In this document: positions 1 through 64,000 of the stretch, piece after piece | How positions within the stretch are numbered: the stretch's first letter is position 1 | How the letters are laid out: each line of letters begins with the position of its first letter | From: a virus | Taxonomy: Duplodnaviria; Heunggongvirae; Uroviricota; Caudoviricetes | Virus record (IMG/VR): IMGVR_UViG_3300031088_000776 | Direction: 5' to 3' (one strand) | Length of the DNA: 64,000 nt | The notes under the pieces: generated by a model | Database searches by the model: none | The model's input: only the letters and a program-made list of their open reading frames with translations | Told to the model about the DNA's origin: nothing | Program-made: the position numbers and the translations under genes

Positions 1-174
1 ATGGTAAGAAATCAATCAGATGAATCATTATATGTTGAAGGGATGCAGGCTGTAACACAGTCTCTTCCTATTGTTAATCAAGTTTTGACCCCTAAAGCAG
101 CTGAGGCATTCGCTGAGGGCGTTCAGGATGGTCGGCAGATTAAAGCGATCATTGATGCTGAAGTTTTAGATTAA
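1..174 (+). CDS. short ORF (57 aa) at the window edge, hypothetical
   Basis: ATG at 1, TAA at 172-174, followed by a hairpin terminator. It is below the ORF-track length cutoff and may be the tail of a longer upstream gene. Confidence 0.25.
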   Translation: MVRNQSDESLYVEGMQAVTQSLPIVNQVLTPKAAEAFAEGVQDGRQIKAIIDAEVLD

Positions 175-187
175 TCTTTAAATAAAA

Positions 188-229
188 AAGTAGGTGGTTG
201 GGGTAGTGACTCTTGACCACCTACTTTAG
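188..229 (+). terminator. intrinsic terminator-like hairpin
   Basis: aagtaggtggt ... accacctactt, an 11-bp stem followed by ttt. Confidence 0.55.
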
Positions 230-270
230 TAATTACTGAATGCTACATTGCTATTTTAAAAAAGATTGCA

Positions 271-438
271 GGTCGATTCTAAGCGTCTTGTAGCGTCAAA
301 TTTGGCTCTTAGGGTATAGTCATACAGTAGACGGCATTTACTGTAAAAACTGCAATTTTACTGCAAAAGACCACCTAGTTAGACCCGAGGCTATCACGGT
401 AAACTAGACGCGCTTAGTAGCGCAGTTTCTACTGCATC
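271..438 (+). repeat. family A composite repeat, copy A1 (degenerate 3' stem arm)
   Basis: Shares ggtcga..ctaagcgtc..tgtagc, ttagggtatagtcatacagtagac, the hairpin core gaccacctagtt and the ttagtagcgcagttt module with the copies at 15262, 29436, 52470 and 62826. Confidence 0.8.
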
Positions 439-467
439 AAGAAAATCGAAAAATATGCTGCTATAAT
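435..467 (+). promoter_or_regulatory. putative promoter with an extended -10 (TGcTATAAT at 459-467)
   Basis: The TGnTATAAT motif lies 31 bp upstream of the 498 start codon. The -35 element is weak. Confidence 0.3.
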
Positions 468-497
468 TCAAAAACTTAGTCATTTGATAAGATTGCT

Positions 498-1061
498 ATG
501 AGAATAAGAAAAGAATTGAAATTAGAGAATCTCAAAAAGGCGGTAGACCGAATGGCTGACAATAGTAAAAGAATCATGATTACTGGTCATCGAACAAGAG
601 ACTTCACTCTTGATCAGATCAAATACGCTCAAGAATCACTTCAAAAAGTCATCAAAGGGCTATTGAAGAGTAATCCCGATGCAATCTTCGTCTCAGGCGG
701 AGCAACTGGAACTGATACTTGGTGGAGTCTTCTGGCGCAAAAGTTTGAGCGGCCTTTAGAGTTGTATCTAGCCTTCCCAAATCAAGACTCACAGTGGAGC
801 AATAAAGAAAAGGCTCTTCATAGACATATTAAGAATTACGCCTCAGAAATCACATACGCCTCTGATGAATATAGTAAGTCAGCCTATCATATCCGGAATG
901 ACTCAATGCTAAAAGTTGCGGATATTGTAGTTGCCGTATATGATTCTAATAAGAATAAGTCTGGCACACATTCAGTAGTTCAAAAAGCTAGAAAAATGGG
1001 AAAGCCGCTAATTATCATAGATTTTATTAACGAAGAGATTATAAAGGAGAAAAATGGGTGA
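498..1061 (+). CDS. YpsA/DUF1273-like SLOG-family Rossmann protein
   Basis: The motifs IMITGHR, VSGGATGTDTWW and VVAVYD match the B. subtilis YpsA pattern (ITGYK, ISGQLG..W, LLLLYD). The gene overlaps the next gene by 8 bp. Confidence 0.55.
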   Translation: MRIRKELKLENLKKAVDRMADNSKRIMITGHRTRDFTLDQIKYAQESLQKVIKGLLKSNPDAIFVSGGATGTDTWWSLLAQKFERPLELYLAFPNQDSQWSNKEKALHRHIKNYASEITYASDEYSKSAYHIRNDSMLKVADIVVAVYDSNKNKSGTHSVVQKARKMGKPLIIIDFINEEIIKEKNG

Positions 1062-1581
1062 GATTAAGCTTGACGAGTCTATAAAAATGGCATACGTCTT
1101 GCGACATAACCCTAGTTCAGTAGGTCTAGAGTTAGATTCTAAGGGAACTGTAGAATTAAAGAAGTTTTGTGAAGCTCTTGGCTTTACTGAAGAGGTAGTT
1201 AGAGAAATCGTAGAGAATGACTCGAAAGGTCGTTTCGTTCTTCGTAGTGAGAGAATTTCAGCTGCTCAGGGCCACTCGATTAGCGTTGAAGCTGAATTAA
1301 GCTCTTTTACGCCTACTGATGTTGTCTACCATGGAACTAAGCGTAAATTTCTGAAGTCAATTATGAAGTCTGGCTTGAAGCCTATGAGCAGAACTTTAGT
1401 TCACCTTTCAACAACTGTTGACACTGCTCAGAAAGTTGCTGATCGACGTAAAGGTGAGTCAGTAATTCTTGTTATTGATGCAGTTAGCATGGTTTCTGAA
1501 GGTCATTTGCTAAAGATTTCTGAAAACGGAGTTGTTCTTGTTGAGCATGTTCCCTCAAAGTTCATAAGAATTATGGAGTAA
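1054..1581 (+). CDS. kptA: RNA 2'-phosphotransferase, Tpt1/KptA family
   Basis: YVLRHNPSSVGL, AAQGHS, VVYHGT and RTLVHLS align with the conserved motifs of E. coli KptA (VLRHKP, AVQGHS, LYHGT, VHLS). Confidence 0.9.
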   Translation: MGEIKLDESIKMAYVLRHNPSSVGLELDSKGTVELKKFCEALGFTEEVVREIVENDSKGRFVLRSERISAAQGHSISVEAELSSFTPTDVVYHGTKRKFLKSIMKSGLKPMSRTLVHLSTTVDTAQKVADRRKGESVILVIDAVSMVSEGHLLKISENGVVLVEHVPSKFIRIME

Positions 1582-1721
1582 TTTATTTTACTGTTCTGGC
1601 TTTACAACCCTTTAGGTTTGTTTATAGAAAGACAACGTTTAGTTATTGTAGGTTAGAAAATCGAGAATAATTCTGTACTTCAAGTTCGTTTTTTAAGAAT
1701 ATTCTAATAGTTAGGTATGGA

Positions 1722-1848
1722 TTAACGCTCAATACCATCTTAACAGTCAGTAGTTAAAGTCTAACAGCAGCTAAGTGAAAAGATGAACAAATACCCATCT
1801 GAATTTAGCTGCTGTTAGACTGTCTGGTGCCGCTGCTTAGAGCGTATT
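1722..1848 (+). repeat. family B repeat, copy B1 (candidate structured RNA)
   Basis: Core caacagtcag ... gactgtctggtgccgctg with an internal perfect 16-bp inverted repeat, gtctaacagcagctaa (1759-1774) and ttagctgctgttagac (1805-1820). Homologous to the copies at 16403 and 55636. Confidence 0.75.
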
Positions 1849-1871
1849 ATTTTTAAGTATTTAACAAAGCT

Positions 1872-2462
1872 TTAATCATTATTTATCTGCTCGCTACTTA
1901 TCCATTCTTCCGAATCAGCATCATCATATACTTCATCCTGCGAGTATGACTCAAAAGCTAACTCAAAGTCTTTAAGAGTTTTAGTAATATTCTTTAATAT
2001 TTCATGAGCGATCATGATTAAATGAGATAGTTGCTTGTCAAAGAAATCTTTAGAATCATTATCGAATGGTTCCTCCTTAGAAGAATTGATTCGATAAGTT
2101 ACCTGACCTGTTTGCGGATAGTATCTAGTTCCTCGAGCAAAGTCTTTAATATGGTAGTCTTCTTTATTTGCGTCTTCAAAAGTTGCTTCAATACTAAAGT
2201 TAGGCTCAAGATGCTCATCAATAGACTCTATTGCTTTCTTGAGTAAATCAGACTCATCACGCTCAAGTATTTGATTTTCGAAAATTATTGAACCATCGCC
2301 TCGATTGTCAGAAGTTTTACAAATTTTAATTGAGTATCCAGTTTCTTCCTCAGTTAAGACGATTGTTATAGTGCTGTCTCTTTGGTTTACTTCAAATCTT
2401 TTAGGAATTTTCATAATATTCCTCCTACAAAAAATAGTCGCTGATAACTTAGCTTGTAGCAT
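1872..2462 (-). CDS. hypothetical acidic protein
   Basis: 196-aa ORF with no recognised motif. Confidence 0.5.
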   Translation of the reverse strand: MLQAKLSATIFCRRNIMKIPKRFEVNQRDSTITIVLTEEETGYSIKICKTSDNRGDGSIIFENQILERDESDLLKKAIESIDEHLEPNFSIEATFEDANKEDYHIKDFARGTRYYPQTGQVTYRINSSKEEPFDNDSKDFFDKQLSHLIMIAHEILKNITKTLKDFELAFESYSQDEVYDDADSEEWISSEQINND

Positions 2463-2503
2463 TAATTATCAGCGACTTAGTCAATGAGATTATTGATTTT
2501 TAT

Positions 2504-2897
2504 TTAAAGGTCCATCTCAGAGTCAATAGTGTAGTAGACCTTCTTGATTCCAGCCTTACGTAGAGCGGCTTGGCAGTTTTCGCAGGGCTTGCTCATTGCT
2601 TGAGAATCATCCTTCAAGATTCGTGCTACATAAATGACAGCACCGCGAAGATCAGTCTTTCCGCAATTCCGGATAGCAGCTACTTCCGCGTGAACAGATA
2701 CTGCATGATCTGGATTTTCAACATAACCGTTTGAGAGTAGAGTACGGTTGACTCCTGACCCAACTTCTTTGCCGTTCTTAACTACGATTGCGGCGAGACG
2801 ATAAGTGCAGGTCGATGACTTTGCTAGCTCTGACGCCTTAGCTAGCTTCTCCTTTAGTGGAATGGGAAAGAGCCACCTTGAACTTCAAATCATTCAT
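2504..2897 (-). pseudogene. dCMP/cytidine deaminase paralog, frameshifted
   Basis: The reverse-strand translation MNDLKFKVALSHSTKGEAS* is followed, in another frame, by ...AIVVKNG...HAEVAAI...PCENC..., which is co-linear with the intact copy at 3000-3392. Confidence 0.7.
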
Positions 2898-2999
2898 GAT
2901 TCGTACTCCTAAAATTTAAGAATTTGTTTTAACAAGTATAACTATATCAAGTAGTTGTCTTTTGGCAAAACTTGCAAAAATATTTTAGACAGTATGTTC

Positions 3000-3392
3000 T
3001 TACAGATCCATTTCAGAATCAATAGTGTAGTAGACCTTCTTGATTCCTGCTTCTCGAAGTGAATTCTGGCATCGGTCGCAAGGCTTACTCATTACAGGGT
3101 CACCACACTTCGAAACGCGGGCCACATAGATAACAGCTCCATTAAGATCTGCGCCGCGGGACGCCTTGATAGCTGCTACTTCAGCATGGATTCCCGCTCC
3201 AGTCTTAGGATCAGTGATCTGACGAGGATTGTTAACTTTGTAATTAACTCCTTGAGAAATGACATTGCCATTCTTAACAATGATAGCGCCATGCTGATGG
3301 CGATACTTAGAAGTTTTTGCTAATTGTAAAGCACGGTCTAGTAGATCCTTAGTTCGCGCGGACTGCGGAGCTCGGAACTTCAAATTCGACAT
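3000..3392 (-). CDS. deoxycytidylate (dCMP) deaminase
   Basis: Carries the HAEVAAI and PCDRC zinc-binding motifs of the CMP/dCMP deaminase family. GAAAGG lies 11 nt upstream of the ATG that starts MSNLKF. The longer ORF reaching 3437 is possible. Confidence 0.85.
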   Translation of the reverse strand: MSNLKFRAPQSARTKDLLDRALQLAKTSKYRHQHGAIIVKNGNVISQGVNYKVNNPRQITDPKTGAGIHAEVAAIKASRGADLNGAVIYVARVSKCGDPVMSKPCDRCQNSLREAGIKKVYYTIDSEMDL

Positions 3393-3538
3393 GTGCTTTA
3401 AGCCTTTCAAAAAATCAATATGTAACTCATTAATCATACAAAAAATTCTTAAATATTCAAAATTGCGAAAAGCAGTATTGAAAATTTCATTAAAACTTTC
3501 AAAAAATAGTTATATTTGATATAGTTCTAACAAACAAT

Positions 3539-3610
3539 GCTTTTGTGGGCTATAGGTAGGCCAGTTGACTCTAAATCAACCGTATGCGAGTTCGATTCTC
3601 GTCAAAAGCA
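3539..3610 (+). tRNA. tRNA with anticodon CUA (amber suppressor, tRNA-Sup)
   Basis: Hand-folded cloverleaf. Acceptor stem GCTTTTG/CAAAAGC, U8, D-stem GGCT/GGCC with A14 and G18G19. Anticodon stem GTTGA/TCAAC around the loop C-T-CTA-A-A, with U33 and A37. 5-nt variable loop. T-stem GCGAG/CTCGT with a TTCGATT loop. Discriminator A. No encoded CCA. Confidence 0.85.
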
Positions 3611-3868
3611 CTTTAAAAACTTTTTAAATACACTCTAAAACGAAAGGTGATTCAAAAATGACCTAGGTACTTTTGACTCATAATTCACTTTATTTCAAGC
3701 GGGCTTGCTTACTGCATGCTCGCTTATTCAGCATGCTCTGTCGATTAAGAATATAAGATATGTGCGAATGCATAGTCAAAAAACATCGCGTAAAAAGACT
3801 TAAACATATAAACGCACATCTAACTATACCAGAAAACAATCTTAATCAATAGTACAGGAGTACTAATC

Positions 3869-4408
3869 ATGTCTAACATCAAAGACACTCTAGAAGAATT
3901 AAAAGCTGTAAGAGAATTTCGTGAAGTCAAGGCTAAGAGAGCTAGACTGGATCTTTATAAAGCAATAGAAAAAAGAAGAATCAAGGCGCGAGTGATTGTT
4001 CTAGCAGTCTTAAGAAAGAAATTTTCGAAAGATGATTTTTTGGCCCTTGAGTACCGAATTAAAACTCGTAAGAATCTTGACTACTCTAAAGAGTTGAACT
4101 GGGTTCTTCAAGAAAAAACTAATGATAGAGACTTCATTACTCAAGAGCAGATTATTTTGGCTTCTCTTTCTGTTCGAGAAGTTGCTAGAAGAACTCGAAT
4201 TGAGGTTGATGCTTTCAAGAAGTCTGAGAAACTTCGATTGAAAAAGAAAGAACTTCAAGAAAATATTGAGTTACACGATACTCTTAATAAAGAGAAGACT
4301 GAGAGATATATTAAGGACAGCATGATCCAAAAAGAGATTAATACTGCTCGTATAAGAAAGAATACTCTTATTAAAGAAATTCAAAAACTCGAAAGCGAAG
4401 TCAAGTAA
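3869..4408 (+). CDS. hypothetical coiled-coil protein
   Basis: ORF rich in Lys, Glu and Arg. Confidence 0.5.
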   Translation: MSNIKDTLEELKAVREFREVKAKRARLDLYKAIEKRRIKARVIVLAVLRKKFSKDDFLALEYRIKTRKNLDYSKELNWVLQEKTNDRDFITQEQIILASLSVREVARRTRIEVDAFKKSEKLRLKKKELQENIELHDTLNKEKTERYIKDSMIQKEINTARIRKNTLIKEIQKLESEVK

Positions 4409-4409
4409 A

Positions 4410-4922
4410 ATGAATCATCTGCAAAAAATTATTGTTAAATCAAATGAGTTAGACTCTAAGAGAGAAGAATTATCAGTAGCTCAGGAAGATTTTCTTAAAG
4501 AGGAACAAGTCTTCAATAAGAGTGTTTCGCGCGAGACTCTTAACTTGCTATTCGTTGGCCGCAATGTTCTTAAAAAGATCTTAAGCCCAATAGAGTTTAA
4601 GAAGTTTGAAAGAGGATACTATAAAACTCAGTTCTTCTCTGGGCTTAAATGGCTGAGAATCCATGACCCTAAAATTAGTTTTGAGGTATGGAGAACTGAC
4701 CCTAGTAAGGGAACAATTATTTTGAAGGGTTTTGATTGTAGTGGTAATTATCTAGCTTACTCTATTTCAGCAGATATTTTGAATTATAGTATTAGAGAAT
4801 TTGCGAAGATGGTTAGGGTTCAATCTAAAGAGGCTCTTATAAAGTCTTGGGAGGATGAAATTTTAAAGGCTGAAGAGACTATCGAGCGAAATAAAAAGAA
4901 TTTGAAGAAATTTACTCACTAA
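4410..4922 (+). CDS. hypothetical protein
   Basis: ORF whose start abuts the stop of the preceding gene. Confidence 0.5.
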   Translation: MNHLQKIIVKSNELDSKREELSVAQEDFLKEEQVFNKSVSRETLNLLFVGRNVLKKILSPIEFKKFERGYYKTQFFSGLKWLRIHDPKISFEVWRTDPSKGTIILKGFDCSGNYLAYSISADILNYSIREFAKMVRVQSKEALIKSWEDEILKAEETIERNKKNLKKFTH

Positions 4923-4991
4923 TGGTTTACTTTTTATTAGAAAATTGTTAGGATCACATTTACTAAAGGACTCACTTAAACTACGAAGAGG

Positions 4992-5402
4992 TTGATTGAA
5001 ATGACTGTTGAAGCTATCGCTAATATGCGTCTCGATAAAATCCGCTTGAAGAAAATTATTCAAAGACTTAATGAAGAGTTAGGCCCGGGGCTTGTTTCAA
5101 GGGCGGCTTCAGATAAGGGTTACTTCATGTCTATTGAGTGGTGCTCATATGGAGCTGGCCATGCTGAGCCTACTGCTACTGAAGAGGTTAAAATTTTAGC
5201 CTTAGCAACAACTTGGGAGGCACTTTCCCGATTCGGTTCCTCTAATGCTTTAGATTGGCTACAAAATAGCAATTCTCTTCTTGACAGTGAGAGTCCTATT
5301 GAAGTTTTGAGTAAAGGGCACTTCGAGGATTTTGATAATGCATTTGAAGCTCAACTCAATGAGATTCGAGATGTAAGATTAAAGCGAGGATTTGCCGCTT
5401 AG
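4992..5402 (+). CDS. hypothetical protein
   Basis: ORF ending in a tandem TAG TAG, followed by a terminator. Confidence 0.5.
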   Translation: MIEMTVEAIANMRLDKIRLKKIIQRLNEELGPGLVSRAASDKGYFMSIEWCSYGAGHAEPTATEEVKILALATTWEALSRFGSSNALDWLQNSNSLLDSESPIEVLSKGHFEDFDNAFEAQLNEIRDVRLKRGFAA

Positions 5403-5417
5403 TAGTATTTTTATTTC

Positions 5418-5457
5418 AAAGAGGGTTGAAGGTATCAATATGCTTTCAACCCTCTTT
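5418..5457 (+). terminator. intrinsic terminator
   Basis: aaagagggttgaa ... ttcaaccctcttt. Confidence 0.7.
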
Positions 5458-5587
5458 AAGCATAAACATCAACTATCGGCAACAATTAGAGTAAAGTTTG
5501 TTTAATCTATTAACTGATTCTTGTTGATTTTAAGAAATCTCAAAGACCTCCTTTTAGAAAAAGTTTAAACATTATGGGGGTTTAAAA

Positions 5588-6679
5588 GTGAAGTATCATG
5601 TTAACGATGAAGGTCGAGTTCTTGTTTGCAAGGCTGATGTTCGAAGCTGTAACTTCGGTGAAGAAGAAGGCGGTATTGGCCACTATCCTAACCCTAAAGA
5701 CGCTGAGAAAGCATATGAGCGTCATATGCAATCAAAAATTTTCGCGAATGTTTCACGTCATCCTGAAATTCGTTACGAAGCTCCTTTAGAGTCTGCTAGT
5801 TATCATGAAAAAGTCCTTAGAGACTGCTATGACCGAAACAAAGAAATGTCGCAAATACAGCTGGCTAAACATTATAACTATGTTAGCGATACTATTTCAG
5901 AGCTTTATAAAAAAGGGATGACTACTGAAAAGACTCACGCTAGAGAAACTAAAGCTGGCCTAGCATTTAATGATGAAAGAGTCAAGGCTCATACTGAAAT
6001 CATTAATGAATTTATCGAAAAATATAAAGAAGTTCCTGAAAATGGTGAGGCTTTGTTCGCTGGCGGTCTCGGCGGGGCAGGCAAGTCTACAGTTCTAGGG
6101 CAATACGCTGGAATTGATCAATCGAAGTACGTAACCTTAAACCCCGATGATATTAAAGAGATTATGGCTGAGAAAGGATTGATCCCTAAAGTTAAGGGTC
6201 TGACTCCAATGGAGGCATCTCCTTTAGTCCATGAAGAGGCATCGCATATTACTGCTATAATCTTTGAAAAGATTCGTCAAAAGAAAAAGAATATTATCTT
6301 CGATATAACAATGTCTAGTCTTGGTTCAGTACAAAATAGAATACTTCATCTTAAGAAAGCAGGATATACTAAAGTTAGTGGTGTTTTTGTGGATATTACT
6401 CCAGAGACTTCGCATGAGAGAGGCGAGTATCGCTACCGTCAAGGTCTTCAGGATTATCTGAAAAATAAAAACGGCCACGGTGGGAGATTCTTACCGGGTA
6501 ATATTACAAGTGGTTTAAAGACAGATGAAGATAGTCAATTTAAATCTAAGAATGCTGAAAACTTTGTGAATCTTGCTAAACTTGGCGGTTTCACGCATAT
6601 GCCTCGAGTTTTTAATAATAATGTTTTTGGTCGTGACCCACAAGAAATAAGCTTTAAGAAGTTCGTTAAAGGTGAGTAG
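5588..6679 (+). CDS. N-module family protein with a C-terminal P-loop kinase (zeta-toxin/AAA_33-like)
   Basis: N-terminus MKYHVNDEGRVLVCKADVRSCNFG..GHY..AEKAYE carries the shared module. The C-terminal domain has the Walker A motif GGLGGAGKST. Confidence 0.5.
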   Translation: MKYHVNDEGRVLVCKADVRSCNFGEEEGGIGHYPNPKDAEKAYERHMQSKIFANVSRHPEIRYEAPLESASYHEKVLRDCYDRNKEMSQIQLAKHYNYVSDTISELYKKGMTTEKTHARETKAGLAFNDERVKAHTEIINEFIEKYKEVPENGEALFAGGLGGAGKSTVLGQYAGIDQSKYVTLNPDDIKEIMAEKGLIPKVKGLTPMEASPLVHEEASHITAIIFEKIRQKKKNIIFDITMSSLGSVQNRILHLKKAGYTKVSGVFVDITPETSHERGEYRYRQGLQDYLKNKNGHGGRFLPGNITSGLKTDEDSQFKSKNAENFVNLAKLGGFTHMPRVFNNNVFGRDPQEISFKKFVKGE

Positions 6680-6761
6680 ATCTTAGTAGTTAGTTTAATG
6701 TCTTAAAATTTGATTATTAGAAGAATTGCGATATAGTAGTTAATGACGAAAGGATTTAATA

Positions 6762-6986
6762 ATGGAAACTACTCTTAAAGAACTCTTTGAAAAGTACTCG
6801 AACGGTGAATTGACTCTTGCGGAAATTAAGCCTCAACTTGCTAATGTTGCTTGGCCTGAAAAGAAGACTGAATCCGGAGAAACTTGGTATGAGGGCAATC
6901 AGGATAATACTGTTGCTGGAGTTCAGGCGACTCTTGAGACGCGCCGCGATCGGCGTAAGTTTGAAGAATTTCTCGCTATCATTTAA
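6762..6986 (+). CDS. hypothetical small protein
   Basis: 74-aa ORF. Confidence 0.4.
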   Translation: METTLKELFEKYSNGELTLAEIKPQLANVAWPEKKTESGETWYEGNQDNTVAGVQATLETRRDRRKFEEFLAII

Positions 6987-7006
6987 GCTATAAGTTTAGA
7001 ATTAAC

Positions 7007-7046
7007 TAAAGGGTTGAACCAACATTTTAATGGTTCAACCCTTTAG
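7007..7046. terminator. bidirectional terminator hairpin
   Basis: taaagggttgaacc ... ggttcaaccctttag, lying between convergent genes. Confidence 0.7.
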
Positions 7047-7068
7047 AGGCTTAAGATTATTGTATGTT

Positions 7069-7434
7069 CTATTCTTGCTTACCAACGAGATAGTCACCTG
7101 CAAATACACGAATAGTCTTGAAGTATCTTTTCATAGATTTCTCAATAGTATCCCCACCAACATTGTTAGAGGTATGCACAATGACTTCTTGAATATTTGG
7201 TGAGTTATCGAAAAAGCATAATTCTTCTATCTTGCTCAATACTGGAATAGTTGAATCTTTTTCTCCTTCAGGGGTTAATCCAAGATCATGATCAAACCAT
7301 AGTTGTTCAATGATAGTATTAGAATCAATAGAGTTGAGCCACTCTAGAGCTTCAGCGCTCGATCTCAGCACAATTGTGTCTTCCTTTTCGAATTTCTTCA
7401 GAAAACTTCTTTCATCGTCAATAAGAACAATCAT
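7069..7434 (-). CDS. CheY-like receiver (REC) domain protein, stand-alone
   Basis: MIVLIDDE (acidic pocket), WFDHDLG (candidate phospho-acceptor Asp), IVHTSN (Thr) and a later Lys follow the spacing of a REC domain. Confidence 0.4.
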   Translation of the reverse strand: MIVLIDDERSFLKKFEKEDTIVLRSSAEALEWLNSIDSNTIIEQLWFDHDLGLTPEGEKDSTIPVLSKIEELCFFDNSPNIQEVIVHTSNNVGGDTIEKSMKRYFKTIRVFAGDYLVGKQE

Positions 7435-7607
7435 TTTAATCCTTTTAAAATACTGAGATATTTTTCATCTTAAACTAACTATATCATACTGTTAATAAGA
7501 AGTCTTTATTTCTAGTCGATATGAACCTTTAACTTACTGTAATTGAATTTATTTTTCATTTTAGAAAATGTGCTATTTAGTTGAACTCAATACATTTGGA
7601 GCTATAA

Positions 7608-8381
7608 ATGACTAGATACCATATTAACGATGCGGGTAATCCTGGGCAGTGTGAAGCGAAGATCAAGTGCCGCTTTGGTGATTTAGAGACTGAGCATTAC
7701 GGATCGCGAGAAGAAGCTGCACAAGCCTATGAAGAGAAGCAAGAAAAGGAGATTCAAGAAGCGCGGAAAGCCTTAGACACTCTTAATAAACTTGAAGGTG
7801 TTAGCAGAAGTTTAACTAAAAACTCAGATAGACTTAGACAAAAGATTGAAGCTACAGAGAAGATCGTTAAAGTTGCGTCTAACGAGGGGAATTTAGATTC
7901 TTTCGAGAAGCATTATAATGAATTAAAAAAGCTTGAAGCAGAACGTAAAGAAGTTGAGACGAAACGAAAAGAAGTTGCTTCAATAATCTCTAAAAAAGAA
8001 GAGTTACAGAAATCAAGCTCACAAAAGACAACAGCTGCTCAACTACGAATTGCTGAAGATAAAACACTAGAGACTCGAGCTAAACTAATTAAAGATAAAT
8101 CAAAGTTGCAGGCTGCTGAAAAGAAGTTTAACTCAAAAATAGCCTCTAGGGCTGATATAAGCGAGCTGAAGCCACTTATGGAAGAACTTAAAATATTACA
8201 AGATCAAGTTGAACAATCTAACTCAGACTGGAAGAAGGCTACCTCTGAACTTTCAAAACTTAAGAAAGCGGAGCCAAAACGAAAGAAAAGCAATCCAGAA
8301 GTAAAGACGCTTAAGAAGTCTTCTCGAAGTGAAGATTACTACAATTATAATTGTGGTGGATACGGATCTGGTCGATGCTAA
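7608..8381 (+). CDS. N-module family protein with a Lys-rich coiled-coil C-terminus
   Basis: N-terminus MTRYHINDAGNPGQCEAKIKCRFG..EHY..AAQAYE. The remainder is a coiled coil that ends CGGYGSGRC. Confidence 0.5.
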   Translation: MTRYHINDAGNPGQCEAKIKCRFGDLETEHYGSREEAAQAYEEKQEKEIQEARKALDTLNKLEGVSRSLTKNSDRLRQKIEATEKIVKVASNEGNLDSFEKHYNELKKLEAERKEVETKRKEVASIISKKEELQKSSSQKTTAAQLRIAEDKTLETRAKLIKDKSKLQAAEKKFNSKIASRADISELKPLMEELKILQDQVEQSNSDWKKATSELSKLKKAEPKRKKSNPEVKTLKKSSRSEDYYNYNCGGYGSGRC

Positions 8382-9043
8382 AGTTAATAGGTATCTCAGG
8401 TAAACCAGGTAGTGAAAAGATGGTTTACGCTTTCAAAATCATTCAAGAATTAAGATTCCACGGTTATAAAACTCATCTAGTTTCTCTAGCTGAACCACTA
8501 TATAAAGAATTCAATGAGATTGCTGACCAAATAAAGATATATGGACAGGATGCTGATTATATAGTAAAGAACTATAGTCTAGAGGCTAAAGGGCTTGAAC
8601 TCTATAAGCTTCTTAAAGAGAATAATCTAGGTGAGAAAAGTCCAGTTTACGGATACTCTAGAAGGAATGAGTTTGTGCGTAAGGGATTAAGTATGCTTGG
8701 TAGTGAAATACGTAGAGAACAAGACCCTGATTACTTTATTAAGAAACTTACTAAAAACCTTCCGGAAGGCGATTTTGGAGTTCTGATTGATTTGAGATAT
8801 CCTAATGAAGCAGACTTCATTAATGACAATGATGGAATAGTGTTGAGAGCCTTAAGAGACTTTGAAAGTGAACACGGTGGATATAAGTATCAGCAAGGCA
8901 TGAATGACCCTACTGAAACTTCATTAGATGATTACGAAAATTTCTTAGATTATCTTGAATATGATAGTTTTGATAGAGTTAGCTTTGCAAAGAATCTTCT
9001 AAAAATGTATGATTTAGATACTAAGGAAGAAACTGTAAGATAG
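8375..9043 (+). CDS. dNMP kinase-like P-loop kinase (T4 gp1-like), paralog 1
   Basis: ISGKPGSEK P-loop, GSEIRREQDPDYFIKK and DLRYPNE, co-linear with the 10150 paralog. ATG at 8375 overlaps the upstream stop. Confidence 0.6.
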   Translation: MLKLIGISGKPGSEKMVYAFKIIQELRFHGYKTHLVSLAEPLYKEFNEIADQIKIYGQDADYIVKNYSLEAKGLELYKLLKENNLGEKSPVYGYSRRNEFVRKGLSMLGSEIRREQDPDYFIKKLTKNLPEGDFGVLIDLRYPNEADFINDNDGIVLRALRDFESEHGGYKYQQGMNDPTETSLDDYENFLDYLEYDSFDRVSFAKNLLKMYDLDTKEETVR

Positions 9044-9065
9044 TCTTTAATGCTTAATAAATAAT

Positions 9066-9105
9066 TTAAGGGTGGATAGCCTAGAATATTGCTATCCACC
9101 CTTAA
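9066..9105. terminator. bidirectional terminator hairpin
   Basis: ttaagggtggatagc ... gctatccacccttaa. Confidence 0.7.
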
Positions 9106-9164
9106 AGAGACCTTTTATTTAATTTTGAAAAAATCTTAGACTATATAGACTTTGGCTAAGGTAT

Positions 9165-9995
9165 TTAACTTGGGTTAGGGAAGTATGGAGATTTCTCTAT
9201 ATCAGTCAATTTAGGTCTTGTGACTGAATCATGGACATTACGCTCCACCATATCCCAAGAGTAATCAATAGCTGAATTATGGGTATTGCCAAGCCTATCA
9301 AATTCCTTAACATCATAAGTTAGTCTTATGAAAGTTCTCAGCCCTTTGAATTCTGCAAAACCTGATTCATGCACACTATAAGCATCCATGAAGTATACTG
9401 TGTCAGGTTCTGCAATTATGAAATCTTCAGCTTGAAGGTCGAACCCCATGAAAACATTGAAATATTTTGGATCGGCAACTACAAATCTCTGCGGATAGAA
9501 TCGAGTGCCACCGTTAGTTGTTGCAACATAATTTCTATTGACCTTAGTCTTCTTAAGTATTCGCTCACCTTGAAAACCGTCAACGTGAAGTCCGCCATGA
9601 CGCTGTTGTTCCTCTGGATCGACTTCTTTGCAGTCAATAGTTAAATAGGTATTGTACTCAATCCAGTTGGGATTATGATGGTGCTCTAGACTTATTATAG
9701 ATTCAATAAGTTCTTGAAGCCCCCACCATTCTTCAGGTAGTCTATACTCTTCAGATCCTGCTAATCGTAGAGGCATATCTAGGCAGCGATGGTATTCTTT
9801 ATTGAGGATTTCAGTACCTACTGATTCAATTTTGATTGGAGGGTGAATCTCTTCAGAGTATCTTTCGTATGTGAAAACTCTTTCATCTTCTTTAAGCCTT
9901 TCGTTAGATTCTAAAGTTTCTGTATTCTTGAGAATCCTATAGTTAGGGCTACTACTATATTTGTCAATAGTCTTGTCTTTATTTCTAGTAAGCAT
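9165..9995 (-). CDS. hypothetical protein, possible Fe(II)/2OG dioxygenase-like cupin
   Basis: LHVDGF (HxD), a downstream YSVHESG (His) and RTFIRLT (Arg) resemble the HxD...H...R triad. Confidence 0.3.
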   Translation of the reverse strand: MLTRNKDKTIDKYSSSPNYRILKNTETLESNERLKEDERVFTYERYSEEIHPPIKIESVGTEILNKEYHRCLDMPLRLAGSEEYRLPEEWWGLQELIESIISLEHHHNPNWIEYNTYLTIDCKEVDPEEQQRHGGLHVDGFQGERILKKTKVNRNYVATTNGGTRFYPQRFVVADPKYFNVFMGFDLQAEDFIIAEPDTVYFMDAYSVHESGFAEFKGLRTFIRLTYDVKEFDRLGNTHNSAIDYSWDMVERNVHDSVTRPKLTDIEKSPYFPNPS

Positions 9996-10149
9996 TGCAC
10001 TCCTTTAATTTTTTAGAAATATCGCTGGACTTTTTGTTTAAGTTGTTTTCTAAATTTTTTAAATATTTGCTTTCAAGTCTTCTGTCTATCTTTAGTAGTT
10101 CTTGGTAAAACAATCTTAACTATTGAAATAAGATTAAGGATAAACTACT

Positions 10150-10929
10150 GTGGGATTGAACGCAATTGAATTGTCAGAGAAATACGATTTAGACAGAACT
10201 TTAGTAGAGAGAGCATATTCTAATATTAAAGAAAAGAAAGTCGTATTCTTTGCTATTTCTGGAAAGATCGGTGCGGGGAAAGATTCAGTTGCGCCGCGTA
10301 TTCTAGAGGCTATGAATATTCGGTCAAATGATTGTGAGCATGAGTTTTTCGCTCGGCCTCTTAAGACTGAGGTTACACAATTAGTTAATATTTGCAGATA
10401 CTCTGGAGCTTTTGAAGAAGCTGTTGAAAGAACTATTAAAGAATTAAGTGTTAAGCCTGAAAGAGCAAAAGAAGCTGTCACACTTCTTTATCGTGATGTT
10501 AAGCAAGGTGAGGTCACTAGCGGTTATGATCGCACACCTTCAGTCCGTTTAGCCTTGCAGCATTGGGGTACTGAGGTTCGCCGTGAGCAAGACGATCTTT
10601 ACTGGGTGAAAAAAGCCTTGAAGAATACTATTGAAAAACTTGCTGAAGGAAAGAACGTATATATTACTGACACTCGATTCCCTAATGAGAATGATTCAAT
10701 TATCGATTCAACTGGGATTACTATTAGATTATTAGTCTCCCCAGAAGAGCAAATAAGACGAATCCAGTCCCGTGATGGAATCGAAGTTACTGAATCTTCA
10801 AGGAATCATATTTCTGAAACAGCGCTTGATGACTATACCGATTTTGACATTACTGTCGATACGGATGAGAATAGTATTGAAGAAGTTGTTGGAATTATTA
10901 AAGGAAGTGAAGTATGGCAGAGAAACTAA
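10150..10929 (+). CDS. deoxynucleoside monophosphate kinase (T4 gp1-like), paralog 2
   Basis: ISGKIGAGKDS P-loop. VRLALQHWGTEVRREQDDLYWVKK and YITDTRFPNEND match T4 gp1 (SGVKRSGKDT, VRRLMQALGTDL..MYWVK, YIVPDTRQDHE). Confidence 0.7.
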   Translation: MGLNAIELSEKYDLDRTLVERAYSNIKEKKVVFFAISGKIGAGKDSVAPRILEAMNIRSNDCEHEFFARPLKTEVTQLVNICRYSGAFEEAVERTIKELSVKPERAKEAVTLLYRDVKQGEVTSGYDRTPSVRLALQHWGTEVRREQDDLYWVKKALKNTIEKLAEGKNVYITDTRFPNENDSIIDSTGITIRLLVSPEEQIRRIQSRDGIEVTESSRNHISETALDDYTDFDITVDTDENSIEEVVGIIKGSEVWQRN

Positions 10930-11486
10930 TTCAACTTGCTATTGATCTAGACGAGGTAGTCTTTGATTATGTTGGCGGAGTTCGAGAGTATGGCAAGACT
11001 AAAGGTGTTATTTTGCCTGATAGCGAGCCTTCGCATTTCTCTATGACGGAATCTGGATGGTTTAAGACTATGAGTGACTTCCATGAATTTCATAGAGGGG
11101 CTGTAGTTGACAATATTTACCAGAATCTAAAGGTTATCGAGGGAGCTTCTGAAACTCTTCATGAACTTTCAGATTCAGGGTATGGGATTAATATCCTAAC
11201 TTCTCGCTTCGTTCTTCCGCGTCAGCATAATCTTGTTGTCACTCAGACTGTTAATGCTCTAGATATGTTTGACATCCCATATTCAAATATTACCTTTAGT
11301 AATGAGAAGTGGCGCCATAAGTATGATGCATATTTTGAGGATGCTCCGCATAATCTTATCCCTTTGCAAGAACATGGTCTTTATACTGTAACTTTTGATC
11401 GACTTTGGAATAGAGATGTTCCTGGTGATCGAGCAAGAGGTTGGAGCGAATTCCGTGAAGTTCTTAAGGGAAAGTTCGGGAAGTAA
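10914..11486 (+). CDS. HAD-family 5'(3')-deoxyribonucleotidase-like
   Basis: The N-terminal AIDLDEVVFDY is a DxDxV motif typical of the NT5C-type HAD nucleotidases. Confidence 0.5.
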   Translation: MAEKLIQLAIDLDEVVFDYVGGVREYGKTKGVILPDSEPSHFSMTESGWFKTMSDFHEFHRGAVVDNIYQNLKVIEGASETLHELSDSGYGINILTSRFVLPRQHNLVVTQTVNALDMFDIPYSNITFSNEKWRHKYDAYFEDAPHNLIPLQEHGLYTVTFDRLWNRDVPGDRARGWSEFREVLKGKFGK

Positions 11487-11666
11487 TTTTAGAATTGAAT
11501 AGGCTTTAGACTCTGTGAGGTTATTATACTTCGCAGGGTCTATTTCTTTACCTTTAGCCTGTATTTAATTTTTGCATTTTTAAAAAAATATGCGCTCAAT
11601 TTGAATTTTGGTATCTTACGATGTATTATTGTTTGTAGTTAATAATAAAACATCTAAGGAGTTATC

Positions 11667-12575
11667 TTGCTTTTTCTTACTGTAGTAATTGGCCTCTTGT
11701 TCATTGTAGGAATCGGAGCAATGTTTATCAAGGGTATTCGAGGGTATGGAGCCGGCGCTCTCATTCTATCTTTACTTATTGTTGGTTTTATGTCAGCAAC
11801 TCAAGTCGGCGCAAAAACGGTTGGTGTTATTACATCATTCGGTAAGATTTCTGAACGCACGCTTACTCCTGGTTTAAGTATGATTGCACCGTGGGAGAAG
11901 GTCATTAAGGTTGATGGAACTATTCAGTCGCTCAGTTTTGATGAGGGTAATCCAATTAAGGCTAAGATTGCTGATGGTTCTGAGGTAGGAGTCCGCGGTA
12001 AGGTTCGCTGGGAAATTGTTCCTGCAAAGGCTAATGAGCTTTATGGTTCCTTCCGAGATTCTGACCCTACTGCAAAGTTCAGTTCTGACGTTGTGATGCC
12101 TACTCTACAGGCTAAGGTTCAGGAGTCACTTGAGAATTATAACCCTATTGCTCAGGTAAAAGCTGGTGACGCTGATCAGTCATTCAACCCTGACTACGCT
12201 AAGATGTCTGAAGATATTAAAAATTCAGTAAATGAAGAGCTCGCTAAGAAGGGTCTTGGCCAGATCGAAAGCGTTGTTATCTCATATGTCTCTCTATCGG
12301 AACAGACTCAGTCTAAGCTAAACGATTTTGTTTCAGCAACTGGTGAGACTCGAATTGCTGAACAGCGTAAGGAAACAGCTCGGGCTCAGGCAGAGGCTAA
12401 CAAGATTCTATCCAACTCTGTAAGCAATAACCCTAACGTTCTTGTTTCCCGTTGCATGGATACTGTTGCTGATGCTGTTGAAAAGAATTATGCTCTACCT
12501 GCAGGCTTCTCATGCTGGTCAGGTGGCGGCTCTGTAGTCATCCCTGGTGCTAACTCTAATTCTAATTCTCAGTAA
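11667..12575 (+). CDS. SPFH/band-7-like membrane protein
   Basis: Two N-terminal TM helices. VGVITSFGKISERTLTPGLSMIAPWEKV resembles the start of an SPFH domain. AAGGAG RBS upstream. Confidence 0.4.
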   Translation: MLFLTVVIGLLFIVGIGAMFIKGIRGYGAGALILSLLIVGFMSATQVGAKTVGVITSFGKISERTLTPGLSMIAPWEKVIKVDGTIQSLSFDEGNPIKAKIADGSEVGVRGKVRWEIVPAKANELYGSFRDSDPTAKFSSDVVMPTLQAKVQESLENYNPIAQVKAGDADQSFNPDYAKMSEDIKNSVNEELAKKGLGQIESVVISYVSLSEQTQSKLNDFVSATGETRIAEQRKETARAQAEANKILSNSVSNNPNVLVSRCMDTVADAVEKNYALPAGFSCWSGGGSVVIPGANSNSNSQ

Positions 12576-12596
12576 AGCGTTAATTTAACTAAATAG

Positions 12597-12636
12597 AAAA
12601 CCGCCAAGCTTAAAATATCTAAGCTTGGCGGTTTTC
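12597..12636. terminator. bidirectional terminator
   Basis: aaaaccgccaagctta ... taagcttggcggtttt. Confidence 0.8.
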
Positions 12637-12678
12637 AGTATTAAGACTTAAGAATTATATTCAGAAACTTCAAAAAGA

Positions 12679-14052
12679 TTAATCTTCCTCTCCCTTCTCA
12701 ATTCTTGCGGCTTTCATCATTGCCATGAATTGATTTTTAACTCCTTGTTTTTCCCAAAAGTCCTTAATCTCGTTTCTTTGCTCTCCAGTAGTTGATTCGT
12801 CGCGGAAATCCTTAACACTAGCCCTTAAATCAGCAACTCTATCTTTTTTAGTTTGTTCCTTAGGCCATTGATATTCCCCAACTTCTTTGCGGTGAGTTTT
12901 GAAAATTGTTCGAAGATCTTTAAGGTCTTCATTCATAGCCTTACGATTATAGTCTTTACCAGTTTTAGCTCTAACGTTTTCCTCCATTCGGTCTCCAACA
13001 ACATCTAGAAGAGCTTTAGAGTTTAATTGGTAATTATCTTTTGTAGTATGGAAATTACGCCCTGGATTTTTAGGGTCAACAATTACCTTAGCGGTTGCCC
13101 AGTCTTTATACGGATTGTTGGCTGTATTCTCCCAATGCCCGTCAGAAATCTGCCCTTTAAGCTCATCTTCGAGCAACCATTTCTGCGCTTGAGTTCTAAC
13201 TCTAATAGTGTTGCCTTCGTCAGGAATCATGTGACCGAGACCGGCTTCTTCAAGCTCTGTCTGCTTATTCTCAACTTTTTTAATACTGTCTATCAATCGA
13301 CTACGAGCGCGTTCTTCACTTGCTTTATGCTTTTCAAGTCTCTCGACTAAATCAAATCCTTTACCTCTCGGATCAGAACCTGGAATCTTCTCTACTTTAT
13401 CAGTTTCTTTGTTGTAGCCGTAGTGATAGATACGACCTTCTTCTTCAGCATGTAGTTCATCATACTTCTTATGTCTCGAGATCATCTCGTTCAATTCGAG
13501 CCTTGCATAATTCTTATTTATAGCAGCAGTGTTCAATCCTTCAACCATAACCCTCTGCTTAGGTGTAGAGGTAATATTAGCTACGTAAGCGGGGATTTGT
13601 TGGATTGAATCTAGAGAGTCTTTCTCTTTTGCGTCAACATTACTCTCTACAGAGGCACCGTCTTCACGCTTCCAAGCCCCGTAACCTGCGCGAAGTTTTT
13701 CAGCAGTTGCAGATGTAGAAAGTTCCTTGCCTCCCTTGAAGGCTCGAACACTACCGTCTGGTTGAATCTCAATAACCTTACCCTGCGGATGCACATAACG
13801 CTCGACTTTAGAAGCGACTTCATATGCCCCACTAGTTAGAACACCGTTATTTGCTGAAGTAGGTTTATCATTAGTCTTTCTAGATTTCTTCATTGGTTTT
13901 TGAACTGTTTGTGAAGCCATTGAGAGTTCATATGCCTGCTGAGCTATCTCAGGTGACGAATAATGCTGTGCATCTCCACCAAATTTGCAATCACGAATTT
14001 CTGCAGTGCAGACTCCCGGGACTCCCTCATCGTTAACATGATATTTAGCCAT
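12679..14052 (-). CDS. N-module family protein (457 aa), C-terminal domain unknown
   Basis: N-terminus MAKYHVNDEGVPGVCTAEIRDCKFG..QHY..AQQAYE. Confidence 0.55.
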   Translation of the reverse strand: MAKYHVNDEGVPGVCTAEIRDCKFGGDAQHYSSPEIAQQAYELSMASQTVQKPMKKSRKTNDKPTSANNGVLTSGAYEVASKVERYVHPQGKVIEIQPDGSVRAFKGGKELSTSATAEKLRAGYGAWKREDGASVESNVDAKEKDSLDSIQQIPAYVANITSTPKQRVMVEGLNTAAINKNYARLELNEMISRHKKYDELHAEEEGRIYHYGYNKETDKVEKIPGSDPRGKGFDLVERLEKHKASEERARSRLIDSIKKVENKQTELEEAGLGHMIPDEGNTIRVRTQAQKWLLEDELKGQISDGHWENTANNPYKDWATAKVIVDPKNPGRNFHTTKDNYQLNSKALLDVVGDRMEENVRAKTGKDYNRKAMNEDLKDLRTIFKTHRKEVGEYQWPKEQTKKDRVADLRASVKDFRDESTTGEQRNEIKDFWEKQGVKNQFMAMMKAARIEKGEED

Positions 14053-14163
14053 TATATAGCCTCCGATTGAATTGAAATTGTAAAATGTTTTCTAAACTTA
14101 AATAAGCAGTTTAGTCTTAATTCTCGGTAAAATACTTAAAAGACAAACAGGAAGGGTAGCTTA

Positions 14164-14970
14164 ATGGAAAATCTAGCGCCGCCAGTGAATAGATATCTTA
14201 CGGGAAAGCTCCCGAGTCATTCTAGCAGCACAAAACTTTCAGAAAATTTTAAAGATCTTGACTCTAATGCTCTTAAGTTCATTCTTTTTAAAGGTGAGTA
14301 CATGACTCAAGAGGGTAAGCCTACGAAGAAAGCGGCTAATGACGGTTTGATTGATAGATGCGAAAAGTCAGTCTTATGGAATCTTGAGAAAGTACAGGAA
14401 AAGCTTGATGAATTAAACTTTCCAGTTGAGCGTCAATACGTTAATCAAGAATTAACTAATATAAACTCTGCAGATCCAGTATGGGTGAATCTTGGTACGT
14501 TAGGAACATATTTTAATGCGACTGCAAATCAAATTGGTAAGTGGCTCGATGAGTTAGGCTTGCGTGAAGCTAATGGTATGGCAACTAAAGAAGCGTTAGA
14601 TTTCGGTCTCGCTACAGAGATGGAAATGAATGCTGACTCGCGAGGCAAGAAAACCAGAAAGATTAATCAGTGGGACTTGCAATTGATGCAAGCGAGACTT
14701 GTTGAAGCTGGGCATCCTCTTGATTTTGATTATGAAGCGACGCTTAAGGGTAAGGGTAGAAATAGTGATGTTTCAGTTGATTCTCTTGACTCTAGAGCCC
14801 GCGATTTTGCTAAAGAATTCTTGAAGCTTTTTAAAGATCCAGAGACGAGAGGTCAGACGCCTGCATTAGTTAAAAAGCAACCTAAGATGATTTTAAAGAA
14901 GGCTGAGGACTTACTGAAAAAGCCTGGTTTTATTACTGATGGTATTTATTTGAAGCATTTGAAGAGGTGA
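14164..14970 (+). CDS. hypothetical protein
   Basis: 268-aa ORF. Confidence 0.5.
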   Translation: MENLAPPVNRYLTGKLPSHSSSTKLSENFKDLDSNALKFILFKGEYMTQEGKPTKKAANDGLIDRCEKSVLWNLEKVQEKLDELNFPVERQYVNQELTNINSADPVWVNLGTLGTYFNATANQIGKWLDELGLREANGMATKEALDFGLATEMEMNADSRGKKTRKINQWDLQLMQARLVEAGHPLDFDYEATLKGKGRNSDVSVDSLDSRARDFAKEFLKLFKDPETRGQTPALVKKQPKMILKKAEDLLKKPGFITDGIYLKHLKR

Positions 14971-14978
14971 TTGTTTAA

Positions 14979-15242
14979 ATGAATGAGTCCAATGACTATG
15001 AAGAACATGATGTTGAGTTAGAGTATAGGGAATCTAGTTTTAATATACTTTATCATTTGATGCTTTTTGGTGCTATATTTCTCATGGCTGTAGCTAACTG
15101 GGTGGGAGGAAATCCTATTTTCGCTGGTGCTCTTACTGTCTTTGCTATCATTTCAGGTTATATGCTTTTTAGATCTGCTGAAAATAATAGAAATGCTAAA
15201 GTAGCAGTCGAATTTGAGCGCCTCGATAAATTGTACTGGTAG
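14979..15242 (+). CDS. small membrane protein
   Basis: 87 aa with two hydrophobic helices. Confidence 0.45.
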   Translation: MNESNDYEEHDVELEYRESSFNILYHLMLFGAIFLMAVANWVGGNPIFAGALTVFAIISGYMLFRSAENNRNAKVAVEFERLDKLYW

Positions 15243-15261
15243 AACTGCTATTTTTTGATTT

Positions 15262-15433
15262 TCTTAGAGTAGCGAAAACTGCGCTACTAAGACCACCTAG
15301 TTTGCCGTGATAGGCTCGGGTCTAACTAGGTGGTCTTTTCATGTTTAGATGCAGTTTTAACGGAAAATACTGTTTACTGTATGACTATACCCTAGACAGT
15401 AAAACCGATGCTACAGGACGCTTAGGCTCGACC
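15262..15433 (-). repeat. family A composite repeat, copy A2 (reverse orientation; acts as a + strand terminator)
   Basis: ctgcgctactaa, then gaccacctagtt [21-nt loop] aactaggtggtc, then tttt, followed by the reverse complement of the ttagggtatagtcatacag module. Confidence 0.8.
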
Positions 15434-15590
15434 AGGTCTATAATAATAAAACAGAAGCTAAGATAGAATTCAGAAGTTAGAAGTTACGTTTTAGATTTTA
15501 TAGAAAACTTAAAAGGTAAAGACGATATTCTTTACTGAAAGTCTAAGTCTAGAGCTATAACCAGTCACGAGGCGCTCTAGACTTAGACAC

Positions 15591-16160
15591 TTAATCGTCT
15601 TTGTCAGGGTCGAATACCCGAGTGGTGACTTCAACATTATCTTCTTTTAGAACTCTTTTTAAGAATTGATCTATTTCTTCTATATGTTTAGTAATGTCTT
15701 CAAAAAATCCCTGTTCCCAGATAAACTCAACTTTATCTTTCGATGAAAATATTACGCTGGTTGAAATCCAAACATCGTCTGAAACGTTAATAGAACCTAT
15801 CTTACTCTCAAAGTAATCAATTGTTTCTTCTGTGACATCTTCCTTAAGAGTAATTTCAGTTGAAAGGCTCTTCAAGCTACCTGCAAAAGGTGAATAATCG
15901 TTAGAAACAAATACTTTTTCAGAACCTTCAAGAATATGGGAGACTAATCTATGTGTTCCATCAGCGACATGACCATCCTTTAAGATGATCGGCTCCCGAA
16001 AATAACCGACTCTTTTAAGTTCCCCTCGGAGTCTCTCAATAACTATAGAGTCATTCTTTAGCATGTACTCTATAACTCCGTTCCAATCATCGCATCCATA
16101 AAGATTTTCAAAATTGTTTAAAACATAGTCTATGCTCACTAAATCTTTATCTCTATCCAA
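15591..16160 (-). CDS. hypothetical protein, possible ParB/Srx-like domain
   Basis: ILKDGHVADGTHRLVS resembles the DGHHR motif of ParB-like nuclease domains. Confidence 0.3.
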   Translation of the reverse strand: MDRDKDLVSIDYVLNNFENLYGCDDWNGVIEYMLKNDSIVIERLRGELKRVGYFREPIILKDGHVADGTHRLVSHILEGSEKVFVSNDYSPFAGSLKSLSTEITLKEDVTEETIDYFESKIGSINVSDDVWISTSVIFSSKDKVEFIWEQGFFEDITKHIEEIDQFLKRVLKEDNVEVTTRVFDPDKDD

Positions 16161-16997
16161 AAAGACTCTCCTATCAAGCTATTTAACTCTAATATCCTAT
16201 CACATGAGCATCCATCTCCTCTAACACTTTAAGAGTTTTTGAATAGGGCTAAAAGTACAGTTTTCTGTTGCTAACTACCTTACCTACCATGGACATTAAC
16301 TTGAGGGGTATAGGGACCTGCTAAGTGAACAGTGCCACCATACCCTCACTTACTCAGACTCAACCCTCTCGACACATCGCCACTCTATCCCTAGTCACGG
16401 TGCTCGCTCAACATACACTCAACAGTCAGTAAACCCGGTTCTCTCAGCAGTATAGCGAAGAGGTGAACAAATACTCACGGAAAACTAGCTACTGCGAGAC
16501 TGTCTGGTGTCGCTGTTTAGCGTATATGACAAATCGACTATTGAGATTACTGATGTAGCTTGGTTTCTATAATTATATATTAGGCTGTTAGTCGAAGGAA
16601 CCTCTGAATAGTCATCTGACGTAATGTATTCTTCTCTAGTTTCAATGAGGCCTGACGAACTAGATATTTTTGTTTAATTGGGTTCTAGCTTCATTAGAAC
16701 TGACGCTAACTACCTTACCTACCATAGACTTTAGCTTGAGGTGTATACGCGTGCATAATCACCTGCTCCCACCGCTCACTCAAATTTACTAAAAAGTTAT
16801 AAAGATGGCCATAAGAAAGTTACTGGCAAAATTACAATCGCTGACAACACGTTATAGAAAAATAAAAAATTGCGTTAAAGCGAAGAGTTTGATAATGTTT
16901 GTGAGTGATGACCTATATCACGCAAATCTAGTTATCACTTGGTAAAAGTTTTTTGATAGGATAATCAAGTGTCACACTGCACCAACAAGGGGGAACA
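16161..16997. other. 837-bp ORF-free, C-rich structured region; candidate large ncRNA
   Basis: No ORF of 60 aa or more on either strand. It holds the B2 repeat (16403-16530), two copies of ctaactaccttacctaccat.gac (16271, 16706) and the hairpin gaggggtatagg/ccataccctc. Confidence 0.35.
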
Positions 16998-17285
16998 ATG
17001 ACTACTGCAACTATTAACAACGTTAAGTCCGGATCGACTCTATTCAATACTACGATTCCACAGGATCTAGTAATTGATGGCCCGCGACTTCTGAATAAAG
17101 ACCTATGCGAATACCGCTGCGGTCAAGCTTATGTTCGCTTTATCAGCCCTGATAGCTCACTAGAATTGCTTATGTGCGGAAGCCATGCTCGCCGTTCAAT
17201 TGCATCAATGATTGAAAAGAAATGGTTAATTGATGACCAGACACACTACCTTATGGAAGATAACCGCCATAAGGGAGAACTCTAA
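16998..17285 (+). CDS. hypothetical protein
   Basis: 95-aa ORF. Confidence 0.45.
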   Translation: MTTATINNVKSGSTLFNTTIPQDLVIDGPRLLNKDLCEYRCGQAYVRFISPDSSLELLMCGSHARRSIASMIEKKWLIDDQTHYLMEDNRHKGEL

Positions 17286-17761
17286 TATTTAAGTCTAATT
17301 AGAGGTGGTCATACAATTAACAGTATGACCACCTCTAAGAGTATTAATAATAAGATTTAAAAAAGATGATGATCTCTATTCTTAATAGAAATCAAATTCT
17401 ATATTGGATATCTGGTGATATTCTTAAAGAAGTCTTTGGTCAAATTGCTTTTAATATTTCCAACGTTTAGCGATAAAACTAACTTTTATATTAACCTAAA
17501 GAATACTTTGAAAGTTAAAATAATTTTTATTAGAATGAATTATGAGCTTTACATGATGCACTCCTATAGAGCTTTAAAAATATTAAACACTAACCTATTA
17601 CTAGTGAAAAAATAAAGAGATTAGACTTCAATTATGATAGAAAAATATTTGATTGTTCAAAAAATAGCAATCAAAGTAAAATGTTTCGCTTTTGAGGCGA
17701 CATGTGATAATGTTATTTTTGTCTGATGAAAAATTAGGCTTACACGAGAAGAGAAGGAACG

Positions 17762-18304
17762 ATGAGAACTATATGCCTTGACACTGAAATCGGAAAGCAC
17801 CAAGTGCTAGTTGTAGACTCCACAATGGAAATCAAGGGAACTATTGAATGGACTCGAGCAGTCACCTTGGTTGTCACTGATGAAGCCTACACACTGATTC
17901 CAAGAGCAGACGGTTCATTAGTTCGTAGCCCTAATTTTTCTATGAAGAAACCCCTTGTTGTTTGCTTAAAGCGTTTCGTGAATAGGCCAAATAAAACTTA
18001 CAGGAACGATGACATTGTTTCTAAGAAGACTATTCTTATTAGAGATAACTGGACTTGCCAATACTGCGGAAACTTCGGTGACACTATCGACCACATCCAC
18101 CCTAAGTCTAGAGGTGGCGGAAACACTTGGGGAAACCTTTGTGCTGCCTGCCATGACTGCAATGAGTCAAAGGCTAACAAAACACCTAAAGAAGCTGGAC
18201 TTAAGAGCCCTGTAATCCCTAAGAGTTTCGCACCTGCTCGAAAAAGCATGCTTCAATCTGCTGTGTATAAAGCTCTTGAGGATATGATGTTTGAGGAGTC
18301 GTAA
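17762..18304 (+). CDS. HNH endonuclease
   Basis: CQYCGNFGDTIDHIHPKSRGGGNTWGNLCAACHDCNESK contains the CxxC...H-N-H...CxxC signature. Confidence 0.8.
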   Translation: MRTICLDTEIGKHQVLVVDSTMEIKGTIEWTRAVTLVVTDEAYTLIPRADGSLVRSPNFSMKKPLVVCLKRFVNRPNKTYRNDDIVSKKTILIRDNWTCQYCGNFGDTIDHIHPKSRGGGNTWGNLCAACHDCNESKANKTPKEAGLKSPVIPKSFAPARKSMLQSAVYKALEDMMFEES

Positions 18305-18326
18305 GACTTTAACGAAAACTAGAATA

Positions 18327-18365
18327 AAATAGCCTACATTCTTATTTGTTATGTAGGCTATTTTA
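18327..18365 (+). terminator. intrinsic terminator
   Basis: aaaatagcctacat ... atgtaggctatttt. Confidence 0.6.
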
Positions 18366-18485
18366 AAGTCCTCTATTAATCCTGCTTTTTCTTAAAAACT
18401 CTAAAGAAAAGATATTGTATTTTGAATATTCTTAAAATTTCTTGGTAAAATACTAGACGAACAATAAAAAGACTAATGGAGTGTT

Positions 18486-19337
18486 ATGCCTAAAAAAGAA
18501 GAATTAACCGCAAGGGAACAAGTGCGGCTTGAAATGAAGAAAATGAATCAAGGTAATAAAAGAGGTGGCTTCTTTTCCAATAAGTTCGTAATCACGTTCG
18601 GAGTCATCTTTATTATCGCAGCATTTGTAGGCTCGCTTTTAATGTTTGGCGAAAAGCAGCAGGAAGAAGCTAAAAAAGCTATGGCCCCCGTTGTAGATTT
18701 AGTACCTGAAAAGGTTGACGAAAATGGTGCTTTCAGAGCTGTTCAAACAAAAAACAACGAACTTTCTAAGGATGCTGTTCGAGTAGATCTATTCTTCGAC
18801 CCACAATGCCCAGGCTGTGGAGCCATGGATAGAGCAATCGGTAGTGATCTTCGAGAACTTTCCGAAACTGGAGAAATTGATCTTTATTTGAGCCCAGTCG
18901 CGTTTTTAGATAATTCCGGTTATAACAGATACTCTACTAGAGCAACTAATGCTGTCGTCACTGTTGCTGAGGAATCACCTGAAAATCTTGTAAAATACAT
19001 AAACGCAATTTATTCTGAAGAATTCCAGCCTGCTGAAGGCGGCGCAGATCGCCGCACTGACGATGACCTCATTAACGAAGCTGTAGAGGTTGGAGTACCA
19101 CAGGATTCAGCTAATAAAATTAAGAATCACTCATACTTTAAATGGATTGAAGAGACTACAGAATTACAGACTAACCGTCAAGATCTGTTTGCAGGAGGAT
19201 TCTCCACTCCATCACTATTCTTAAATGTTGAGTACAGTGAAGATAATAAAGCTATTAACTTCAAGAAGCTTGATTTCTCTAACGGTTCAATTCAGGACGT
19301 ATTCAATAAAGAACTTAAAGAAGCTAAGAAAGGCTAG
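18486..19337 (+). CDS. membrane-anchored DsbA/thioredoxin-like thiol:disulfide oxidoreductase
   Basis: N-terminal TM helix followed by the CPGC active-site motif in FFDPQCPGCGAMD. The gene ends TAG TAA TAA. Confidence 0.55.
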   Translation: MPKKEELTAREQVRLEMKKMNQGNKRGGFFSNKFVITFGVIFIIAAFVGSLLMFGEKQQEEAKKAMAPVVDLVPEKVDENGAFRAVQTKNNELSKDAVRVDLFFDPQCPGCGAMDRAIGSDLRELSETGEIDLYLSPVAFLDNSGYNRYSTRATNAVVTVAEESPENLVKYINAIYSEEFQPAEGGADRRTDDDLINEAVEVGVPQDSANKIKNHSYFKWIEETTELQTNRQDLFAGGFSTPSLFLNVEYSEDNKAINFKKLDFSNGSIQDVFNKELKEAKKG

Positions 19338-19346
19338 TAATAAAAA

Positions 19347-19901
19347 ATGACTACAGTAAAAAATTTAGATAATCCACAGATTCTACCAATTAATAACCAC
19401 GGTGACTTACGTGGAGCGCATATTAAACTTTATGGATCTGTTCCTGAAAATCTTCTTATCGAAGGTTTTGAAATTAAAGAAGTTTTCATGACCGACTCTC
19501 ATAAAGATGTAGTACGAGGATTGCACTTCCAAGAAGGTGCCCCTCAGTCAAAGATTATTACGCCACTTACTGGTGCTATCCAAGTTAATGTAGTTTATCT
19601 TGATCCGAAGCACGAGAAGTTTGGAGAAGTTGAGCATTACACCTTAAACTCGACTGACAATAAAAGGCTATATGTTCCAGGAATGTGCGGACTTGGTTAT
19701 AGAGTTCTAACTAGTGAGACTAAAGTTCTATATATGGCTAACGAGCACTTCGTCCCAGGTGCTGATACTGGTATTGATCCATTCGATTCTGAATTGAATA
19801 CCTACTGGGGAGAAAACATCAATAAAGATTCTGCAATTCTTTCAGATCGAGATAAAGAACTAGGCTCATTTGCAGACTACGCTAAGAGAGTTGGTAGGTA
19901 G
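19347..19901 (+). CDS. RmlC-like cupin (dTDP/CDP-sugar 3,5-epimerase family)
   Basis: GDLRGAHIKLYGS and VVRGLHFQ resemble the RmlC substrate-binding motifs. Confidence 0.55.
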   Translation: MTTVKNLDNPQILPINNHGDLRGAHIKLYGSVPENLLIEGFEIKEVFMTDSHKDVVRGLHFQEGAPQSKIITPLTGAIQVNVVYLDPKHEKFGEVEHYTLNSTDNKRLYVPGMCGLGYRVLTSETKVLYMANEHFVPGADTGIDPFDSELNTYWGENINKDSAILSDRDKELGSFADYAKRVGR

Positions 19902-19902
19902 C

Positions 19903-20772
19903 ATGAAGTATACTGTAACCGGTGGAACTGGATTCCTTGGTGAGCATCTTGTCAAAAGACTTCTTAATGAGGGTCACGAAGTTAACTCAATTGTAAGGGC
20001 TGGAAATACAACTGCTCACAGAGACTTACTTGAAGCAAACGAAAAACTTTCAGTATTTGAGTATGACGGAACTAGGGATAGTCTAATTTCTTCTATTGAA
20101 GATGCTGATTATGTTATTCACTTAGCTGCTCTCTTCACTACGCGAAAAGAAGAAGCTTCTGTAAAAAGCTTAATGAAGTCGAATATTGATTACTCAGTAA
20201 ACTTATTGAGCGCTATTGATGAGTTTAATCCTAATGCTGGATTCGCATCAGCTTCTACATTTTCAGCATTCGACGAAACTGGGAGTTATAACCCACAGTC
20301 ATTCTACGCTGCTACTAAGCACGCTGTTGAAATTCTAGCAGCAGGTTTTAATGTTAAAGCGACATTCTTACGTTTTAGTGATACATACGGCACTAACGAT
20401 CCGCGAACTAAAATTATGAATCTTGTTCGGGATGCTGTTAAAGAAAACCGAGAGTTTAACTTCCAGTCTCCTGCAGATCAAAAAATCAATCTAACTCACT
20501 ATGATGATGTTGTAGATGCTTTAATTGAAGCCGCTAAGCAGTCTAAAGATCGCTCAGAATCTGGTGTTAAGGCTTACGATTTATTCTACCCTGAAAATGA
20601 AATCACTTTAGGGGAAATGGCAGATATTCTTAATGCAAAAACTAATACTCTGTTAAATTTCCCCATAGTTGGTAAAATAACTGAGTTACCTCCACAGATA
20701 GAGATTCTTCCGAATTTCACACCAAAGAGGACCCCACAAAAAGACTTAGCAAAAACAGTACTTGGAGAGTGA
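19903..20772 (+). CDS. NAD(P)-dependent sugar epimerase/dehydratase/reductase (extended SDR)
   Basis: MKYTVTGGTGFLG is a Rossmann GxxGxxG fold. YAATK supplies the catalytic YxxxK. Confidence 0.7.
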   Translation: MKYTVTGGTGFLGEHLVKRLLNEGHEVNSIVRAGNTTAHRDLLEANEKLSVFEYDGTRDSLISSIEDADYVIHLAALFTTRKEEASVKSLMKSNIDYSVNLLSAIDEFNPNAGFASASTFSAFDETGSYNPQSFYAATKHAVEILAAGFNVKATFLRFSDTYGTNDPRTKIMNLVRDAVKENREFNFQSPADQKINLTHYDDVVDALIEAAKQSKDRSESGVKAYDLFYPENEITLGEMADILNAKTNTLLNFPIVGKITELPPQIEILPNFTPKRTPQKDLAKTVLGE

Positions 20773-20780
20773 AGTAAAAA

Positions 20781-21920
20781 TTGACTGAAGAACTTAATGA
20801 AAAAATTCTTAAAGCGATAGAAGATGCTGACCCCTTAGCGTTTGGAGATATTATAGTCTCTACTGACAGCGCTGGCGTTACAGTTACTGGTAGACTACAT
20901 ACTGCTATTGACAAGGCTAAAGTTTTCAAAATAATGCAGAAAATTGTTGAAGATGTAGCACCCGGCACATCTTTTAACTTGGCATTAGAGGTACCACAAA
21001 AAGGCCTTAAAGTAAGAACTCGCCGAGGAAAAACTATTACTGAAGCAACTAATCGCCGCCGTGAAACGAAGCCTCTAGATGAAATTGAGACTATCTATTA
21101 CGGGATGATGAAAACTTCTGAATTAGAGTTGAACCCTAAGTACAAGCGAGTAAACCACGAGACCTATCAGCGTCTTATTGACATTGTAAGGGTTCTCAAC
21201 TTTATTGAACCGATTATTGTGGACAAGAACTATAAGATCATTGATGGCAATCTACGTCTTGAGGTAGCGCAAAAACTAAAAATTAAAGAAGTTCCAGTTG
21301 TAGTTATCGATGACGATGGGATCAAGTCTGACTTCATTCGATTAGCTAAAAACAGGATTACCGAATTCCAACGTTGGCGCTGGGATGAAGTTGATGAGTT
21401 TGTAGATTCAGTTCCTCAAGCTCAGCCGCTTCTAGAGCCACTAGGATTCTTCGGTGACAAGATTCTGCCAACCTCATACTTCGCTAACACAGTTCTAAAC
21501 TACGAACTTGATGAGTTTAACGATCAGCAGAAAAAGTACTCTCAAGATATTGGTCTTGCGCAATGGGCTGAAATGAGAAGAAAGCAACAGGCTCGACAGC
21601 TGAAAGCAAAAGAAAAGGCTAAAGAAGCTAAGAAAATTACTAGCGAGACTAAATCATTATTTGATTTAACCCCTAAGCCTAAAGACTTTCTAGAAACATA
21701 TAATGCTGAAGAAGAAATTGAGAAGAATACTGAATCTATGAAAGAACTAGCCGGTAAGATTACTGAAAACTTCGATAATGAAACTAAGGCAAAGAAAGAA
21801 GCTGAAGGTAAAGTCTGGCAGAATACTCGCCGCACTTCACAGCAACTCGCTGATGATAAGCGCGCTGCAGCAGCCGAGAAGAAAAAGGCTGAAAAGAAGT
21901 CTAAGAAGAAGAAAGATTAA
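20781..21920 (+). CDS. ParB-like nuclease domain protein with a Lys-rich tail
   Basis: IIDGNLRLEVAQKLKIKEVPVVVI resembles the ParB N-terminal GxRRxxA box. The C-terminus is KKAEKKSKKKKD. Confidence 0.5.
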   Translation: MTEELNEKILKAIEDADPLAFGDIIVSTDSAGVTVTGRLHTAIDKAKVFKIMQKIVEDVAPGTSFNLALEVPQKGLKVRTRRGKTITEATNRRRETKPLDEIETIYYGMMKTSELELNPKYKRVNHETYQRLIDIVRVLNFIEPIIVDKNYKIIDGNLRLEVAQKLKIKEVPVVVIDDDGIKSDFIRLAKNRITEFQRWRWDEVDEFVDSVPQAQPLLEPLGFFGDKILPTSYFANTVLNYELDEFNDQQKKYSQDIGLAQWAEMRRKQQARQLKAKEKAKEAKKITSETKSLFDLTPKPKDFLETYNAEEEIEKNTESMKELAGKITENFDNETKAKKEAEGKVWQNTRRTSQQLADDKRAAAAEKKKAEKKSKKKKD

Positions 21921-22080
21921 TCTAGAAAATAGATCTAACTGATCTTTCTATTGGCACAATACTTATATGAGTAAAGCCAATTAATCTTTTAATTTGAGGG
22001 TGGGTTCTCAACGCTAAGGGAACCCACCCTCAAAAAGAATTCTACAATATTACGCTTAAAGAACTGTAAGGAGAATATAA

Positions 22081-23373
22081 GTGTCCAAAAAAGATACTAA
22101 CGAGATTTTAGATGAGAATCAGCAGTCGCTTGAAGAAACTAGTAATGATTCAGTAAGTGAGCTACCAACAGAAGCTATAGAAAACTTCAAGTACTTCGAA
22201 AAAGGACCTAAACGCCCTAAACAGCTAAAAGAATCAAGTGATGAGCACATTTACTACCACTATGAGTTATTTACTGGATGGACTGATGAAGAAATTGAAG
22301 AAGCCAATCGCAAAGAGCGAGAAGAATCGGAAAAGGCTCTAGAGCAAATCAAGGCGGATGGTTTCATTGAATTTCCAATATGGTTCGAAAATGTAGATGG
22401 GGAGACTGTAGAGCGTTCAGCTTGGATACCACCTAATTTTGAACCTAGCTGTAGCGAAGGATTCCGTGAAAAATACGGAATGAACTATAATATCTATATT
22501 CCCTCATACGAGCGTTACGACAAAGCACTTACAATGAAGATGCTTGATCGCCTAGGCGTTAAGAATTACTACATTGCAGTTGACCCTACTCAATATGAGA
22601 AGTACAAAGCAGTCTTCGGTCCCGATAAAATTATTATTAGAGACATCTATTTTAAAGATACTGACATGCTTGACATGGCTACTTCAATTAAGTCTCCAAA
22701 TACTATGCACGGTACCGCAGGTATCTACAACTTCTTACTATCTTTCAGTAGATCTATCGGTGAAGAAAAATACTGGACTATGGACGATGACTTCTTAGGT
22801 ATGGCAATGAAAGCACATAAGGGTTCCGAAATTTGGAATCCCTCAGTTAAGCCTTATAATAAAGAAGATTTCTATCGTTGCTCTAACATTAAGTCAGAGT
22901 ATGGATTCAGTCAAGCGGAGTTCCTATGTTCTATGGAGGATCTTTCGAATAAGATGCGTAATCCAGGGTTCGTAGGTCTAGAGAAATTCGGAATCGTTTT
23001 TACACTTCCAGTAGTTTGGAAACTTGGAACAAGAGTCTACTCATTCTACCTTTCAGACAATAAGACTCAGATTAACCACTTTGGGGGAAACAACAATGAT
23101 GTAGTGACGAGTTTAGAGTTAAGCAAGCGCGGTCTAGTGAATATGCTCTTTGAAGGGATTTCTTATAATAGTGAACCAACCCAAGGGGGAGGCGGACTTA
23201 CAACATCATACAGAAGGTTCGGGACTTTACAAAAGGGTAAGATATTAGTTCGCGCAGTGCCTAACTTCTCAAAAATCTCCTACAATTATAGCAGAATCCA
23301 TCACTTCGTAGACTACAATGGCTACAACCGCCAGCGTATCGTTGGCGCTGTAAAACCTGAAGAAGAGAAGTAA
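22081..23373 (+). CDS. hypothetical protein, possible GT-A-like glycosyltransferase
   Basis: Acidic N-terminus. YWTMDDDF is a DxD-like motif. No strong motif evidence. Confidence 0.25.
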   Translation: MSKKDTNEILDENQQSLEETSNDSVSELPTEAIENFKYFEKGPKRPKQLKESSDEHIYYHYELFTGWTDEEIEEANRKEREESEKALEQIKADGFIEFPIWFENVDGETVERSAWIPPNFEPSCSEGFREKYGMNYNIYIPSYERYDKALTMKMLDRLGVKNYYIAVDPTQYEKYKAVFGPDKIIIRDIYFKDTDMLDMATSIKSPNTMHGTAGIYNFLLSFSRSIGEEKYWTMDDDFLGMAMKAHKGSEIWNPSVKPYNKEDFYRCSNIKSEYGFSQAEFLCSMEDLSNKMRNPGFVGLEKFGIVFTLPVVWKLGTRVYSFYLSDNKTQINHFGGNNNDVVTSLELSKRGLVNMLFEGISYNSEPTQGGGGLTTSYRRFGTLQKGKILVRAVPNFSKISYNYSRIHHFVDYNGYNRQRIVGAVKPEEEK

Positions 23374-23403
23374 TATAGATTAAAGAAAACTGAAAGGCTT
23401 TCT

Positions 23404-23886
23404 ATGGCTGGGCATAAAAGAGTACTATTCAAAGAAAAGTACCCTGAACTTCTAAAATTCTTTACTAAACCAATAGAACTTGAAAATATTACTATTGGTG
23501 ATCAAAGAAAATTTGAAGTAAAATGCTCTAAGGGCCATAGAAAGCCTATTCTTTTAAAGACTTTAATTAAAGAAAAGCGCGTACCATGTGGTTATTGTTC
23601 TGGATGATTAATTTACAAAGTTTCGGAAGAACAGAAGAAAGTCTCTTTAGGGTTAATCACAGGTGAGCTTGACAATCTAAGAAACGACTTTTGGTTTACG
23701 CACCCTCAATTAGCTGAGAATCTAGTTAATCCTGAAGAAGGACTCCTAATTGGACCTAATTCAACTAAAGCCTTAGACTTTATTTGCTCTAAGAAACATA
23801 TTTTAAAATTTAAAGCGAACACTAAAACCTCTTTGAATCCTGATTGTGGTTATTGCGTAAGAAAGAAACTATTTAGTTTTAAGTAA
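23404..23886 (+). pseudogene. remnant of a zinc-ribbon-repeat gene, with an in-frame TGA and no endonuclease domain
   Basis: The 67-aa ORF ends PCGYCSG-TGA. The same frame continues for 92 more codons to PDCGYCVRKK-TAA, and both halves carry the W/CxxC ribbon pattern of the 28576/30910/52725/54118 family. Confidence 0.45.
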
Positions 23887-24107
23887 GACAGCTCTTTTAG
23901 AAAAATACAAAATTAACAACGTAAGTTTTATGAAATTAGCAACCAGATTAGGTCTTGTTAGTAAAACGCATTACAAGAGTCTTAAGCATTAATAAAGAAG
24001 AAAATTGCGAATACTGCTAAATGTCTGTCAAATTCTCTTCGATTTGTGGTATAGTTTACTTTGAGATAATTTTGTAAGAATTTTTGTAGTGATTTGGAGG
24101 GTTCCTA

Positions 24108-24305
24108 ATGGTAAATATCACAGTTGAGATCAGAGACGCTTATACGGAAATCCCCAGTAATATTGAAGTTTTCTGGGCTGAGAATCATGAGAAAGTCGTT
24201 TTCTTCAAAGATGATGATTTTATTGACTTCGTTAACTTAACATCTTCTACAAATAACAAATCAGGGGCTGTGAAGGCTGCTTTAAAACACTTGAAGAAAG
24301 ATTAA
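24108..24305 (+). CDS. hypothetical small protein
   Basis: 65-aa ORF with GGAGGG upstream. Confidence 0.4.
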   Translation: MVNITVEIRDAYTEIPSNIEVFWAENHEKVVFFKDDDFIDFVNLTSSTNNKSGAVKAALKHLKKD

Positions 24306-24312
24306 TATAATA

Positions 24313-24981
24313 ATGTTACCACGCTTGTTTAATAGAAAGCCTAAGCCTACGAGAAGCGAATTAAGAGTTCAGAAAAATTTAGAAACTCTTAAAAGCGAGC
24401 AATCTATTTTAACTGTCAGTATTACACAGAAATCTCGCCGCGATGGTTCTGAAACTCGCCAAAGTATCTTTTATACTGATTCGTATGAGGTTAAAGGCCA
24501 GCCCGATCAATTATTAGATCATGCGAGTTTCCGTATTTTTGAATCCTACAATAAGATACTTAGATACGCTTCTAATTACAAAGGTACTAAGACTACTATG
24601 GAAAGGCCTTTTGACCCAAAGGAGTTTGAATGGCGTTATAATTTCAGTATTGATAGTTTGTACGGAATAGGTGGAAATGGTTCAAGCGGACCACTTAATT
24701 CAGCGAGATCTCTTTTAAATAGTTTCAATATTTTTAGAAATAATTTACCTAAGACTCTTGACTGTGAATTGATAAAAATGAATTATCTTATTGAAATGAC
24801 AGAAGACAAAAGACGTGAAGTTATGAATAGTTTGTCAAGTAGTGAAATGGGTTTCTTAGAGAAGGCCCCTAAAACGGCAGAAGAATATGTTAATAGTGCC
24901 CTTAATTCTAAAATGATGGAAGAATATTTTGATAAGAATGGTGAATACTTACTAAGATTGTCAAATTTAACTGAAGCTTAA
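24313..24981 (+). CDS. hypothetical protein
   Basis: 222-aa ORF. Confidence 0.5.
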   Translation: MLPRLFNRKPKPTRSELRVQKNLETLKSEQSILTVSITQKSRRDGSETRQSIFYTDSYEVKGQPDQLLDHASFRIFESYNKILRYASNYKGTKTTMERPFDPKEFEWRYNFSIDSLYGIGGNGSSGPLNSARSLLNSFNIFRNNLPKTLDCELIKMNYLIEMTEDKRREVMNSLSSSEMGFLEKAPKTAEEYVNSALNSKMMEEYFDKNGEYLLRLSNLTEA

Positions 24982-25072
24982 CTAGTTTTGATGACTTTAG
25001 ATTATTTTCAATATATAGTTAGTCTTTAATAAGTATAGTCTAGGTAAACATTAATTAAATTAGTAGGTTTTA

Positions 25073-25531
25073 ATGAGCGAATCAATAAATGATTTCAATA
25101 GATCCGACATTGTAAATAGGGCGATCATTCTAGCGAATAAAGCGCATTCCCAGGATATGTGGGGTGAGCACCCTTATTCAATTCATCTTGCGCTTACTGC
25201 AGTAAAGATTCGAGAAGTGATCCCTGGAGTTCCGATGGCGGAGGCAGCAGCTTGGCTTCATGATGTAGTTGAGGATCATCCAGAATATGCTTCACAGGTT
25301 CGCGAAGAGTTTCCTGAAGTCTATGAAGCTGTAGTGAACGTTTCTCGTAAGAGTGATGAGAGTTATGATGAGTTTATTGATAGAGTCATCGGAACTAAGG
25401 ATAGACTGACGATTTCTTTGAAATATGCGGATATGTCAGTAAATCTAGGTAATAATCCTCGCGAGAGTTTGCGTGAAAGATATGAGAAGAATATTGATAG
25501 GTTAGCAGAAGCCCTCAAAGAATTTGAATAA
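25073..25531 (+). CDS. HD-domain phosphohydrolase
   Basis: A His in HSQDMWGEHPYSIHLAL followed by LHDVVEDH gives the H...HD...D pattern. Confidence 0.55.
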   Translation: MSESINDFNRSDIVNRAIILANKAHSQDMWGEHPYSIHLALTAVKIREVIPGVPMAEAAAWLHDVVEDHPEYASQVREEFPEVYEAVVNVSRKSDESYDEFIDRVIGTKDRLTISLKYADMSVNLGNNPRESLRERYEKNIDRLAEALKEFE

Positions 25532-25671
25532 ACATATTAAAATCTTTGTTTTTGAAAGTCTATAATTTCTTGTTACAATTATTTTAGTGCGTTGCTTCTT
25601 ACTGCACTATAAAAACTAAGGAGCTGGTGGCGACCCTGATAATCAAAAAAATTTTGAAAGGTTGCAAAATA

Positions 25672-26724
25672 ATGAGAAAGCTAGTAACAGTAAAGACTAT
25701 CGACCAGATTACACCAATCCCAGATGCTGATCGCATCGAGGTAGCGAGAATTGATGGTTGGAATGTAGTCGTTGGTAAGGATCAGCATCATGTTGGAGAA
25801 AAGGTCGCTTTCTTCGAGATCGACTCTTTCCTTCGTGAAGATCTTCCAAGGTTCGAGCAGTTTCAGTCACGTGGTCAGAAGGCCATGGAGGTTGAAGGTG
25901 TAGAGCTTAGAGGCCATGTTCTTAAGACTATTAAGCTTCGAGGCGTATACTCTCAAGGGCTTATTATGAGCCTTGAAGCTGTTGGGTTCAATCCAAGCGA
26001 AGTGGCTGAACTTACTGAAGGTACGGACATTACTAATATTGCCGGCGCGTTAAAGTGGGAGCCTCCGCTTCCTACCTCTGTTGAAATCATTGGTGAGTTT
26101 GATACTCGTCACTCTCCGAAGACTGATGCAGTTCGATTACAAAACATTGTTGATCTGTGGGATGAGATTCGAGAAATTGACTGGACTCCTACAGTAAAGG
26201 TTGACGGAACATCCCAGACATTTGCTAACTTTGACGGTAAAATTCGTGTCTTTGGTAGAAATTGGGAACTCGATCCAGAAACTTCAGTAGGCCTTAAGCT
26301 CGCTCGTGAGAATGGTATTTTTGAAGATCTTGAAGAAATGGGTAATAGCTCTGTAATTCAGGCAGAGCTAGTCGGTCCAGGTATTCAGGCTAACTCTTTG
26401 AAGCTTCCAGGTAAGAGACTTATTGTTTTCTCTGTTTGGAGGAATGGAGTTAAGCTTGAGCGTAGCGAGTGGCCTGCTTCTGCATTGAAGCATTCGACTC
26501 CTATTCTAGGTGACGAATATCTTCCAAAGAACTTTGAAAGCGCTGAAGGTCTTATTGATTTTGTCAACGGTCTTAAGGGGAGCGTTAGCAAGAATGTTAA
26601 AGATGAGGGTGTGGTTTACCATCCAGTGAACCCATCTTCAGTACCTCTAGAGTTAGTGAATAGCCTTGATCGCAATCTTAACTTTAAGGTTATTTCAAAC
26701 GCTTGGCTTTTAAAGAATTCATAA
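25672..26724 (+). CDS. ATP-dependent RNA ligase (N-terminal OB-like domain plus nucleotidyltransferase)
   Basis: Motif I KVDGTS in TVKVDGTSQTF and motif IV EGVV in KDEGVVYHP, with a Lys-containing C-terminus. GAAAGG RBS lies before the ATG at 25672. Confidence 0.55.
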   Translation: MRKLVTVKTIDQITPIPDADRIEVARIDGWNVVVGKDQHHVGEKVAFFEIDSFLREDLPRFEQFQSRGQKAMEVEGVELRGHVLKTIKLRGVYSQGLIMSLEAVGFNPSEVAELTEGTDITNIAGALKWEPPLPTSVEIIGEFDTRHSPKTDAVRLQNIVDLWDEIREIDWTPTVKVDGTSQTFANFDGKIRVFGRNWELDPETSVGLKLARENGIFEDLEEMGNSSVIQAELVGPGIQANSLKLPGKRLIVFSVWRNGVKLERSEWPASALKHSTPILGDEYLPKNFESAEGLIDFVNGLKGSVSKNVKDEGVVYHPVNPSSVPLELVNSLDRNLNFKVISNAWLLKNS

Positions 26725-26901
26725 ATTTAATAAAGTGTAAAGCATGAGCAAGTTGTAAGGCTAAAAGAACTTAAAGACATGATACTTCGTGTTAATAGCT
26801 TCTTTTAGCCTTACGCAGTATTTCTTGAGCAATTTTATTTTGTGATAATAAAATCTTATGATAGGATAGATTCAAATAAACTTTTAATGGAGGGGTTAAC
26901 T

Positions 26902-28500
26902 TTGAGTAATAAAGAAATGGCCGGAGACGCAATTGTTCTTTCTAAGAAGAAAGCAATTGAAGAAATCCTAGAGAATATGCGAAAGCAAGACTACCCGGAA
27001 CACGCTATCAACCAGATGCGTGAAGATCTAGAGAATAATCAGACTACTCGAAAGCTTACTAAAACCGAAAGAGAGCTTTACGCTAGCGCTCTTGTTACAG
27101 CAGTTTCACAAATGAGCGCTTTCCGTGACGCTGTAAACATTCTCAACCCCTATATGGACGCATTAGCCCCTACTGCTTATGTTGACCAGTACGCACGAGT
27201 TGCTGTAAGCCCTTGGTTCCTTCATAAGATTGGAGCTTACGAGCGAGGCGCTGTTCTTCTACATGAGTCGATGCACGTTTTAAATAATCAGTTTGAACGC
27301 CGTGAGCGTGAAGGCATCAGCATGAAGTACTTCAACCTTGCTGGCGATATGGAAATCAATACTACCCTCAAAAAGGCTACTGGTGTCCCACTTCCTGAAG
27401 GTTGTATCTTCCCAGACGAAAAGCCATACCAATTCAATTCTGGCTTAACTATGGAGAAGTATGCTTCTCTACTAAAAGATTCTGACGCTGATGAAAAGAA
27501 ATTCGAAAATCAGCCAAATCCTAATGAGCAACAGCAGCAAGACCAGTCTGGCTCCCCGCAGTCAGGAGGCTCTAGTTCACAGGACCAGGAAGAGTCTGAA
27601 GGTGAATCAGATGGTAACTCTCAAGGTCAGCAAGATTCTGGTAATGGAGAGGAAGATAAGAATTCTAAAGGTAAGGGTTCTGGAAAATCTGAAAAAGACA
27701 GCAACTCTAAGGAATGGGGTTGTGGCGAGGTAACTGAAGAAAAGGTTCAGAATGCCGATGATATTGGTATTGAACGCGCTTCAGAAGCTGAACAAAACTC
27801 AGTAATTAAGAATACTGCGGCAAAGGTTGCTGAAGAGGCGGCTAAGGCTCGTCAAGCTGGCAGAAGCCATATGGATGAATTCTACAATCTAGTGTTAGAG
27901 CGTATGTACCGTCCTAAGGTGAACTGGCGAGATGTTTTCAGAAGTGCTGTAGGAAAGGCTAACAGCTCTGCTGCTCGAGGCCGTGCGCATTATTCATACC
28001 GTCGAACTAACCGCCGACTTAACAGTGGTAAGTTTATCTTCCCAGGCATGGTTACTTACAAGCCGACCATGATGCTAGGGCTTGATATTTCAGGGTCTAT
28101 GACTTCGCAGGATTACGAAATCTTTATGACTGAGCTTGAAAGCATTATGAAGAACTGCGCTCGCTCTAATGACTCACTAAAAATCTTCCCAGTGGATACG
28201 ACTGTAGGAAATACGCAGGTAGTTAAGTCAGTTAAAGATCTGAAACTCCGTGGAGGTGGAGGAACCATGATGGAGGTTGGATTGATGTACGTGAAGAGTC
28301 TTCCTAAAAAGACTGCGCCAGACATCTTCGTTCTTACAACCGACGGTGGTACTGACTGGAAGGCCTTCGAGCGCGAAGCTATTGATCTAATCAAGTACTG
28401 TAAAGTTATCGTTCTTGTGACTAGCAAATATGGCTGGGGAACTGTTCCTGATTCATTAAAGAATCTTCTCACAGTAATTGACGTTACTGAAGATAAGTAA
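26902..28500 (+). CDS. VWA-domain protein with an N-terminal metallopeptidase-like region (DUF2201-type MoxR partner)
   Basis: HESMHV (HExxH-like) and the MIDAS motif GLDISGSMTS. The centre is a Gln/Ser/Asp-rich low-complexity stretch. GGAGGGG RBS plus TTG start at 26902. Confidence 0.65.
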   Translation: MSNKEMAGDAIVLSKKKAIEEILENMRKQDYPEHAINQMREDLENNQTTRKLTKTERELYASALVTAVSQMSAFRDAVNILNPYMDALAPTAYVDQYARVAVSPWFLHKIGAYERGAVLLHESMHVLNNQFERREREGISMKYFNLAGDMEINTTLKKATGVPLPEGCIFPDEKPYQFNSGLTMEKYASLLKDSDADEKKFENQPNPNEQQQQDQSGSPQSGGSSSQDQEESEGESDGNSQGQQDSGNGEEDKNSKGKGSGKSEKDSNSKEWGCGEVTEEKVQNADDIGIERASEAEQNSVIKNTAAKVAEEAAKARQAGRSHMDEFYNLVLERMYRPKVNWRDVFRSAVGKANSSAARGRAHYSYRRTNRRLNSGKFIFPGMVTYKPTMMLGLDISGSMTSQDYEIFMTELESIMKNCARSNDSLKIFPVDTTVGNTQVVKSVKDLKLRGGGGTMMEVGLMYVKSLPKKTAPDIFVLTTDGGTDWKAFEREAIDLIKYCKVIVLVTSKYGWGTVPDSLKNLLTVIDVTEDK

Positions 28501-28575
28501 AAATAAATAACTCTTAGGCTAGAATTGGTAAAGTAATAGAAACAATTCTAGCCTAAGAAAGTATCTAAAGATAGA

Positions 28576-29409
28576 ATGAATAGAATTTATAGGAATCTTG
28601 AAGAAATTGCACCTCATTTAGTTTCAGAGTGGGATATAGAACGCAATGGGAATAATCTTTACACTCATTTTTGGAATACTCGAGAAGACCCACCCCACTG
28701 GAAATGCAAAAAAGACCACCGGTGGACTATGCGATGGGATGCTAGAGTTGATCAAGGGCAAAATTGCCCCTATTGCTCTGGTAGAAGAATTATAGTCGGG
28801 GAGAACGATCTTCAGACTCGATTTCCAGAGATTTCTAAAGATTGGTCATTCGAATTAAACGAGCGAACGCCTATTGATTATCACCCCTATTCCCATAACA
28901 GAGTTTGGTGGAATTGTTCTGAAAATATTCACAAACCCTATTCACAGTTAATCTCTAAAAGAACTGGTCGTGGTACAGGTTGCCCTGAATGCTCTAAAGG
29001 TAGGGGCTCATCTAAAGGTGAATTTGAAGTTGGCCAACTTCTTGAAAGCATGGGGCTAAATTTTATACAGAATTCTAGAAAGATTATTCCACCTATGGAA
29101 TTAGACTTTTATATTTCTTCTCTTAATATTGGGATTGAATACAATGGAGAGTGGATGCATTCTAATCAAGCCTTGAAGCCTGATTCAAAGGATTCAAGTT
29201 TTCGTGATTATCACCTTAGGAAAAAGCGGCTTGCTAATTCTGAGAGTATTGATTTAGTTTTTGTGTGGGAGCATGATTGGACTGTACATAGAGATATAGT
29301 AAAAGAAGCTTTAATAGTGTTTTTCAAAACTGGGAAAATTTCAAAAATTCTTTCTCGTTTAGAGTCTTTTAAAGATGTTGATAAGGATTGCTGTTTATCG
29401 CGAGTCTAG
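28576..29409 (+). CDS. zinc-ribbon repeats plus a Vsr/DUF559-like endonuclease domain (homing-endonuclease-like), paralog 1
   Basis: WKCKKDHRW..CPYCSG, WNCSENIH..CPECSKG, then ELDFYISSLNIGIEYNGEWMHS..DLVFVWEHDW, which resembles the Vsr FVDGCFWH core. Confidence 0.6.
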   Translation: MNRIYRNLEEIAPHLVSEWDIERNGNNLYTHFWNTREDPPHWKCKKDHRWTMRWDARVDQGQNCPYCSGRRIIVGENDLQTRFPEISKDWSFELNERTPIDYHPYSHNRVWWNCSENIHKPYSQLISKRTGRGTGCPECSKGRGSSKGEFEVGQLLESMGLNFIQNSRKIIPPMELDFYISSLNIGIEYNGEWMHSNQALKPDSKDSSFRDYHLRKKRLANSESIDLVFVWEHDWTVHRDIVKEALIVFFKTGKISKILSRLESFKDVDKDCCLSRV

Positions 29410-29435
29410 ACTGTTTTTGTGTATGAATTTAGATC

Positions 29436-29582
29436 AAGTAAAAACTGCGCTACTAAGACCACCTAGTTTGCCGTGATAGGCTCGGGTCTAACTAGGTGGT
29501 CTTTTGCAGTATTTTCGCAGTTTTACAGTGAAATGCTGTCTACTGTATGACTATACCCTAAGCAGCATTTTTGATGCTATAG
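29436..29582 (-). repeat. family A composite repeat, copy A3 (reverse orientation; terminator-like on the + strand)
   Basis: aaaactgcgctactaa, hairpin core, tttt, then the reverse complement of the ttagggtatagtcatacagtagac module. Confidence 0.8.
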
Positions 29583-29705
29583 ACTGCTGGTAGTCGCTTT
29601 GAGAATGGCTCAAAAAATTTCTTTCAAGCGATCTTTTTCGGTTCGCAGTTGGTAAGATATCTTTGACAAAATAATAGATAAGTAAGAAAGCAAGGAGTAA
29701 TCCAA

Positions 29706-30815
29706 TTGTCAAAAAATATTTCTACTAACTCAGAGCGCCAAGAACAATTCAATCAGCTTATTAAGAGTATTAACAAGCATAAGACTTTCACGACTGAGTC
29801 TGGCGATAATGTAATCTCTAAATTAGGCGATAATCCTCGAGAGATTGAAGTTATCTCTTCAGGAAGTTTGGTGCTTGATAGTATCCTCGGTGGAGGTCTC
29901 CCTAAGGGGCGTATTGTTGAAATTTACGGCCCTGAGTCTTCAGGTAAGACTTCAGTTGCTCTTACTGTTGCTGGTAATGTCCAGGCAAATGGTGGTAACG
30001 CTGCCCTTATCGACCTTGAGAACGCACTTGACCCATCTTACGCTAAAAAACTTGGTGTAGATATTGAGAATCTTGCTGTTTCACAGCCGGATGACGCTGA
30101 GCAAGCCCTTGATCTTCTTGTTGCTTTATGCTCATCACAATTAGTTGATCTTGTGATTGTTGACTCTCTAGCAGCATTAACTCCAAGAGCTGTACTTGAT
30201 GGAACTGCAGAACAGCAGACTATTGGTCTTGTTGCTCGCCTTCTTTCAACAAACTTGAAGAAAATCATTTCTCTAGCCAATAAGAATGGTGTTACTGTCA
30301 TTCTTATTAACCAGATTCGTGATAAGATTGGCGGCTTCTCTCCAGTCGGTACTCCAGAAACGACAACTGGTGGTCGCGCAACCAAATTCTATGCTTCACA
30401 GCGCATCGACATTCGTCGCCGCGAGATTGTTAAAGAGGGCAAGAAAGAAATTGGTACCCTCGTCCGAATGAAAGTAGTAAAGAACAAGGTTGCTCCACCT
30501 TTCCGTGAAGGCTTCACTGTTCTAACTTTCAATCATGGAATTAACCGTCAGGCAGAGATGATTGAGGTCGGGCCAGAAGCTGGAGTCGTTGGTCGCCCTA
30601 ATAACCGAACTTATGTTGAAGTTGAGACTGGCGAGATTATTGCTAAGTCTAAGGCTGACGCTATTGCTCGACTTGAGAGTGACCCTGAAATGTTCGAAAG
30701 ACTCTCTAAGGCTCTCGCTGACGCATTAAAGAATAAAGACGCTAAGGTTGATGAAACTGAGGCGCCGAAAGAAAATGATGATGCTGAAGAAGTCGAATCT
30801 AAAGATGATGAGTAA
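29706..30815 (+). CDS. recA: RecA recombinase (bacterial type)
   Basis: GGGLPKGRIVEIYGPESSGKTS, IDLENALDP, VDLVIVDSLAALTP and INQIRDKIG...PETTTGG match the E. coli RecA core almost residue for residue. Acidic C-terminal tail. AAGGAG RBS plus TTG start. Confidence 0.9.
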   Translation: MSKNISTNSERQEQFNQLIKSINKHKTFTTESGDNVISKLGDNPREIEVISSGSLVLDSILGGGLPKGRIVEIYGPESSGKTSVALTVAGNVQANGGNAALIDLENALDPSYAKKLGVDIENLAVSQPDDAEQALDLLVALCSSQLVDLVIVDSLAALTPRAVLDGTAEQQTIGLVARLLSTNLKKIISLANKNGVTVILINQIRDKIGGFSPVGTPETTTGGRATKFYASQRIDIRRREIVKEGKKEIGTLVRMKVVKNKVAPPFREGFTVLTFNHGINRQAEMIEVGPEAGVVGRPNNRTYVEVETGEIIAKSKADAIARLESDPEMFERLSKALADALKNKDAKVDETEAPKENDDAEEVESKDDE

Positions 30816-30839
30816 TCATTAAGTTTTAGAAACTGATTA

Positions 30840-30882
30840 AGAGCTCGCTACAAAGATTTTAGATTTTCTTTGTAGCGAGCTC
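30840..30882 (+). terminator. intrinsic terminator hairpin
   Basis: agagctcgctacaaag ... ctttgtagcgagctct. Confidence 0.65.
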
Positions 30883-30909
30883 TATCTATATTAAGATAAT
30901 GAATATTTT

Positions 30910-32049
30910 ATGAATACAGTGAACTTTAAAGGTAATAATTATGATACAGATAAAATCGCTCGACTTTATATTGAAGAAAATCTAACTCTTCAGGAAACCT
31001 TTGAAAAACTCAAAGATGAGATAGACTTAAATATTAAAGAGTTCAAAAGCTTAGTAAACAAGACTGGGCTTAAAAAGAGTGACTCTAATAGACGCGAGTC
31101 GCAGGGGATAAAGAATCATAGGATTACTCAAAGAATTCTTAAAATTATAGAATCTTCAGAAAAGAAACTTAACTCTTTTTCTAGTAAGACTGCTTATGCG
31201 AGATATCTCCACTCAGAGAATCCCGAGTATTCAGTTAGACAATTCGAGAAGAGGATTGTTATAGAAGATAAGAAAGATTTTGTAAGATTTTTTGAAGTTT
31301 ATCCAGAGTTGAAAGATTATTTATATGATAAAGACTCTTTAGATATAAACTCAATAAGTATCTCTAGTCATTTAATTGTTGATTGGATCTGCGATTTGTC
31401 TCATATCTATCAGAGGTCATTTCAGGAAATGAATAGAGTAAAGAAATATTGTTACTACTGTAGTAATCAAAAAGTTCTTAAAGGTTTTAATGATCTTAAA
31501 TCTCAGTATCCTTTGATTGCCCTTGATTATTCATTTAGCAATGATTTAAAAGCTGATGAGATTTATTGTAAGTCTAGCAGAATAGTTGAGTGGGTTTGCC
31601 ATAAATGTAGCCTTAAATGGTCTCAAGCTCTTTGCAATAGAACTTCTTATAGCGAATCAGAATGTTCTAATTGCACTGATCGTATTTCGAAGCATGAGTC
31701 GAGAGTTTTAGAATTTGTTAAGACTTTCTATACTGGAGAGATACTGAGAAATAAAATGCCTTTACGTGAGGGGTCATCAAGATTTCAGATAGACATTCTT
31801 TTACCCGAACTTAAACTTGGTTTTGAGGTTCAGGACTTCGCTACACACTCTAAGACTTCAGAAGATGAGGTTTCTAGATTTAAGGGTGTTACTGGGCTAA
31901 AGAAAGGTCCTAATTATCATGAGAATAAGCGGAGGCTTGCTAAAGAGCAATTAGATGTGACTTTGATAGATCTTTGGCAGGATGAGATTGAATCTGGAGA
32001 TTTTGAAGAAGTTATTTTAGAAGCTATTCGTGAAGTCAAGGGCGCTTAA
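30910..32049 (+). CDS. zinc-ribbon repeats plus a Vsr-like endonuclease-like domain, paralog 2 (divergent C-terminus)
   Basis: WICDLSH..CYYCSNQKVLKGFNDL and WVCHKCSLKW..CSNCTD, then QIDILLPELKLGFEVQD. Confidence 0.5.
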   Translation: MNTVNFKGNNYDTDKIARLYIEENLTLQETFEKLKDEIDLNIKEFKSLVNKTGLKKSDSNRRESQGIKNHRITQRILKIIESSEKKLNSFSSKTAYARYLHSENPEYSVRQFEKRIVIEDKKDFVRFFEVYPELKDYLYDKDSLDINSISISSHLIVDWICDLSHIYQRSFQEMNRVKKYCYYCSNQKVLKGFNDLKSQYPLIALDYSFSNDLKADEIYCKSSRIVEWVCHKCSLKWSQALCNRTSYSESECSNCTDRISKHESRVLEFVKTFYTGEILRNKMPLREGSSRFQIDILLPELKLGFEVQDFATHSKTSEDEVSRFKGVTGLKKGPNYHENKRRLAKEQLDVTLIDLWQDEIESGDFEEVILEAIREVKGA

Positions 32050-32217
32050 AATATTTTTACTATAAGTTTTGCATTGGTTTTATTTTCGTGTTAAGGTAGT
32101 TAGTGATACAGGAAAAGCTTGATGGAGAATAAAATTGCATGCAGTTTTGTTTTTCTTAAAGCTTATGATAAGATTTAAAAGTACAAGTAAGTTTCAAAAA
32201 ATTCTATGGAGGAATTA

Positions 32218-33450
32218 ATGACTGACAAAGTAAAGACTTCAAAGGTAGAATCTCTACACGATATTGACCTAGTTACCCTTCAGGCGGTAATGCAGGCTCG
32301 CGTTCCAGCCATGCTCGTGGGCCCTCCAGGTACTGGTAAAACTGCGACTATCAAGTCTATCGCTAAGAAGATTGGTTACCGCCTAGAAACAGTCATTGGT
32401 TCTCGTATGGACCCTACTGACGTTACTGGACTTCCTCGGTCTGAAGAGTTCGGTGAGACTAGTGATGGAACTAAGCTTTACGCTACATCGTATTCGATGC
32501 CGGTATGGCAGGCTAACATTCTTCGCCATCCTAAGACGATTCTGTTCTTGGATGAGTTCTCTAACACTCCAAGTGAGGTTCGAGCATCTTTCCTGAATAT
32601 TATTGAAGACCGTGAGTTCCCGTCTGGCGCTAAGATGCCTGCAGATACTATCATTGTTGGCGCGATGAACCCTACTGAACAGGCTGCAGACGGTTTTGAG
32701 CTTGACCTTCCAACTACTAACCGTATGTTCTTCATGGAGTGGCGACCAACCCTAGCTTCTTGGCTTGCAGGAATGAAAGACGATTGGGGTCGACCTGATA
32801 TTTCTGAACAGGAGCTTAAGTACCGCGAGAAGATTATTCGTTATATTGCTGATAATCCTGGTGACCTTGAAGCTTTCCCTGATGAAAATCAGGGTGCGAT
32901 TAGTCGATCAAATCCTTCTGCAACTGAGGTTGCTAAGTACGCTTGGGCCTCACGTCGTACTTGGAATAAGGTAGCAGTAGCTCTTGGCGTTGCTGAGGAG
33001 CGACCTATTATTCAGGATACTATCACTAAGGGACTTATTGGTTTTAGTAATTCTGCTAAATTCCGCGACTTCTTGACTCGAGACACTACTTTCGACCCTC
33101 ACGCTATTCTTGAAGACCCTAAGTCAATTGAGTGGGCTGAGCTCGAAGTCAATGACATGCGTCTTATTCTACAGAGTACTGTAGATATTACTGCTGAGGC
33201 GTTGTCTTCTGAAAATCTAAAGGATAACCCTAATGCACATATTCCGCTACTACAGATGATGAATATTCTTGCTTTAGTTGCTCACCACGAGCGCGGCTCT
33301 GAGGGTGTTGCATTCATGCAGGGTGTTCTTTCTATGTTCGGTTCTCATAAGCGTTCATTCTCTAAGGAGGGCGCTACGAAGCTGAAGGAAACTGTACAGA
33401 AGCTTATGCCGATGTACCGTGACTTCACTAAAGATGTGACTAAGAAGTAA
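32218..33450 (+). CDS. MoxR-family AAA+ ATPase
   Basis: Walker A MLVGPPGTGKTAT and Walker B ILFLDEF. GGAGG RBS lies before the ATG at 32218. Confidence 0.7.
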   Translation: MTDKVKTSKVESLHDIDLVTLQAVMQARVPAMLVGPPGTGKTATIKSIAKKIGYRLETVIGSRMDPTDVTGLPRSEEFGETSDGTKLYATSYSMPVWQANILRHPKTILFLDEFSNTPSEVRASFLNIIEDREFPSGAKMPADTIIVGAMNPTEQAADGFELDLPTTNRMFFMEWRPTLASWLAGMKDDWGRPDISEQELKYREKIIRYIADNPGDLEAFPDENQGAISRSNPSATEVAKYAWASRRTWNKVAVALGVAEERPIIQDTITKGLIGFSNSAKFRDFLTRDTTFDPHAILEDPKSIEWAELEVNDMRLILQSTVDITAEALSSENLKDNPNAHIPLLQMMNILALVAHHERGSEGVAFMQGVLSMFGSHKRSFSKEGATKLKETVQKLMPMYRDFTKDVTKK

Positions 33451-33470
33451 AATAATTTTCCTCCAAAAAT

Positions 33471-33514
33471 AAAAACACCTGGTTGCTTGGTAAAATGTAA
33501 CCAGGTGTTTTTTA
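33471..33514 (+). terminator. intrinsic terminator
   Basis: aaaaacacctggtt ... aaccaggtgtttttt. Confidence 0.85.
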
Positions 33515-33540
33515 GTCTTTTGTAAGGAGTTTTATAATCA

Positions 33541-35007
33541 ATGTCAAATAATGAAAGCGATCTATATAAGAAATCGCAAAGAATGCTTATTGCATCCTTG
33601 ATTTATAACGGAAGTGACGCAACAAGAGTATTCGAATTAATTACTCCTGAGGATTTTCAAGAGCCGTCATTCCAGCTAATCGCTGACGCTATAGTGGAGT
33701 TAATTCGTACAGACATAAAGATTACTGCAATCTCAATTGCGACTGAGCTTGAGAATCGTGGCCAGCTAGCTGCTGTAGGAGGAACTAGTGAGCTTTATGT
33801 TCTTAATAATGAAGGGCGCAAGTATCTTCGTGAGAACTCTATTACTCTCTACGCTTCAGTAGTCAAAGAGACCTCAGCAAAAGCGAAAATTCTTAACGAA
33901 ATTAAAGAATCAGCAAAAAGTCTTAAACCAGATTCAGGTATTTCAGCAGCTGAAACGCTAGCCTCATTGCAGTCTAATCTTAATGAGCAATTATATAGGT
34001 TGTCTGATGATTCTACAGTGACACAAATCGCTGAAATTATTCCAGAATATTTTGATCTTCTAGAAAAGCGCAAAATTACTGCTGAAGAAAACGCTAAGAA
34101 TGGTGGAGGTCTTCAAGGTATACCCTCTCTTATCCCAACTATTAATAAGATTACTACAGGATGGTTGCCAGCTCAGTTAATTACTATTGGCGCGCGTACT
34201 GGTATCGGTAAGTCTGTTTTTGCTGTAAACTCAGCTGTAGCTGCTGCAGAAGCTAACAAGTCAGTGTTATTCTTCTCGTTGGAAATGAAGAATGAAGAGA
34301 TTCATGACCGAATTCTTTCTTCAATGTCTGGAGTTGAGTTGTCTAAAATTAAAGAAGGCGACATTAGCGCAGAAGATAAGAAAAAATTAGAAGAGGCATC
34401 TGAAAGAGCCTCTAAAATGAAAATCATGATTGAGACTGAGCCTGAATTAACTGCGGAGGGTATTCGCGCTAAGGCTCTTCGCAGAGCTCAATCACCTGAA
34501 GGCTTAGATATTATTATTCTCGATTATCTACAGCTTCTCAAAGTTTCTAAGAAGTCTAATAACCGCCAGGAAGAGGTTGCTAATTTTTCAAGAACTATGA
34601 AGCTTTTAGCAAAGAGCCTTGACGTTCCTATTATGGTACTCGTACAGCTTCAGCGTGAAAAAGATGATGAAGAAAACTCACTACCTCAGATTCACCAAAT
34701 TCGTGAATCTGGTGCTATTGCTATGGACTCAGATATTGTTATTTTGATTCACAGAGACAAGACTATTGACGGAGAGATTCCTGATACGTTACTTATTGTT
34801 GCTAAGCATAGAAACGGTAGACAGGGTGATATTATTAGATGTAGTTCGAATCTTGAATACTCTCTCTTTAGAGAGATTAAGAGAGCTAAAGATGCTGAGA
34901 CTATAACTGATGATGACCTAGAGTCACTTATGGACGATGATTTAGAAATTGACGAATCAGATTTAAATGATCTTGATTTGGACGACGAGCTGGATTTTGG
35001 TGATTAA
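33541..35007 (+). CDS. dnaB: replicative DNA helicase, DnaB family
   Basis: The C-terminal RecA-like domain carries Walker A GARTGIGKS and FFSLEMKNEEI, with a DnaB-type N-terminal domain. Acidic C-terminal tail. Confidence 0.85.
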   Translation: MSNNESDLYKKSQRMLIASLIYNGSDATRVFELITPEDFQEPSFQLIADAIVELIRTDIKITAISIATELENRGQLAAVGGTSELYVLNNEGRKYLRENSITLYASVVKETSAKAKILNEIKESAKSLKPDSGISAAETLASLQSNLNEQLYRLSDDSTVTQIAEIIPEYFDLLEKRKITAEENAKNGGGLQGIPSLIPTINKITTGWLPAQLITIGARTGIGKSVFAVNSAVAAAEANKSVLFFSLEMKNEEIHDRILSSMSGVELSKIKEGDISAEDKKKLEEASERASKMKIMIETEPELTAEGIRAKALRRAQSPEGLDIIILDYLQLLKVSKKSNNRQEEVANFSRTMKLLAKSLDVPIMVLVQLQREKDDEENSLPQIHQIRESGAIAMDSDIVILIHRDKTIDGEIPDTLLIVAKHRNGRQGDIIRCSSNLEYSLFREIKRAKDAETITDDDLESLMDDDLEIDESDLNDLDLDDELDFGD

Positions 35008-35009
35008 TA

Positions 35010-35441
35010 ATGACAAAGAAAAAAAGCAAGCAAACTCCAATTCCTCACCGAAGGAATGCTCTACATCAGGGTTTACCAGGACTTGAATTTCCGAATATTA
35101 AGCCTGAAGACTTAATAGCATTAACGCCTGAGCAGAAGTCTGAGAAGTTTCTTACTAAATATATGCAGATTGTCGATCCTATTATTAGATACTCTGAATA
35201 CTTCGATTCTACAGCAAAAGAAATTTCAGTTATCTACAAGCAAATTAAAGTAGGGTATATCAATTTAGTTGTTACTGAAAAATGGACTGAGAAGAAATAT
35301 GTTGCTGTGATTAATAGGATTTTTGAGCAGAAGAGCGAAATCAATACCTTTATTCTTGATAGAATAGGTTTCATGTATGATAATGGAGTTCTTGATCAGC
35401 AGGAAAATAATAGAAATTCTGTAAGGAGAGTTAATAGATGA
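35010..35441 (+). CDS. hypothetical protein
   Basis: 143-aa ORF overlapping the next gene (ATGA). Confidence 0.45.
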   Translation: MTKKKSKQTPIPHRRNALHQGLPGLEFPNIKPEDLIALTPEQKSEKFLTKYMQIVDPIIRYSEYFDSTAKEISVIYKQIKVGYINLVVTEKWTEKKYVAVINRIFEQKSEINTFILDRIGFMYDNGVLDQQENNRNSVRRVNR

Positions 35442-36208
35442 GTATAGACGAGAATGATGATCTCACTAGATATGTGGGAGAAAACTTCAAGTTCATTAAT
35501 AAGAATGAAACTGACTTTGAGTCTTTTAATGCCCTTACTGACCGCATCAACTCAACTTTCGAGTCACTTGAAAAAGAAAGATCTCTTGAGGTAAGAAAGA
35601 AAAGATTAGTCATTTGGGATGACAAGACCCCACCTCGCTGGAAGGGCGCCTCACTTTCGCAAATTGAGAAAAATACTGCTAAAAGAATTCTAGGATTACT
35701 TAAAGAAGACTCCAGTGGTTCATTTTTCTTAACTGGCAGAGCCGCTAAAGACAAGAATTTCCATGCTTACGCTATTATGAGAAAGCTTATTGGCGCTGGA
35801 AAGATCGCACCTTCTAAAATTAAGATTATTTCAGAAGACACTTTACTTAGCTACTCTCAGACTGGTTTTGAGGGAAGAGCTAGAATTGATGAACTCTTAA
35901 GTGAAGAATATGATGGTTTCATTATTGATAACATTGGTTCCAAGGAATTTTATGACGCTAAGCGAGAAATCCCTGTTTTAGAGCAACTCCTATTGAATAT
36001 TTACAATAGATCTTTACCTACAGTTTTCATTAGTAATATCTCAGTTGAAGATTTCTATGGAATTCTAGGTAAGGGCCCTGCAGATAAGATGAGAGACATC
36101 TTAGATAATCGTATTATTGATTTAGGGTCTAGTGAGAAAAGACAGTCACGAGAAAGCTCGCCAGCAAAAACTTCACGTAAAAAAATTGAAGATAATTTTG
36201 ACGGTTAA
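35438..36208 (+). CDS. hypothetical protein, possible helicase-loader-like
   Basis: Sits directly downstream of dnaB. FFLTGRAAKDK is a degenerate P-loop-like segment. No canonical GKT. Confidence 0.3.
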   Translation: MSIDENDDLTRYVGENFKFINKNETDFESFNALTDRINSTFESLEKERSLEVRKKRLVIWDDKTPPRWKGASLSQIEKNTAKRILGLLKEDSSGSFFLTGRAAKDKNFHAYAIMRKLIGAGKIAPSKIKIISEDTLLSYSQTGFEGRARIDELLSEEYDGFIIDNIGSKEFYDAKREIPVLEQLLLNIYNRSLPTVFISNISVEDFYGILGKGPADKMRDILDNRIIDLGSSEKRQSRESSPAKTSRKKIEDNFDG

Positions 36209-36309
36209 AAATTTGACTTGGTTCATATTTTAAAATTCTTGATTTTTGGGAAGACTTTCGGTATAATAGATTAATAAGTGTTTACTATACAGAAAGAGGG
36301 TCAAAACTC

Positions 36310-37095
36310 ATGACTGAAAATAAAATTAAGAAGGTAGTAATCTTCGCGGGTGGAGAAGGAACTCGACTCGCGGAGCTTACTGAAAAAACTCCGAAGCCTT
36401 TAGTTAATATTGGCCCAGACCCAGTAATTGTCCATATCATGCGACACTTCTATCGTGCGGGTTACAGAGAATTTGTTATTGCTGTAGGTTATAAGTCTAT
36501 TGAGTTTAAGCGTTACTTTAGAGATTATGTTCTTGCAAAGCGTGATGTTACTTTTACTAAGAATGACATTCAAGTGAAAGACTCTAATGATGTTGAAGAC
36601 TGGATTGTCCATGTTGTAGAGACTGGCGAAAAATCCACTACAGCGCAACGATTAAATGCTGTAGCGCCATATATTGATGGCGAACCATTCTTCCTCACTT
36701 ATGGTGATACTGTATCAGATGTAGACTTAAAGAAGCTTGAAGAAGTTCATTTCTCACGCCCTGAAGGAAATCTAGCAACGCTAACTGCAGTCAATATTGA
36801 AGAGCGTTTCGGTATTCTTAAGTTGAATAAAGAAACTGGTGCAGTTGATAAATTCAGCGAGAAGTCTTCTGATAAAGAAAATATGATCAATGGCGGCTTT
36901 ATTGTATGTAATCCTGAATTGCTCAATGAGGTGAATGAAAACTCAGGTGACTTTAGCCATGAGACGCTTAATCGCTTAGGTGACGAAAACAAGTTGAGTT
37001 TCTATCGTCATGATGGATTCTGGAGCGCTATGGACACTAAGCGCGATAATGACAAGCTTAATAAGCTATACGTCACGAATCCAGAATTATTCTAG
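36310..37095 (+). CDS. glucose-1-phosphate cytidylyl/thymidylyltransferase (RfbF/RmlA-like)
   Basis: VVIFAGGEGTRLAELTEKTPKPLVNIG matches the N-terminal GGxGTRL nucleotidyltransferase signature. Confidence 0.8.
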   Translation: MTENKIKKVVIFAGGEGTRLAELTEKTPKPLVNIGPDPVIVHIMRHFYRAGYREFVIAVGYKSIEFKRYFRDYVLAKRDVTFTKNDIQVKDSNDVEDWIVHVVETGEKSTTAQRLNAVAPYIDGEPFFLTYGDTVSDVDLKKLEEVHFSRPEGNLATLTAVNIEERFGILKLNKETGAVDKFSEKSSDKENMINGGFIVCNPELLNEVNENSGDFSHETLNRLGDENKLSFYRHDGFWSAMDTKRDNDKLNKLYVTNPELF

Positions 37096-37159
37096 ATTTT
37101 TTGATAAAAAGAAATAGTGGAAAGAAAGTTAGAAACACAGTAAGGAAAGAGAGAACATA

Positions 37160-39499
37160 TTGTCTAAAAGAAGTAGAAGAAAAGAAGCAGAAGAAGAGTC
37201 ATTCATTGACTTCTTCTCAGATAAAGCTCTCGTAGTTGAAGAATATAAAGAAAAGAAAACTTTCAGCAAAAACCTTAAAGCAGTTGCTGGCTTTCTTTCA
37301 CTATCAGTAATTCTCGGTTTAATCGTGACTATATACCCTATCATGGGGTTAAGTGCAGCGGCTAAGGTTGCTGAACCAATTGCTAAATATTGGAAAGACC
37401 TACCTTCAGAACTTGGCGAGACTTCAATCGCTGAAAGAAACGTTCTTTATGATAAGAATGGTAATATATTTGCGGAGGTTTGGGCTGAAGACCGCGTTCA
37501 GCTAAACTCCTTAGATGAAATTAGCGATTATGCTAAAAATGGTCTTATTGCGACTGAAGATAAGAGGTTCTATGAGCATGCTGGAATTGACTTCATAGGT
37601 ACGGCTCGATCAGCAATTTCGGGCTCAGGTGGCGGTTCAGGCATCACTCAGCAGCTTATCAAAAACTTGCAATTCTATGATCAAGCAGGTAAGGAAAAGA
37701 AAGCTGATGCGATTGAGCATTCATTATCAAGAAAGCTACAAGAATTAAAATACTCTATGGAGTACGAGAAGAGTCATTCTAAAGATGAAATACTTCTTGA
37801 ATATTTCAATACAGTAGCTTTTGGTGGCCCTAATACATATTCTATTGAAGCCGCTTCCCAATACTTCTTCGGAAAATCTGCTAAAAAGTTAGACCTTGCT
37901 GAGGCTTCAGCTCTCATTGGCACGGCAAACAATCCAGTTCTATTTAACCTTAAGCATACTGACGATGATGCACGGTGGAAAGACAGGCAGAAAGCTGTTC
38001 TAGATCGGATGGTAGCTGAAGGGCACATTACATCTGAAGAAGCTAAAAAGGCTGCAAAACAAAAACTTAAAATAGTCTTAAAAAAGTCACGTGGTAATTG
38101 TACTTCAAGCGAATATCCTTTTTACTGTGAGTATGTTATTGATTATTTAACCGACTCTGAAAAACTTGGTGAAGCTGCTGAGGAACGCGCTGCAGTTATC
38201 GCTAAGGGCGGTCTTCACATTAAGACTCATATGGACCCCGCTGCAATGGATCAAATTGATAAGAAACTTGAAGCAGAATTTGGGAACAACAATAGAGTTG
38301 TAGCACCTGTCGCCTTAGTCGAAGCTGGAACAGGCGGAGTCACTGCATTTGGTGTTAATAGAGATTACGGTGAAGGAAAAGGTAAGACTGTAATCAATGT
38401 TGCTAATAATCCCGCAGCAACGGGTTCAGCATATAAGGTATTCACTCTAGCAGCTGCTTTAAATTCTGGAAGAACAGAGTCTAGCTTAACTTTTGATGCA
38501 CCGTGTGTTTTTGCTCCTCAGGGTTATGATTATCCTAATAGCGGTTTTAAGAACTCTCAAGGTTGCGGTAAGCAGGCCGGTGTTCTAAACTATCAGCAAG
38601 CAACGGCTTACTCTTCTAACACTTGGTATACTAAATTAGCCACACAAATTGGATTAGATAAAGTTTACGACATTAGTCGGCAGTTGAATCTTAATGTCCC
38701 TGAAAACCTAACTAATAGAAGTCTTTCATTTGTTCTAGGTCCTGTTGAGAACTCTCCTATTGACATGGCAGCGGCATATGCTACATTTACTAATAAGGGA
38801 GTCTTCTGTCCAGCAACGCCCATTGAAGAATACCATTATTCTGATGGATCAGTTCCTGCGGTACCAGATACATACAGACCTGAAGATGATTCTTGTAAGC
38901 GTGTAACTTCACCAGCTACAGCTAGTACTGTATTAAAGGCTATGCGAGCAAATACTTATGGCGATGGAATTCCTGGTGCTTTTGGTACTCAAGGTCGAAT
39001 TAGTGGTTATGACTCTGTAGGTAAGTCTGGTACTAACCAGAGATATAATTACACTCAGGGTCAAGTCTCCGCTGATTATGGATTCTTTATTGACATTTAC
39101 GATATGGATAAAGTAAATAGAGGGGTTTATCAGAATAGTTATTATAGAGGTCAATTATGGCCTTACAACTACTCCGCTAAAGCGACTTCTTCAATCTTTG
39201 GGTCAGTTTTGAAAATGGGTAAGAATAAGAGTCTAGATTTCAACAATAAAGACACTTCATTCACTCCAGTGGAAATTGAAAAGAGAGATTATTTTACGAT
39301 TCCTTCAGTTCTTGGTATGACTGCTGAACAAGCAATGGATGCTATGTCTTCTATTGGCATACCCGTCTACGTCAGTAAGGAAACTGTAAAGGCTGATGGA
39401 CAATTCCCTGTCGGGGTCATTGGTGAGCAATCAATTTCCCCAGGCGAGGAGTTACCAGTTGGCACTAAGAAAGAAATTGTTCTTTACATAACTGAATAG
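37160..39499 (+). CDS. class A penicillin-binding protein (GT51 transglycosylase plus transpeptidase) with a C-terminal PASTA domain
   Basis: N-terminal TM helix. GT51 motif IATEDKRFYEHAGIDF. Transpeptidase motifs GSAYK (SxxK), SSN (SxN) and KSG. The C-terminal segment IPSVLGMTAEQAMDAMSSIGIPVYV is PASTA-like. Confidence 0.8.
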   Translation: MSKRSRRKEAEEESFIDFFSDKALVVEEYKEKKTFSKNLKAVAGFLSLSVILGLIVTIYPIMGLSAAAKVAEPIAKYWKDLPSELGETSIAERNVLYDKNGNIFAEVWAEDRVQLNSLDEISDYAKNGLIATEDKRFYEHAGIDFIGTARSAISGSGGGSGITQQLIKNLQFYDQAGKEKKADAIEHSLSRKLQELKYSMEYEKSHSKDEILLEYFNTVAFGGPNTYSIEAASQYFFGKSAKKLDLAEASALIGTANNPVLFNLKHTDDDARWKDRQKAVLDRMVAEGHITSEEAKKAAKQKLKIVLKKSRGNCTSSEYPFYCEYVIDYLTDSEKLGEAAEERAAVIAKGGLHIKTHMDPAAMDQIDKKLEAEFGNNNRVVAPVALVEAGTGGVTAFGVNRDYGEGKGKTVINVANNPAATGSAYKVFTLAAALNSGRTESSLTFDAPCVFAPQGYDYPNSGFKNSQGCGKQAGVLNYQQATAYSSNTWYTKLATQIGLDKVYDISRQLNLNVPENLTNRSLSFVLGPVENSPIDMAAAYATFTNKGVFCPATPIEEYHYSDGSVPAVPDTYRPEDDSCKRVTSPATASTVLKAMRANTYGDGIPGAFGTQGRISGYDSVGKSGTNQRYNYTQGQVSADYGFFIDIYDMDKVNRGVYQNSYYRGQLWPYNYSAKATSSIFGSVLKMGKNKSLDFNNKDTSFTPVEIEKRDYFTIPSVLGMTAEQAMDAMSSIGIPVYVSKETVKADGQFPVGVIGEQSISPGEELPVGTKKEIVLYITE

Positions 39500-39511
39500 T
39501 CTTAAATATAG

Positions 39512-39590
39512 ACAGCGAGATACTGCAGTCAAACAAGCGTAGCCTTTAAAGAGGTTAGTTTATTGTTTGACTGCAGTATCGCTGTTTAAA
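39512..39590 (+). terminator. long hairpin terminator
   Basis: acagcgagatactgcagtcaaacaa ... ttgtttgactgcagtatcgctgt (stem of about 23 bp), then ttaaa. Confidence 0.65.
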
Positions 39591-39651
39591 CTGTAAAAAG
39601 TTGGTAAAATAAATAAAAGTAAAATAAACAATCTATGGAGGGATAAAGACT

Positions 39652-40215
39652 ATGTCTGAATTTCAAGATTTTATGAAAGATGTTGACTCTAAAGTAGAGG
39701 GATATCTCAAAGCAAAGAAAGAACTGGAAGAGGCTAAAAGAAATCTTGACAGTTTTCTAGATAGCGCGAAGATTCTATCTACTAAAATTTCAGGAATGCT
39801 TTCTGAAGATTCGACTGAAAGCGAAGCAGAGCCTAAAGAGGTTAAACCCTCAAAGCCTGTTAAGGCTAAAGAAGAAAAGCCCTCTAAGGAAGAACCTGAG
39901 GTAGTTTCTGAACCTGAGGTTTCAATTGAAGATGAAGCTATTGAAGAGAAGCCATCTAAAGAAAAAGTTGCCCCCAAAAAACCTGCGAAAAAAGTAGAGC
40001 CTGAAAAAGTTGTTGAAACTAAGTCTGAAGAATCAAACAAATCTGAAGAAAGTTCGGTAAAACATACTAAGGACGAAAAGATCGCTGATTTAGACGATTC
40101 TCTTGATGTTGAGTTCGATAACATGTTCAGCGATGACGAGCTCTCAGGATTAGGCTTAGACTTTAGCCTTGATGCCGAATTAGGCGATTCTGACGTAGAT
40201 AATATTGAACTTTAA
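39652..40215 (+). CDS. acidic low-complexity protein (KPSK/EE repeats)
   Basis: 187 aa rich in Glu, Lys, Pro and Ser. Confidence 0.5.
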   Translation: MSEFQDFMKDVDSKVEGYLKAKKELEEAKRNLDSFLDSAKILSTKISGMLSEDSTESEAEPKEVKPSKPVKAKEEKPSKEEPEVVSEPEVSIEDEAIEEKPSKEKVAPKKPAKKVEPEKVVETKSEESNKSEESSVKHTKDEKIADLDDSLDVEFDNMFSDDELSGLGLDFSLDAELGDSDVDNIEL

Positions 40216-40241
40216 GAAAGAATGATAGGAATATAAGAAAT

Positions 40242-41486
40242 ATGAAACTAACACTTGATTCAAAGGCTTTTGTTGAAGCAGTAGCCTGGGTTACTAAAAA
40301 TTACGACGCTAAAGACACTAAAGCATATGTGTCACTTTCTGTAGCGGAAGACGGAAAAGCTATCGTCTCACATGAAAGCCGTAGCTCATACATTCAAACT
40401 GAACTAGCCTTGATTAACACTGATTTCACAGGTGATTCTGTAAATAAAGCTGATCTCGCACTTGATGGTCGATTCCTTCAGCGTCTTTCAGGGGCCTTGA
40501 GTGGCACTTCAGGCGAGATCGTTCTTTCAAAGAAGCTTGATGATAATAAGACCGTAGATGATATGGATGACTTTGAAGACGAAGATTCACATGAGGAGAT
40601 TGTAGGCAAGAGTACTCCGCTACAAGTCAAGACTAGCTCAGGTACATTCACTGTGCCAGTATTCCACGCTGCACCTTCAAAGCAGCCGAAAATTGTCGAA
40701 TTTGGTGAAGTTCTAGAAGTTGAGCTATTCGATTCACTTCAGCGCGTAGCAAAACTGACTGACGTAGCTAATGCTAGCGTTCTTCCGGCTCTGGGATGTG
40801 TAGACATTAGACTGTCTGCTGAGGATGAAACTCTCTCAATGATGACTACAGACCGATTTGCTATGAGTGAGATTACTCTTGATTTTGCGCCGACTGATAA
40901 TGGAGAGCTAGAAAACCATAACATTGATATTCTGCTTCCTTATGATAGTGCTATCACTGTTCCAGCATCTAAAAATACTGGTGATTCAGTAAAGGTCGTT
41001 TACGCGCCTAAGACAAAGAAATTCGGCTTCTCTTTCACCGATGGTCGAATTGCACTATTCTCTCTTGAAAGCGCAGATCCGCTAGAATACAAGCCACTCA
41101 TCGAACACGCTAACGAAACTGTTGAGCATTCAATGATTGTCTCAACTAACGATCTTAAGAAAGCAGTTGCTAACGTATCTAATCTTTCTTGGGAAGAAAA
41201 TATGATTTGGATGAATATTTCTGAATCAGGTGATCTTACGGTTACAGATCAGCATCAGACTAACGTTCAGAAAGTTGAAGGTACTGACGCTGAAATTGAG
41301 GGTGACTTCAGAGTTTCTTTCAACCGTGCAGTACTAAACAAGGCATTTAGCCCAATTAGCACTTCACGAGTTCAGCTCCGCTGGTTGAATGAATCAAAGC
41401 AATTCTGCTTTAGCTTAGTTCTTGATGATGACACAATTGCTGATAATGTATTTATTCTAGTACAGCCTTCAGTAGAAAACGACTAA
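40242..41486 (+). CDS. DNA polymerase sliding clamp (beta-clamp-like)
   Basis: The N-terminus MKLTLDSKAFVEAVAWVTK...LSVAEDGKAIVSHESRSSYIQTEL follows the DnaN pattern of MKFtveR..L...vs, ....L.L..dg.l.l.gtD.e. Confidence 0.45.
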   Translation: MKLTLDSKAFVEAVAWVTKNYDAKDTKAYVSLSVAEDGKAIVSHESRSSYIQTELALINTDFTGDSVNKADLALDGRFLQRLSGALSGTSGEIVLSKKLDDNKTVDDMDDFEDEDSHEEIVGKSTPLQVKTSSGTFTVPVFHAAPSKQPKIVEFGEVLEVELFDSLQRVAKLTDVANASVLPALGCVDIRLSAEDETLSMMTTDRFAMSEITLDFAPTDNGELENHNIDILLPYDSAITVPASKNTGDSVKVVYAPKTKKFGFSFTDGRIALFSLESADPLEYKPLIEHANETVEHSMIVSTNDLKKAVANVSNLSWEENMIWMNISESGDLTVTDQHQTNVQKVEGTDAEIEGDFRVSFNRAVLNKAFSPISTSRVQLRWLNESKQFCFSLVLDDDTIADNVFILVQPSVEND

Positions 41487-41508
41487 TAACTCTTAGGAGC
41501 TTAAAATA

Positions 41509-42195
41509 ATGGAGCCAATGGTTCTTGAATCTTTACTAATTTTTGCCGCATCTCTTTTAATTCCGGCAGGCTTACTTATACTCTCACTTAAAAGAAAGCC
41601 AGTATGGGTTCCTGAAGGACCATTGGCTCCATTCTGGTCTAAATTAAACTATTTTAGTTTCGGCCTTTCAGCTTTAGTTTCAGCTTTGGTAGTTATCTTT
41701 TATAAAGATTATGCATTCACTTTTAAAGGATTAGTGGCTTTAACTGTAGCGCCTTATGCCTACATATTTCTTCAAACTCTTTTTACAGACTTTAAGCAAA
41801 GGCTAGCTGACAGAAGAATCTTAAATATTAGCATTGTATTTTCAGCGATATTAGGGATAATTTTCTTAAATCATTATAATTATCCTGATCTAGTCAACTT
41901 TGTTCTATTCTTTATTTTTACTGCAATACTATTCTTTATCCCGTCAATTGGTGAGTCCGATACTCGAGCCTTAGCCTTGACATTGTCTGTAGCTTATCCT
42001 ATTATTGGTCTAACTGGAATTAAGCTTGCATTAATATTATTCTTCCCGCTTCTTATTAGTTATTTTATTTATTTAGCAATAAAGAATAAGAACTTTAAAG
42101 CTGCTTTTGCTGCTCGAGTCTCTATTCCTATGGTCCCTTTTATAATTCTACCCGCACTTCTTCTTGTAGTTTCATATCCGTTTATGAGCTTTTAA
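41509..42195 (+). CDS. polytopic membrane protein
   Basis: At least six predicted TM helices. Confidence 0.5.
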   Translation: MEPMVLESLLIFAASLLIPAGLLILSLKRKPVWVPEGPLAPFWSKLNYFSFGLSALVSALVVIFYKDYAFTFKGLVALTVAPYAYIFLQTLFTDFKQRLADRRILNISIVFSAILGIIFLNHYNYPDLVNFVLFFIFTAILFFIPSIGESDTRALALTLSVAYPIIGLTGIKLALILFFPLLISYFIYLAIKNKNFKAAFAARVSIPMVPFIILPALLLVVSYPFMSF

Positions 42196-42266
42196 GAAGA
42201 AATAATCTCGCTTTAACGAAAGTAGCGATATTCTCTAAATAACACGCTCCAACGTAAGGAAAACAA

Positions 42267-43157
42267 ATGTCTGACATTCTTGATAGCATTGACGATATTC
42301 TAGATGGCGAGACTGATGAAGATTTAGTCTCAGGCGAAATTCTAGATGACAGCGAAGATTTTTCTGAAGACTTCGATCTAGACAATATTGAAGCACCAGC
42401 AATGGATTCAGATGAAGCCCAGGAGATTACTGAGGCGATTAGAGCTTCAGCAACGGCAACATACATTCTTTTAGCCCAAGCCCATGCTGGTAAAGCATAT
42501 AAAGCTCTAGGTTATAGTACTTGGGCTGACTATGTAAACGAAGAATTCTCTATATCTTCATCCCGTAGCTATCAGCTTTTAGATCTTTCTAAAGCTGTTA
42601 AAATGATTGAAGAAGCTTCACCTGAGGGTACTGAAGTCAAATTGACTGAAGCGCAGGCCCGTGGAATTAAGAAAGAACTTCCAAGAATTACAGAACAAAT
42701 CAAGGAAGCCACTAAGGATAAGAGCCCTACTGAGGCTGCTGAAATGATTGACGAAATCATTGACGAAGCTAGAGAGCAGAGAAAAGCTGACGAGAAGGTA
42801 ACTAAAGAAAAGCAAGCTAAAATTGATGAAGCTGCTGAAGATGGTTACCGAGCAGGACTTGAAGCTGCTGCAGACGCATTCCTTGAAGAGAATGGCGGTA
42901 AGTATGACAAAGACGATGATGACGATGATTCTAGCGAAGACTATGGTTCGTCTGAAGGCGGCGCAACTATAACTGCTCAAGACTCTATGGATATTTACAA
43001 TTTCTTAAGTGTTCTTACTGGGATTACATCACTGCCTGAACCTGAGAGACTACTCCGAATCATTCCAGACGAAAGAATGACTGAGGTCGGTAATCAGTTG
43101 GATGAAGCAGTAAAATGGTTCACAAATTTCAAAACTGTTTGGGATGAACAAGAATAA
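42267..43157 (+). CDS. highly acidic protein
   Basis: 296 aa, rich in Asp and Glu. Confidence 0.5.
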   Translation: MSDILDSIDDILDGETDEDLVSGEILDDSEDFSEDFDLDNIEAPAMDSDEAQEITEAIRASATATYILLAQAHAGKAYKALGYSTWADYVNEEFSISSSRSYQLLDLSKAVKMIEEASPEGTEVKLTEAQARGIKKELPRITEQIKEATKDKSPTEAAEMIDEIIDEAREQRKADEKVTKEKQAKIDEAAEDGYRAGLEAAADAFLEENGGKYDKDDDDDDSSEDYGSSEGGATITAQDSMDIYNFLSVLTGITSLPEPERLLRIIPDERMTEVGNQLDEAVKWFTNFKTVWDEQE

Positions 43158-43226
43158 TCTAGAATTATTTGGTAAGATTGTAGTGAACAAAAAAATGTAA
43201 GCTTTTTGAAAGACGGGGTTTTATTT

Positions 43227-45248
43227 ATGACTAACAATCTTACCAACCTAGATAGCACTAATTTTGACCTAGATGAGGTTGATTCAATCGCCCCGCATAA
43301 GATCAGAATTCTTGAAGAAATTGCGAAATCAAAAAAGATCGCATATAAAGAATTTCCTGAAGCTGTGAGGGAGTCGCTCGATGAGATGGCTATGAGTTTG
43401 CTAGATAACCATGCTGGCAGACTTATGATCATTGGTTATGAGCGCGTAGGTAAGTCATTTCTTATTGAGCAGCTAGCCTTCAATAAGTCTGTATTTATTG
43501 AAAAAACCGGTCGAGATAATCTAACTTTTATTGTAATCAATGAATCAGAACTACGTTCTATTGATAAGACTTTTGAAAGCTGGGCAGACTATCTAGGATA
43601 TGTTGAAAGCATTACCGGCGCAACTGAAGAGACAATTTGTTTCGTAACCAGCGATGCATATGTTGCTAAAGAACTTTCAGAAATTTCTATCAACAGTAAA
43701 ATTATTCTTGAGACTAGCATTAATACAATCAGTAATCTTCTTGCCTCAGAATTTGAGGGCGAGACTAACATGTGGACATCTTGGGATGCACATGACGCTA
43801 ACTTTGTCTACATGAAGAAGCCTGAACTAATTAAAATGCTAAATGCGAGCATTCTACCTCTAGTGATTGAATCATACGGTAACATTCTTAACGAAAAGAA
43901 AATTGAAAACTTCGTTAATATTATTCTTCAAGAGGTTCCAATCACAGTTCAGGATAAGGTTATTTATGCACCAGCAGGTCTATTTGCTTTCATGATTAGA
44001 AGACTTGCAGGATACTTAGCTCTAGGTAGCGCATCGGATCTAGTTTCTTCTAAAGGTTCTCCTACATTTGCTAAAACTTCTAAAAAAGTAATTATGGAGT
44101 TCATGAATGTTTTTGACTCTTTCTTGGGTAACTCTAATGGAATGGGTTTCGCAAACTCTATTAGCGAAGCAGATGCTCCAATTGAGGGTGGCCGCCAAAC
44201 TCTTCATATTACTCAAGATGACATTGAAAAACTTATTGAGATTAAAAAAGAACGTGAGCGTATCGAACGTGGAGAACCAAGCCAAGATGACAACTTTGCA
44301 TTCTCTGATATGAGCACACTTGCAGATCGGTTAAAGAAAGAAGTAATCGGCCAAGATGACGCTATTAATAAAGTCGTAGGAAATATGATTATTCCTGCTG
44401 CAGGATTAAATGACCCCGAGAAACCAATTACTAGCTTGCTCCTCTTAGGCCCAACCGGCGTTGGTAAAACTAAAATTGCTCAAACTCTTGCTAAAGAATT
44501 AATGAATAAAGAGCTCAACTTTGTTCGTCTAGATATGTCAGAATATGCTGAAAAGCATACAGCTAACAGACTCTTCGGTTCACCTTCAGGATACATCGGA
44601 CACGATAAAGGTGGAGAGCTCACAAACGCTATCATGGATAAGCCTCATTCAGTCATTCTACTTGATGAAGTAGAGAAAGCTCACCCTCTGATCTGGGACA
44701 GCTTCTTGCAGGTATTCGATGCTGGTCGAATGACAAGTGGTAAAGGCGAAACGGTAGATTTCTCGAAGTCTATTATCATCATGACTAGTAACCTTGGAGC
44801 CCGTGAAGTTTCTAAAAAGAATATGGGATTTGCTGGCGGAACTCTAATGAATAAAGCTTCGAACTACATTGATTCTAAATCAACTGTAATGCAGGCTGTT
44901 GAAGATTATTTCAAGCCTGAAATGCTTAATAGAATTGATGAAATTGTTCTCCTTAATTCACTAGACATGGATACTGCTAAACTGATTGTTCAGAAAGAAT
45001 TGAATATTGTATTTAGTAGAGCTAATTCTGCAGGCTACACTATCAATGAACCTAATAGCGATATTATTGATGTTCTGCTCGAAAAGGCTGACATTAATAA
45101 ATATGGTGCTCGCGAGATTCAGCGTATTATTAAGAACAATCTTTCCGCAGTCTTAGCATCAGCAATGCTTGACGAAAACCGAAAGTCAGACATGATCGAT
45201 TTTGCTATTAGCGAGGAGAACAAGATCATAGTGACTTACGAAAATTAA
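43227..45248 (+). CDS. ClpA/ClpB-family two-domain AAA+ ATPase
   Basis: D1 Walker A GYERVGKS. D2 has VIGQDDAI, LLLGPTGVGKT, ILLDEVEKAH and SNLGA, all Clp/Hsp100 D2 signatures. Confidence 0.75.
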   Translation: MTNNLTNLDSTNFDLDEVDSIAPHKIRILEEIAKSKKIAYKEFPEAVRESLDEMAMSLLDNHAGRLMIIGYERVGKSFLIEQLAFNKSVFIEKTGRDNLTFIVINESELRSIDKTFESWADYLGYVESITGATEETICFVTSDAYVAKELSEISINSKIILETSINTISNLLASEFEGETNMWTSWDAHDANFVYMKKPELIKMLNASILPLVIESYGNILNEKKIENFVNIILQEVPITVQDKVIYAPAGLFAFMIRRLAGYLALGSASDLVSSKGSPTFAKTSKKVIMEFMNVFDSFLGNSNGMGFANSISEADAPIEGGRQTLHITQDDIEKLIEIKKERERIERGEPSQDDNFAFSDMSTLADRLKKEVIGQDDAINKVVGNMIIPAAGLNDPEKPITSLLLLGPTGVGKTKIAQTLAKELMNKELNFVRLDMSEYAEKHTANRLFGSPSGYIGHDKGGELTNAIMDKPHSVILLDEVEKAHPLIWDSFLQVFDAGRMTSGKGETVDFSKSIIIMTSNLGAREVSKKNMGFAGGTLMNKASNYIDSKSTVMQAVEDYFKPEMLNRIDEIVLLNSLDMDTAKLIVQKELNIVFSRANSAGYTINEPNSDIIDVLLEKADINKYGAREIQRIIKNNLSAVLASAMLDENRKSDMIDFAISEENKIIVTYEN

Positions 45249-45267
45249 GATCGGAGACCCTTATAAA

Positions 45268-46368
45268 ATGGCTAAAAAGCATTTTGTAGAAGACAATAAA
45301 GGATCAGGCTTCGCTGTTGAAGGTGGCGGGGATATTGACTCCCTGCTAAGCTTCGCTACAAGTAGCGTTGAAGATGAAGAAGGTGACACTTCGCATTTCT
45401 TCATGGGAATGGAAGGAGCAAGCGAGGAGTCAAAACCTACTGTTACGCCAACCCCTAAAGATGTTGCAGAAAATTCTAAAATTGAAAAAGAAGAATACGA
45501 GCAGCAACCAATCACACTTGAATTAAGTGAAGATGAAGAAGATGAAGCGGATGTTAACTTCGAGCTTGAAGATGAAGAATATTCAGAGGGCGCTTCAAAT
45601 GAAACATTGTCGACTAGCGATCACGAAGAAAGCTACGTTGAACCTGAAGATAATGATCTAAAGGTTGATAGTAAATCTAACGAACGCTGGGATGCTTCAG
45701 ATGAATCCCATAATGAAGGCTTCAATACCACTTCAAGCGAAGAAATCAATAACACTGAATACTATGATGAAGATGAATATTATTCAAGCCCCGTTTCAAA
45801 TAAGCCTCCAAAGAGAGATTCAATGAGAACTATCCAGGAGGAAGATTTCCAGCAAACTTCATCAGTAAAAGAAGTGTCAAATGTAAATGAGGCACCGCAG
45901 CAACACCGAAGATTCAATATCCCAAGTGAGTCTGATCAGATTGACTTCGCACTTAAGGTGATTAATGTTATTGATACATATAGAAGCCTAAAGTCCGATG
46001 AAAAGGCTGTAGTCGAGCAAATTATAACTAATGAGGACGAAACTACAGGGGATGAATCAAGAATTGCTATTAAAGCAATAAATGCGGACCCTATGCTTTC
46101 AATAACTATGAAAAACTTCAGAGAAGCTAAAGAATCTGAAGCAGTTGATAGAGCCTTCTATGTTATCAGTCTACCAGATAATCATTTATTTAGCTTAGGT
46201 AATATGGCTTCAGCATTCACTAATGAATATATTGATGAAAGTCTTGGTAAAATTGAATATGCACGAAAACTAGTTGATGCTATTGCTAAACTTGACAATA
46301 ATGCAGTTAAGTACATTACCTCCACAGAATCTGTACTTGCTGCAGCTTCTGAGGAGAAAAATAAGTAA
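45268..46368 (+). CDS. highly acidic protein
   Basis: 366 aa with an acidic N-terminal half. Confidence 0.5.
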   Translation: MAKKHFVEDNKGSGFAVEGGGDIDSLLSFATSSVEDEEGDTSHFFMGMEGASEESKPTVTPTPKDVAENSKIEKEEYEQQPITLELSEDEEDEADVNFELEDEEYSEGASNETLSTSDHEESYVEPEDNDLKVDSKSNERWDASDESHNEGFNTTSSEEINNTEYYDEDEYYSSPVSNKPPKRDSMRTIQEEDFQQTSSVKEVSNVNEAPQQHRRFNIPSESDQIDFALKVINVIDTYRSLKSDEKAVVEQIITNEDETTGDESRIAIKAINADPMLSITMKNFREAKESEAVDRAFYVISLPDNHLFSLGNMASAFTNEYIDESLGKIEYARKLVDAIAKLDNNAVKYITSTESVLAAASEEKNK

Positions 46369-49145
46369 TGAAAGAAATTGATCTATGGGCTGGGGAGCCG
46401 TTACTCCCTACAATGGAAGAACCAAAAAGAGAAGAAATAGACTTAAACTCTATCATGGGAAACTCTGATGATTTTGATCTTGACTTTGATGATGTTCTTG
46501 ATAACAGCTCCCCAGACTTTGGGTCAAATGATTACATTCTAGAAATAAAAGATCGTGATATTTACCTTCACAGTAAAACACAAATCACATCTCGAGATAT
46601 TCTAGGTATTCGAGGCACTAAAGAAGTTGAATTAAAGGATTCTTACCGTTACGACATTTATAACAATCAATTCTCCTCTTATGCCTTAAAACACTATCTT
46701 GCCGGAGAGAAACTATCTATCTCAAATGAAGATCTCAAAAAGATTGAAGAAGCTGCAGAAAAAGTACCTACGCCAAGAGTAAGCATTACTGAAGATCGTA
46801 AGCACGCTCATATCAATATCTTCAATCATGAAGTCTACGTAAATCTTTTAAATAAGGTTAATGGTTACCCTTTAAGGAACACTCCAGCATACCGCTTTAA
46901 CATATCTAGACTTCTAGATTTTGAGGCTATGGCAGCTAATCTTGAAACTAAGATGCCGCCAATTTTCTTCGAGAAAGAGGCGTTAGAGGTAAATAGAGAA
47001 CCAATCGTAGGGTTCGATGGAACTATTGAGTCGCTTAAAGATATTTCTGTTGGTGCTCTTAATGTTGTAGCGGCAAATACTCAGTCAAACCGAAATGCTC
47101 AAAAATCTTCTAAAACACTTGAAGAAAAAATGGCAGCATTCGGGATAACGACACTACATGATCTAATGTTCTGGCTACCTAAACGGTATATTGACAAGTC
47201 AAAACCTCAAGACATTAGCGATCTAATTGAAGGTGAATCTTCAACAATTATCGGTAAAGTAAAGTCTGCTAACGATATGCCTAAAAATATGGGTGTAGCG
47301 TTTGTTATTGAGACTGCTTCAGGCCAAAAAATCGAATCAATCTTCTGGCGTCAAACTTGGTTAAAGAATAAGTTCAAAGAAGGTTCAGAGGTAATGCTTA
47401 CTGGTAAACTTTCTTTCTATCGCCGTCCAGGACAAAAGCCTAAGCCTCAATTTGGCGGATCGTCTATCGAGTTCTCTGAAGAAGCTTCAATTCTTCCAAT
47501 TGTCCCTATTTATCGTCAGTCTGAAGCAAAAGGAATTACTACAGCCTTCCTAATGGCTGCTAGCCGCGAGCTTCTTTCACGAATTAAAGGCTTAAAACTT
47601 CCAGTATATCTTCGCCAAGAGGATCGAGTAGACTATCATACTGCACTTACTGAGTTGCATTTCCCTAGTTCTATCGAGAACCATAAGGAAGCTGTAGCCT
47701 CTCTAGCTTACTACGAGTTAGTTCACATGCAATTAATCATGCAAGAAGCTAAAGAAAAGTCTACTGACAGAACTGGGATAGAGCAAGAAGCTACGCCAAG
47801 AAAGCTTCAGGCTCGAGCAATAAAGACTCTACCATTTGAATTGACTAAATCTCAAAAGAGAGCTGTAGTTCAAATGAATAAGAATATTTCCGGAAGTACT
47901 CCAAGCTCAACCCTACTGAGTGCGGATGTTGGATCGGGGAAAACGCTCGTTGCACAACTTTCTGCTCTTAAGTCAGTTGATGCTGGCTATCAAGCTATAT
48001 TACTAGGCCCTACAGACATCCTCGCTCGTCAGCTTTACGCAACCTTAGAGAAGCTTGTTGAAAACATTAAGAAAACTGGTGTTGAAGTAAACATATGCTA
48101 TCTTTCAGGCGGTATGAAAGTCCGAGAAAAGAAACCTTTATTGAAGTCTATTGCTGAAGGTGAAATAGATATCATCGTTGGAACTCACTCGGTTATCAGC
48201 GATTCAATGAAGTATAAGAATCTAGGTTTTGTCGCTATTGACGAACAGCAAAAGTTTGGTGCAAGCCAAAGAACTAACATTCTTAATAGTAGAGAAGACG
48301 GTAGAATTCCAGACTTACTAATGATGTCCGCGACTCCGATCCCTAGAACTACAGCACAGGCTTACTACGGCGATATGGATATTATTGAGCTTAAAGAGAA
48401 GCCACCAGGAAGACTACCAATCATCACTGAATGGATTGAAGAGGATCCAGTTGAGTTCACAGAACAATTAGTGAATAAAGTATGGTCAGACGTAAGAGCT
48501 GAGGCTGCAGCGGGGAATCAGACTTTCGTTATTACACCTATGGTTAACGAATCGGATAAGATTGATGCAGCGTCTGTTGAAAGAACATTCAAGAATCTTA
48601 CTGAAACAAGTCTGCCAGACTTGCGGATCGGCTTCGCTCACGGGCAAATGAAGCCTGATGAGCAACGTCAAGCAATGCAAGACTTCAGGGATAAAAAATT
48701 TGATGTACTTGTAGCTTCGACAGTAGTAGAAGTCGGTGTAGATATCCCAGATGCTACAGTTGTAGTTGTCTTGTCTGCTGAAAGACTTGGCGCCTCAAGT
48801 AGCCACCAAATTAGAGGGCGTGTAGGACGTAACTCTAAACAATCTAAATGCTATTTAGTATCTTTAGGTAAGACTGAGAATAGTCGCACTAGACTTCAAG
48901 CTCTAGTTGATAATACTGATGGGTTTGAAATCGCTAAAGTTGACTTGAAAGTACGCGGTGAAGGTCAAATGTTCGGAACGGAGCAATCAGGAAGATCAGA
49001 AATGATTTTCGCAAGTCTTCTTGAACATGGGAACAGAATTGCTGAAGCAAGAGACGAGGCAAAGAGAATCTTAAGATCAGGATTCAAGGATAAAGCACTT
49101 GAAGATAGTAGAAGAAAATTTGAAGCAGATGAGAGGTTATTCTAA
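46368..49145 (+). CDS. RecG-like SF2 DNA helicase with a long N-terminal extension
   Basis: VGSGKT, DEQQKFG, MSATPIPRT and QIRGRVGR are the RecG/Mfd helicase motifs. Confidence 0.8.
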   Translation: MKEIDLWAGEPLLPTMEEPKREEIDLNSIMGNSDDFDLDFDDVLDNSSPDFGSNDYILEIKDRDIYLHSKTQITSRDILGIRGTKEVELKDSYRYDIYNNQFSSYALKHYLAGEKLSISNEDLKKIEEAAEKVPTPRVSITEDRKHAHINIFNHEVYVNLLNKVNGYPLRNTPAYRFNISRLLDFEAMAANLETKMPPIFFEKEALEVNREPIVGFDGTIESLKDISVGALNVVAANTQSNRNAQKSSKTLEEKMAAFGITTLHDLMFWLPKRYIDKSKPQDISDLIEGESSTIIGKVKSANDMPKNMGVAFVIETASGQKIESIFWRQTWLKNKFKEGSEVMLTGKLSFYRRPGQKPKPQFGGSSIEFSEEASILPIVPIYRQSEAKGITTAFLMAASRELLSRIKGLKLPVYLRQEDRVDYHTALTELHFPSSIENHKEAVASLAYYELVHMQLIMQEAKEKSTDRTGIEQEATPRKLQARAIKTLPFELTKSQKRAVVQMNKNISGSTPSSTLLSADVGSGKTLVAQLSALKSVDAGYQAILLGPTDILARQLYATLEKLVENIKKTGVEVNICYLSGGMKVREKKPLLKSIAEGEIDIIVGTHSVISDSMKYKNLGFVAIDEQQKFGASQRTNILNSREDGRIPDLLMMSATPIPRTTAQAYYGDMDIIELKEKPPGRLPIITEWIEEDPVEFTEQLVNKVWSDVRAEAAAGNQTFVITPMVNESDKIDAASVERTFKNLTETSLPDLRIGFAHGQMKPDEQRQAMQDFRDKKFDVLVASTVVEVGVDIPDATVVVVLSAERLGASSSHQIRGRVGRNSKQSKCYLVSLGKTENSRTRLQALVDNTDGFEIAKVDLKVRGEGQMFGTEQSGRSEMIFASLLEHGNRIAEARDEAKRILRSGFKDKALEDSRRKFEADERLF

Positions 49146-49705
49146 TGCTTTTTCGTAAAAGTTTAGTAAGAATTCGAAAAGAGTATAACACTAATAAGAA
49201 GAACCTCTTCATATACTCTTCCGTTATATCAGCGTTTTTTATTGCAGTAAGTTTTCTTGTTGACGCATTTGTGCCTTTCGATAATCTATGGAATATCTTA
49301 AGAACTGTAATACTAATCCCTACTTCTGCTTCATTATTTGTACTATTCTATAGCGTCGGACTCATTAGACATTATAGTTTACTACAAAATGATCCCGAGT
49401 GGAAGCCTTTTAGAATGAGGGTCTCACCTTCTTGGAGAAGAAGAATTTCAGCAATTGTAGCGGCTATTGGATTTATTGCTGTATATGCTAACGGTTACCG
49501 AATTGGATACACCCTTGTTTCTTCTCTCTTCGTCGTTCTCATTATAGCTTTATTTGCTTACATGCGAACAACTAGGGATGAAGCACAAAGAGAAGAGTTC
49601 AATATTCCAGATCCGCGCGATACGCAATACGATTCTTTCAAAAAGCAAATGGAAGACAAGCGTTATCAGAAGTCTCTACAAAAGAAGAGAGACAAGAAGG
49701 AATAA
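49145..49705 (+). CDS. membrane protein
   Basis: Four TM helices. The start overlaps the recG-like stop. Confidence 0.5.
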   Translation: MLFRKSLVRIRKEYNTNKKNLFIYSSVISAFFIAVSFLVDAFVPFDNLWNILRTVILIPTSASLFVLFYSVGLIRHYSLLQNDPEWKPFRMRVSPSWRRRISAIVAAIGFIAVYANGYRIGYTLVSSLFVVLIIALFAYMRTTRDEAQREEFNIPDPRDTQYDSFKKQMEDKRYQKSLQKKRDKKE

Positions 49706-50216
49706 TATTCTAAGGATTCTTATTTTTAGGTGTAGACGGTTATTGTAGTGCTTTTAATTTCTGTCTACATCTAAAATATTCCTCAAAAAATAAACATAAC
49801 ATTTACTCTATAGGCTGATAGAAAGAGTCAAGCAGTTTAGATAAATACACATGAAAACCTATTGAAATGATAAGGCAAAAATATTCTAAAAATTTTAATA
49901 GATGACCCAAAAACTACAGAATAAGAACATGAATGAATGTCTCTTGCACGATTAGCAGGGGGCTGATTTTAGTCTCAACTGATAAAAAGTCTATTAGAAT
50001 AATAAAATTTTAGAATACCCAAAAACAACCTACTTCACCTTCTAATTAAGGTCTACGTTGGTACAATACAAATCAATAGCAAAAGATAGCTCTAAAAATA
50101 GAATTAGCAAAATTCTTTAATAGAACAAAGGTGTAGCGTTAGTCAAAAGATTAAAGCAGCTATCAAAGCATAAACAAAAACTTGAATAAATCATAAAAGA
50201 TACAGGAGAAAAATCC

Positions 50217-52388
50217 ATGCAGGAAACACAGTACAAATGGTACGAGGCTCCACAGGGAGTCAAGCAAAGCGACTACACCAGCCTAAATGCTCAATTGAAT
50301 CTTGTTGGCGAAAATAAGATCAACTTCGAAGCAGACAAAGAGGCTGCACGTCAATACATCATCAACGAGATCAACCACAACATGGTCTACTTCCTAAATC
50401 TTCGTGAAAAGCTAGAGCACCTAGTTGACAACGGATACTATGAAGAAGAAACCATCGAGCAGTACACTTTCGACTTCGTTAAAAGCTTGTTCAAGAGAGC
50501 CTACAATAAAGAATACCGCTTCCAATCATTCATGGGAGCATACAAATTCTATACTTCATACGCTATGAAGACCTTCGACGGTAAGCGCTACCTAGAACGC
50601 TACGAAGATCGCGTCACTATGACTGCTCTTTATCTAGCGTGCGGTGACGAAGCCCTTGCTGAAAGTATTCTTGATGAAATTATGAGCGGTCGCTTCCAGC
50701 CAGCTACACCTACCTTCTTAAACGCAGGTAAAGCACAGCGTGGAGAGCTAGTTTCATGCTTCCTACTTCGAGTTGAAGACAACATGGAGTCAATCTCTCG
50801 AGCAGTTAACTCTTCACTACAGCTATCAAAGCGCGGCGGCGGTGTAGCATTAAACCTTACTAACCTCCGCGGAAAAGGTGCTCCAATCAAAATGATTGAG
50901 AACCAATCTTCAGGTGTTGTCCCAGTAATGAAAATGCTTGAAGATGCTTTCAGCTACGCAAACCAGCTAGGAGCTCGACAGGGCGCAGGAGCTGCTTACT
51001 TAAATGTCCACCACCCAGACATTAATCAATTCCTAGATACTAAGCGCGAGAATGCTGACGAGAAAATCCGAATTAAGACTCTATCTCTAGGTGTTGTTAT
51101 CCCAGATATCACCTTCGAGCTCTCAAAGCGTAATGAAGATATGTACCTATTCTCTCCATACGATGTTGAGAAAGTCTACGGCGTTCCAATGTCAGACATT
51201 TCCATCACTGAAAAGTACTACGAAATGGTTGATGATCCACGAATCACTAAGACTAAGACTAACGCTCGCGAACTATTCAAGACTCTTGCTGAAATTCAGT
51301 TCGAATCAGGTTACCCATACCTAATGTTCGAAGATACTGTAAACCGTGAAAACCCAATTCAAGGTCGAATCTCTATGAGCAACCTATGCTCAGAAATTCT
51401 GCAAGTTTCAGAGCCGTCAACTTACAAGGAAAATCTAGACTACGACACAATCGGCAAAGATATTTCTTGCAACCTCGGATCAATGAACATTGCTATGGCT
51501 TTCGACGGCCCAGACTTCGAAAAGACTATTGACGTTGCTGTTAATGCCCTATCAACAGTTTCTGATCTATCCAACATTGCATCAGTACCATCAATTGAAT
51601 CAGGCAACAACCGCTCACACGCTATCGGTCTTGGACAAATGAATCTCCACGGATTCCTTGCTCGTGAAGAAATCATGTACGACTCTAAAGAGGCTGTAGA
51701 CTTTACCAACATCTACTTCTACTCAGTTCTTTACCACGCTCTAAAAGCATCAAACAAAATCGCTATCAAACGCGGTGAAACTTTCGACAACTTCGAAAAT
51801 TCTAAATATGCTAACGGTGAAGCACTACGTAAGTACATTGAAAAAGACTGGTCCACTCCGGAAACAGAAAAGGTTAAAGAACTATTCACTAGAACTTCAA
51901 TCTACATTCCGACTCCAGAGGACTGGGTGAAGCTTTCCGAAAGTATTCAAAAACACGGTATCTACAACCAGAACTTGCTTGCAGTACCGCCTACCGGTTC
52001 GATCAGCTACATCAACAACTCTACTTCGAGTATCCACCCTGTAGCAGCACCGATTGAAATTAGAAAGGAAGGCAAGCTAGGCAGAGTTTACTATCCAGCT
52101 CCATTCATGAACAACGATAACATCAAGTACTACAAAGATGCTTACATGATTGGTTATGAAGCGATCATCGACGTCTATGCTGCTGCAACGCAACATACGG
52201 ATCAAGGACTAAGCTTGACCTTATTCTTCATGAGTGACGTTAGCACTCGAGATATTAATAAGGCTCAGATTCTAGCTTGGCGTAAAGGGATAAAGACACT
52301 GTATTACATTCGACTACGCCAGAAAGCCTTGGAGGGTACAGAGTCTGAAGGAAACGCTGCAGAGTTCTGCGAATCTTGCATGCTTTAA
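50217..52388 (+). CDS. nrdE: ribonucleoside-diphosphate reductase alpha subunit, class Ib (NrdE-like)
   Basis: N-terminal YTSLNAQLN, the catalytic region SNLCSEI, and C-terminal cysteines CESC. Confidence 0.9.
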
Positions 52389-52404
52389 TAATTAAATAAT
52401 AGTT

Positions 52405-52457
52405 AATAGGGACACGATTGAAATATTACAAATTCATCGTGTCCCTATTGCTCTTTT
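52405..52457 (+). terminator. intrinsic terminator
   Basis: aatagggacacgat ... atcgtgtccctatt, then gctctttt. Confidence 0.8.
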
Positions 52458-52491
52458 AGTAAGTATTTTTAGTCTTAGTAGCGCTGTTTTT
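52451..52491. repeat. left 41-bp terminal inverted repeat of the 52451-54067 cassette
   Basis: ctcttttagtaagtatttttagtcttagtagcgctgttttt. Its reverse complement occurs at 54027-54067 with 41 of 41 identities. Confidence 0.85.
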
Positions 52492-52640
52492 AGACAGTAT
52501 TTTCTTCCTTAGGGTATAGTCATACAGTAGACAGTATTTCACTGCAAAACTGCATAGAAACAGTAAAAGACCACCTAGTTTGCCGTGATATTCTCGGGTC
52601 TAACTAGGTGGTCTTAGTAGCGCAGTTTCTACTCGATCTA
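52470..52640 (+). repeat. family A composite repeat, copy A4 (loop inverted relative to A1-A3)
   Basis: ttagggtatagtcatacagtagacag ... gaccacctagtt tgccgtgatattctcgggtct aactaggtggtc ttagtagcgcagttt. Confidence 0.8.
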
Positions 52641-52724
52641 GAAAACAGCAAAATTATCAATCTAAAATAACTTTCAGTACAATCTTGATAAATACTATAT
52701 GATTACGAAAGAAAGTTTCAAATA

Positions 52725-53786
52725 ATGTCTAAGAAAGTCCTAAGGGGAGTCACAGATCTATCCTCACAAAAACCAGACGTAGCAAAAGATTGGGATTATT
52801 CTAAAAATTCTAAAACTCCAGGTGAAGTGTCTCAATACTCTAATAAGACAGCATGGTGGGTTTGCAATGAGCTTCACTCATGGGAGTCTGTTATTGCGAA
52901 TAGATCTAAAGGTTCGGGATGCCCCGAATGCGCTAAAACTACTCGCGGTGAAAATATTAGTAAAGCTAAAAATATTAGTAATAAGCCATTATATGGTCAT
53001 AAAGAGCTTAAGAAAGAATTCTGCATAGTTAATTCTTACAATCCATACATTAAAGGAAATTCATATCAATCAAAAGTTCTATGGATATGCTCGGAATGTT
53101 CAAAAAGTTGGGTTGCTAAGATTAGCAAAAGAATTAAAGGTAGTGGTTGCCCAAATTGCTGGAAGTTAAACAAAGGTAAAGAATATGTTAAATCAATAGT
53201 TAGATCTAAAGGTTCACTATTCTACACTAATCCAGAAGTTCAAGAATATTGGGACTACGAGAAGAATAAGTTACATAAAATTTATCCAGAAAAGTTTTCA
53301 GCAGGGTCTCACTCTTACGCCTATTGGTTTTGCCCAAAATGCAAGCATTCATGGAGGGCAATAATAAAAAGTGTCGCAATCAAGGGTTCAAGATGTTCTA
53401 AGTGCATGAGTAAAACATCTAAAGGGGAAGAAGAATTATTTAATTTCGTTAGAAGTCTTTATAAAGACGCAATCAAGAATGATAGGAAAATTGTCAATCC
53501 TAAAGAATTAGATATTTATATTCCTAGCAAGAAAGTAGCAATAGAGTACAACGGTGAATATTGGCACTCTAATGAAGTTATGTCTGTTAGAATAAACAGA
53601 ATTTCTGAAGAATATCACAGAGAGAAGATACAGATTTGTGAGGCATATGGAATTGATTTACTTTTTGTCTGGGAGGATGATTGGCTTAGGAATAAAGACA
53701 CAGTTAAAGAATTAATTATAAGATACTTTGATAATAGACAAAAGAACAGCATATTTAAAAGACTTATTTCTAATAGAGATCTATAG
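52725..53786 (+). CDS. zinc-ribbon repeats (at least five) plus a Vsr/DUF559-like endonuclease domain, paralog 3
   Basis: WWVCNELHSW..GSGCPECAK, WICSECSKSW..GSGCPNCWK and WFCPKCKHSW..GSRCSKCMSK. The C-terminus is ELDIYIPSKKVAIEYNGEYWHS..LLFVWEDDW. Confidence 0.6.
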   Translation: MSKKVLRGVTDLSSQKPDVAKDWDYSKNSKTPGEVSQYSNKTAWWVCNELHSWESVIANRSKGSGCPECAKTTRGENISKAKNISNKPLYGHKELKKEFCIVNSYNPYIKGNSYQSKVLWICSECSKSWVAKISKRIKGSGCPNCWKLNKGKEYVKSIVRSKGSLFYTNPEVQEYWDYEKNKLHKIYPEKFSAGSHSYAYWFCPKCKHSWRAIIKSVAIKGSRCSKCMSKTSKGEEELFNFVRSLYKDAIKNDRKIVNPKELDIYIPSKKVAIEYNGEYWHSNEVMSVRINRISEEYHREKIQICEAYGIDLLFVWEDDWLRNKDTVKELIIRYFDNRQKNSIFKRLISNRDL

Positions 53787-53790
53787 AGGT

Positions 53791-54000
53791 ATGATGGAGT
53801 CAGCGAGAATTGGTTTTATATATACTATAAGACATTTTGAGAAAATTCTTTATGTAAGTCAAACTGTCAATCCTGATAAAAGAATTGATTCTCATAAGAG
53901 AAAGCTTTATCGTGGAGACCATAAGCTTGAGTCTCTTCAACATCTTTTTATCGTATTAAGAATTCATAAAGAGTATATTCTGCTAAAAATCCTAGATTGA
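53791..54000 (+). CDS. small GIY-YIG nuclease-like protein (UPF0213/YhbQ-like)
   Basis: MMESARIGFIYTIRHFEKILYVSQTVNPDKRIDSHKRKLYRG parallels E. coli YhbQ ([39 protein letters not shown]). It lies inside the inverted-repeat-bounded cassette. Confidence 0.45.
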   Translation: MMESARIGFIYTIRHFEKILYVSQTVNPDKRIDSHKRKLYRGDHKLESLQHLFIVLRIHKEYILLKILD

Positions 54001-54026
54001 TAATTTTGCTTTTTTAGAATTCGAGT

Positions 54027-54067
54027 AAAAACAGCGCTACTAAGACTAAAAATACTTACTAAAAGAG
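54027..54067. repeat. right 41-bp terminal inverted repeat
   Basis: aaaaacagcgctactaagactaaaaatacttactaaaagag, the exact reverse complement of 52451-52491. Confidence 0.85.
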
Positions 54068-54117
54068 TAATAGTAAACTTGGTAAAATTACAAAAACTGA
54101 AGTTGTAAGGAGCCATT

Positions 54118-55608
54118 TTGCCAAGCAAAACAATAGAAAGAATCTGTTCTTTAGGTCATAAATATCCAAGTTATAAAAATATGAGATTAAGATGTCCCTA
54201 TTGTAACAATAAGAAACTTCTTAAAGGTTTTAATGACCTAAAGACTAAAAGACCAGACTTGGTTTTAGATTGGGGCAACAATAACAAAAAGAGTGTTAAG
54301 GATATAACTATAACATCAGATTATGAGGCCGAGTGGATTTGTCATAAATGCAAACATTGTTGGGTAACTGCTGTTCGCAATAGATCAAACAATAACAATT
54401 GCGTCTCCTGTGAAGACAAAAATTCAGGTAAAGAAAATAGTTTTCATTCTAATAGAGAAAATTTTAAGAAGCTATGGAGCGAGAAGTTAAATGGAGAGCT
54501 ACCTGTATATTTACCTAAATCCTCTTTAAGCATTTACTGGTTCACATGCGGTCAATTTGATCATGAATACCAAGCAACTGTGAAGTCTACTTTTAAAACA
54601 AAATTCAATTGCCAAGTCTGTTCTGGGAATGTTTTTAAAGTGGGGGTTAACGACGCTGAGAGTCTCTATCCTGAGTTAATTAGCAAATGGAGTTCAAGAA
54701 ATGACTTGAAACTTTCTGAAGTAAACCCAAAGTCAACTAAAGAGTATCTTTGGGTTTGTCAAGAGAACCATGAGTCTTTTAAAACTGTTCCAAGAGTGCT
54801 TTCTAAGCCTAATTGCAAGTATTGTCTAAAGAAGGATATAGAACTAGAGGATTCGATCTTATCTACGCATCCAGAATTAGCAAAGAATTGGTCTTCATTA
54901 AATTCTAAAAAATCTTCAGAAATTTCTTCAGGCTCAGGGTATACTGCAGTTTGGAATTGCACTGAGGAGGATCATTCGTTTAAGAGGATTGTCCATAGGT
55001 ATATCAGCAGTAACAACTCTTGCCCTATCTGTAAAGGACATAAACTTCTTAAAGGGTTTAACGATGTTTCTACTGTCTGGCCACAACTGAATGATTTACT
55101 TTCAGAAAGAAATGAGAATCAAAATATTCTTTCTGAAATAACTTTTAAGTTCTCTACCAAGCTTTACTGGACTTGTAAAAGGGGTCATGAAACTTATTGT
55201 TCAGCATATCAAAGAGCTAACTTTTCATGTGGTAAATGCACTAGCAGTAAGGGTGAAGACGAGTTAAATGACTTCGTTAACAGCCTTAAGTTAGATTCTA
55301 TTCAAGGCTGCAAAACCTTAATTAATCCTTTTGAAATAGATATCTATATTCCAAAATTGAATATTGCTTTAGAGTTTAATGGAGACTATTGGCATTCAGA
55401 TGAGATTGTTGCTGGTAAGAGTCGTTTTAAGACTGCTGAAGAATACCACTCATATAAAAAGCTTCTTTGTCGGGAAAAGAATATTGACCTGTACTTCATC
55501 TGGGAGAGCGATTGGATAGATAATCAAAGTGAAGTCAAAAGCTCTTTGAAAAGACTTCTCGAAGGAAATAAATCGGACCCTATTCTAGAAAAGTTATCGA
55601 ACTCTTAA
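54118..55608 (+). CDS. zinc-ribbon repeats (at least seven) plus a Vsr/DUF559-like endonuclease domain, paralog 4
   Basis: Multiple W.C..H/CxxC ribbons. The C-terminus is EIDIYIPKLNIALEFNGDYWHS..DLYFIWESDW. AAGGAG RBS plus TTG start. Confidence 0.6.
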   Translation: MPSKTIERICSLGHKYPSYKNMRLRCPYCNNKKLLKGFNDLKTKRPDLVLDWGNNNKKSVKDITITSDYEAEWICHKCKHCWVTAVRNRSNNNNCVSCEDKNSGKENSFHSNRENFKKLWSEKLNGELPVYLPKSSLSIYWFTCGQFDHEYQATVKSTFKTKFNCQVCSGNVFKVGVNDAESLYPELISKWSSRNDLKLSEVNPKSTKEYLWVCQENHESFKTVPRVLSKPNCKYCLKKDIELEDSILSTHPELAKNWSSLNSKKSSEISSGSGYTAVWNCTEEDHSFKRIVHRYISSNNSCPICKGHKLLKGFNDVSTVWPQLNDLLSERNENQNILSEITFKFSTKLYWTCKRGHETYCSAYQRANFSCGKCTSSKGEDELNDFVNSLKLDSIQGCKTLINPFEIDIYIPKLNIALEFNGDYWHSDEIVAGKSRFKTAEEYHSYKKLLCREKNIDLYFIWESDWIDNQSEVKSSLKRLLEGNKSDPILEKLSNS

Positions 55609-55635
55609 ATAGCGTTTAATATTGACTGAGAAATC

Positions 55636-55750
55636 ATGCTCAACAGTCAGTAAACCGGGTTCTCTCAGTAGCATAGCGAAGAGACGAACAAATACCAACC
55701 TAAAACTAGCTACTGCGAGACTGTCTGGTGCCGCTGTTTAGATCATATTA
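55636..55750 (+). repeat. family B repeat, copy B3
   Basis: caacagtcagtaaaccgggttctctcagtagcatagcgaag ... aaaactagctactgcgagactgtctggtgccgctgtttag. Confidence 0.75.
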
Positions 55751-55782
55751 AAAATTTCACTAAAGTCAACCTAAAAGATAAT

Positions 55783-55828
55783 AACCCGCGAAGCGCATTC
55801 TATGGAGGAGTATAGCGCTTCGCGGGTT
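55783..55828. terminator. bidirectional GC-rich terminator
   Basis: aacccgcgaagcgc ... gcgcttcgcgggtt, with an A/T run on both sides. Confidence 0.8.
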
Positions 55829-55856
55829 AAAGTTTATTTAATTTTATTTAAGAATT

Positions 55857-57062
55857 TTACTGTTCATTAAGATGAGCAATAATTCTATCAGCTTCAGAAT
55901 AAGTTAGATTCTTGCGGCTGTCAACTTCACGACCAAGGAAGTCAGAGAGCCATTTTAGTGCTCTTGATTTCTCCCAATTGTAAATTCCAATAAATTCAAG
56001 CCCTGCGAAGATTTCTCCACGCTGGTAGTTAGTCATATTGTAAACAGTTGAACCGCTATTAGCTTTAGAGGTCATTGAGTCTGATGATTCAGTAGTTTTA
56101 GTATCATTGTCAACACTTGTTGAAACACTTTCAGAATCTTTCGTAGAATCCTTAACTGAATCTTCACTCTTAGTGGAGTAGATACCTGACTTCAACGGCG
56201 CATTAAGAACATCAATGATTTCATATTTGTCTGTGCGGCCCTTCTGAGCATCACAGTCTGTAGGAATACTGACTACGTTCGCAGGATGAATCTTTAGCAA
56301 GAATACGTTTCCATCGCGAGAGTGACCCTGAGCAAAGTTGAGAGTCGAGAAGTGCAAGCCTGGTCCACACCCTTGAGCGGGATCTGCAGTAACGTCAGAA
56401 CGCTTCATGAAGACTGTAGTCCCTACCTCATTTGGAATTTGCGAATTAACGTAATCAGTAACTTCACCGTTCTTTAGGACTGAAGAGTTACCTGACCAAC
56501 CTGAGTAGTGAACACCATCTTTAATGACTGGGCATCCCTTGTAAGCTAGGAAGTAACCATCATCAGTAATCGTGAATCCACCGTGAGCGGCCTGCATAGA
56601 AGCTAACCATGAGTACAGTTGATCACGGACGAATGGGTCAGTGTTCTGCTGTAAGTTTTCAACAAACTTAGCGAATGATGACCAAATCTTCTCGTCTCGA
56701 GGTGAAGAGTCGCTCTTGAACATTCTCGTAATGTGTGCGGAAAGGTGCTCGTTTAACTTCTCTCCATTGTAATATACTGAAGCGTCTTTAGTAGTAAAGA
56801 TACCGTTAGTAGGAGACTTCAATGCTTTGCGAACTCGAGCCTTAGTGTCGATTAGCTCAATAATCTCAGTCGCAATTCTGCTTTCTTCCTCGGGGGATTC
56901 GGCCTTATTGTATTCAGAGAATAATTCGCGAGCGCTACTGAATCTTTCTGAACCTTCTGAAACAGAGGCCCAACGCTGAACATTGTCTTCATCTTTAAAG
57001 AGTAGCTTAAGGGTTTTCTTCCCTGAAGTGTCTTTAGTAAAATTTGCTGTAACGATTTCCAT
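55857..57062 (-). CDS. hypothetical protein (401 aa)
   Basis: ORF with a Ser/Thr/Asp-rich middle segment and no confident motif. Confidence 0.5.
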   Translation of the reverse strand: MEIVTANFTKDTSGKKTLKLLFKDEDNVQRWASVSEGSERFSSARELFSEYNKAESPEEESRIATEIIELIDTKARVRKALKSPTNGIFTTKDASVYYNGEKLNEHLSAHITRMFKSDSSPRDEKIWSSFAKFVENLQQNTDPFVRDQLYSWLASMQAAHGGFTITDDGYFLAYKGCPVIKDGVHYSGWSGNSSVLKNGEVTDYVNSQIPNEVGTTVFMKRSDVTADPAQGCGPGLHFSTLNFAQGHSRDGNVFLLKIHPANVVSIPTDCDAQKGRTDKYEIIDVLNAPLKSGIYSTKSEDSVKDSTKDSESVSTSVDNDTKTTESSDSMTSKANSGSTVYNMTNYQRGEIFAGLEFIGIYNWEKSRALKWLSDFLGREVDSRKNLTYSEADRIIAHLNEQ

Positions 57063-57111
57063 TATTTCACTACTTTCTTGTTTGTAAGCTTACTTTTCTA
57101 TTTTACCAAAT

Positions 57112-59511
57112 TTATGCGCTGATTGATTTGACTCGATCAATGTAAACTGCCCTCATGCTACGCTTCAGTTCTTCATCTTGAACGTTAAGAGACTCAATAG
57201 AAAAATTGTTGTGGACTAAGAACATAGCTTTATTGAGAAGATCTTTTGTCTTCTTTGGGGCCTTCGATGACTTCAGAGTGTCCTTAAGTCCTCTAAAATT
57301 GTCATTGGTTAGCATATGGTACAAAGTATAATCAATTTCTCCGCTGTAATAGAGTTTTCTAAAGTTAAGATCAGGTGTTGAAGCCTTCATTTTACCCATC
57401 TCTGTTGGGAATAATGCTTCTAATTCATTTAGCTCTAGGCTTCTCTTGTAGCTTGAGAAGTAGTAAGTCATGATTAACTTGAATAGATTCTCAGGGTCAT
57501 TTTCGATCAACTTTGAAATTGCTCGACGCATATTAGCTTCGGGCTTCACAAGGTTTTTCTTAGCATATTCAGTAAGATAAACTCCACGAGGTGGCATTGT
57601 AGTGAATACGCACTTTTTACCTTTTGACTCTAATTCTTGAAGGTGGCTAGTCTTAAAATCATTGTAGTCAACGAATAGAACACAATCGCTCTCGACATCA
57701 ATTTTCTCTGAATTGTCAGCTCCGTTTGCAGCGTGCTCAATCTTGCAATCGCTACTCCGATAAACAATAACAGAATCAATCTCATTTAGACTATAAGTTT
57801 TCTTGAAAGCTTTAATGCCAATACTGTCTTTAGGGGATAACCAGCCTTTAATCAATCCACTATCTGCGCTTACAGAATTAGAACCTCTTGACTTCTTATT
57901 TTCGCGCTTATACTTTCGAGCCTCAGCAAGAAGATCTAGCATCGAAATAAACTCAATCTCACAGTCAAAGAGAACTCCCTTTGTAGAAATCAACTTAGGC
58001 ACTTCAAAACCTTCTTCAAGAATAATGAAAATGCTCTTACGCTTATCACCGCGAGAAGCTAGGAAACCGCGGCGGTGCTCATGCCAACCCTTAATAGTTT
58101 CGCTGCTAGCACCTGTTACGAAGAAGACATTATCAAAATCAGAACTTTCACCGCTTCTCGTAATGTTTTCATGGACGACAGAGCTATAAAAATCTTTTGG
58201 CTCGTGAGCATCGAAATTCTTTTCGAATTCCTTTGGTGAGCACTTCTCGATGTTGCATGTGTCTGAATATTCATAATTAACTTTATCTGAATTATTATTA
58301 GGAGAATTATGGCGTCTTCTAGCCACAATTGCTTCACGAACCCCTTTAGAATCAACAAGATTTCTAATAGTGTTGTAAATGCTTAGAGACTCGATTTTTT
58401 CTTTGTATGACTCATCAAATTTCAATACTGAATGAACAGTTCCAGATTGCGCAACTCTTCCGAAGTAAGATACACACATGTTCATAGCCTTAAGAGCTCT
58501 CTTCTCAAGAGATGTATTCATAGAGTCTACCGCCTTCAAGCAGTCAAACTTAAACTCAGGACCATTAATATAATCGTGAATCTTTCTATTTAGCTCTTCA
58601 CTGCGATTATCATGAGTAACTTCATCACGCGACGAGCTAAAGTTTACTACACCAGGCTTCAACTCAAATAGGATATTAGGCTCATCATTGTAGTAGTAGT
58701 TCCGATACTGTGAACCCTGTGAATAAACCCAGCCTCCAAGCCATAAAGCGGGGTTCAAGCGACTAATGTTCAATTCTGAGTTCATAAAGACTCGACCGTA
58801 AGTCTTTTCACCAGTCTTCTCGTCTTCATCAAGTAGTATCTCACCGATAGTGATCCAGTCCTTGGAGGCCTCGAAGCTATCTTCACCGTTGATGACAATT
58901 TCAAGGTCAAGTGAGTACTTCTGATACTTTTTAACAAGCTTCAGGAATTCTGAAGTGTCATCCTCTTTTACGGGGATAGAGACTTCAGTACCAGTAGAGT
59001 CATTCGTGGGACGATTCTTATAGACTACTTTAAGTTTGTAGCCAGCACTAGTATTGCTAAGAATGACAAGATTGGCTAGGCCGTCTTTAATAGATCGAAT
59101 ACTGAATTCAGTAGTGTAAGAGAGAGGCGCCTTGATACCTAGACCGTGCGAACCGATCTGAGTCATATCATCACCCTTATCGCTAGCACCGTAGTATCGG
59201 CAGTACTTAGTGAGAGAATCATAGTCCATACCAACACCGAAGTCACGAGTGATAAAAGTTCCCTGAATAGAGTCAAACTCTACCTGAATAGGCTTAGCAT
59301 TAGGTACTCTTACTGATGCGTCAATAGCATTAGAGATAGTTTCTCGAACTGTAGCTTCTTTAGGGTTCTTGTAAAGAAGAGTTAATCGGTCGATAATGTG
59401 ATTACGAGATTCCGAAAGTACATCCATATCAAATTCTTCAACAGGTTCAATAAGAGACTCTACAGTCTCCTTAGAAATTGTTGAATTATTTGATGATTTA
59501 GACAAAGCCAT
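57112..59511 (-). CDS. GHKL-superfamily (Hsp90/MORC-like) ATPase domain protein, about 800 aa
   Basis: N-box TISNAIDAS, G1 ITRDFGVGMD and G2 GSHGLGIKAPLS. GGAGGAG RBS lies before the ATG at 59511, which starts MALSKSS. Confidence 0.55.
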   Translation of the reverse strand: MALSKSSNNSTISKETVESLIEPVEEFDMDVLSESRNHIIDRLTLLYKNPKEATVRETISNAIDASVRVPNAKPIQVEFDSIQGTFITRDFGVGMDYDSLTKYCRYYGASDKGDDMTQIGSHGLGIKAPLSYTTEFSIRSIKDGLANLVILSNTSAGYKLKVVYKNRPTNDSTGTEVSIPVKEDDTSEFLKLVKKYQKYSLDLEIVINGEDSFEASKDWITIGEILLDEDEKTGEKTYGRVFMNSELNISRLNPALWLGGWVYSQGSQYRNYYYNDEPNILFELKPGVVNFSSSRDEVTHDNRSEELNRKIHDYINGPEFKFDCLKAVDSMNTSLEKRALKAMNMCVSYFGRVAQSGTVHSVLKFDESYKEKIESLSIYNTIRNLVDSKGVREAIVARRRHNSPNNNSDKVNYEYSDTCNIEKCSPKEFEKNFDAHEPKDFYSSVVHENITRSGESSDFDNVFFVTGASSETIKGWHEHRRGFLASRGDKRKSIFIILEEGFEVPKLISTKGVLFDCEIEFISMLDLLAEARKYKRENKKSRGSNSVSADSGLIKGWLSPKDSIGIKAFKKTYSLNEIDSVIVYRSSDCKIEHAANGADNSEKIDVESDCVLFVDYNDFKTSHLQELESKGKKCVFTTMPPRGVYLTEYAKKNLVKPEANMRRAISKLIENDPENLFKLIMTYYFSSYKRSLELNELEALFPTEMGKMKASTPDLNFRKLYYSGEIDYTLYHMLTNDNFRGLKDTLKSSKAPKKTKDLLNKAMFLVHNNFSIESLNVQDEELKRSMRAVYIDRVKSISA

Positions 59512-59885
59512 TTGTTCTCCTCCAAGATAGTAAATGTTCTTAAACATCCTATATGAAGAATTTAAAAGTTGCAAATCATTAATCAGAACTCTGTAAAGAA
59601 GACATTCTTAATAGTTTTATCTTCTACGTATTGCCTTAAAGAGTAAAACGCGAGGTAAAGATCATCTAAACAGCAAAAACGCTATCAATTAAAATTCAGT
59701 ATTCAGTTGCTATAGAAACGAAGAACTGATTTTAGAAAACTTTTTAAAAATTTTTAGAATTTTCATATTCAGGCTGTATCTCAGATGGTATATTGATTTT
59801 GCTCAATTCGATATTATTCCAAATTTTTAGTGCGGTGGCTCGCAAGGTCGCTAAACAAAGACTGTTTTAGCATAAGGAGTTTGTC

Positions 59886-60479
59886 ATGAACACCTCTATC
59901 TTTTCCGAATACAGCGACCTATACATGCGCCCATTCGAGCGTAATAATGACGCTATAAGTATTGCCCATATTTTACTTGACGAGAGAACCTGGTCGGGTG
60001 GTTTCGCAGACTCTTCTCGAACTCCAACTTCAATTGAAGACGCACTCGAGTTAGTTGATACTAGAAATGAAAACTCCACTATTTTTACTATTCTAAAAGC
60101 TTCAAGTAACACTATTGTTGGAAGTACTGGAGTAACAATGTGGGATCTTGAACGTGAGACAGCAAAAATTGGAAGAACTCTCATCAACCCTGACTTCTGG
60201 GGTCAAGGTGTCAATCATGAAATGAAGCTAATGTTCTTAGATCAGTTATTCATAAATAGCATTGGAAGAGTTGAATGCGATGTAGCGCCAACAAATGTCA
60301 ATAGTATGAGATCTCTTGAAAGATTTGGATTCACTTTTGAGGGTGTAAAGCGCCGGGCAGTGCAAAGACTCGACGGCACTTGGCGCGACACTGCAATTTT
60401 CTCTATGACAATAGAAGAATGGCCCTACAAGCGTGAACCGATTGTTGAAAGCTTAAAGTCAAAAATGAAGTCTTCGTAA
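59886..60479 (+). CDS. GNAT family N-acetyltransferase
   Basis: FWGQGVNHE (motif A-like) and SMRSLERFGFTFEGV (motif B-like). Confidence 0.65.
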   Translation: MNTSIFSEYSDLYMRPFERNNDAISIAHILLDERTWSGGFADSSRTPTSIEDALELVDTRNENSTIFTILKASSNTIVGSTGVTMWDLERETAKIGRTLINPDFWGQGVNHEMKLMFLDQLFINSIGRVECDVAPTNVNSMRSLERFGFTFEGVKRRAVQRLDGTWRDTAIFSMTIEEWPYKREPIVESLKSKMKSS

Positions 60480-60502
60480 AATTTAAGAATAAAAATAAAA
60501 TA

Positions 60503-60550
60503 AGAGGCGGTAGGAAAATACTCATTTTATTTCCTACCGCCTCTGCTTTT
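60503..60550 (+). terminator. intrinsic terminator
   Basis: agaggcggtaggaaa ... tttcctaccgcctct, then gctttt. Confidence 0.8.
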
Positions 60551-60612
60551 AAAGCATTTAGCTTAGCATAATTGAATTAGAAAACAATTAAAGTTTCTCT
60601 AAAGGAGTAAAT

Positions 60613-61695
60613 ATGGCGAAGTACCACATTAGCGAAGACGATCAAGTGCGAGCTTGCAAGGCAAAAATAAAATGCCCTCTAGGTGGAGAGGAAGAGCATT
60701 ATTCTGACAAGAAAGAGGCTTTAGAAAGTCTTGAAAAAATTATTGAAATGGAAATGTCTATTGCTGAAAAGAAACCACAGAAAAGAGCGCCACAGTTAAC
60801 TCAAGCTTTAAAGTCTAAAATGAAATATACAGGTGAAGAGCCAGAGTGGTTTAAAAGTATCAAAGAAGAGTCTTCAGAATTATTTGGAAAACCTTCAGAA
60901 ATTATTGACGAAATTGAGATTGAAGGTCGCCCTACTCTAGTCGTATGGAATAACGAGTCACTCCGCAAACAAGATCGCGGACCTCAGCGGTCAGGATACA
61001 GTGTAAGCAGACTTGAATATAGAGACAAAGAAACTGGAGAAGAGCAGGCCTATCTTAATACTATTTACTCTACAGACGAGTCTTCCGAAAGAGTTTTCAA
61101 AAATGACGAATTGACTCCAATACGCTATCTAGCTAATGAGAACTCCTACTTCTATAGCTATAAAGATGAAGATAAACTACGAAAACTTAAAAAACTTGAA
61201 GAAAACGATAAAGGGTCTGAAGAAACTTATAACGAAAAAATAAAACTATGGAAGTTAGGTACTTTTCATCTTCGAGCAGACTTAGGTAGACGCCCCATTG
61301 AAGGGTACAGCTTTGACGAAAAAGACATACCAAAAGACGAAAAAGATCTTGATAAAGACATTGAGAAAATTATCGAAGCAGGTAAAGTCAAATACGACGA
61401 GTATAGGTTAAGATCTAAGACTCCGGGCATTGATTACTCTAGAGTCTCAGATAAGTTAAGAGGCAAAGGATTAGGTGCTTCACTCTATATCTATACCGCA
61501 AAAAAGCTTGCTGAAAAAGATCTAGTTTTATCCTCTTCAACAAACCAAACTGAAGAAGCTTTAAAGGCTTGGCAGAGAATGGGAAAGGACACTAAAATCC
61601 CAATGAAAGTTGTAGTCACTAAATATGTTAACGATGGTTACTCGTCTAATCAAGAAAGGTTTGCTATAGATTTTAGGAAAGATAAGACTAAGTGA
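60613..61695 (+). CDS. N-module family protein, C-terminus possibly GNAT-like
   Basis: N-terminus MAKYHISEDDQVRACKAKIKCPLGGEEEHYS..EALESLE. In the C-terminus, LRGKGLGASLYIY resembles GNAT motif A (R/Q-x-x-G-x-G/A). Confidence 0.5.
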   Translation: MAKYHISEDDQVRACKAKIKCPLGGEEEHYSDKKEALESLEKIIEMEMSIAEKKPQKRAPQLTQALKSKMKYTGEEPEWFKSIKEESSELFGKPSEIIDEIEIEGRPTLVVWNNESLRKQDRGPQRSGYSVSRLEYRDKETGEEQAYLNTIYSTDESSERVFKNDELTPIRYLANENSYFYSYKDEDKLRKLKKLEENDKGSEETYNEKIKLWKLGTFHLRADLGRRPIEGYSFDEKDIPKDEKDLDKDIEKIIEAGKVKYDEYRLRSKTPGIDYSRVSDKLRGKGLGASLYIYTAKKLAEKDLVLSSSTNQTEEALKAWQRMGKDTKIPMKVVVTKYVNDGYSSNQERFAIDFRKDKTK

Positions 61696-61742
61696 TAGCG
61701 AACAAAAGTAACTCTCAAATAATTTAGGAAAATACTAGAAAA

Positions 61743-62813
61743 ATGGCAAAATACCACATCTCCAAAAATGGCGAAGCTAAAATTTGCACAGCTAAGAAAA
61801 GAGCCTGTCGATACGAGAGTGAAGAACACTTTGAATCTTATGAAGCAGCGCAATCAAAGTCTGAAGAAATACTTTCTAAAAGATTTGGGAATATTGAAAC
61901 TATTAAAAGAGATACATCAGTAAGAAATAATAAGGCTTCAAAGTCTCGAAGCAATGACAAAGCCTTTACTGTAAGTCAATTAACAAAAGATATTCAAAGT
62001 TTTGCAAAAAATACTCCTCCAAGAAGATTAAATAAGTCTTTTAAGCTTCCTGAGGTTGCGCAAATCAAGGCTGAACTATTAAAATTCAACAATTCTGGAG
62101 ACCACTATCTTGACGAGAAGACTTTGCGATTCTACGAAAATAAGATAAGTATTATGGCGACCTTCAAAGATTTCGATGACGCTCCAACCTTACTTTACAT
62201 TGACAAGAGAAGCGGGACACTTTCGATCCGAGACAATCTAGATGAGATTGATGAAAAAGAAGATGATGATCTTGTAGTAAGATATATAGAAACCAAACTC
62301 AGTGATGAAGAGCTAGAAGACCCTTATAAAATTTCTGAAAAGGTTGCTGATCTCATGGATGATGCTGATAGGATTAAAGACTGGGGCTCACAAGAAAGGG
62401 CTGTTGCTGCTGCATATCTATCTTATGAGCATTATAGAATTAACGAAGCTTTGAGGAACAATACAGCAAGCGATAGCTTAAAGAAATCTATAGAAAAACT
62501 TGAGAGACAGCACACTTTAAAAGAGGAGAAAGTTGTCTACAGAGGGTTGAGAAACTTAAGTGCAGATATTGCAGAAAGCTTATCAAATGGTTCATTTAAA
62601 GATGGTGGGTTATTATCGACCTCTACTAACCCAAAGACAGCATTAGGCTTCTCAGGCAATAAAAAAGACTCAATAATACTCAAAATAATACTCCCTAAAG
62701 GTACTGAATGCTGGAACATGAGTGATGATTCAGAGAATGAGATAATTCTGCCTCGAAACTTCGATCTTTCAAAAGCTCAAATTCTGAAACTTAACGAAAG
62801 ACTAGACGTGTAA
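61743..62813 (+). CDS. N-module family protein with a C-terminal ADP-ribosyltransferase domain (R-S-E class, C3/VIP2/Alt-like)
   Basis: N-terminus MAKYHISKNGEAKICTAKKRACRY..EHF..AAQ. The C-terminus has YLSYEHYRINEALRN, VVYRGL (Arg), LLSTSTN (STS) and ENEIILP (ExE). Confidence 0.65.
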   Translation: MAKYHISKNGEAKICTAKKRACRYESEEHFESYEAAQSKSEEILSKRFGNIETIKRDTSVRNNKASKSRSNDKAFTVSQLTKDIQSFAKNTPPRRLNKSFKLPEVAQIKAELLKFNNSGDHYLDEKTLRFYENKISIMATFKDFDDAPTLLYIDKRSGTLSIRDNLDEIDEKEDDDLVVRYIETKLSDEELEDPYKISEKVADLMDDADRIKDWGSQERAVAAAYLSYEHYRINEALRNNTASDSLKKSIEKLERQHTLKEEKVVYRGLRNLSADIAESLSNGSFKDGGLLSTSTNPKTALGFSGNKKDSIILKIILPKGTECWNMSDDSENEIILPRNFDLSKAQILKLNERLDV

Positions 62814-62825
62814 TTTGCTTGTTCT

Positions 62826-62990
62826 AAGGTTGAGCCTAAGCGGTCTATAGAGTCGAAAATACTGCTTAGGGTATAGTCATACAGTAGACAGCATTTTCCG
62901 TTAAAACTGTCATTTTACAGCAAAAGACCACCTAGTTTGCCGTGATAGGCTCGGGTCTAACTAGGTGGTCTTAGTAGCGCAGTTTTCGCT
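62826..62990 (+). repeat. family A composite repeat, copy A5 (loop inverted; terminator-like on the - strand)
   Basis: gagcctaagcggtctatagagtc ... ttagggtatagtcatacagtagacag ... gaccacctagtt tgccgtgataggctcgggtct aactaggtggtc ttagtagcgcagttttcgctac. Confidence 0.8.
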
Positions 62991-63028
62991 ACATTATAGA
63001 ATCAGTATTTTCAACTTCTATTCAGTCT

Positions 63029-63439
63029 TTAAAATAATTCAAGCGTAAAGAAAATATAACCTAATTTACCCCATACAATCAGATATGCTATAGTAAGAGG
63101 CAATTCAATTGCTAAAAAATTTTTAAAATTATTACTATAAACATCACCTTTTATTAAAGTCTTTTTGTTTTTTGATGAAACCCAAAAATTCAGAAATAAG
63201 AAGAAGATTATAATAGCTAAAATATTCCATAAATCAAAACCATAAAAAGGAGACAATAATGTCACATATATAAATCCTATAAAAGTTAGAATAAGGGATC
63301 TATTCTGATTCTTAGATTCCCAACTCAATCTTCTTTCTTCGCCAAGTTGGCTAAAAATAGAAACATTATGAAAGTTCCTCCAAAAAATTGTAAAAGTGAA
63401 GGATAGAATCAGTAAACTTGCAGATATTATGTTTAACAC
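63029..63439 (-). CDS. small polytopic membrane protein (immunity- or holin-like)
   Basis: 136 aa with four TM helices. It overlaps the upstream Gly-rich gene by 7 bp. Confidence 0.4.
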   Translation of the reverse strand: MLNIISASLLILSFTFTIFWRNFHNVSIFSQLGEERRLSWESKNQNRSLILTFIGFIYVTLLSPFYGFDLWNILAIIIFFLFLNFWVSSKNKKTLIKGDVYSNNFKNFLAIELPLTIAYLIVWGKLGYIFFTLELF

Positions 63440-63915
63440 TCGTCTTTGCCTTTCGTTGATAGATAACCTACTCTATCTAAAGCGAAGCCTGATGATTGAG
63501 TAGAGCTATAAGCTATTTTTTGATTTAAATTTTTAGCTCTTAATACTGCATCTTCGATTGAATTTGATCTTGTCTTAGAGTAATTAATTGTTGAGTTATA
63601 CATACCATCAAAATATTTCCTGCCAGGACCTACAAAAGGTATTGCTGATACAGTTGTAGAGGCTATTCCCCATCCACATGTTGCGTCTAAATTGTTAAGA
63701 CAGTTACCGATTGTAGCGCCAGCGCCTGAGGCTAAACTAGCGAATCCCATTACTCCTGCTACTGCTCCAGTAAAAGGGGCTGTTATTGGTACAAATACAG
63801 CGACTGTAGCACTTGCTGCTGCTATACCTCCAGTAATAGTACTTAACTTACCAAGAACTTCAATTGTATTTTCATCTGTTATAAAGTTTTTCACTCTATT
63901 TCCTAGCTCTCCCAT
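63433..63915 (-). CDS. Gly/Ala-rich membrane-active protein with a possible double-glycine leader (bacteriocin-like)
   Basis: N-terminus ...NTIEVLGKLSTITGG is followed by a GxxxG-rich hydrophobic segment (IAAASATVAVFVPITAPFTGAVAGVMGFASLASGAGATIG) and a C.....C pair. Confidence 0.3.
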   Translation of the reverse strand: MGELGNRVKNFITDENTIEVLGKLSTITGGIAAASATVAVFVPITAPFTGAVAGVMGFASLASGAGATIGNCLNNLDATCGWGIASTTVSAIPFVGPGRKYFDGMYNSTINYSKTRSNSIEDAVLRAKNLNQKIAYSSTQSSGFALDRVGYLSTKGKDEC

Positions 63916-64000
63916 GAGAATAATCCTAGTGGAAGTATTAAGTCAAGAATAGTTTAATAATAAAATAAGTTACTATGTATATTTTTGACAAACTTCACAT

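Follow-up and report, generated by a model that had tools for sequence, protein, structure and literature searches.

A class A penicillin-binding protein in the replication module of a clade of giant phage-like elements

Synthase gene and protein

The window analysed here, i.e. the whole 64,000-nucleotide stretch of DNA, is part of a source contig of 697,643 bp, of which ~94 kb was inspected (the window together with ~30 kb of its flanks). At 37160..39499 (+) it encodes a class A penicillin-binding protein (PBP) of 779 residues that begins with a TTG codon preceded by a ribosome-binding site (AGGAAAGAGAG), and the source assembly's own call of the gene is of identical length. Both this ORF and that of the neighbouring nucleotidyltransferase are present where the original prediction placed them. 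The PBP matches Pfam Transgly, Transpeptidase and PASTA, all three above the Pfam gathering scores: a GT51 glycosyltransferase domain (residues 102-284; 37463..38011, +; PF00912, E 2.3e-43) with catalytic E133 and E195, an acyl-serine transpeptidase domain (residues 385-646; 38312..39097, +; PF00905, E 1.1e-22) with the motifs S423xxK, S485xN and K622SGT, and a single C-terminal PASTA domain (residues 713-770; 39296..39469, +; PF03793, E 7.9e-7, 29.4 bits, cut-off 23.2). A cytoplasmic tail of ~40 residues precedes a hydrophobic membrane anchor of the usual N-in kind at about residues 41-63 (37280..37348, +; AVAGFLSLSVILGLIVTIYPIMG), where a helix is predicted from 35 to 61.

In an alignment of 26 homologues the GT51 motifs (E133/D134 of EDxxFxxHxG, GGSxITQQ and R191-K192-x-x-E195) and the transpeptidase motifs (S423-A-Y-K426, S485-S-N487 and K622-S-G-T, a KSG variant) are invariant, and those of GT51 are also found in all cellular PBPs that were compared. 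The agreement of the Pfam domains with these motifs upholds the earlier assignment as a class A PBP with SxxK, SxN and KSG motifs and a PASTA domain. The score against the NCBIfam PBP_1a_fam model TIGR02074 (281.7 bits, under the cut-off of 508.75) points to a divergent member of that family. An AlphaFold model of the protein (mean pLDDT 80) has its best fold match in S. aureus PBP2 (3DWK/2OLV; Foldseek E 1e-30, TM 0.63 normalised to the target) and shows a strand-helix-strands topology in the PASTA region. Six invariant extracytoplasmic cysteines are predicted to form three disulfides, of which C314/C323 and C550/C579 are otherwise common only to actinobacterial PBPs and C449/C469 is specific to the clade. 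On the basis of the intact and invariant domains and motifs, and of a fold like that of solved class A PBPs, the protein is considered a working enzyme, a complete and bifunctional peptidoglycan synthase that is apparently active.

Conservation within a replication module

The PBP gene lies within a conserved module whose order is DnaB, a small ORF, DnaC-like, PBP and DnaN-like. The DnaB-type replicative helicase (33541..35007, +; Pfam DnaB_C E 2.3e-67) is upstream; it scores 280 bits against TIGR00665, under the cut-off of 385. The DnaC-like helicase loader (35438..36208, +; PHROG 3277 E 8e-11, NCBIfam DnaC E 5e-6) is in the relatives directly upstream of the PBP. The conserved downstream neighbour is a divergent DnaN-like sliding clamp (40242..41486, +; Pfam DNA_pol3_beta_3 E 8e-6) that at 42.8 bits falls far under the TIGR00663 cut-off of 137.65. 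Helicase, loader and clamp are each found in 25/25 relatives, and in all 25 related loci the PBP occupies the same slot between loader and clamp. A polytopic membrane protein of 228 residues (41509..42195, +), with no family match in Pfam, NCBIfam or PHROGs, is present in 24 of the 25. The IMG/VR relatives were found by means of the 26-sequence PBP alignment; patterns built on single proteins (PBP, PilB) were too specific and matched nothing.

At least 120 homologues of the PBP share 47-96% identity, and those listed all have the three-domain architecture. Across the relatives PBP identity is 49-59% while their GC content spans 36-57%, and the PBP is at least as similar to its relatives as are RecA, DnaB and RecG. 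The dN/dS of the gene is 0.02-0.10, and the patchy distribution and variable position of a sporadic auxiliary gene or moron are not seen. The PBP gene is thus part of the core of an entire clade of giant elements, where it is held in one position by purifying selection on its sequence and fixed neighbours, and the description of it as unusual cargo gives way to that of a fixed component. A scan for promoters and terminators is uninformative, with 14 promoter-like sites against 13.6 expected in shuffled sequence; because such sites are no commoner than in the shuffled control, it is gene position that suggests cotranscription of the PBP with the replication genes.

Nucleotidyltransferase and DsbA-like genes

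Immediately upstream of the PBP in the window is a sugar-1-phosphate nucleotidyltransferase of 261 residues (36310..37095, +; Pfam NTP_transferase E 1.6e-19). Its best NCBIfam match, glucose-1-phosphate cytidylyltransferase TIGR02623, is aligned over essentially its full length (model positions 2-248 of 255) at 236.5 bits, under the cut-off of 300.25, so that the protein is RfbF-like, as first proposed, rather than a certified equivalog. The pairing of this gene with the PBP, to which the original prediction drew attention, is real in the window and is shared by only 1/25 relatives; the adjacency therefore appears incidental, and the nucleotidyltransferase is a variable insertion outside the conserved module. 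A better match for its role is offered by other genes of the window, which encode RmlC-like, SDR and TET-associated glycosyltransferase proteins.

The DsbA-like thiol-disulfide oxidoreductase (18486..19337, +; Pfam Thioredoxin_4 E 9e-8), which has a membrane anchor and the motif CPGC, likewise exists as reported, but at 18 kb upstream of the PBP it is not adjacent to it. L002 and L106, the closest of the relatives that were examined, have a homologue ~10 kb upstream of the PBP, and the protein is a candidate folding partner for the three predicted disulfides of the synthase.

Relationship to cellular, plasmid and phage PBPs

Among the matches listed, the PBP shares no more than 33% identity with its best relatives in cells, plasmids or phage records, and of the cellular PBPs those of actinobacteria come closest, at ~30%. 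PASTA-bearing class A PBPs of Mycobacterium are of the PonA2 type, and the likeness of the element's protein to this actinobacterial type rests on pairwise identity (~30%) and the shared cysteine pairs. When an HMM of the clade C-termini was applied to 80 cellular loci, the only PBPs in which it detected PASTA were those of Actinomycetota and Clostridia. Unlike its actinobacterial counterparts, the element's PBP is encoded in a replication module rather than among cell-wall or division genes.

In PLSDB the PBP matches 490 records. The best full-length matches that include PASTA are plasmid PBPs of the Arthrobacter group (residues 27-778, E 1e-74). These megaplasmid proteins of Arthrobacter, Pseudarthrobacter and Paenarthrobacter (30-33% identity) have the same anchor, GT51, transpeptidase and single PASTA, the same catalytic motifs and the C314/C323 and C550/C579 pairs, but lack C449/C469. 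The best PDB sequence match is S. aureus PBP2 (E 3e-27); this and other solved class A PBPs (~22% identity) differ in being chromosomal housekeeping enzymes without PASTA.

A nucleotide search of INPHARED with 20 kb of the window gave no match, and tblastn of the PBP and RecG against it gave only matches of at most 34% identity, mostly to unannotated or mislabelled records. A few class A PBPs are annotated in phage records, e.g. that of Microcystis phage MaAM05. Literature searches on PBPs encoded by phages, on oral megaphages and on the type IV pili of huge phages found no description of the clade.

The giant element

Relatives of the contig recur at discrete sizes, ~317-347, 394-424 and 500-540 kb as well as 670-740 kb, those of 670-727 kb being single contigs, and SNF2 homologues of the clade are found on contigs of up to 828 kb. 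Homologues of rIIB and rIIA (55857..59574, -; PHROGs 609 and 612, E ~1e-33; Pfam Phage_T4_rIIB) are the main phage-type markers within the window; rIIA matches 2,554 phage records, among which Streptomyces phages give the best E-values. Other genes of T4 type encode two dNMP kinases, an Rnl1-like RNA ligase with Tpt1, and an Alt-like ADP-ribosyltransferase, and the element also has the TET-associated glycosyltransferase and at least five HNH/DUF4379 homing endonucleases. The relatives carry arrays of 21-36 tRNA genes, duplicates included, and one has an aminoacyl-tRNA synthetase. IMG/VR lists 24 of them as viral.

The search for structural and packaging genes gives a divided answer: PHROGs and Pfam scans of the ~94 kb inspected, and of 20-kb flanks from three relatives, find no capsid, portal, terminase or tail gene, while rIIA/rIIB and the T4-type genes are strongly phage-like. 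It is accordingly from non-structural genes, together with the IMG/VR listing, that the phage label derives. Nor are ribosomal, aminoacyl-tRNA synthetase or RNA polymerase genes found in the ~94 kb of contig. In the flanks are a complete set of type IV pilus genes and genes for an S26 signal peptidase, an M50 protease and wall hydrolases. Further envelope genes specify a PASTA-repeat membrane protein and wall hydrolases of the NlpC/P60-G5 and G5-SLT types; the NlpC/P60 protein resembles RipC, and the element also has a DUF3039 gene. Most of this envelope toolkit, the type IV pilus genes excepted, is found again in the relatives. RecA exceeds its equivalog cut-off (331 vs 325 bits), as PilT and NrdE exceed theirs, and RecG and Clp-type matches are strong.

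The PBP gene belongs to a giant phage-like extrachromosomal element and not to a cell, as judged from the low identity of the PBP to the outside relatives listed, the discrete sizes, the lack of translation genes in ~94 kb and the low DnaN and DnaB scores. That the element is a phage is likely but unproven, given that no virion genes are found in the ~94 kb, that pilus and wall genes are present, and that an Arthrobacter plasmid and the Inocles have comparable repertoires. The caution originally attached to the locus, that this DNA might be something other than purely viral, was well placed; plasmid-like giants share the repertoire. The host, the physiological role and the formation of virions by the element are matters that we infer.

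Proposed function

The reading we favour, and consider reasonably probable, is that the protein is a working membrane-anchored bifunctional PBP, a core gene product of a giant phage-like element, that maintains the wall of a Gram-positive host. The GT51 domain would polymerise lipid II to glycan strands and the serine transpeptidase would cross-link the stem peptides, with the C-terminal PASTA domain probably aiding the binding or finding of nascent wall material. The PBP would be made along with the replication proteins and may work with the element's envelope toolkit (DsbA-like protein, S26 signal peptidase, PASTA-repeat protein, hydrolases and type IV pili), so that building and repair of the host wall would continue during replication or persistence of the element.

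The enzyme itself is of an ordinary kind; its genomic context is the interesting part. Phages are known as destroyers of peptidoglycan rather than as its makers. Since the PBP is complete and a conserved core gene, these elements seem to bring their own wall-building enzyme to Gram-positive hosts, and a fixed and selected synthase in so widespread a family suggests either that they need host wall growth or repair during replication or that they reshape the host surface in long carriage. The PBP thereby offers a testable handle on how very large phages and phage-like elements manage a Gram-positive host, and the finding joins three separate observations: unclassified oral "huge phages", Inocles, and the tRNA-array megaplasmids of Micrococcaceae.

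Phage, plasmid or cell

Huge phages have genomes of >200 kb, the largest being 735 kb (Al-Shayeb et al. 2020, PMC7162821). The element and its relatives are like them in size class, in having tRNA arrays and a suppressor tRNA, in the aminoacyl-tRNA synthetase of one relative and in being listed by IMG/VR, and differ in that no virion genes are found in the DNA inspected; the 828-kb clade contig exceeds their published maximum. Peptidoglycan synthases, penicillin-binding proteins and pili are unmentioned in the text of that paper (PMC7162821). It is conceivable, and proposed here tentatively, that the elements form a new clade of virion-forming huge phages of ~0.32-0.83 Mb with Gram-positive, probably actinobacterial, hosts and a core envelope biogenesis kit. 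If so, the upper end of 0.83 Mb would surpass the largest published phage genome, the core kit would comprise the class A PBP, DsbA-like protein, signal peptidase, PASTA-repeat sensor-like protein, wall hydrolases and pili, and the virus itself would build and remodel the wall of the infected cell.

The strongest rival to the phage-like reading is a giant plasmid-like element in which the PBP would be carried so as to change or strengthen the host wall over a long residence, a view that we regard as rather unlikely. It draws on the virion genes not found in the ~94 kb or in the three flanks of relatives, on the pili, signal peptidase, M50 protease and hydrolases of the flanks, and on two known systems. 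Inocles are giant extrachromosomal elements of oral Streptococcus, reported to be plasmid-like (Kiguchi et al. 2025, PMC12340149), that conserve a bifunctional transglycosylase/transpeptidase across all taxa and have S26 signal peptidase, RecD-like helicase and pol III genes, as does the element, which has pol III subunits and a RecD-like helicase as well as the signal peptidase and conserved class A PBP. They differ in size and GC (245-395 kb and 24-32%, against 697,643 bp and 38% here, and 36-57% in the relatives), and carry InoC (PF13814), VirB4/VirD4, sortase A and many insertion sequences (PMC12340149), none of which is found in the ~94 kb of contig inspected. A PASTA domain is unmentioned for the Inocle protein (PMC12340149), and, in a comparison made with the published description of Inocles, the element is set apart by rIIA/rIIB and the T4-type genes.

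The second system is a 375-kb plasmid of Arthrobacter caoxuetaonis, stable in an isolate, that shares a full-length PBP with PASTA (30%), type IV pilus genes, a vWA+AAA pair, NrdE (71%), RNA ligase (42%), an SPFH protein (49%) and a 33-tRNA array. It has its own ParA, VirD4-like and FtsK-like genes, and a PHROG scan of ten of its large hypothetical proteins yields one endolysin-like protein and no capsid, portal or terminase. Because it lacks the clade's DnaB, RecA, RecG, DnaN and rII genes, this plasmid is at best a distant analogue. Further against residence as a plasmid are the rIIA/rIIB, dNMP kinase, Alt-like and dense homing endonuclease genes typical of large virulent phages, the viral listing of the 24 relatives, and the ParA, relaxase, InoC-type and type IV secretion genes that are not found in the ~94 kb inspected.

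It is very improbable that the contig is the chromosome of an ultra-small bacterium, a Saccharibacteria-like Patescibacterium for which the PBP would be the housekeeping wall synthase. Contigs of 670-830 kb with a GC of 36-57% and type IV pili do resemble those of oral Saccharibacteria, RecA, PilT and NrdE exceed their cut-offs, RecG and Clp-type matches are strong, and several top GTDB matches among those listed are Patescibacteria. However, the PBPs of seven Saccharibacteria species share just 28-33% identity and have other lengths, Saccharibacteria PilB shares 40%, and relatives of ~317-347 and 394-424 kb are too small for such cells. Core genes of translation and transcription are not found in the ~94 kb, DnaN reaches 43 bits against 138, and, strict as the synteny is, RecA sequences of the clade share only 46-60% identity. 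The large tRNA arrays with duplicates, the rII and T4-type genes, and the origin of only 1/120 listed homologue clusters from NCBI are also unlike a cellular chromosome. On the low PBP and PilB identities, the small relatives and the translation core not found in the ~94 kb, a Saccharibacteria chromosome was rejected.

That the PBP was captured from a host in recent times as a gene (moron or auxiliary) without a fixed role, or a beta-lactam-insensitive bypass enzyme conferring antibiotic tolerance on the host, is scarcely credible: class A PBP genes are indeed scattered on megaplasmids, as the PLSDB records show, and a few occur in phage records, but the fixed position in every relative, the at most 33% identity to every cellular PBP among the matches listed, the clade-specific third cysteine pair and the very low dN/dS speak against capture, and the sequence is silent on beta-lactam affinity.

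Host and genetic code

The features shared with actinobacterial PBPs, the rIIA matches to Streptomyces phages, the RipC-like NlpC/P60 protein and the DUF3039 gene make an actinobacterium the most likely host of the phage-like element. The GC content of the window, 38%, is low for an actinobacterial host and counts against it. Stop-codon recoding was considered because a suppressor tRNA is present, and was rejected: the standard code gives a coding density of 84% in the window, and TAG ends 10 of the 55 genes, that of the PBP included.

The peptidoglycan synthase and its place in the genome

The gene for the class A penicillin-binding protein (PBP; 37160-39499, + strand) starts with TTG behind a purine-rich ribosome-binding site and encodes 779 residues: a cytoplasmic tail of ~40 residues, a single hydrophobic anchor, a GT51 glycosyltransferase domain (E 2.3e-43), a transpeptidase domain (E 1.1e-22) and a single PASTA domain (29.4 bits vs a gathering score of 23.2). 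The complete catalytic set E133/D134, GGSxITQQ, RKxxE195, S423xxK, S485xN and K622SGT is invariant in an alignment of 26 homologues, and these motifs together with the domain matches bear out the original prediction of a bifunctional synthase with PASTA encoded beside a second ORF. The protein is a new, divergent representative of a known enzyme type; its AlphaFold model, with a mean pLDDT of 80, finds structural matches in S. aureus PBP2, E. coli PBP1b and A. baumannii PBP1a, and a PDB sequence search returns the same families. Six extracytoplasmic cysteines, grouped as three close pairs, are also invariant, and one pair, C449/C469, is specific to the clade.

At least 120 homologue clusters in a large protein collection share the three-domain architecture (767-829 residues, 47-96% identical); one of the clusters listed is of NCBI origin and nearly all others are metagenomic. 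Across 24 loci of IMG/VR plus a 727,572-bp sibling contig of the same sample, the gene order is identical in all 25: DUF2201/vWA protein, RecA, MoxR-type ATPase, DnaB, a small ORF, DnaC-like loader and PBP, followed by a DnaN-like clamp, a 228-residue membrane protein, a 296-residue protein, a Clp-type ATPase, a 366-residue protein and RecG. This order is kept although the GC content of the relatives spans 36 to 57%. PBP identity to the relatives (49-59%) is comparable with that of RecA (46-60%) and DnaB (43-57%), the clamp being lower (26-40%), and close-relative comparisons give a PBP dN/dS of 0.02-0.10. The PBP had been taken for unusual phage cargo, a view that its constant slot and purifying dN/dS values contradict; it is a core gene of the clade. 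No description of the clade, or of the fixed position of a PBP within its replication module, was found in the literature. An acidic low-complexity ORF of 187 residues (39652-40215, +) separates PBP and clamp in the window; its sequence is unconserved, and in several of the relatives examined this position is taken by a short ORF or is a gap.

The upstream nucleotidyltransferase (36310-37095, +; 261 residues; Pfam NTP_transferase, E 1.6e-19) aligns over its full length with its best curated match, a glucose-1-phosphate cytidylyltransferase, with a score of 236.5 bits where the cut-off is 300.25. Its juxtaposition with the PBP, which had also drawn attention, is real in the window and recurs in just 1 of 25 related loci, and the gene is thus an insertion particular to this lineage. 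Since the window also carries genes for an RmlC-like epimerase (19347-19901), an SDR dehydratase/reductase (19870-20772) and a TET-associated glycosyltransferase (22081-23373), the nucleotidyltransferase may serve not wall synthesis but a supply of nucleotide sugars with which DNA or the surface is glycosylated. Taken together, the four genes resemble a nucleotide-sugar pathway that might serve to hypermodify DNA.

Nature of the carrier element

The window derives from a 697,643-bp metagenomic contig (ENA ERZ27247443, k141_1324127), and its gene content is typical of the early region of a large virulent phage. It encodes rIIA and rIIB, two dNMP kinases, a 5'-nucleotidase, a class Ib NrdE (with no NrdF gene after it within the window), an Rnl1-like RNA ligase with Tpt1, an ADP-ribosyltransferase of the exoenzyme/Alt type (61743-62813, +), a ParB-like nuclease and at least five HNH/DUF4379 homing endonucleases (17762-18304, 28576-29409, 30910-32049, 52725-53786 and 54118-55608). 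The last flank RecA on both sides and stand after NrdE; apparent inteins occur in DnaB (759-766 residues) and SNF2 helicase (~1,000 residues, with a LAGLIDADG match) of relatives. The rIIA homologue matches 2,554 phage records, the best E-values being to Streptomyces phages.

We lean, with some reserve, toward a virion-forming huge phage as the carrier. The doubt first expressed, that the segment might not be strictly viral, is met in part by the rII-type phage genes; on the other hand, searches of the window, of ~30 kb of same-contig flanks and of three 20-kb flanks of relatives turned up neither capsid or portal nor terminase or tail genes. That result favors a non-viral giant element, as does the similar repertoire of Inocles and of an Arthrobacter caoxuetaonis plasmid, neither of which is called a phage; but the rII, dNMP kinase, Alt-like and homing endonuclease genes are those of a large virulent phage and make such an element the less probable carrier. 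A chromosome of a Saccharibacteria-like small bacterium, suggested by size, GC range and type IV pilus genes, is very improbable: PBPs of seven Saccharibacteria species among the GTDB matches listed are just 28-33% identical and PilB is 40% identical, ~94 kb of the contig is without ribosomal, tRNA-synthetase or RNA-polymerase genes, DnaN (43 bits vs 138) and DnaB (280 vs 385) fall well under bacterial cut-offs with RecA barely over (331 vs 325), and the clade's genomes of 317-347 kb would not suffice for cells of this kind.

Clade members recur at discrete sizes in independent assemblies, ~343-347, 394-424 and 496-539 kb, and single contigs with the clade PBP reach 543, 671, 682, 698 and 728 kb. 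Contigs with the clade SNF2 helicase extend to 828,236 and 740,336 bp (helicases P0314 and P0316; stretch L123) and, if they are complete phage genomes, would exceed the largest reported, of 735 kb (PMC7162821). In IMGVR_UViG_3300012642_000011 (437,576 bp; stretches L013 and L021) the PBP locus is duplicated, at 74168-96630 and, reversed, at 340947-363409; these mirror-image loci probably reflect a palindromic assembly artefact, derived from an element of ~219 kb or more.

Comparison with Inocles and an Arthrobacter plasmid

A published precedent for an element-borne class A PBP is found in the Inocles, in which a bifunctional transglycosylase/transpeptidase is reportedly conserved along with an S26 signal peptidase, a RecD-like helicase and pol III genes (PMC12340149). 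The circular plasmid of Arthrobacter caoxuetaonis zg-Y453 (NZ_CP099467.1; 374,851 bp; stretches L113-L121) is a cultured giant element whose repertoire is similar. Like the clade it encodes a full-length PBP with PASTA (30% identity), and it carries two pilus sets, a vWA+AAA pair, an RNA ligase, an SPFH protein, a 33-tRNA array, NrdEFI, SecYEG, DnaE, LigA, RtcB and NAD-salvage genes, as well as ParA, VirD4-like and FtsK-like genes. However, it lacks the DnaB, RecA, RecG, clamp and rII genes of the clade, and is consequently an analogue rather than a member. Its genes are mostly hypothetical, and ten of its large hypothetical proteins gave no PHROGs match to virion proteins. The window SPFH/Band-7 protein (11667-12575, +) is 49% identical to the plasmid counterpart.

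Host, envelope genes and probable function

In an exhaustive tblastn search of PLSDB the best PBP matches are megaplasmid PBPs of Arthrobacter, Pseudarthrobacter and Paenarthrobacter, which align end-to-end (residues 27-778 including PASTA; 30-33% identity, E 1e-74). Among the cellular PBPs compared, a similar C-terminal PASTA is confined to Actinomycetota and Clostridia, and the cysteine pairs C314/C323 and C550/C579 are shared with actinobacterial PBPs alone. In Actinobacteria, exported proteins often depend on disulfides, whereas those of Firmicutes tend to avoid cysteine; among the element's own genes is one for a membrane-anchored DsbA-like protein that has a CPGC motif. Further pointers are the Streptomyces phage affinity of rIIA, a RipC-like endopeptidase, a DUF3039 gene and an NrdE 71% identical to that of the Arthrobacter plasmid. 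By these sequence affinities the host is likely an actinomycete in the broad sense of Actinomycetota, with caution because of the 38% GC of the window.

Envelope genes lie on both sides of the window. The right flank (L107 and L112; contig 222284-244218) encodes a polysaccharide deacetylase, the RipC-like NlpC/P60-G5 endopeptidase, a G5-SLT transglycosylase, an S26 signal peptidase and a 644-residue DUF6575-TM-PASTA-repeat membrane protein (P0163), and most of these genes are found again in relatives. P0163 looks like the sensor part of a PknB-type kinase but has no kinase domain; shorter homologues with PASTA only occur widely across the clade. On the left, the contig carries a complete type IV pilus set (PilT, PilC, PilD, PilM, PilO and PilB; L109 1-8635, contig 150962-159600), its PilT scoring 451 bits, over the family cut-off, and beyond it an RseP-like M50 protease and the DUF3039 gene. 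Such a pilus set is unusual for a phage.

The PBP would be made alongside the replication proteins, would fold with help from the element's own DsbA-like oxidoreductase, and as an active class A enzyme would polymerise and cross-link host peptidoglycan, acting with the hydrolases and PASTA-repeat protein of the element. The wall could in this way be kept growing and repaired during replication or persistence of the element. Zeta toxins phosphorylate UDP-GlcNAc and block wall synthesis; that a zeta-toxin kinase-domain protein (5588-6679, +; Pfam E 6.6e-17) is encoded together with a wall synthase on one element would be of note.

tRNA genes

A UAG-suppressor tRNA with anticodon CUA (3539-3611, +; labelled Pyl by ARAGORN; Rfam tRNA 62.6 bits) neighbors Tpt1 (1054-1581) and a YpsA-SLOG gene (498-1061). 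Stop-codon recoding was considered and rejected for the window, because standard-code ORFs are intact and TAG terminates 10 of 55 genes; other parts of the element may hold genes on which the tRNA acts. Directly past the conserved SNF2 helicase, relatives carry dense arrays of 21, at least 29 and 36 tRNA genes, duplicates included (L122 18485-21008, L123 15126-21606 and L125 12616-21544), and in the 828-kb relative there is, in addition, a gene for a class II aminoacyl-tRNA synthetase (L123 4996-6471).

Follow-up and report, generated by a model that had tools for sequence, protein, structure and literature searches.

Our analysis of the window, that is, the whole 64,000-nucleotide stretch of phage DNA, suggested that two selfish homing-endonuclease genes, one of them a stump, are flanked by the nrdE terminator on one side and a third such gene on the other, and that the inverted repeat around the two is not a mobility apparatus; we put the probability of this reading at about two in three. 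A perfect 41-bp repeat around a nuclease gene looks transposon-like, and here it is probably a by-product of dispersed hairpins and a local inverted duplication. Thus the repeats exist as described, yet they do not represent the ends of a transposon. The locus consists of the following features:

50217 to 52388, plus strand: nrdE, large subunit of class Ib ribonucleotide reductase (Pfam Ribonuc_red_lgC, E = 1.4e-157, plus RNR_N and lgN)
52404 to 52458, plus strand: intrinsic terminator of nrdE, stem of ~15 bp whose 3' half ends at about 52448-52450, then the U-tract GCTCTTTT
52445 to 52492, plus strand: outer left arm, 27 nt of nrdE-terminator tail and a copy of the 21-nt family-A tail (52472-52492); 47/48 complementary to 54026-54073
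52493 to 52610, plus strand: core of family-A copy A4, with the invariant block TTAGGGTATAGTCATACAGTA and a 14-bp perfect hairpin (52567-52615); missing from the right arm; 174.6 bits
52611 to 52631, plus strand: GTCTTAGTAGCGCAGTTTCTA, the 21-nt tail of family A, which repeats 52472-52492 in direct orientation (19/21)
52632 to 52712, plus strand: inner left arm, formed by the downstream module of family A and doubling as the upstream region of the 353-aa gene; ~85% to 54025-53943 with small indels
52725 to 53786, plus strand: HEG1, 353 aa, predicted free-standing Hef-like/EDxHD protein with three DUF4379 treble-clef zinc modules and a C-terminal Vsr-fold nuclease domain (~aa 226-353)
53794 to 54000, plus strand: truncated GIY-YIG remnant of 68-69 codons (alternative start 53791)
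53943 to 54025, minus strand: inner right arm, an inverted family-A downstream module that overlaps the 3' end of the truncated ORF and is collinear with the right end of contig L063
54026 to 54073, minus strand: outer right arm, the 21-nt A tail and then the 27 nt of nrdE-terminator tail duplicated in inverted orientation, with no hairpin partner here
54118 to 55608, plus strand: HEG2, 496 aa, four DUF4379 modules and the same nuclease domain as HEG1
55639 to 55755, plus strand: family-B copy B3, directly after HEG2

The 41-mer CTCTTTTAGTAAGTATTTTTAGTCTTAGTAGCGCTGTTTTT was found exactly twice in the window, at 52451-52491 (plus strand) and 54027-54067 (minus strand), with 0 mismatches each, and 100 shuffles of the sequence yielded 0 matches. 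The perfect inverted repeats that the first-pass annotation had placed around the cassette are thus present, and they extend beyond 41 bp: 52445-52492 and 54026-54073 match at 47 of 48 positions. A second, inner inverted repeat pairs 52611-52664 with 53993-54046 (87%). Omission of 52491-52629, a block of 139 nt in the left arm, allows the arms to be aligned over ~130 nt (52445-52712 with 54073-53943). The omitted block equals the 118-nt A4 core plus the 21-nt repeat, and the right arm is the left arm minus these 139 nt. Mismatches amount to 1/48 in the outer arm against 11/76 in the inner arm, a contrast carried by few positions. An assembly artefact was considered and rejected, as the arms are shorter than the final MEGAHIT k-mer (141, contig k141_1324127), presumably also shorter than the reads, and two assemblies are in agreement throughout their overlap. 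Two contigs of the same phage from Logan, L001 and L062, break off within the repeats and revealed no alternative junction, inversion or excision.

The makeup of the arms indicates where they came from. The outer left arm overlaps the stem and U-tract of the nrdE terminator, whose RNA fold has an energy of -24.1 kcal/mol (z = -6.0); a hairpin and T-run directly after nrdE is present in relatives too. The hairpin of A4 (52567-52615) also folds well (z = -4.4), and the outer right arm region has no significant RNA structure (z = +0.55). Since the base of the terminator stem and the U-tract lie within the outer 27 nt on the left, the right arm is a local inverted copy.

The 1.6-kb unit had been regarded as a homing-endonuclease or MITE-like mobile insertion. 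A MITE- or transposon-like unit defined by its repeats would carry terminal inverted repeats of 41-48 bp recognised by a transposase, possibly by the PD-(D/E)XK nuclease itself, and this would account for a near-perfect repeat around a coding cassette as well as for the inverted ends of the orthologous cassette in L063. However, no target-site duplication was found, there being no direct repeat in the flanks CATCGTGTCC (left) and TAAACTTGGT (right). No transposase family was matched in the window in Pfam or PHROGs, and the 41-mer has no further copy in the 64 kb. The left arm includes the last stem pairs and the U-tract of the nrdE terminator, and the inner arms belong to a hairpin module common to unrelated loci, whereas the arms of a transposon would belong to the element and not to its flank. 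Moreover, flanking inverted repeats are absent from 57 other homolog loci and from a one-gene indel of the same family (L073/L074, below), and the unit is 1.6 kb long and coding, unlike many short non-coding MITE copies. The transposon interpretation was not supported and is very unlikely.

A function of the arms in RNA was also considered. Read-through from nrdE might allow the arms to pair as a long-range duplex of ~48 bp, which would be processed or silenced (for example by RNase III) and would limit expression of the endonuclease. The arms do lie on the strand of the genes and would pair perfectly in a transcript, and T4 homing endonucleases are restrained by terminators and RNA processing (PMC2988022). 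Nevertheless, the left arm lies behind a strong terminator and opens with the U-tract of that terminator, 1.5 kb separates the two arms, and the outer arm is not conserved and shows no covariation in L063, whose ends are A hairpins. We regard such a function as extremely improbable.

The position of the cassette immediately after nrdE was confirmed. The statement that nrdF or nrdI would normally follow there was not upheld for this lineage, as neither the window nor the loci of six relatives yielded a homolog of nrdF, nrdI or nrdH. In relatives that have no endonuclease gene after nrdE, nrdF and nrdI are likewise missing from that position. Displacement of nrdF by the cassette was therefore rejected, since nrdF adjoins nrdE in no relative, and an intron or intein context was rejected because nrdE is intact and has its own terminator.

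The 353-aa ORF had been described as zinc ribbons with a Vsr/DUF559-like endonuclease fold, and this description is borne out by both sequence and structure comparison. Pfam analysis revealed three DUF4379 stretches (E = 2.8e-40) and a weak CapR match, and PHROG 559/3339 ('HNH/homing endonuclease') matched with E = 4e-39 and 5e-32. A profile of 27 nuclease domains searched against PDB gave 3r3p_A (I-Bth0305I) as its sole match (E = 2.6e-5), compared with E = 0.14 for a single sequence. The AF2 model of residues ~223-353 reached a pLDDT of 87.3 and a pTM of 0.82. In a Foldseek search of PDB the best match of this model was 3r3p (probability 1.0, target TM 0.73, 23-24% identity), followed by Vsr (1cw0, 1vsr) and the DUF559 protein 3hrl, all with probability 0.99-1.0. 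Homologs occur in 452 phage records; several, including those of Bacillus AR9/PBS1 and Klebsiella phages, are annotated in GenBank as 'Hef-like homing endonuclease', and HEG1 is only 26-35% identical to the annotated phage homologs.

The EDxHD catalytic residues, in I-Bth0305I numbering, are Glu, Asp196, Asn208/His64, His213 and Asp222 (PMC3239194). D263 (ELD), E274 and N276 (IEYNG) and H281 (WHS) of HEG1 align to catalytic positions of I-Bth0305I, its motif D-x12-E-x-N-G-x-x-W-H-S falling on Asp196, Asn208 and His213. The counterpart of Asp222 falls in an insertion and has no confident placement. D263, E274 and H281 are invariant in the 27 homologs, in which eight columns are invariant overall, and are kept in the four paralogs of the window. 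Taken together, the alignments and the model support HEG1 as a probable member of the Hef-like/EDxHD (Vsr-fold) family, with zinc-module repeats predicted to bind DNA.

HEG1 is one of four DUF4379/Vsr-fold paralogs in the 64-kb window, which adjoin nrdE and recA. The features at recA are as follows:

28576 to 29409, plus strand: 277-aa paralog upstream of recA, followed by A3
29430 to 29588, minus strand: family-A copy A3, after the 277-aa paralog, with its tail toward that gene
29706 to 30815: recA, between the 277-aa and 379-aa paralogs
30910 to 32049, plus strand: divergent 379-aa paralog, directly downstream of recA

Residues D, E, HS, YH and K are kept in all four. The second paralog reported outside the right repeat is real: HEG2 is 30% identical to HEG1 (E = 2e-39) and is collinear with the single post-nrdE gene of relative L059 (34% identity, E = 6e-75). 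The GC content of the HEG region is 30-36%, against 40-48% in nrdE and rIIB.

These genes resemble several known systems. The title of Sandegren et al. 2005 reportedly has hef replacing mobE. In T4, mobE sits between nrdA and nrdB (PMC2988022). As far as the accounts in PMC2988022 and PMC3239194 go, Hef and Hef-like enzymes share with HEG1 a free-standing Vsr-like nuclease gene beside the gene for the large subunit of ribonucleotide reductase; the present locus differs in belonging to a metagenomic genome of ~0.7 Mb, in having no adjacent nrdB/nrdF and in stacking its copies in tandem. I-Bth0305I itself sits in a phage recA gene (PMC3239194), and here two paralogs flank recA. Whereas that enzyme is intron-encoded and has an N-terminal NUMOD/helix-turn-helix region, the window proteins are free-standing and have three to four DUF4379 zinc modules. 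An architecture identical to theirs, with three to five modules of ~60 aa and then a nuclease domain of ~100 aa, was described in 2025 for CapR/DUF4379 proteins with an EDxHD/Vsr domain (PMC12350094), and CapR/DUF4379/DUF723-like modules with EDxHD have thousands of unannotated relatives (PMC12350094). The enzymes of that study are encoded in group I and II introns of RNA-polymerase genes in jumbo phages, whereas the window genes are intergenic and free-standing. The locus thus adds free-standing cases, beside nrdE and recA of a phage-like genome of ~0.7 Mb, to this recently recognised zinc-module/EDxHD branch. Intergenic siting by nrd and uvsX/recA-type genes is shared with mobE, segA and other free-standing HNH/GIY-YIG endonucleases of T4 (PMC2988022). 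The same logic of 'intronless homing', possibly with a distant cleavage site, would apply, and decayed copies occur in both. The nuclease folds of mobE and segA differ from that in the window, where GIY-YIG is represented by a truncated remnant alone.

This remnant had been annotated as a YhbQ-like GIY-YIG minigene. A GIY-YIG ORF is indeed present, with a marginal Pfam score (E = 7.7e-4; 20.1 bits, below the cutoff of 22.6 bits; profile positions 2-41 of 78), and instead of a YhbQ-like minigene it corresponds to a 274-aa gene cut down to 69 codons. The full-length gene was found in L063, a 2.1-kb contig in which an ortholog of HEG1 (68% amino acid identity) is followed by a 274-aa GIY-YIG gene, the pair lying between inverted family-A copies (A tails and hairpin). 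The remnant is 54% identical to residues 1-67 of the L063 protein, and DNA homology of the window to L063 stops at window position ~53939. In place of a complete GIY-YIG catalytic domain (~90-100 aa) and a DNA-binding region, only the first ~67 residues remain. The comparison with L063 marks this ORF as the dead stump of a second homing endonuclease. A set of 5.8 billion proteins contained no relative of the L063 GIY-YIG protein other than itself.

Comparison of seven relatives in which nrdE is syntenic (L057-L060 and L072-L074) revealed sporadic occupancy of the position after nrdE, a result that concerns the family and not HEG1 itself. No gene of the family is found there in L057 and L072, one in L058, L059/L060 and L074, and two in L073 and in the window. 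L073 and L074 are ~99% identical apart from a clean one-gene indel of 1821 bp, which provides a natural presence/absence pair for the zinc-module/EDxHD branch. Neither an inverted repeat nor an A module was found at this indel, and no A module was found in any of the relatives that have such genes after nrdE. No genome with more than 76% NrdE identity to the window phage lacks the HEG1 cassette or has it relocated, so that we infer mobility of this cassette from the behaviour of its family. Megablast of 50000-57000 against GenBank phages gave no match, and an IMG/VR scan with the rIIB-like neighbour gave nothing.

The proposal that homing-endonuclease genes are inserted beside nrdE agrees with the Hef-like/EDxHD family, the paralogs by nrdE and recA, and the varying occupancy among relatives. 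As an alternative, the DUF4379-Vsr-fold proteins could be domesticated nucleases that serve the phage by excluding competitors or degrading host DNA and no longer home actively. Four intact paralogs with conserved catalytic residues in 64 kb would be consistent with such a role, and marker exclusion by free-standing endonucleases is found in T-even phages (PMC2988022). However, the genes are sporadic among close relatives, one-gene indel included, they lie beside recA and nrdE, and the neighbouring GIY-YIG partner has decayed; these are the usual signs of selfish turnover, and we consider domestication highly improbable.

For the preferred reading of selfish genes beside nrdE, our analysis suggests the following course of events. 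HEG1 is predicted to read DNA through its three treble-clef zinc modules and to cut it through the Vsr-fold EDxHD domain. By analogy with T4 mobE/seg and Hef, the cut would fall within or close to a conserved gene in a relative that lacks HEG1, and repair of the double-strand break would copy the gene in along with DNA flanking it. The repeats around it probably represent two layers. In the old layer (~80-87% identity) the cassette would have lain between two inverted family-A hairpin modules, an arrangement kept in L063. In the young layer (47/48) the right copy would have lost its hairpin core and gained an inverted duplicate of 27 nt from the nrdE-terminator tail, most likely through a break at the right-hand palindrome and fold-back or template-switch repair on the left copy. 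The fold-back step presupposes an earlier left junction of the 27 nt with the tail, and no single rearrangement that yields both odd junctions could be reconstructed.

Family A comprises five intergenic copies in the window, in both orientations, and the copy reported inside the cassette (A4) is present. The family is ~170 nt long with a highly conserved non-hairpin block, and in every copy a perfect stem of 14 bp precedes TCTTTTGC on one strand. The 21-nt tail is common to the copies at 15273, 29439 and 62968. A direct repeat of the tail on the 5' side would mark site-specific insertion, and all A copies were analyzed for it. Only A4 has one; the values for A1 and A2 are borderline (p ~0.04-0.05), and neither A3 nor A5 has anything of the kind. 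A4 matched no Rfam family at thresholds up to E = 1, three motifs of family A gave nothing in scans of IMG/VR, and a covariance model of the family detected no copy in any nrdE-syntenic relative, L063 being the only relative with family-A sequence. A scan of JGI metagenomes with an 18-nt tail yielded eight loci, all by chance: L065 and L068 match the 21-nt tail alone, and the other six are without family-A sequence by blastn. Two single matches in GTDB genomes are within chance expectation.

These repeats raise the possibility that A modules, and perhaps B modules, are portable promoter/terminator boundary cassettes, and that recombination between modules, rather than homing, brought in and reshaped the cassette. 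This idea overlaps in part with the preferred one. The intergenic placement of the five copies in both orientations would suit it, and in three copies the hairpin and T-run face the 3' end of a converging gene. Short accessory gene sets are bracketed by three A...B pairs, and the L063 cassette is bracketed by A copies. A precedent exists in PeSL, the promoter/stem-loop cassettes of T4-like phages (PMC2839356, PMC4122927), which are likewise short dispersed intergenic stem-loop repeats edging variable genes; compared by description, family A is larger, has the conserved non-hairpin block and has copies that are inverted here and not direct. However, recombination between inverted copies would flip the segment and neither excise nor insert it. 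Hexamers resembling a -10 box recur downstream of the family-A tail, and a scan for promoter-like sites, such as TTATCA-18-TACAAT in the inner left arm, yielded about as many as in shuffled sequence (13 against 12.8 expected). A modules keep no consistent orientation to the genes beside them, relatives with post-nrdE genes of the family are without A modules, and the L073/L074 indel needed none. Recombination between boundary modules as the origin of the cassette is unlikely.

In a further variant the family-A modules would be landing pads or recombination handles of endonuclease cassettes, the Vsr-fold enzymes cutting, for example, the 21-nt tail or the extruded hairpin. Room for it is left by the L063 cassette, which has an A copy at either end, by A3 abutting the 277-aa paralog, and by the two breakpoints of the rearrangement in the window, which coincide exactly with the outer edge of the 21-nt tail and fall inside the hairpin-stem position. 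We consider this variant distinctly doubtful; if true, an inverted A pair with endonuclease cargo would be a new kind of composite mobile unit, with every A copy of a giant phage genome within its reach. More generally, families A and B may be regulatory or recombination modules in very large phages. An extra covariance-model match in the window (33461-33529) proved to be an ordinary terminator.

The locus that follows nrdE is supported as one of putative free-standing Hef-like/EDxHD homing endonucleases beside a ribonucleotide-reductase gene, a type already known. The homing-endonuclease reading proposed in the first-pass annotation is upheld by the family of the encoded protein, by paralogs at both nrdE and recA, and by a one-gene indel between two related contigs (L073 and L074). 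The gene layout described there was borne out by the ORF positions, where HEG stands for homing-endonuclease gene:

50217-52388, nrdE
52725-53786, HEG1, 353 amino acids
ending at 54000, small ORF
54118-55608, HEG2, right-hand ORF of 496 amino acids

Analysis of HEG1 revealed three DUF4379 treble-clef zinc modules (E = 2.8e-40) and matches to PHROGs 559 and 3339 ('HNH endonuclease', 'homing endonuclease'; E = 4e-39 and 5e-32). Pfam matches of its C-terminal ~125 residues to REase_MTES_1575 and Vsr were all sub-threshold. A profile of 27 homologous domains had a sole match in the PDB, 3r3p (E = 2.6e-5), the catalytic domain of the intron-encoded homing endonuclease I-Bth0305I, and the AlphaFold2 model of the C-terminal domain (pLDDT 87.3) was closest to the same structure, then to E. 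coli Vsr and a DUF559 protein. Asp196, Asn208 and His213 of I-Bth0305I aligned with the HEG1 motif ELD...AIEYNGEYWHS, the invariant columns among homologs being S, E, E, D, E, G, H and K; no HEG1 residue could be placed as the equivalent of the acidic Asp222. The profile, model and motif results, together with the DUF4379 modules, therefore show that the earlier description of HEG1 as zinc ribbons plus a Vsr/DUF559-like fold was correct. EDxHD/Vsr homing endonucleases with CapR/DUF4379-like modules were reported in 2025 as a large unrecognised outgroup (PMC12350094), and HEG1 has the same architecture. Its homologs in Bacillus phages AR9/PBS1 and in Klebsiella phages are labelled 'Hef-like homing endonuclease' in GenBank; Hef-type enzymes were assigned to the Vsr-like family by Taylor et al. 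(PMC3239194). The stop codon of HEG1 is TAG. The single tRNA of the window (3539-3611, +) has the anticodon CTA of an amber suppressor (tRNA-Pyl by ARAGORN; Rfam tRNA, 62.6 bits) and could indicate TAG suppression or recoding in part of the genome; just upstream of it lies a 150-nt direct repeat (2504-2653 and 3000-3149, 72% identity, 496-nt spacing).

The window derives from a 697,643-bp metagenomic contig (ENA ERZ27247443 k141_1324127), treated as a putative very large phage, and its neighbouring genes include rIIA- and rIIB-like genes, a RecA/UvsX-like gene and an Alt-like ADP-ribosyltransferase. These phage hallmarks occur in the window and in the related contigs L057 and L059 (670,635 and 436,870 bp) alongside bacterial-looking genes (PASTA-domain penicillin-binding protein, signal peptidase S26, DNA pol III delta-like, NlpC/P60 and SpoU methylase). 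NrdE shares 72-74% identity with Micrococcaceae/Actinomycetaceae enzymes, yet the window has only 38% GC. No close relatives of the window were found among GenBank phages or in IMG/VR; syntenic relatives were reached through NrdE homologs (72-76% identity), and their contigs share an AAA+ ATPase, a RecG-like helicase, a ~200-amino acid protein and nrdE. The genes after nrdE differ from locus to locus.

DUF4379 genes after nrdE in the window and in contigs or loci of related genomes
none: L057, L072
one: L058, L059/L060, L074
two: L073, the window

L073 and L074 (runs SRR25400089 and SRR25400071) have identical NrdE and ~99% identical DNA, and differ by a clean 1821-bp indel amounting to one 641-amino acid DUF4379 gene directly after another DUF4379 endonuclease gene (L073:10165-12020 versus L074:10165-10199). 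At the edges of the indel there is just one short, imperfect direct repeat that stems from the 3' ends of the paralogs; an inverted repeat is absent. The two contigs constitute a natural filled/empty pair for this endonuclease family. Four paralogs are present in the window, two after nrdE and two flanking recA (29706-30815, Pfam RecA E = 3.5e-91). Both are places where free-standing homing endonucleases classically occur: in T4, mobE lies at nrdA/nrdB and segA at uvsX (PMC2988022), and homing endonucleases are reported to be enriched near RNR genes (PMC10448857). The recA paralogs, of 277 and 379 amino acids, enclose the RecA/UvsX-like gene within 28576-32049. GC content is 30-36% in the HEG region versus 40-48% in its neighbours. 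The post-nrdE slot of the 670-kb relative (L057:12200-13800) holds a visibly GC-rich 278-amino acid gene on the minus strand with no Pfam match, followed by an RNA ligase gene; thus the slot takes other foreign DNA besides endonuclease genes. The expectation that nrdF or nrdI would follow nrdE fails in this lineage, as no nrdF, nrdI or nrdH homologs were found in the window or in the loci of six relatives, HEG-free ones included.

The cassette contains one of the window's five copies of family A, a dispersed repeat of ~170 nt:

271-455, +, copy A1, hairpin 367-407
15249-15433, -, copy A2, hairpin 15289-15337
29430-29588, -, copy A3, hairpin 29455-29503, between the 277-amino acid paralog and recA
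52485-52655, +, copy A4, hairpin 52567-52615
62828-63011, +, copy A5, hairpin 62924-62972

Every copy consists of an invariant block (TTAGGGTATAGTCATACAGTA), a perfect 14-bp hairpin (AAGACCACCTAGTT-loop-AACTAGGTGGTCTT) and a 21-nt tail (GTCTTAGTAGCGCAGTTT..); the stretch downstream of the tail is loosely conserved. Relative to the remainder of the element, the hairpin loop (~21 nt) can have either orientation, that of A4 and A5 being the exact reverse complement of that of A2/A3; apparently the 49-nt palindrome is flipped through recombination between its perfect stem arms.

The exact inverted 41-mer reported earlier was confirmed at 52451-52491 (+) and 54027-54067 (-), with zero mismatches and exactly two copies in the 64-kb window; no match occurred in any shuffle. 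A repeat finder extended it to 52445-52492/54026-54073 (47/48 positions) and detected an inner inverted pair, 52611-52664/53993-54046 (87%). When the left intergenic region was aligned, with gaps allowed, to the reverse-complemented right one, 52445-52712 was collinear with the right arm (54073-53943) except for a 139-nt block (52491-52629) present on the left only; therefore the true arms are ~130 nt, their outer 48 nt matching almost perfectly and the part further in showing ~85% identity and small indels. The 139 nt comprise the A4 core (118 nt) and one tail copy. The tail is common to both arms and to the copies at 15273, 29439 and 62968, and the left side holds it twice (52472-52492 and 52611-52631, direct repeat, 19/21). 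Family A does not include the outermost 27 nt. Their left copy provides the final stem pairs (CTAT) and the U-tract (GCTCTTTT) of a strong hairpin (-24.1 kcal/mol, z = -6.0) immediately 3' of the nrdE stop; the right-hand copy lacks a partner and shows no significant structure (z = +0.55). Since relatives also carry a hairpin and T-run after nrdE and the right copy is partnerless, the native copy is the left one, from which the right arm was copied in inverted orientation.

The MITE-like or transposon reading of the cassette is not supported: neither a target-site duplication at its flanks nor a transposase was found, the arms are unique to this site within the window, 57 other loci with HEG1 homologs have no flanking inverted repeats, and the terminator of nrdE includes the left arm.

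A 2099-bp contig from a different sample (L063) carries a HEG1 ortholog (68% amino acid, 75% DNA identity) and, 3' of it, a 274-amino acid GIY-YIG gene whose product is rich in cysteine in its C-terminal half. The match of the small ORF to this protein is confined to the first ~67 residues (54% identity); ~700 nt of such a gene are missing in the window, so the supposed YhbQ-like GIY-YIG minigene is a truncated remnant. The contig opens with the A tail and downstream module and closes, in reverse-complement orientation, with the downstream module, then the tail and then the beginning of the A hairpin; thus the two-gene cassette stood between inverted family A copies before the lineages split. 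This fits the ~80-87% identity of the inner arms in the window, and the outer segment, at 47/48, must have arisen far more recently. The best explanation for the inverted repeat is inverted copies of the hairpin module plus a recent local inverted duplication. The right-hand palindrome would have been broken or deleted, end repair would have been primed on the tail of the left copy in inverted orientation, and 27 nt of terminator tail may then have been copied before rejoining. A 12-nt exact direct repeat, TAGACAGTATTT (52491-52502 and 52537-52548), inside and beside A4, hints that replication slippage contributed to the odd left junction.

Read in the orientation that puts TCTTTTGC after the hairpin, copies A2, A3 and A5, like the right end of L063, point towards a converging gene at its 3' end, which fits an intrinsic terminator. 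Orientation of family A relative to genes is inconsistent overall. Hexamers resembling -10 elements recur 3' of the tail, but promoter-like sites are no more frequent than in shuffles. No Rfam family matched family A, and its likeness to PeSL cassettes (PMC2839356, PMC4122927) is an analogy only. It is improbable that the modules serve as targets or handles for the endonuclease cassettes.

Family B, a second dispersed repeat (~117 nt, 73-87% identity between copies), has a weak predicted fold (z = -1.8) and three copies:

1760-1849, +
16418-16534, + (B2)
55639-55755, +

Each lies 1-3 kb right of an A copy, so that A...B pairs bracket short gene sets:

first set, YpsA-SLOG protein and Tpt1 RNA 2'-phosphotransferase
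second set, 189-amino acid ORF, minus strand
third set, the two endonuclease genes

A 48-nt direct repeat (16265-16312 and 16700-16747, 88% identity, 435-nt spacing) lies on either side of B2.

Follow-up and report, generated by a model that had tools for sequence, protein, structure and literature searches.

A composite intergenic repeat of an uncultivated phage-like genome with a perfect hairpin whose loop occurs in two orientations

Small inversions at hairpins have been described in plastids (Kelchner and Wendel, 1996; Kim and Lee, 2005; surveyed in PMC6824564), where hairpins at the 3' ends of genes undergo recurrent flip-flop changes that leave the free energy equal in the two forms (PMC6824564). 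Inversions of the loop alone, at hairpins that pair perfectly, were attributed to inter-strand template switching (Monttinen and Loytynoja, 2022, PMC8794818), and template-switch mutations invert hairpin loops while keeping the stems perfect (Loytynoja and Goldman, 2017, PMC5453318; PMC8794818). Among phages, the PeSL cassettes of T4-like phages carry clear sigma-70 -35/-10 boxes and an AT-rich upstream region, and are located upstream of, and co-oriented with, the ORF that they drive (PMC2839356, PMC4122927).

Here we describe Family A, a new, uncatalogued repeat family of an uncultivated, roughly 0.7-Mb phage-like genome. It is a composite repeat of intergenic regions, about 150-185 bp long and specific to its lineage, built around a hairpin whose loop is inverted in some copies relative to others. 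This inversion belongs to the known mutation class of hairpin flip-flop and template-switch changes; its setting and loop length are unusual. As in plastids, the loop is exactly reverse-complemented between perfect stems with the flanks untouched, and the hairpins are located in intergenic regions at the 3' ends of genes, in many cases where two genes converge; the plastid changes are homoplasious, and the 21-nt loop and 14-bp stem of Family A are within the plastid range. In plastids, however, the two states are found in different species or individuals at a single orthologous locus, whereas those of Family A are found among paralogous copies in one phage genome. With the template-switch cases Family A has in common a loop-only inversion that leaves no footprint in the stem, together with clustered changes that create or extend inverted repeats. 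The template-switch loop inversions documented so far come from rRNA and miRNA genes and span 4 nt in most cases, with a maximum of 7-8 nt, whereas that of Family A is 21 nt long and intergenic; in addition, the mechanism proposed for Family A is inferred, with no reconstruction on a phylogeny.

The terminal hairpins of parvoviruses such as AAV and the telomeres of poxviruses form flip and flop isomers via hairpin transfer at the termini during rolling-hairpin replication. There, as in Family A, the interior of a palindrome is found in two reverse-complementary configurations relative to a fixed outer stem and flank; those hairpins are terminal, whereas the Family A hairpins are internal and dispersed. 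BOX, REP/BIME, Correia/NEMIS, and ERIC elements are short, modular, hairpin-forming intergenic repeats of bacteria, which occur in both orientations and affect termination or mRNA stability. Family A differs from them in its phage host, in having no sequence similarity to them, and in its lack of terminal inverted repeats and target duplications, and to our knowledge no inversion of the loop within copies has been described for these elements. To the PeSL cassettes Family A appears only loosely analogous, and it fails their defining features. Both are dispersed composite intergenic repeats that combine a promoter-like box with a stable stem-loop (PMC2839356, PMC4122927), and both are associated with accessory genes (in Family A, DUF4379 genes absent from a syntenic relative). 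PeSL cassettes are points of recombination at which accessory genes are gained and lost; Family A may likewise be a recombination substrate, as the filled/empty pair formed by copy A4 and a solo R box suggests, although no direct product of such an exchange was seen. Unlike PeSL cassettes, Family A has no conserved -35 box, its box precedes the hairpin, it occurs in both orientations with two of six copies facing a gene, and there is no sequence similarity.

Genome context and copies of the repeat

The window, that is, the whole 64,000-nt stretch analyzed, corresponds to about positions 159,909-223,908 of a 697,643-bp metagenome contig (ENA ERZ27247443 k141_1324127), and the survey of Family A copies covers about 82 kb of this contig (the 64-kb window plus about 18 kb adjoining it). 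The gene content of the region is phage-like, with a replication and nucleotide-metabolism module; the genes encode RecA, DnaB, a sliding-clamp-like protein, a RecG-like helicase, class I ribonucleotide reductase, T4-type RNA ligase, bpMoxR, rIIB, dCMP deaminase, and several DUF4379 zinc-finger proteins. G+C content is 37-39%, GC skew is positive throughout the region, and the + strand carries about 80% of the genes. Relatives of its RecA with 56-67% identity are encoded on other contigs of 570-730 kb, the closest being 66-67% identical. Among GenBank phages, megablast found no close match to 25 kb of the region and blastn no match to copy A5. No invertase, transposase, or site-specific recombinase was found among the annotated genes of the approximately 82 kb.

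The earlier note on this DNA had listed five copies in both orientations, and both site reading and alignment confirmed them; a sixth copy (A6) lies 5 kb past the window end, and the 9 kb upstream of the window contain none. Two modules were counted against shuffled sequences: the arm AGACCACCTAGTT has 12 matches at no more than two mismatches (1.2 expected), and the box TTAGGGTATAGTCATACAGTAGAC has five (none expected). The copies and their parts are as follows.

271-455, + strand, copy A1 (read and aligned)
271-285, L box of A1
309-332, P box of A1
367-380, left arm of A1
381-401, loop of A1, R orientation, two substitutions
402-415, right arm of A1, degenerate
414-428, R box of A1, followed by an A-rich tail to 455
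15249-15433, - strand, copy A2, between convergent genes
15289-15337, hairpin core of A2
15372-15395, 15419-15433, and 15276-15290, P box, L box, and R box of A2
29430-29588, - strand, copy A3, directly after the DUF4379 gene at 28576-29409 and upstream of recA
29455-29503, 29538-29561, and 29442-29456, hairpin core, P box, and R box of A3, which is without an L box
52472-52664, + strand, copy A4, the copy named in the earlier note
52472-52492, extra R-box copy of A4 (GTCTTAGTAGCGCTGTTT)
52509-52532, P box of A4
52546-52553, outer stem half of A4 (AAAACTGC)
52567-52580 and 52602-52615, left and right arms of A4
52581-52601, loop of A4, F orientation, GG replaced by TT
52614-52628, R box of A4, followed by a tail to 52664
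62828-62992, + strand, copy A5, between convergent genes
62828-62842, 62866-62889, and 62971-62985, L box, P box, and R box of A5
62924-62972, hairpin core of A5, F loop
17318-17500 of L005, + strand, copy A6, beyond the window end, between convergent genes
53993-54046, - strand, solo R box with tail, a partial seventh copy without hairpin, P box, or L box

The partial seventh copy is part of a larger arrangement around the DUF4379 gene at 52725-53786. Together with 54047-54073, the solo R box forms the right arm of an inverted repeat of about 80 bp around this gene; the left arm is the same sequence split by 139 bp of A4, and these 139 bp sit between two R-box copies. The inverted-repeat matches between A4 and the solo R site extend over 48 nt at 98% identity (I7) and 54 nt at 87% (I8), and the solo R site retains the final 4-5 nt of the right arm (AGTCT). 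From its sequence, the pair looks like the product of recombination or deletion at the R box, not like an empty target for the core.

We found no relatives of the repeat elsewhere. The hairpin pattern gave no match in IMG/VR and none in GTDB genomes, and the same was true of the P box, which gave two matches in JGI metagenomes, both at one unrelated locus and at chance level for a 20-mer. A syntenic 46-kb relative (L010) has neither a Family A repeat nor DUF4379 genes at these positions, including those beside A3. A DUF4379 homolog, 68% identical, was found on a 2.1-kb contig with a GIY-YIG neighbor; a search for DUF4379 paralogs elsewhere on the 697-kb contig returned foreign proteins only, and a profile of a shared N-terminal KYH motif had no matches. 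With Rfam 15 at the gathering threshold, the sole match in the window is a tRNA and no family corresponds to the repeat, and a permissive Rfam search of A5 gave a single chance-level match outside the element (E = 0.95).

Anatomy of the repeat and orientation of its loop

The perfect stem, previously given as 13 bp, was found to be 14 bp (AAGACCACCTAGTT/AACTAGGTGGTCTT) around a loop of 21 nt. It is the center of a longer imperfect palindrome, in which AAAACTGC pairs with GCAGTTTT and TAC with GTA according to RNAalifold on the six copies, giving the layout AAAACTGC..TAC..AAGACCACCTAGTT-[21 nt]-AACTAGGTGGTCTT.GTA..GCAGTTTT. The sequence ttagtagcgcagttt, which the earlier note had listed among the shared modules, is the 3' half of this same palindrome. 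The motif ggtcga.cctaagcg, which the earlier note proposed for all copies, is found in A1, A2, and A5 and partly in A6, but is absent from A3, and A4 has a second R box in its place. Where the L box is present, it can form an optional second stem with the 5' edge of the P box (CCTAAGCGGT/ACTGCTTAGG). The internal loops of the palindrome are asymmetric, with 5 + 5 nt on the left and 1 + 2 nt on the right, and the polarity of this asymmetry relative to the flanks is constant in all copies, so that the inverted segment does not reach beyond the perfect inner stem and the loop that it encloses.

In the structure named above, 90% of the cells pair, compared with 31-45% in slid controls, and covariation in the pair counts of the six copies is not significant because the stems are near-invariant. 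The inner hairpin folds at -24 to -28 kcal/mol, with little difference between the two strands or between the two loop orientations, and has z-scores of -3.7 and -5.2. The hairpin arms are identical in five copies. The exception is A1, which was thought to have lost its 3' arm; the arm is in fact present with four substitutions within 5 nt (AACTAGGTGGTCTT > AACTAGACGCGCTT), by which the hairpin falls from about -24 to about -9 kcal/mol (-8.6/-12.4 kcal/mol). The P box (TAGGGTATAGTCATACAGTAGAC, 23-24 nt) contains TATAGT, a -10-like hexamer, and is identical at 22-23 of 23 positions between copies. The remaining flank is about 35-90% identical, most pairs falling at 55-80%. Substitutions amount to about 6% in the loop, compared with 20-45% in the variable flanks, and A2, A3, and A5 share one loop sequence although adjacent flank positions are only 60-80% identical. 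An inner helix within the loop is not kept in A1, A4, and A6. A T-run (GGTCTTTT) is always located on the P-box side of the hairpin.

For the comparison of loops, all copies were placed in flank orientation and then aligned. The loop of A2 and A3 reads AGACCCGAGCCTATCACGGCA, and that of A1 is the same form with two substitutions. The loop of A5 (TGCCGTGATAGGCTCGGGTCT) is the exact reverse complement of the A2/A3 loop at 21 of 21 positions, whereas only 8 of 21 match when the two are read directly. The A4 loop is the A5 form with GG replaced by TT, and the A6 loop is the A5 form with four substitutions. The reverse-complemented loop reported for A4 and A5 relative to A1-A3 is thus borne out by this alignment, in which A6 sides with A4 and A5. 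The junctions ...AAA|AGACC and GGTCT|TAGTAGCGC are common to all copies. It is the loop alone that is reverse-complemented between them, which supports, indirectly, the inversion across the stem proposed earlier.

The variation in the flanks does not sort with loop orientation. The split that corresponds to orientation, {A1,A2,A3} versus {A4,A5,A6}, is backed by one parsimony-informative flank site, compared with four for {A3,A4}, three for {A2,A4}, and three for {A1,A3,A4} versus {A2,A5,A6}, that is, 10 sites against the orientation split and 1 for it, in a set of paralogous copies with mosaic flanks. A2 and A5 have TCCGTT and TCGCTAC in common, and A3 and A4 have CACTG[TC] and TACT[TC]GATCTA in common, and in both pairs the loops are opposite. 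Given this conflict, loop orientation and flanks are uncoupled. A division into two subfamilies, each with flanks of its own, was set in advance by the earlier note as the case that would speak against inversion; it was not seen and is unlikely on this evidence.

Explanations for the two loop orientations

In-place inversion across the stem is the best reading of the aligned copies, and would probably have happened at least twice. The two orientations would arise by flip-flop inversion of the loop, either through inter-strand template switching at the replication fork or through recombination between the two perfectly complementary arms. Either route would leave the stem, the junctions, and the folding energy unchanged and without a footprint, so that the change would be nearly neutral. 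Taking the flanks at face value, at least two such events would be needed among the copies. Two local features may fit a template-switch regime: the cluster of four substitutions in the A1 arm gives rise, together with the R box, to a new inverted repeat of 5 bp (GCGCT/AGCGC), and the A6 loop begins with a T>A change that brings its stem to 16 bp. Genes for RecA and for a RecG-like helicase are present in the phage itself. Dozens of unique perfect stems of 14-18 bp with loops of 7-30 nt follow stop codons in this genome, and evidently some process keeps stems perfect in it. We give a probability of about one half to the reading as a whole, in which Family A has the anatomy described above, serves as a 3'-end hairpin, and owes its loop states to recurrent in-place flip-flop inversion. 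The lower level of substitution in the loop than in the variable flanks is awkward for a purely neutral loop, and a neutral flip does not predict a uniform reading of the intact cores on the + strand. The six copies come from about 82 kb of the 697,643 bp, their flanks are mosaic, and no locus was seen in both states.

The uniform reading of the cores bears on a rather unlikely explanation, in which the 49-nt unit of arms and loop is functional and fixed relative to the genome strand, that is, relative to the direction of most transcription or of replication, with flanks either way. The five intact cores (A2-A6) all have the + strand sequence AAGACCACCTAGTT-TGCCGTGATAGGCTCGGGTCT-AACTAGGTGGTCTT, with two loop substitutions in A4 and four in A6, and their flanks are forward in three cases and reverse in two; the sole core reading the other way, that of A1, is also the sole decayed one. 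The identical loops of A2, A3, and A5 beside less conserved flanks, and the positive GC skew and gene majority of the + strand, would suit such a strand lock. It would be kept up by selection of flipped loops in repeats that had landed the wrong way round, or by gene conversion between cores acting as 49-bp direct repeats. The two-sided chance probability for five cores is, however, about 0.06, which is not significant, and the count becomes five of six with A1; the inner loop helix is lost from three copies, and the mechanism is hypothetical, with no known motif and no Rfam match. A more specific form, which we consider distinctly doubtful, is that the core is a polar, strand-specific signal whose perfect arms let misoriented copies flip or convert while wrong copies such as A1 decay; the signal might be an RNA hairpin whose specific loop is read on the strand that is mostly transcribed, or a DNA element aligned with the direction of replication. 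It is likewise rather improbable that the loop was inverted a single time long ago, both forms being copied around the genome and the flank signal later scrambled by recombination or gene conversion. The flank splits conflict among themselves as well, which points to mosaicism among copies, and the invariant boxes suggest homogenization; yet this history needs extra exchanges on both sides of the 49-nt core, and the split that it predicts is the weakest of the larger splits.

That the palindromic core is independently mobile, as the earlier note also suggested, did not hold up and is very unlikely. The core would be a miniature MITE with terminal inverted repeats of 13-14 bp, which the arms do resemble, inserted either way into a conserved target in an older repeat, and the solo R site at 53993-54046 shows that an R box can exist without the hairpin. 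No core was found outside the composite element in about 82 kb, however, and the hairpin is absent from IMG/VR and GTDB genomes. The junctions are the same in all six copies and show no target-site duplication, the AAAACTGC half never adjoins the R half without a core between them, and no transposase was found in the window; the AGTCT kept at the solo R site suits a deletion or recombination event at the R box better than an empty target. A programmed, recombinase-driven switch, in which a miniature inverton toggles an RNA loop or a protein-binding site, seems scarcely credible. Perfect inverted repeats do flank the inverted segment, and the invariance of the P box and of the arms would suit recognition by a protein. 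The invertible segments of Hin/Gin/Fim-type switches are, however, far larger than the 21 bp seen here, and no serine or tyrosine recombinase gene is among the annotated genes of the approximately 82 kb. Palindromes can confuse de Bruijn graphs, and the Logan contigs of SRR8867410, which are 100% identical to the window, break inside the repeats, so an orientation produced by the assembler also has to be weighed; SRR34902444 yielded one 2.1-kb contig only, distant from any copy. The contig name k141_ would imply a final k of 141, which is long enough to span the 49-nt core and reach unique flank to either side of it, and the orientation would then have been read directly from the reads. In addition, the 14-nt arms are shorter than any k normally used, and the copy-specific loop substitutions of A1, A4, and A6 indicate genuine individual loci, making an artifact unlikely in the extreme.

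Three known element types were also rejected for Family A. It is not MITE- or IS-derived: the 185-nt element does not end in inverted repeats, there is no duplication at the A1 and A2 boundaries, and there is no transposase Pfam match in about 82 kb. The defining features of IS200/IS605-type elements are missing. Integron attC sites have the R''/R' core sites RYYYAAC ... GTTRRRY and are used by the IntI integrase; the outer stem AAAACTGC/GCAGTTTT(C/T) does not fit GTTRRRY, and there is no tyrosine recombinase in the region.

If recurrent flip-flop inversion is the true reading, Family A would be a clean case of hairpin flip-flop outside plastids and RNA genes, with a 21-nt loop and in paralogous copies of one huge-phage genome, and template switching or arm-to-arm recombination would shape and maintain the long perfect intergenic hairpins of this phage lineage. 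Inverting loops look like clusters of substitutions, a source of error in alignment, variant calling, and repeat classification. Were the core instead locked to one strand, it would represent a new kind of polar genomic signal with self-correcting orientation. Family A itself is an uncatalogued, regulatory-looking megaphage cassette associated with mobile-looking DUF4379 genes.

Gene 3' ends, termination, and the P box

All six copies are intergenic, and each is located at a gene 3' end, beside at least one stop codon. Convergent gene pairs enclose A2, A5, and A6; A1 and A4 each come after a gene with a hairpin of its own (at 179-235 and 52407-52450), and in both copies the P box points toward the next gene. 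Judging from this position and from the fold, the Family A element is most probably a transcription-termination or 3'-end-protecting hairpin, a role that is plausible but unproven. The claim that reverse-oriented copies place a U-run after the hairpin on the + strand applies to A2, where the hairpin is followed by TTTTCATG on this strand, and to A3, and a terminator role for these copies is plausible; in A4-A6, the T-run follows the hairpin on the - strand. TTTT follows the stem directly only on the P-box side, that is, only for transcription entering from the R side, and termination is therefore expected to be stronger for such entry. In the opposite direction, U's come only after the outer stem (GCAGTTTT), and termination would potentially be bidirectional via the A-tract/T-tract outer stem.

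Canonical intrinsic terminators have loops of 3-8 nt. A consensus terminator scan of 52300-54200 reported no terminator, because it admits loops of this length only and the Family A loop is 21 nt. Long loops are nevertheless the rule for the post-stop hairpins of this genome, so the hairpin falls outside the short-loop definition yet fits the local terminator style.

The P box was rejected as a general promoter consensus, occurring only inside the repeat, and its resemblance to T7/K11-type promoters fails in register. It faces the downstream gene in two of six copies (A1 and A4), the other four facing convergent genes or the antisense strand. A TAG located 18 nt upstream of TATAGT is conserved, with no other conservation at the -35 position, and a sigma-70 consensus score of 10/12 is reached by A4 alone. 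Possibly the P box is a promoter or a protein-binding box, and perhaps it would serve as the promoter for a transcript of about 100 nt that ends in the palindrome.

Post-stop hairpins and dispersed repeats

Many unique intergenic hairpins lie just after stop codons in the window, with perfectly complementary stems of 14-18 bp and unusually long loops (7-30 nt), and a GGGTGG/CCACCC or AGGTGG/CCACCT core is common to several of them. Examples are as follows:

7006-7046, post-stop hairpin
9065-9106, post-stop hairpin
12596-12636, post-stop hairpin
17299-17338, post-stop hairpin
21993-22034, post-stop hairpin
28512-28558, post-stop hairpin
30840-30883, post-stop hairpin
39519-39580, post-stop hairpin
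55782-55829, post-stop hairpin

Because so many unrelated stems are perfect, these hairpins suggest that a stem-homogenising process is at work in the phage genome.

Just upstream of A1, the first copy of the composite intergenic repeat Family A, we observed a further terminator-like hairpin (179-235; arms AAGTAGGTGGT/ACCACCTACTT), the arms of which match those of Family A at 11/13 positions with the 5'/3' order swapped. Within 402-428, the 3' arm of A1 itself carries four substitutions in five bases (GGTGGTCT to GACGCGCT). Through these changes the arm now forms a 5-bp inverted repeat (GCGCT/AGCGC) with the neighbouring R box, and the cluster resembles the product of template switching.

A second dispersed repeat, Family B, is present in three copies, all of which run in the same direction, as do their loops. 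Its hairpin combines a 17-bp stem with a 30-nt loop, and its 3' box (GACTGTCTGGTG.CGCTG.TTAG) is conserved. Two further direct repeats, both local, were also found.

1758-1849, Family B copy
16418-16534, Family B copy
55639-55755, Family B copy
16265-16312 and 16700-16747, direct repeat of 48 nt (88% identity, spacing 435 nt)
2504-2653 and 3000-3149, direct repeat of 150 nt (72% identity, spacing 496 nt)

DUF4379 genes and the inverted repeats around one of them

Inverted repeats of ~80 bp that contain the R box and tail of Family A frame two genes, one for a DUF4379 zinc-finger protein and the other an ORF of 68 aa.

52445-52664, left arm of the inverted repeat
52725-53786, DUF4379 zinc-finger gene
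53794-54000, 68-aa ORF
53993-54073, right arm of the inverted repeat

The left arm is split by 139 bp of the Family A copy A4, and this stretch is bounded by two direct repeats of the R box, 21 bp each. DUF4379 genes are absent on either side of recA in the syntenic 46-kb relative L010, and a DUF4379 homologue of 68% identity adjoins a GIY-YIG gene. Judging from the inverted repeats, the absence from L010, and this GIY-YIG neighbour, the DUF4379 genes look mobile or homing-gene-like.

Other gene content of the window and its surroundings

Six proteins, five encoded in the window and one past its end, on L005, have in common an N-terminal motif of ~45 aa, M(A)KYH[IV]N..G...C.A...C.FG...H[YF], for which a profile search of a large protein database returned no matches.

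5588-6679, motif-bearing gene
7608-8381, motif-bearing gene
12679-14052 (-), motif-bearing gene
60613-61695, motif-bearing gene
61743-62813, motif-bearing gene
L005 17573-18880 (-), motif-bearing gene

Their C-terminal parts, among them a zeta-toxin-like kinase and an ADP-ribosyltransferase, are mutually unrelated, and the motif could serve effector proteins as a shared module for targeting or packaging.

ARAGORN identified a tRNA with anticodon CTA at 3539-3611 (+), an amber (UAG) suppressor labelled tRNA-Pyl by the tool. TAG is still the stop codon of 10 of the 56 genes in the window, which together with this tRNA suggests that TAG is recoded elsewhere in the genome, possibly in a late part; TAG recoding is known from other huge phages.

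Type IV pilus or type II secretion-like genes are an unusual cargo in a phage genome. Such an operon is located just upstream of the window (L007 175-7358), and encodes two PilB/GspE-type ATPases, a PilC/GspF-like protein, a prepilin peptidase, PilM, and a PilO-like protein.

What the first reader, a model, noticed from the sequence alone, without database searches (positions are those of the whole stretch)
60613..62813. Family of five proteins sharing a novel 45-aa N-terminal Cys/His module fused to different effector domains
Five ORFs begin with the same module: 5588, 7608, 12679 (minus strand), 60613 and 61743. Its consensus is (A)KYH[VI]NDxGxxxxCxAxIxxCxFGxxxxHYxSxxEAxxAYE, with two Cys and two His residues at fixed spacing, so it could be a zinc knuckle.

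Downstream of the module the proteins are unrelated:
- a zeta-toxin-like P-loop kinase
- a long coiled coil
- a 400-aa domain of unknown function
- a GNAT-like domain
- an R-S-E ADP-ribosyltransferase

Shuffling effector domains behind a common N-terminal cassette is how polymorphic toxins are built. It also resembles capsid-targeted injected proteins such as T4 Alt. I do not recognise the module as a described domain. It may be a packaging or ejection signal, or a shared partner-binding domain for anti-host effectors.
Basis: partly seen in the sequence, partly recalled or inferred. Interest (0 to 1): 0.9.

Follow-up and report, generated by a model that had tools for sequence, protein, structure and literature searches.

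The report
N-terminal Cys/His tag on megaphage proteins
Five genes in this piece of a ~700-kb phage genome start with the same 45-residue His/Cys mini-domain; it is an undescribed but very widespread N-terminal tag of huge uncultivated phages that sits in front of dozens of different enzymes, probably to send them all to one destination such as the capsid.

Summary
Exactly five ORFs in the window begin with M(A)KYH[IV]..G....C.A....C.FG...HY.S.EA..AYE. Leave-one-out profiles recover each copy (E 3e-8 to 1e-19), and the rest of the five proteins is unrelated.

The window is part of a 697,643-bp megaphage contig, which carries a sixth copy 5 kb beyond the window end. The module matches nothing in Pfam, NCBIfam, PHROGs or the PDB, by sequence or by fold. 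It is also absent from 50,697 GenBank phage records and 72,556 plasmids.

An exhaustive HMMER scan nevertheless finds 4,232 protein clusters. The module is almost always at residues 1-46. Where the contig is long, it is a 200-727 kb phage contig, often with tandem islands of 4-7 such genes.

His5, Cys15, Cys22 and His30 are invariant. AlphaFold2 gives a confident β-hairpin/loop/helix mini-domain followed by a disordered linker. Cargo is very diverse: Zeta-type kinase, R-S-ExE ADP-ribosyltransferase, CCA-adding enzyme, RNA ligases, PNK, ParB-C and mostly unknowns.

The copies are old paralogs, not recently shuffled cassettes, and they share an upstream TTTAGAAAA motif.

My best reading is a zinc-stabilised docking or address tag, most likely for capsid loading and injection. 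That function is inferred, not shown.

The parts
5588..6679 (+). ORF (363 aa, GTG start): module at residues 1-48 (nt 5588-5731), then a Zeta-toxin-type P-loop kinase domain
   Evidence: PF06414 6.6e-17, residues 151-305; Walker A at 159-167. Module-bearing orthologs occur in other jumbo-phage contigs.
7608..8381 (+). ORF (257 aa): module at residues 1-46 (nt 7608-7745), then a K/E-rich, probably helical or coiled-coil region
   Evidence: (only weak SMC/Rad50/SbcC-type hits). Identical to database protein P0003.
12679..14052 (-). ORF (457 aa): module at residues 1-46 (nt 13915-14052), disordered linker 50-79, small β-domain 84-130, linker 133-159, large α/β domain 160-400 of unknown function
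   Evidence: 80 homologs on contigs up to 673 kb; AF2 pLDDT profile; no PDB relative
60613..61695 (+). ORF (360 aa): module at residues 1-45 (nt 60613-60747), then a conserved C-terminal domain with an RGKGLGA motif (possible GNAT, unconfirmed)
   Evidence: GNAT Pfam hits only E 0.05-0.07; no PDB hit
61743..62813 (+). ORF (356 aa): module at residues 1-45 (nt 61743-61877), then an R-S-ExE ADP-ribosyltransferase domain
   Evidence: PF03496 3.6e-10, residues 214-342; PHROG 802 Alt-like, 6.9e-7; R267, S292-T-S294, E331-N-E333
5553..5561 (+). Promoter-like motif TTTAGAAAA, 35 nt upstream of ORF 5588
7560..7568 (+). Promoter-like motif TTTAGAAAA, 48 nt upstream of ORF 7608
14088..14096 (-). Promoter-like motif TTTAGAAAA, 44 nt upstream of ORF 12679-14052
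60576..60584 (+). Promoter-like motif ATTAGAAAA (one mismatch), 37 nt upstream of ORF 60613

Best explanation
The 45-residue module is an autonomous mini-domain, most likely zinc-stabilised through His5, Cys15, Cys22 and His30. It sits at the extreme N-terminus of many otherwise unrelated proteins of huge phages and is joined to its cargo by a disordered linker.

I read it as a docking or address tag. By binding one common partner, it gives a whole co-regulated set of phage enzymes the same fate. That set includes a Zeta-type kinase, an Alt-like ADP-ribosyltransferase, a possible acetyltransferase and, in relatives, tRNA-repair enzymes and many unknowns.

The fate I consider most likely is recruitment into the assembling capsid so that the cargo is injected with the DNA. 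The tag might then be removed by the prohead protease after the conserved A/G/S-x-E42.

Shown: the domain, its conservation, its position, its fold prediction, its cargo diversity, its restriction to huge phages, and the multi-copy islands.
Inferred: metal binding, partner binding, capsid loading and cleavage.
For: Domain reality and autonomy:
- Profile and leave-one-out statistics support the module.
- There are 4,232 clusters at E<=1e-3, with the module at residues 1-46 in nearly all of the top 150.
- AF2 pLDDT is 85.6, and the same fold appears in a full-length model, followed by a pLDDT<50 linker.

Metal site:
- H5, C15, C22 and H30 are invariant, as are G10, A17 and A37.

Tag-like behaviour:
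- The module is always at the ORF start; the median distance from the preceding stop is 6 aa across 195 copies.
- 150 cargos fall into 65 unrelated clusters.
- Tandem islands hold 4-7 module genes.
- One uncultured virus carries 11 module proteins.
- Copies lie at several dispersed places on the same 437-727 kb contigs.

Co-regulation:
- TTTAGAAAA lies 35-48 nt upstream of 4 of 5 window copies and of the sixth copy.
- TAGAAAA is enriched 7.9-fold upstream of module genes elsewhere: 32/151 against 15/599.

Capsid-loading sub-hypothesis:
- The cargo types overlap those known or predicted to be head-packaged and injected: T4 Alt and the ART, GNAT and ParB domains of polyvalent proteins (PMC5512222, PMC9503650, PMC7824862).
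- The Zeta domain matches PHROG 16619 'minor head protein'.
- A related module-ART matches the ART part of PHROG 595 'head maturation protease'.
- The module ends in A/G/S40-x-E42 in about 90% of copies. This is the motif cleaved by giant-phage prohead proteases (AXE in SPN3US, PMC10052503).
Against: There is no experimental or proteomic evidence, and no cultured phage carries the module.

In the window the genes lie among nucleotide-metabolism, rII and replication genes, not virion genes.

Known capsid-targeting sequences are short peptides, not folded metal-binding domains.

A-Y-E lies inside the predicted helix, so its conservation may be structural.

Some cargos (CCA-adding enzyme, RNA ligase, PNK) act in the cytoplasm in T4 without being packaged.

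Tandem double modules and one C-terminal copy exist (P0015, P0027, P0119). That fits a binding domain better than a cleavable leader.

I could not read the coordinates of the model, so the zinc-site geometry is unchecked.
Confidence: 0.4

Rival explanations
1. The module is an intracellular docking domain. It tethers the cargo enzymes to a common hub inside the infected cell, such as the ribosome, the tRNA-processing machinery, RNA polymerase or a phage-encoded scaffold. The proteins are made after infection and are not packaged.
For: Much of the identifiable cargo acts on RNA, translation or NAD: ART, Zeta-type kinase, possible GNAT, CCA-adding enzyme with HD domain, Rnl1 and other RNA ligases, PNK and an Sm-like domain. 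The window copies sit among early or middle-type genes: dNMP kinase, 5'-nucleotidase, rIIA/B and RNR. Tandem double modules suggest avidity binding.
Against: No partner has been identified. About 85-90% of cargos have no recognisable function, so the RNA/NAD theme may reflect what can be annotated. The strict N-terminal position and the terminal A-x-E are not explained.
Confidence: 0.3
2. The module is a regulatory or stability element. Examples would be a tag read by a protease or unfoldase (the phage encodes a ClpB-D2-like AAA+ at 43227-45248), or an autoinhibitory cap that keeps toxic enzymes silent until it is removed.
For: Several cargos are potentially toxic (Zeta kinase, ART). The linker is disordered. 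An AAA+ Clp-type ATPase is encoded in the window.
Against: Most cargos are not recognisably toxic. A 45-aa domain on a 30-80 residue flexible tether is poorly placed to inhibit many unrelated active sites. There is no evidence linking the module to the AAA+ gene.
Confidence: 0.12
3. The module is a nucleic-acid-binding zinc finger or knuckle that targets the enzymes to DNA or RNA.
For: It has an invariant Cys/His quartet, and many cargos act on nucleic acids.
Confidence: 0.08
4. The similarity is trivial: chance, low complexity, a signal peptide, or an artefact of gene calling or assembly.
For: None beyond the short length of the motif.
Against: Leave-one-out E-values are 1e-8 to 1e-19. There are 4,232 database clusters. 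Synonymous divergence under protein-level conservation is seen. The fold prediction is confident. The module has no hydrophobic h-region.
Confidence: 0.01

Closest known systems
Capsid-targeting sequences and N-terminal propeptides of T4 internal proteins and Alt, and of phiKZ/SPN3US head and ejection proteins
   Same: An N-terminal element shared by otherwise unrelated proteins of one large phage. The cargo includes an Alt-like ART. The element ends in a small-x-Glu motif like the (L/I)xE and AXE prohead-protease sites (PMC10052503).
   Different: Those are short peptides or long unrelated propeptides without conserved Cys/His. This is a 45-aa folded, probably metal-binding domain conserved across thousands of proteins. 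Neither packaging nor cleavage has been shown here.
Polymorphic toxin systems, and MuF/portal-fused polyvalent proteins of phages (Zhang et al. 2012; Iyer et al. 2017, PMC5512222)
   Same: A constant N-terminal trafficking or anchoring part in front of variable C-terminal enzymatic domains. The domain repertoires overlap (ART, Zeta-type kinase, ParB, possibly GNAT). The genes cluster in islands.
   Different: There is one cargo per protein rather than long polyvalent arrays. No MuF, portal, LXG or RHS part is present. No evidence was found for adjacent immunity genes. There is no nucleotide-level cassette exchange. The fusions are old and orthologous, and many cargos are repair enzymes rather than toxins.
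Dockerin-cohesin type docking modules; RxLR and Crinkler N-terminal motifs of oomycete effectors
   Same: A small conserved module that gives many different enzymes or effectors a common address.
   Different: These are functional analogies only. There is no sequence or structural relationship, and no scaffold or translocon partner has been identified here.
Small metal- or disulfide-stabilised β-hairpin+helix folds (Kunitz/BPTI; zinc knuckles and ribbons)
   Same: The topology is a β-hairpin, a loop and a C-terminal helix. Four conserved Cys/His are placed to clamp these elements.

Membership tests
Any curated protein family for the module (Pfam-A 2025, NCBIfam 20, PHROGs v4) | A profile hit covering residues 1-46 | tested here: not met
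   No hit to the N-terminus in the 5 window proteins at E<=1 (Pfam) or E<=0.1 (PHROGs, NCBIfam). No common family among 147 and 98 relatives.
Known structural folds (PDB) | A significant sequence or fold match | tested here: not met
Classical zinc knuckle or zinc ribbon | CCHC (C-x2-C-x4-H-x4-C) spacing, or paired CxxC knuckles | tested here: not met
   The spacing is H-x9-C-x5-6-C-x7-10-H, with single ligands from separate elements.
Zinc-binding domain in general | Four invariant Cys/His ligands that bind a metal | tested here: inconclusive
   The ligand candidates are invariant in more than 150 sequences. Metal binding and site geometry cannot be tested with these tools.
Polymorphic toxin system | A conserved N-terminal part with variable C-terminal toxin domains | tested here: met
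   65 unrelated cargo clusters among 150 proteins; the five window cargos are unrelated.
Polymorphic toxin system | Cassette exchange by recombination at the conserved part (nucleotide-level conservation, displaced cassettes) | tested here: not met
   43-58% nucleotide identity between modules, with about half of the identical residues encoded by different codons. Module-plus-cargo combinations are conserved as orthologs at 27-37% cargo identity.
Polymorphic toxin system | A cognate immunity gene immediately downstream | not tested
   Small ORFs follow some copies (e.g. 6762-6986), but they were not analysed. In the islands, module genes follow each other directly.
T4-type capsid-targeting sequence or prohead-protease propeptide | An N-terminal element ending in a small/aliphatic-x-Glu site that is cleaved by the prohead protease | tested here: inconclusive
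   A/G/S40-x-E42 is present in about 90% of copies, but it lies inside a predicted helix. Cleavage cannot be tested.
T4-type capsid-targeting sequence or prohead-protease propeptide | The protein is present in the virion | not testable with these tools
   No cultured phage carries the module, so no proteome is available.
Zeta toxin / PezT-type kinase (ORF 5588-6679) | A Pfam PF06414 hit above the gathering score, and a Walker A motif | tested here: met
   62 bits against a cut-off of 22.3; GGLGGAGKS at residues 159-167. The substrate is unknown.
R-S-E ADP-ribosyltransferase (ORF 61743-62813) | A PF03496 hit above the gathering score, and the R / S-T-S / E-x-E motifs | tested here: met
   40 bits against a cut-off of 23.4; R267, S292-T-S294 and E331-N-E333; PHROG 802 Alt-like at 6.9e-7.
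GNAT acetyltransferase (ORF 60613-61695) | A Pfam GNAT hit above the gathering score, and the acetyl-CoA motif A (R/Q-x-x-G-x-G/A) | tested here: inconclusive
   13.6 bits against a cut-off of 23.6; only 2 of 7 family members give weak hits. No PDB hit with the family profile. The motif RGKGLGA is present and conserved.

The most novel reading that the evidence does not exclude
The module is the address label of a dedicated protein-delivery system of huge phages. In this reading it is a folded, zinc-dependent capsid-loading domain, possibly clipped off at A-x-E by the prohead protease, and it marks every protein that is packed into the giant capsid and injected with the DNA. If so, the injected 'first-strike' proteome of thousands of uncultivated 200-730 kb phages could be read directly from sequence. 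The tag could also be used to load foreign proteins into phage heads.
Probability: 0.3. Interest if true: 0.8.

Novelty: new variant of a known kind. Interest (0 to 1): 0.66.

Why it matters
Huge phages are known almost only from metagenomes, and most of their genes have no annotation. This module defines one of their largest uncharacterised multigene families. It has 4,232 clusters at 50% identity, with up to 7 genes per island and at least 11 per genome.

The module ties together enzymes typical of host takeover and counter-defence: ADP-ribosylation, Zeta-type phosphorylation and tRNA repair. A shared tag implies a shared partner or route. Finding that partner would reveal either how giant capsids are loaded with cargo or how these phages organise their effectors in the cell.

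The module is also a small, confidently predicted, apparently new metal-binding fold. It is a clean sequence marker for spotting fragments of huge phages in assemblies.

Tried and rejected
- The search for homologous proteins returned nothing with the module alignment and with a consensus module. The exhaustive HMMER scan found thousands, so the word-index results are false negatives, not evidence of rarity.
I used degenerate DNA patterns instead.
- The first pattern (MAKYH[IV]NxxG) gave 0 hits in IMG/VR, and 10 hits in GTDB genomes of which only one was real. A longer pattern reaching Cys15-x-Ala17 was highly specific: 125 of 131 loci were confirmed by HMM.
- The AFDB50 fold library was not available.
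- A PHROG scan of concatenated cargo sequences with GS linkers returned nothing, even for known Zeta and ART domains. I treat that result as uninformative.
- The apparent fusion of the module to a phiKZ-type conserved or virion protein (PHROG 3181 / 20401) occurs only on contig L014. That contig is a perfect 4,690-nt palindrome and so probably an assembly artefact. I rejected it as evidence for virion association.
- The 'head maturation protease' PHROG hit of a related module-ART covers only the ART part of that family, so it is weak evidence.
- GNAT status of ORF 60613 could not be confirmed with a 7-member family profile against the PDB or Pfam.
- The context of the one GTDB hit (L004, a Clostridiales MAG) was uninformative.
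- Literature searches found no description of this module.
Full report
**1. The observation**

They are 5588-6679(+), 7608-8381(+), 12679-14052(-), 60613-61695(+) and 61743-62813(+). All begin with M(A)KYH[IV]..G....C.A....C.FG...HY.S.EA..AYE.

In a MAFFT alignment, Y, H, C, A, C, H, A and E are invariant. A profile of the module scanned over the six-frame translation of the window finds exactly these five, at 69-87 bits; the next hit scores 5 bits. When one copy is left out, the profile of the other four still finds it at E 2.6e-8 to 1.1e-19.

BLASTP similarity between the proteins ends at about residue 45-55, and the C-terminal parts are unrelated, with a best E of 1.8.

**2. What the window is**

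The window proteins are on record from one 697,643-bp contig, ena:ERZ27247443:k141_1324127, also seen in SRR8867410. Window base 1 corresponds to contig base 159,909.

The window encodes:
- rIIA-like and rIIB proteins
- class I ribonucleotide reductase, DnaB, RecG and a ClpB-D2-type AAA+ ATPase
- a PBP1-type transglycosylase/transpeptidase with a PASTA domain
- a tRNA with a CUA anticodon

It has 38% G+C and no nucleotide match to 50,697 GenBank phage records. It is therefore a fragment of an uncultivated megaphage. Judging by the PASTA, G5 and NlpC/P60 genes, the host is probably Gram-positive; this is an inference.

A sixth module gene (435 aa) lies 5 kb beyond the right end of the window (L011 17576-18898).

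**3. The module is undescribed but very common**

No model in Pfam-A, NCBIfam or PHROGs covers residues 1-46 of any of the five proteins. The same holds for 147 and 98 relatives. A profile search of PDB sequences finds nothing at E<=10.

tblastn with a window module and with a consensus module finds nothing in 50,697 phage records at E<=10. In 72,556 plasmids it finds only chance hits at E=5.

In contrast, an exhaustive HMMER scan of 1.84 billion cluster representatives gives 4,232 proteins at E<=1e-3 and 384 at E<=1e-10. Among the best 150, the module starts at residue 1-16 in all but one; protein lengths run from 59 to 692 aa. The two word-index searches that returned nothing are therefore false negatives.

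**4. Where it occurs**

Orthologs of ORF 12679 lie on contigs of 673, 542, 475, 346, 307 and 211 kb. One of these is a second megaphage of 673 kb from the same sample, and it has three module genes in tandem.

The module HMM confirmed 125 of these 131 loci, which hold 195 modules.

The loci come from 21 distinct contigs of at least 200 kb, including two of 727 kb, one of 674 kb and two of 437 kb. Hits lie at several distant places on the same contig. Forty-one loci hold two or more module genes, and islands of 4-7 consecutive module genes occur.

Foldseek against BFVD found 11 module proteins in one uncultured virus, 'Siphoviridae sp. ctHip2', with TMq 0.66-0.88. In 185,579 GTDB species genomes, a (stricter) pattern found only one true copy, on a 15-kb MAG contig.

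The module is thus a hallmark of uncultivated huge phages.

**5. Anatomy of the module**

Over 153 aligned copies, the nearly invariant positions are H5 (152), G10 (151), C15 (152), A17 (150), C22 (153), H30 (153), Y/F31 (153) and A37 (153). G25 occurs in 144 and E42 in 139. Position 40 is A, G or S in 140 of 153.

AlphaFold2 with a 43-sequence alignment gives mean pLDDT 85.6. The model has a β-hairpin (residues 4-6 and 12-14), a loop carrying C15 and C22, a bridge at residue 31 next to H30, and a helix at 34-45.

The same fold reappears in a full-length model of ORF 12679 built from 75 homologs. There it is followed by a linker of pLDDT<50 (50-79), a small β-domain (84-130), a second linker (133-159) and a large, confident α/β domain.

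The four invariant His/Cys, drawn from separate structural elements of a small cytoplasmic domain, are most simply explained as a structural metal (zinc) site. This is an inference: I could not inspect the model coordinates, and the H-x9-C-x5-6-C-x7-10-H spacing fits no classical zinc-finger class (own knowledge).

The modules are neutral to acidic. Mean net charge is -0.5, and the window copies range from -4 to +1. That argues against a nucleic-acid-binding finger.

**6. The cargo**

In the window:
- ORF 5588: a Zeta-toxin-type P-loop kinase (PF06414, 6.6e-17; Walker A GGLGGAGKS).
- ORF 7608: a K/E-rich, presumably helical protein with only weak SMC-type hits.
- ORF 12679: a conserved 400-aa region of unknown function, with 80 homologs and no PDB relative.
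- ORF 60613: a conserved domain with an RGKGLGA motif whose GNAT assignment remains sub-threshold.
- ORF 61743: an R-S-ExE ADP-ribosyltransferase (PF03496, 3.6e-10; R267, S292-T-S, E331-x-E333; PHROG 802 Alt-like).

Among relatives, 150 cargos fall into 65 BLAST clusters. Only about 10-15% match any Pfam family. The recognisable ones are:
- Zeta toxin, ART, GNAT, and HEAT/LRV repeats
- a CCA-adding enzyme with an HD domain, and T4 Rnl1-type and other RNA ligases
- polynucleotide kinase, ParB C-terminal domain, a RecE-like exonuclease, and Q-like and MarR-like proteins

The cargo is therefore not a toxin set in the narrow sense. It is a broad set of host-takeover, counter-defence and repair enzymes, plus many unknowns.

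**7. Evolutionary mode**

The five module-coding segments share only 43-58% nucleotide identity, and about half of the identical residues use different codons. These are old paralogs under protein-level selection.

Specific module-plus-cargo combinations are conserved as orthologous families in distant huge phages. Module-Zeta has 35-38% cargo identity in more than 20 contigs, and module-ORF60613-type has 27-35%.

This differs from the ongoing cassette replacement of polymorphic toxin loci.

**8. Co-regulation**

The motif TTTAGAAAA, often followed after 3-5 nt by TTAAAC, lies 35-48 nt upstream of the start codons of ORFs 5588, 7608 and 12679. It is also upstream of ORF 60613 (with one mismatch) and of the sixth gene.

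The whole window has only 7 exact sites, no more than chance. Among about 60 other genes, only about six have a site with at most one mismatch within 90 nt upstream.

In other module-bearing phages, related TTAGA[GAT]A motifs precede module genes. The 7-mer TAGAAAA occurs in 32 of 151 non-identical module upstream regions, against 15 of 599 control upstream regions from the same loci. Phylogenetic redundancy inflates this contrast.

The module genes thus look like a co-regulated class. Its timing is unknown.

**9. Interpretation**

The shown facts are:
- a small, autonomous, probably metal-clamped domain
- always at the N-terminus and flexibly tethered
- in front of dozens of unrelated cargos
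- present in many copies per genome and restricted to huge phages
- with a shared upstream motif

These facts point to a docking or address tag that binds one common partner.

Which partner is inferred. I favour capsid loading and co-injection, for four reasons:
- Alt-type ARTs, and the ART, GNAT and ParB domains of polyvalent proteins, are known or predicted to be head-packaged (PMC5512222, PMC9503650, PMC7824862).
- The Zeta domain resembles that of a PHROG 'minor head protein'.
- Giant capsids carry large amounts of ejection protein (PMC7411985, PMC10052503).
- The module ends in the small-x-Glu motif cut by giant-phage prohead proteases (AXE; PMC10052503).

Against this:
- The genes lie among early-type genes.
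- The A-Y-E is within a helix.
- tRNA-repair enzymes are not packaged in T4 (own knowledge).
- Known capsid-targeting sequences are not folded domains.
- There is no proteomic evidence.

The main rival is docking to an intracellular hub, either the translation/RNA machinery or a phage scaffold. A nucleic-acid-binding role is unlikely because of the charge. A trivial explanation is excluded.

**10. Novelty**

The principle of a common N-terminal address in front of variable cargo is known. Examples are T4 capsid-targeting sequences, polymorphic toxins, MuF-fused polyvalent proteins and RxLR effectors.

The module itself is new. It belongs to no curated family or solved fold, and I found no description of it in the searched literature. 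It is also one of the largest multigene families of huge phages. I rate it a new variant of a known kind, with interest 0.66.

Noticed in passing
window 3539-3611 (+): A tRNA with anticodon CUA, which ARAGORN labels tRNA-Pyl. It is an amber-suppressor-type tRNA in a phage whose genes in this window otherwise read normally in code 11.
   Followed up: no
L028 175-7358 (contig 151,136-158,319, just left of the window): The megaphage encodes a type II secretion / type IV pilus-like gene set: two T2SSE ATPases (one with MshEN), a T2SSF platform protein, an A24 prepilin peptidase, PilM and a PilO-like protein, followed by an M50 peptidase. This is unusual for a phage.
   Followed up: no
window 37343-39499 (+): A phage-encoded class A penicillin-binding protein (transglycosylase + transpeptidase + PASTA). 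Another PASTA protein and a G5/NlpC-P60 hydrolase lie just right of the window (L011).
   Followed up: no
window 55857-59547 (-): An rIIB (PF26926) and rIIA-like gene pair lies immediately upstream of a standalone GNAT gene (59886-60479) and the two adjacent module genes.
   Followed up: partly
window 52725-55608 (+): Two DUF4379 zinc-ribbon-repeat proteins and a small GIY-YIG-like ORF follow the ribonucleotide reductase gene. They look like homing-endonuclease-type selfish elements.
   Followed up: no
window 7069-7434 (-): A cREC_REC receiver-like domain protein sits between two module genes. dNMP kinase-like (8351-9043, 10150-10929) and 5'-nucleotidase (10914-11486) genes are nearby.
   Followed up: no
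L014 1-4690 (IMGVR_UViG_3300006524_000155): This contig is a perfect palindrome, identical to its own reverse complement. It encodes a module fused to a ~700-aa protein conserved in 288 phiKZ-like jumbo phages (PHROG 3181). The fusion is seen nowhere else and is probably an assembly chimera.
   Followed up: yes
L026 8952-12004 (673-kb contig from the same sample): A variant form of the module has a longer second loop and HG instead of HY (K[FY]H..DG.P..C.A.SP.SC......HG). It occurs in three tandem genes, which shows the family is broader than the consensus used here.
   Followed up: partly
P0015, P0027, P0067, P0119: A few database proteins carry two modules in tandem or a module near the C-terminus. 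These are exceptions to the N-terminal rule and favour a binding domain over a cleavable leader.
   Followed up: no
L017, L022, L023, L015, L020 upstream regions: In a group of near-identical IMG/VR jumbo-phage contigs, the module genes are preceded by a different shared motif, (A)CGATATA(A/G)AAAA, about 30 nt upstream of the start. It may be that lineage's promoter for the same gene class.
   Followed up: partly
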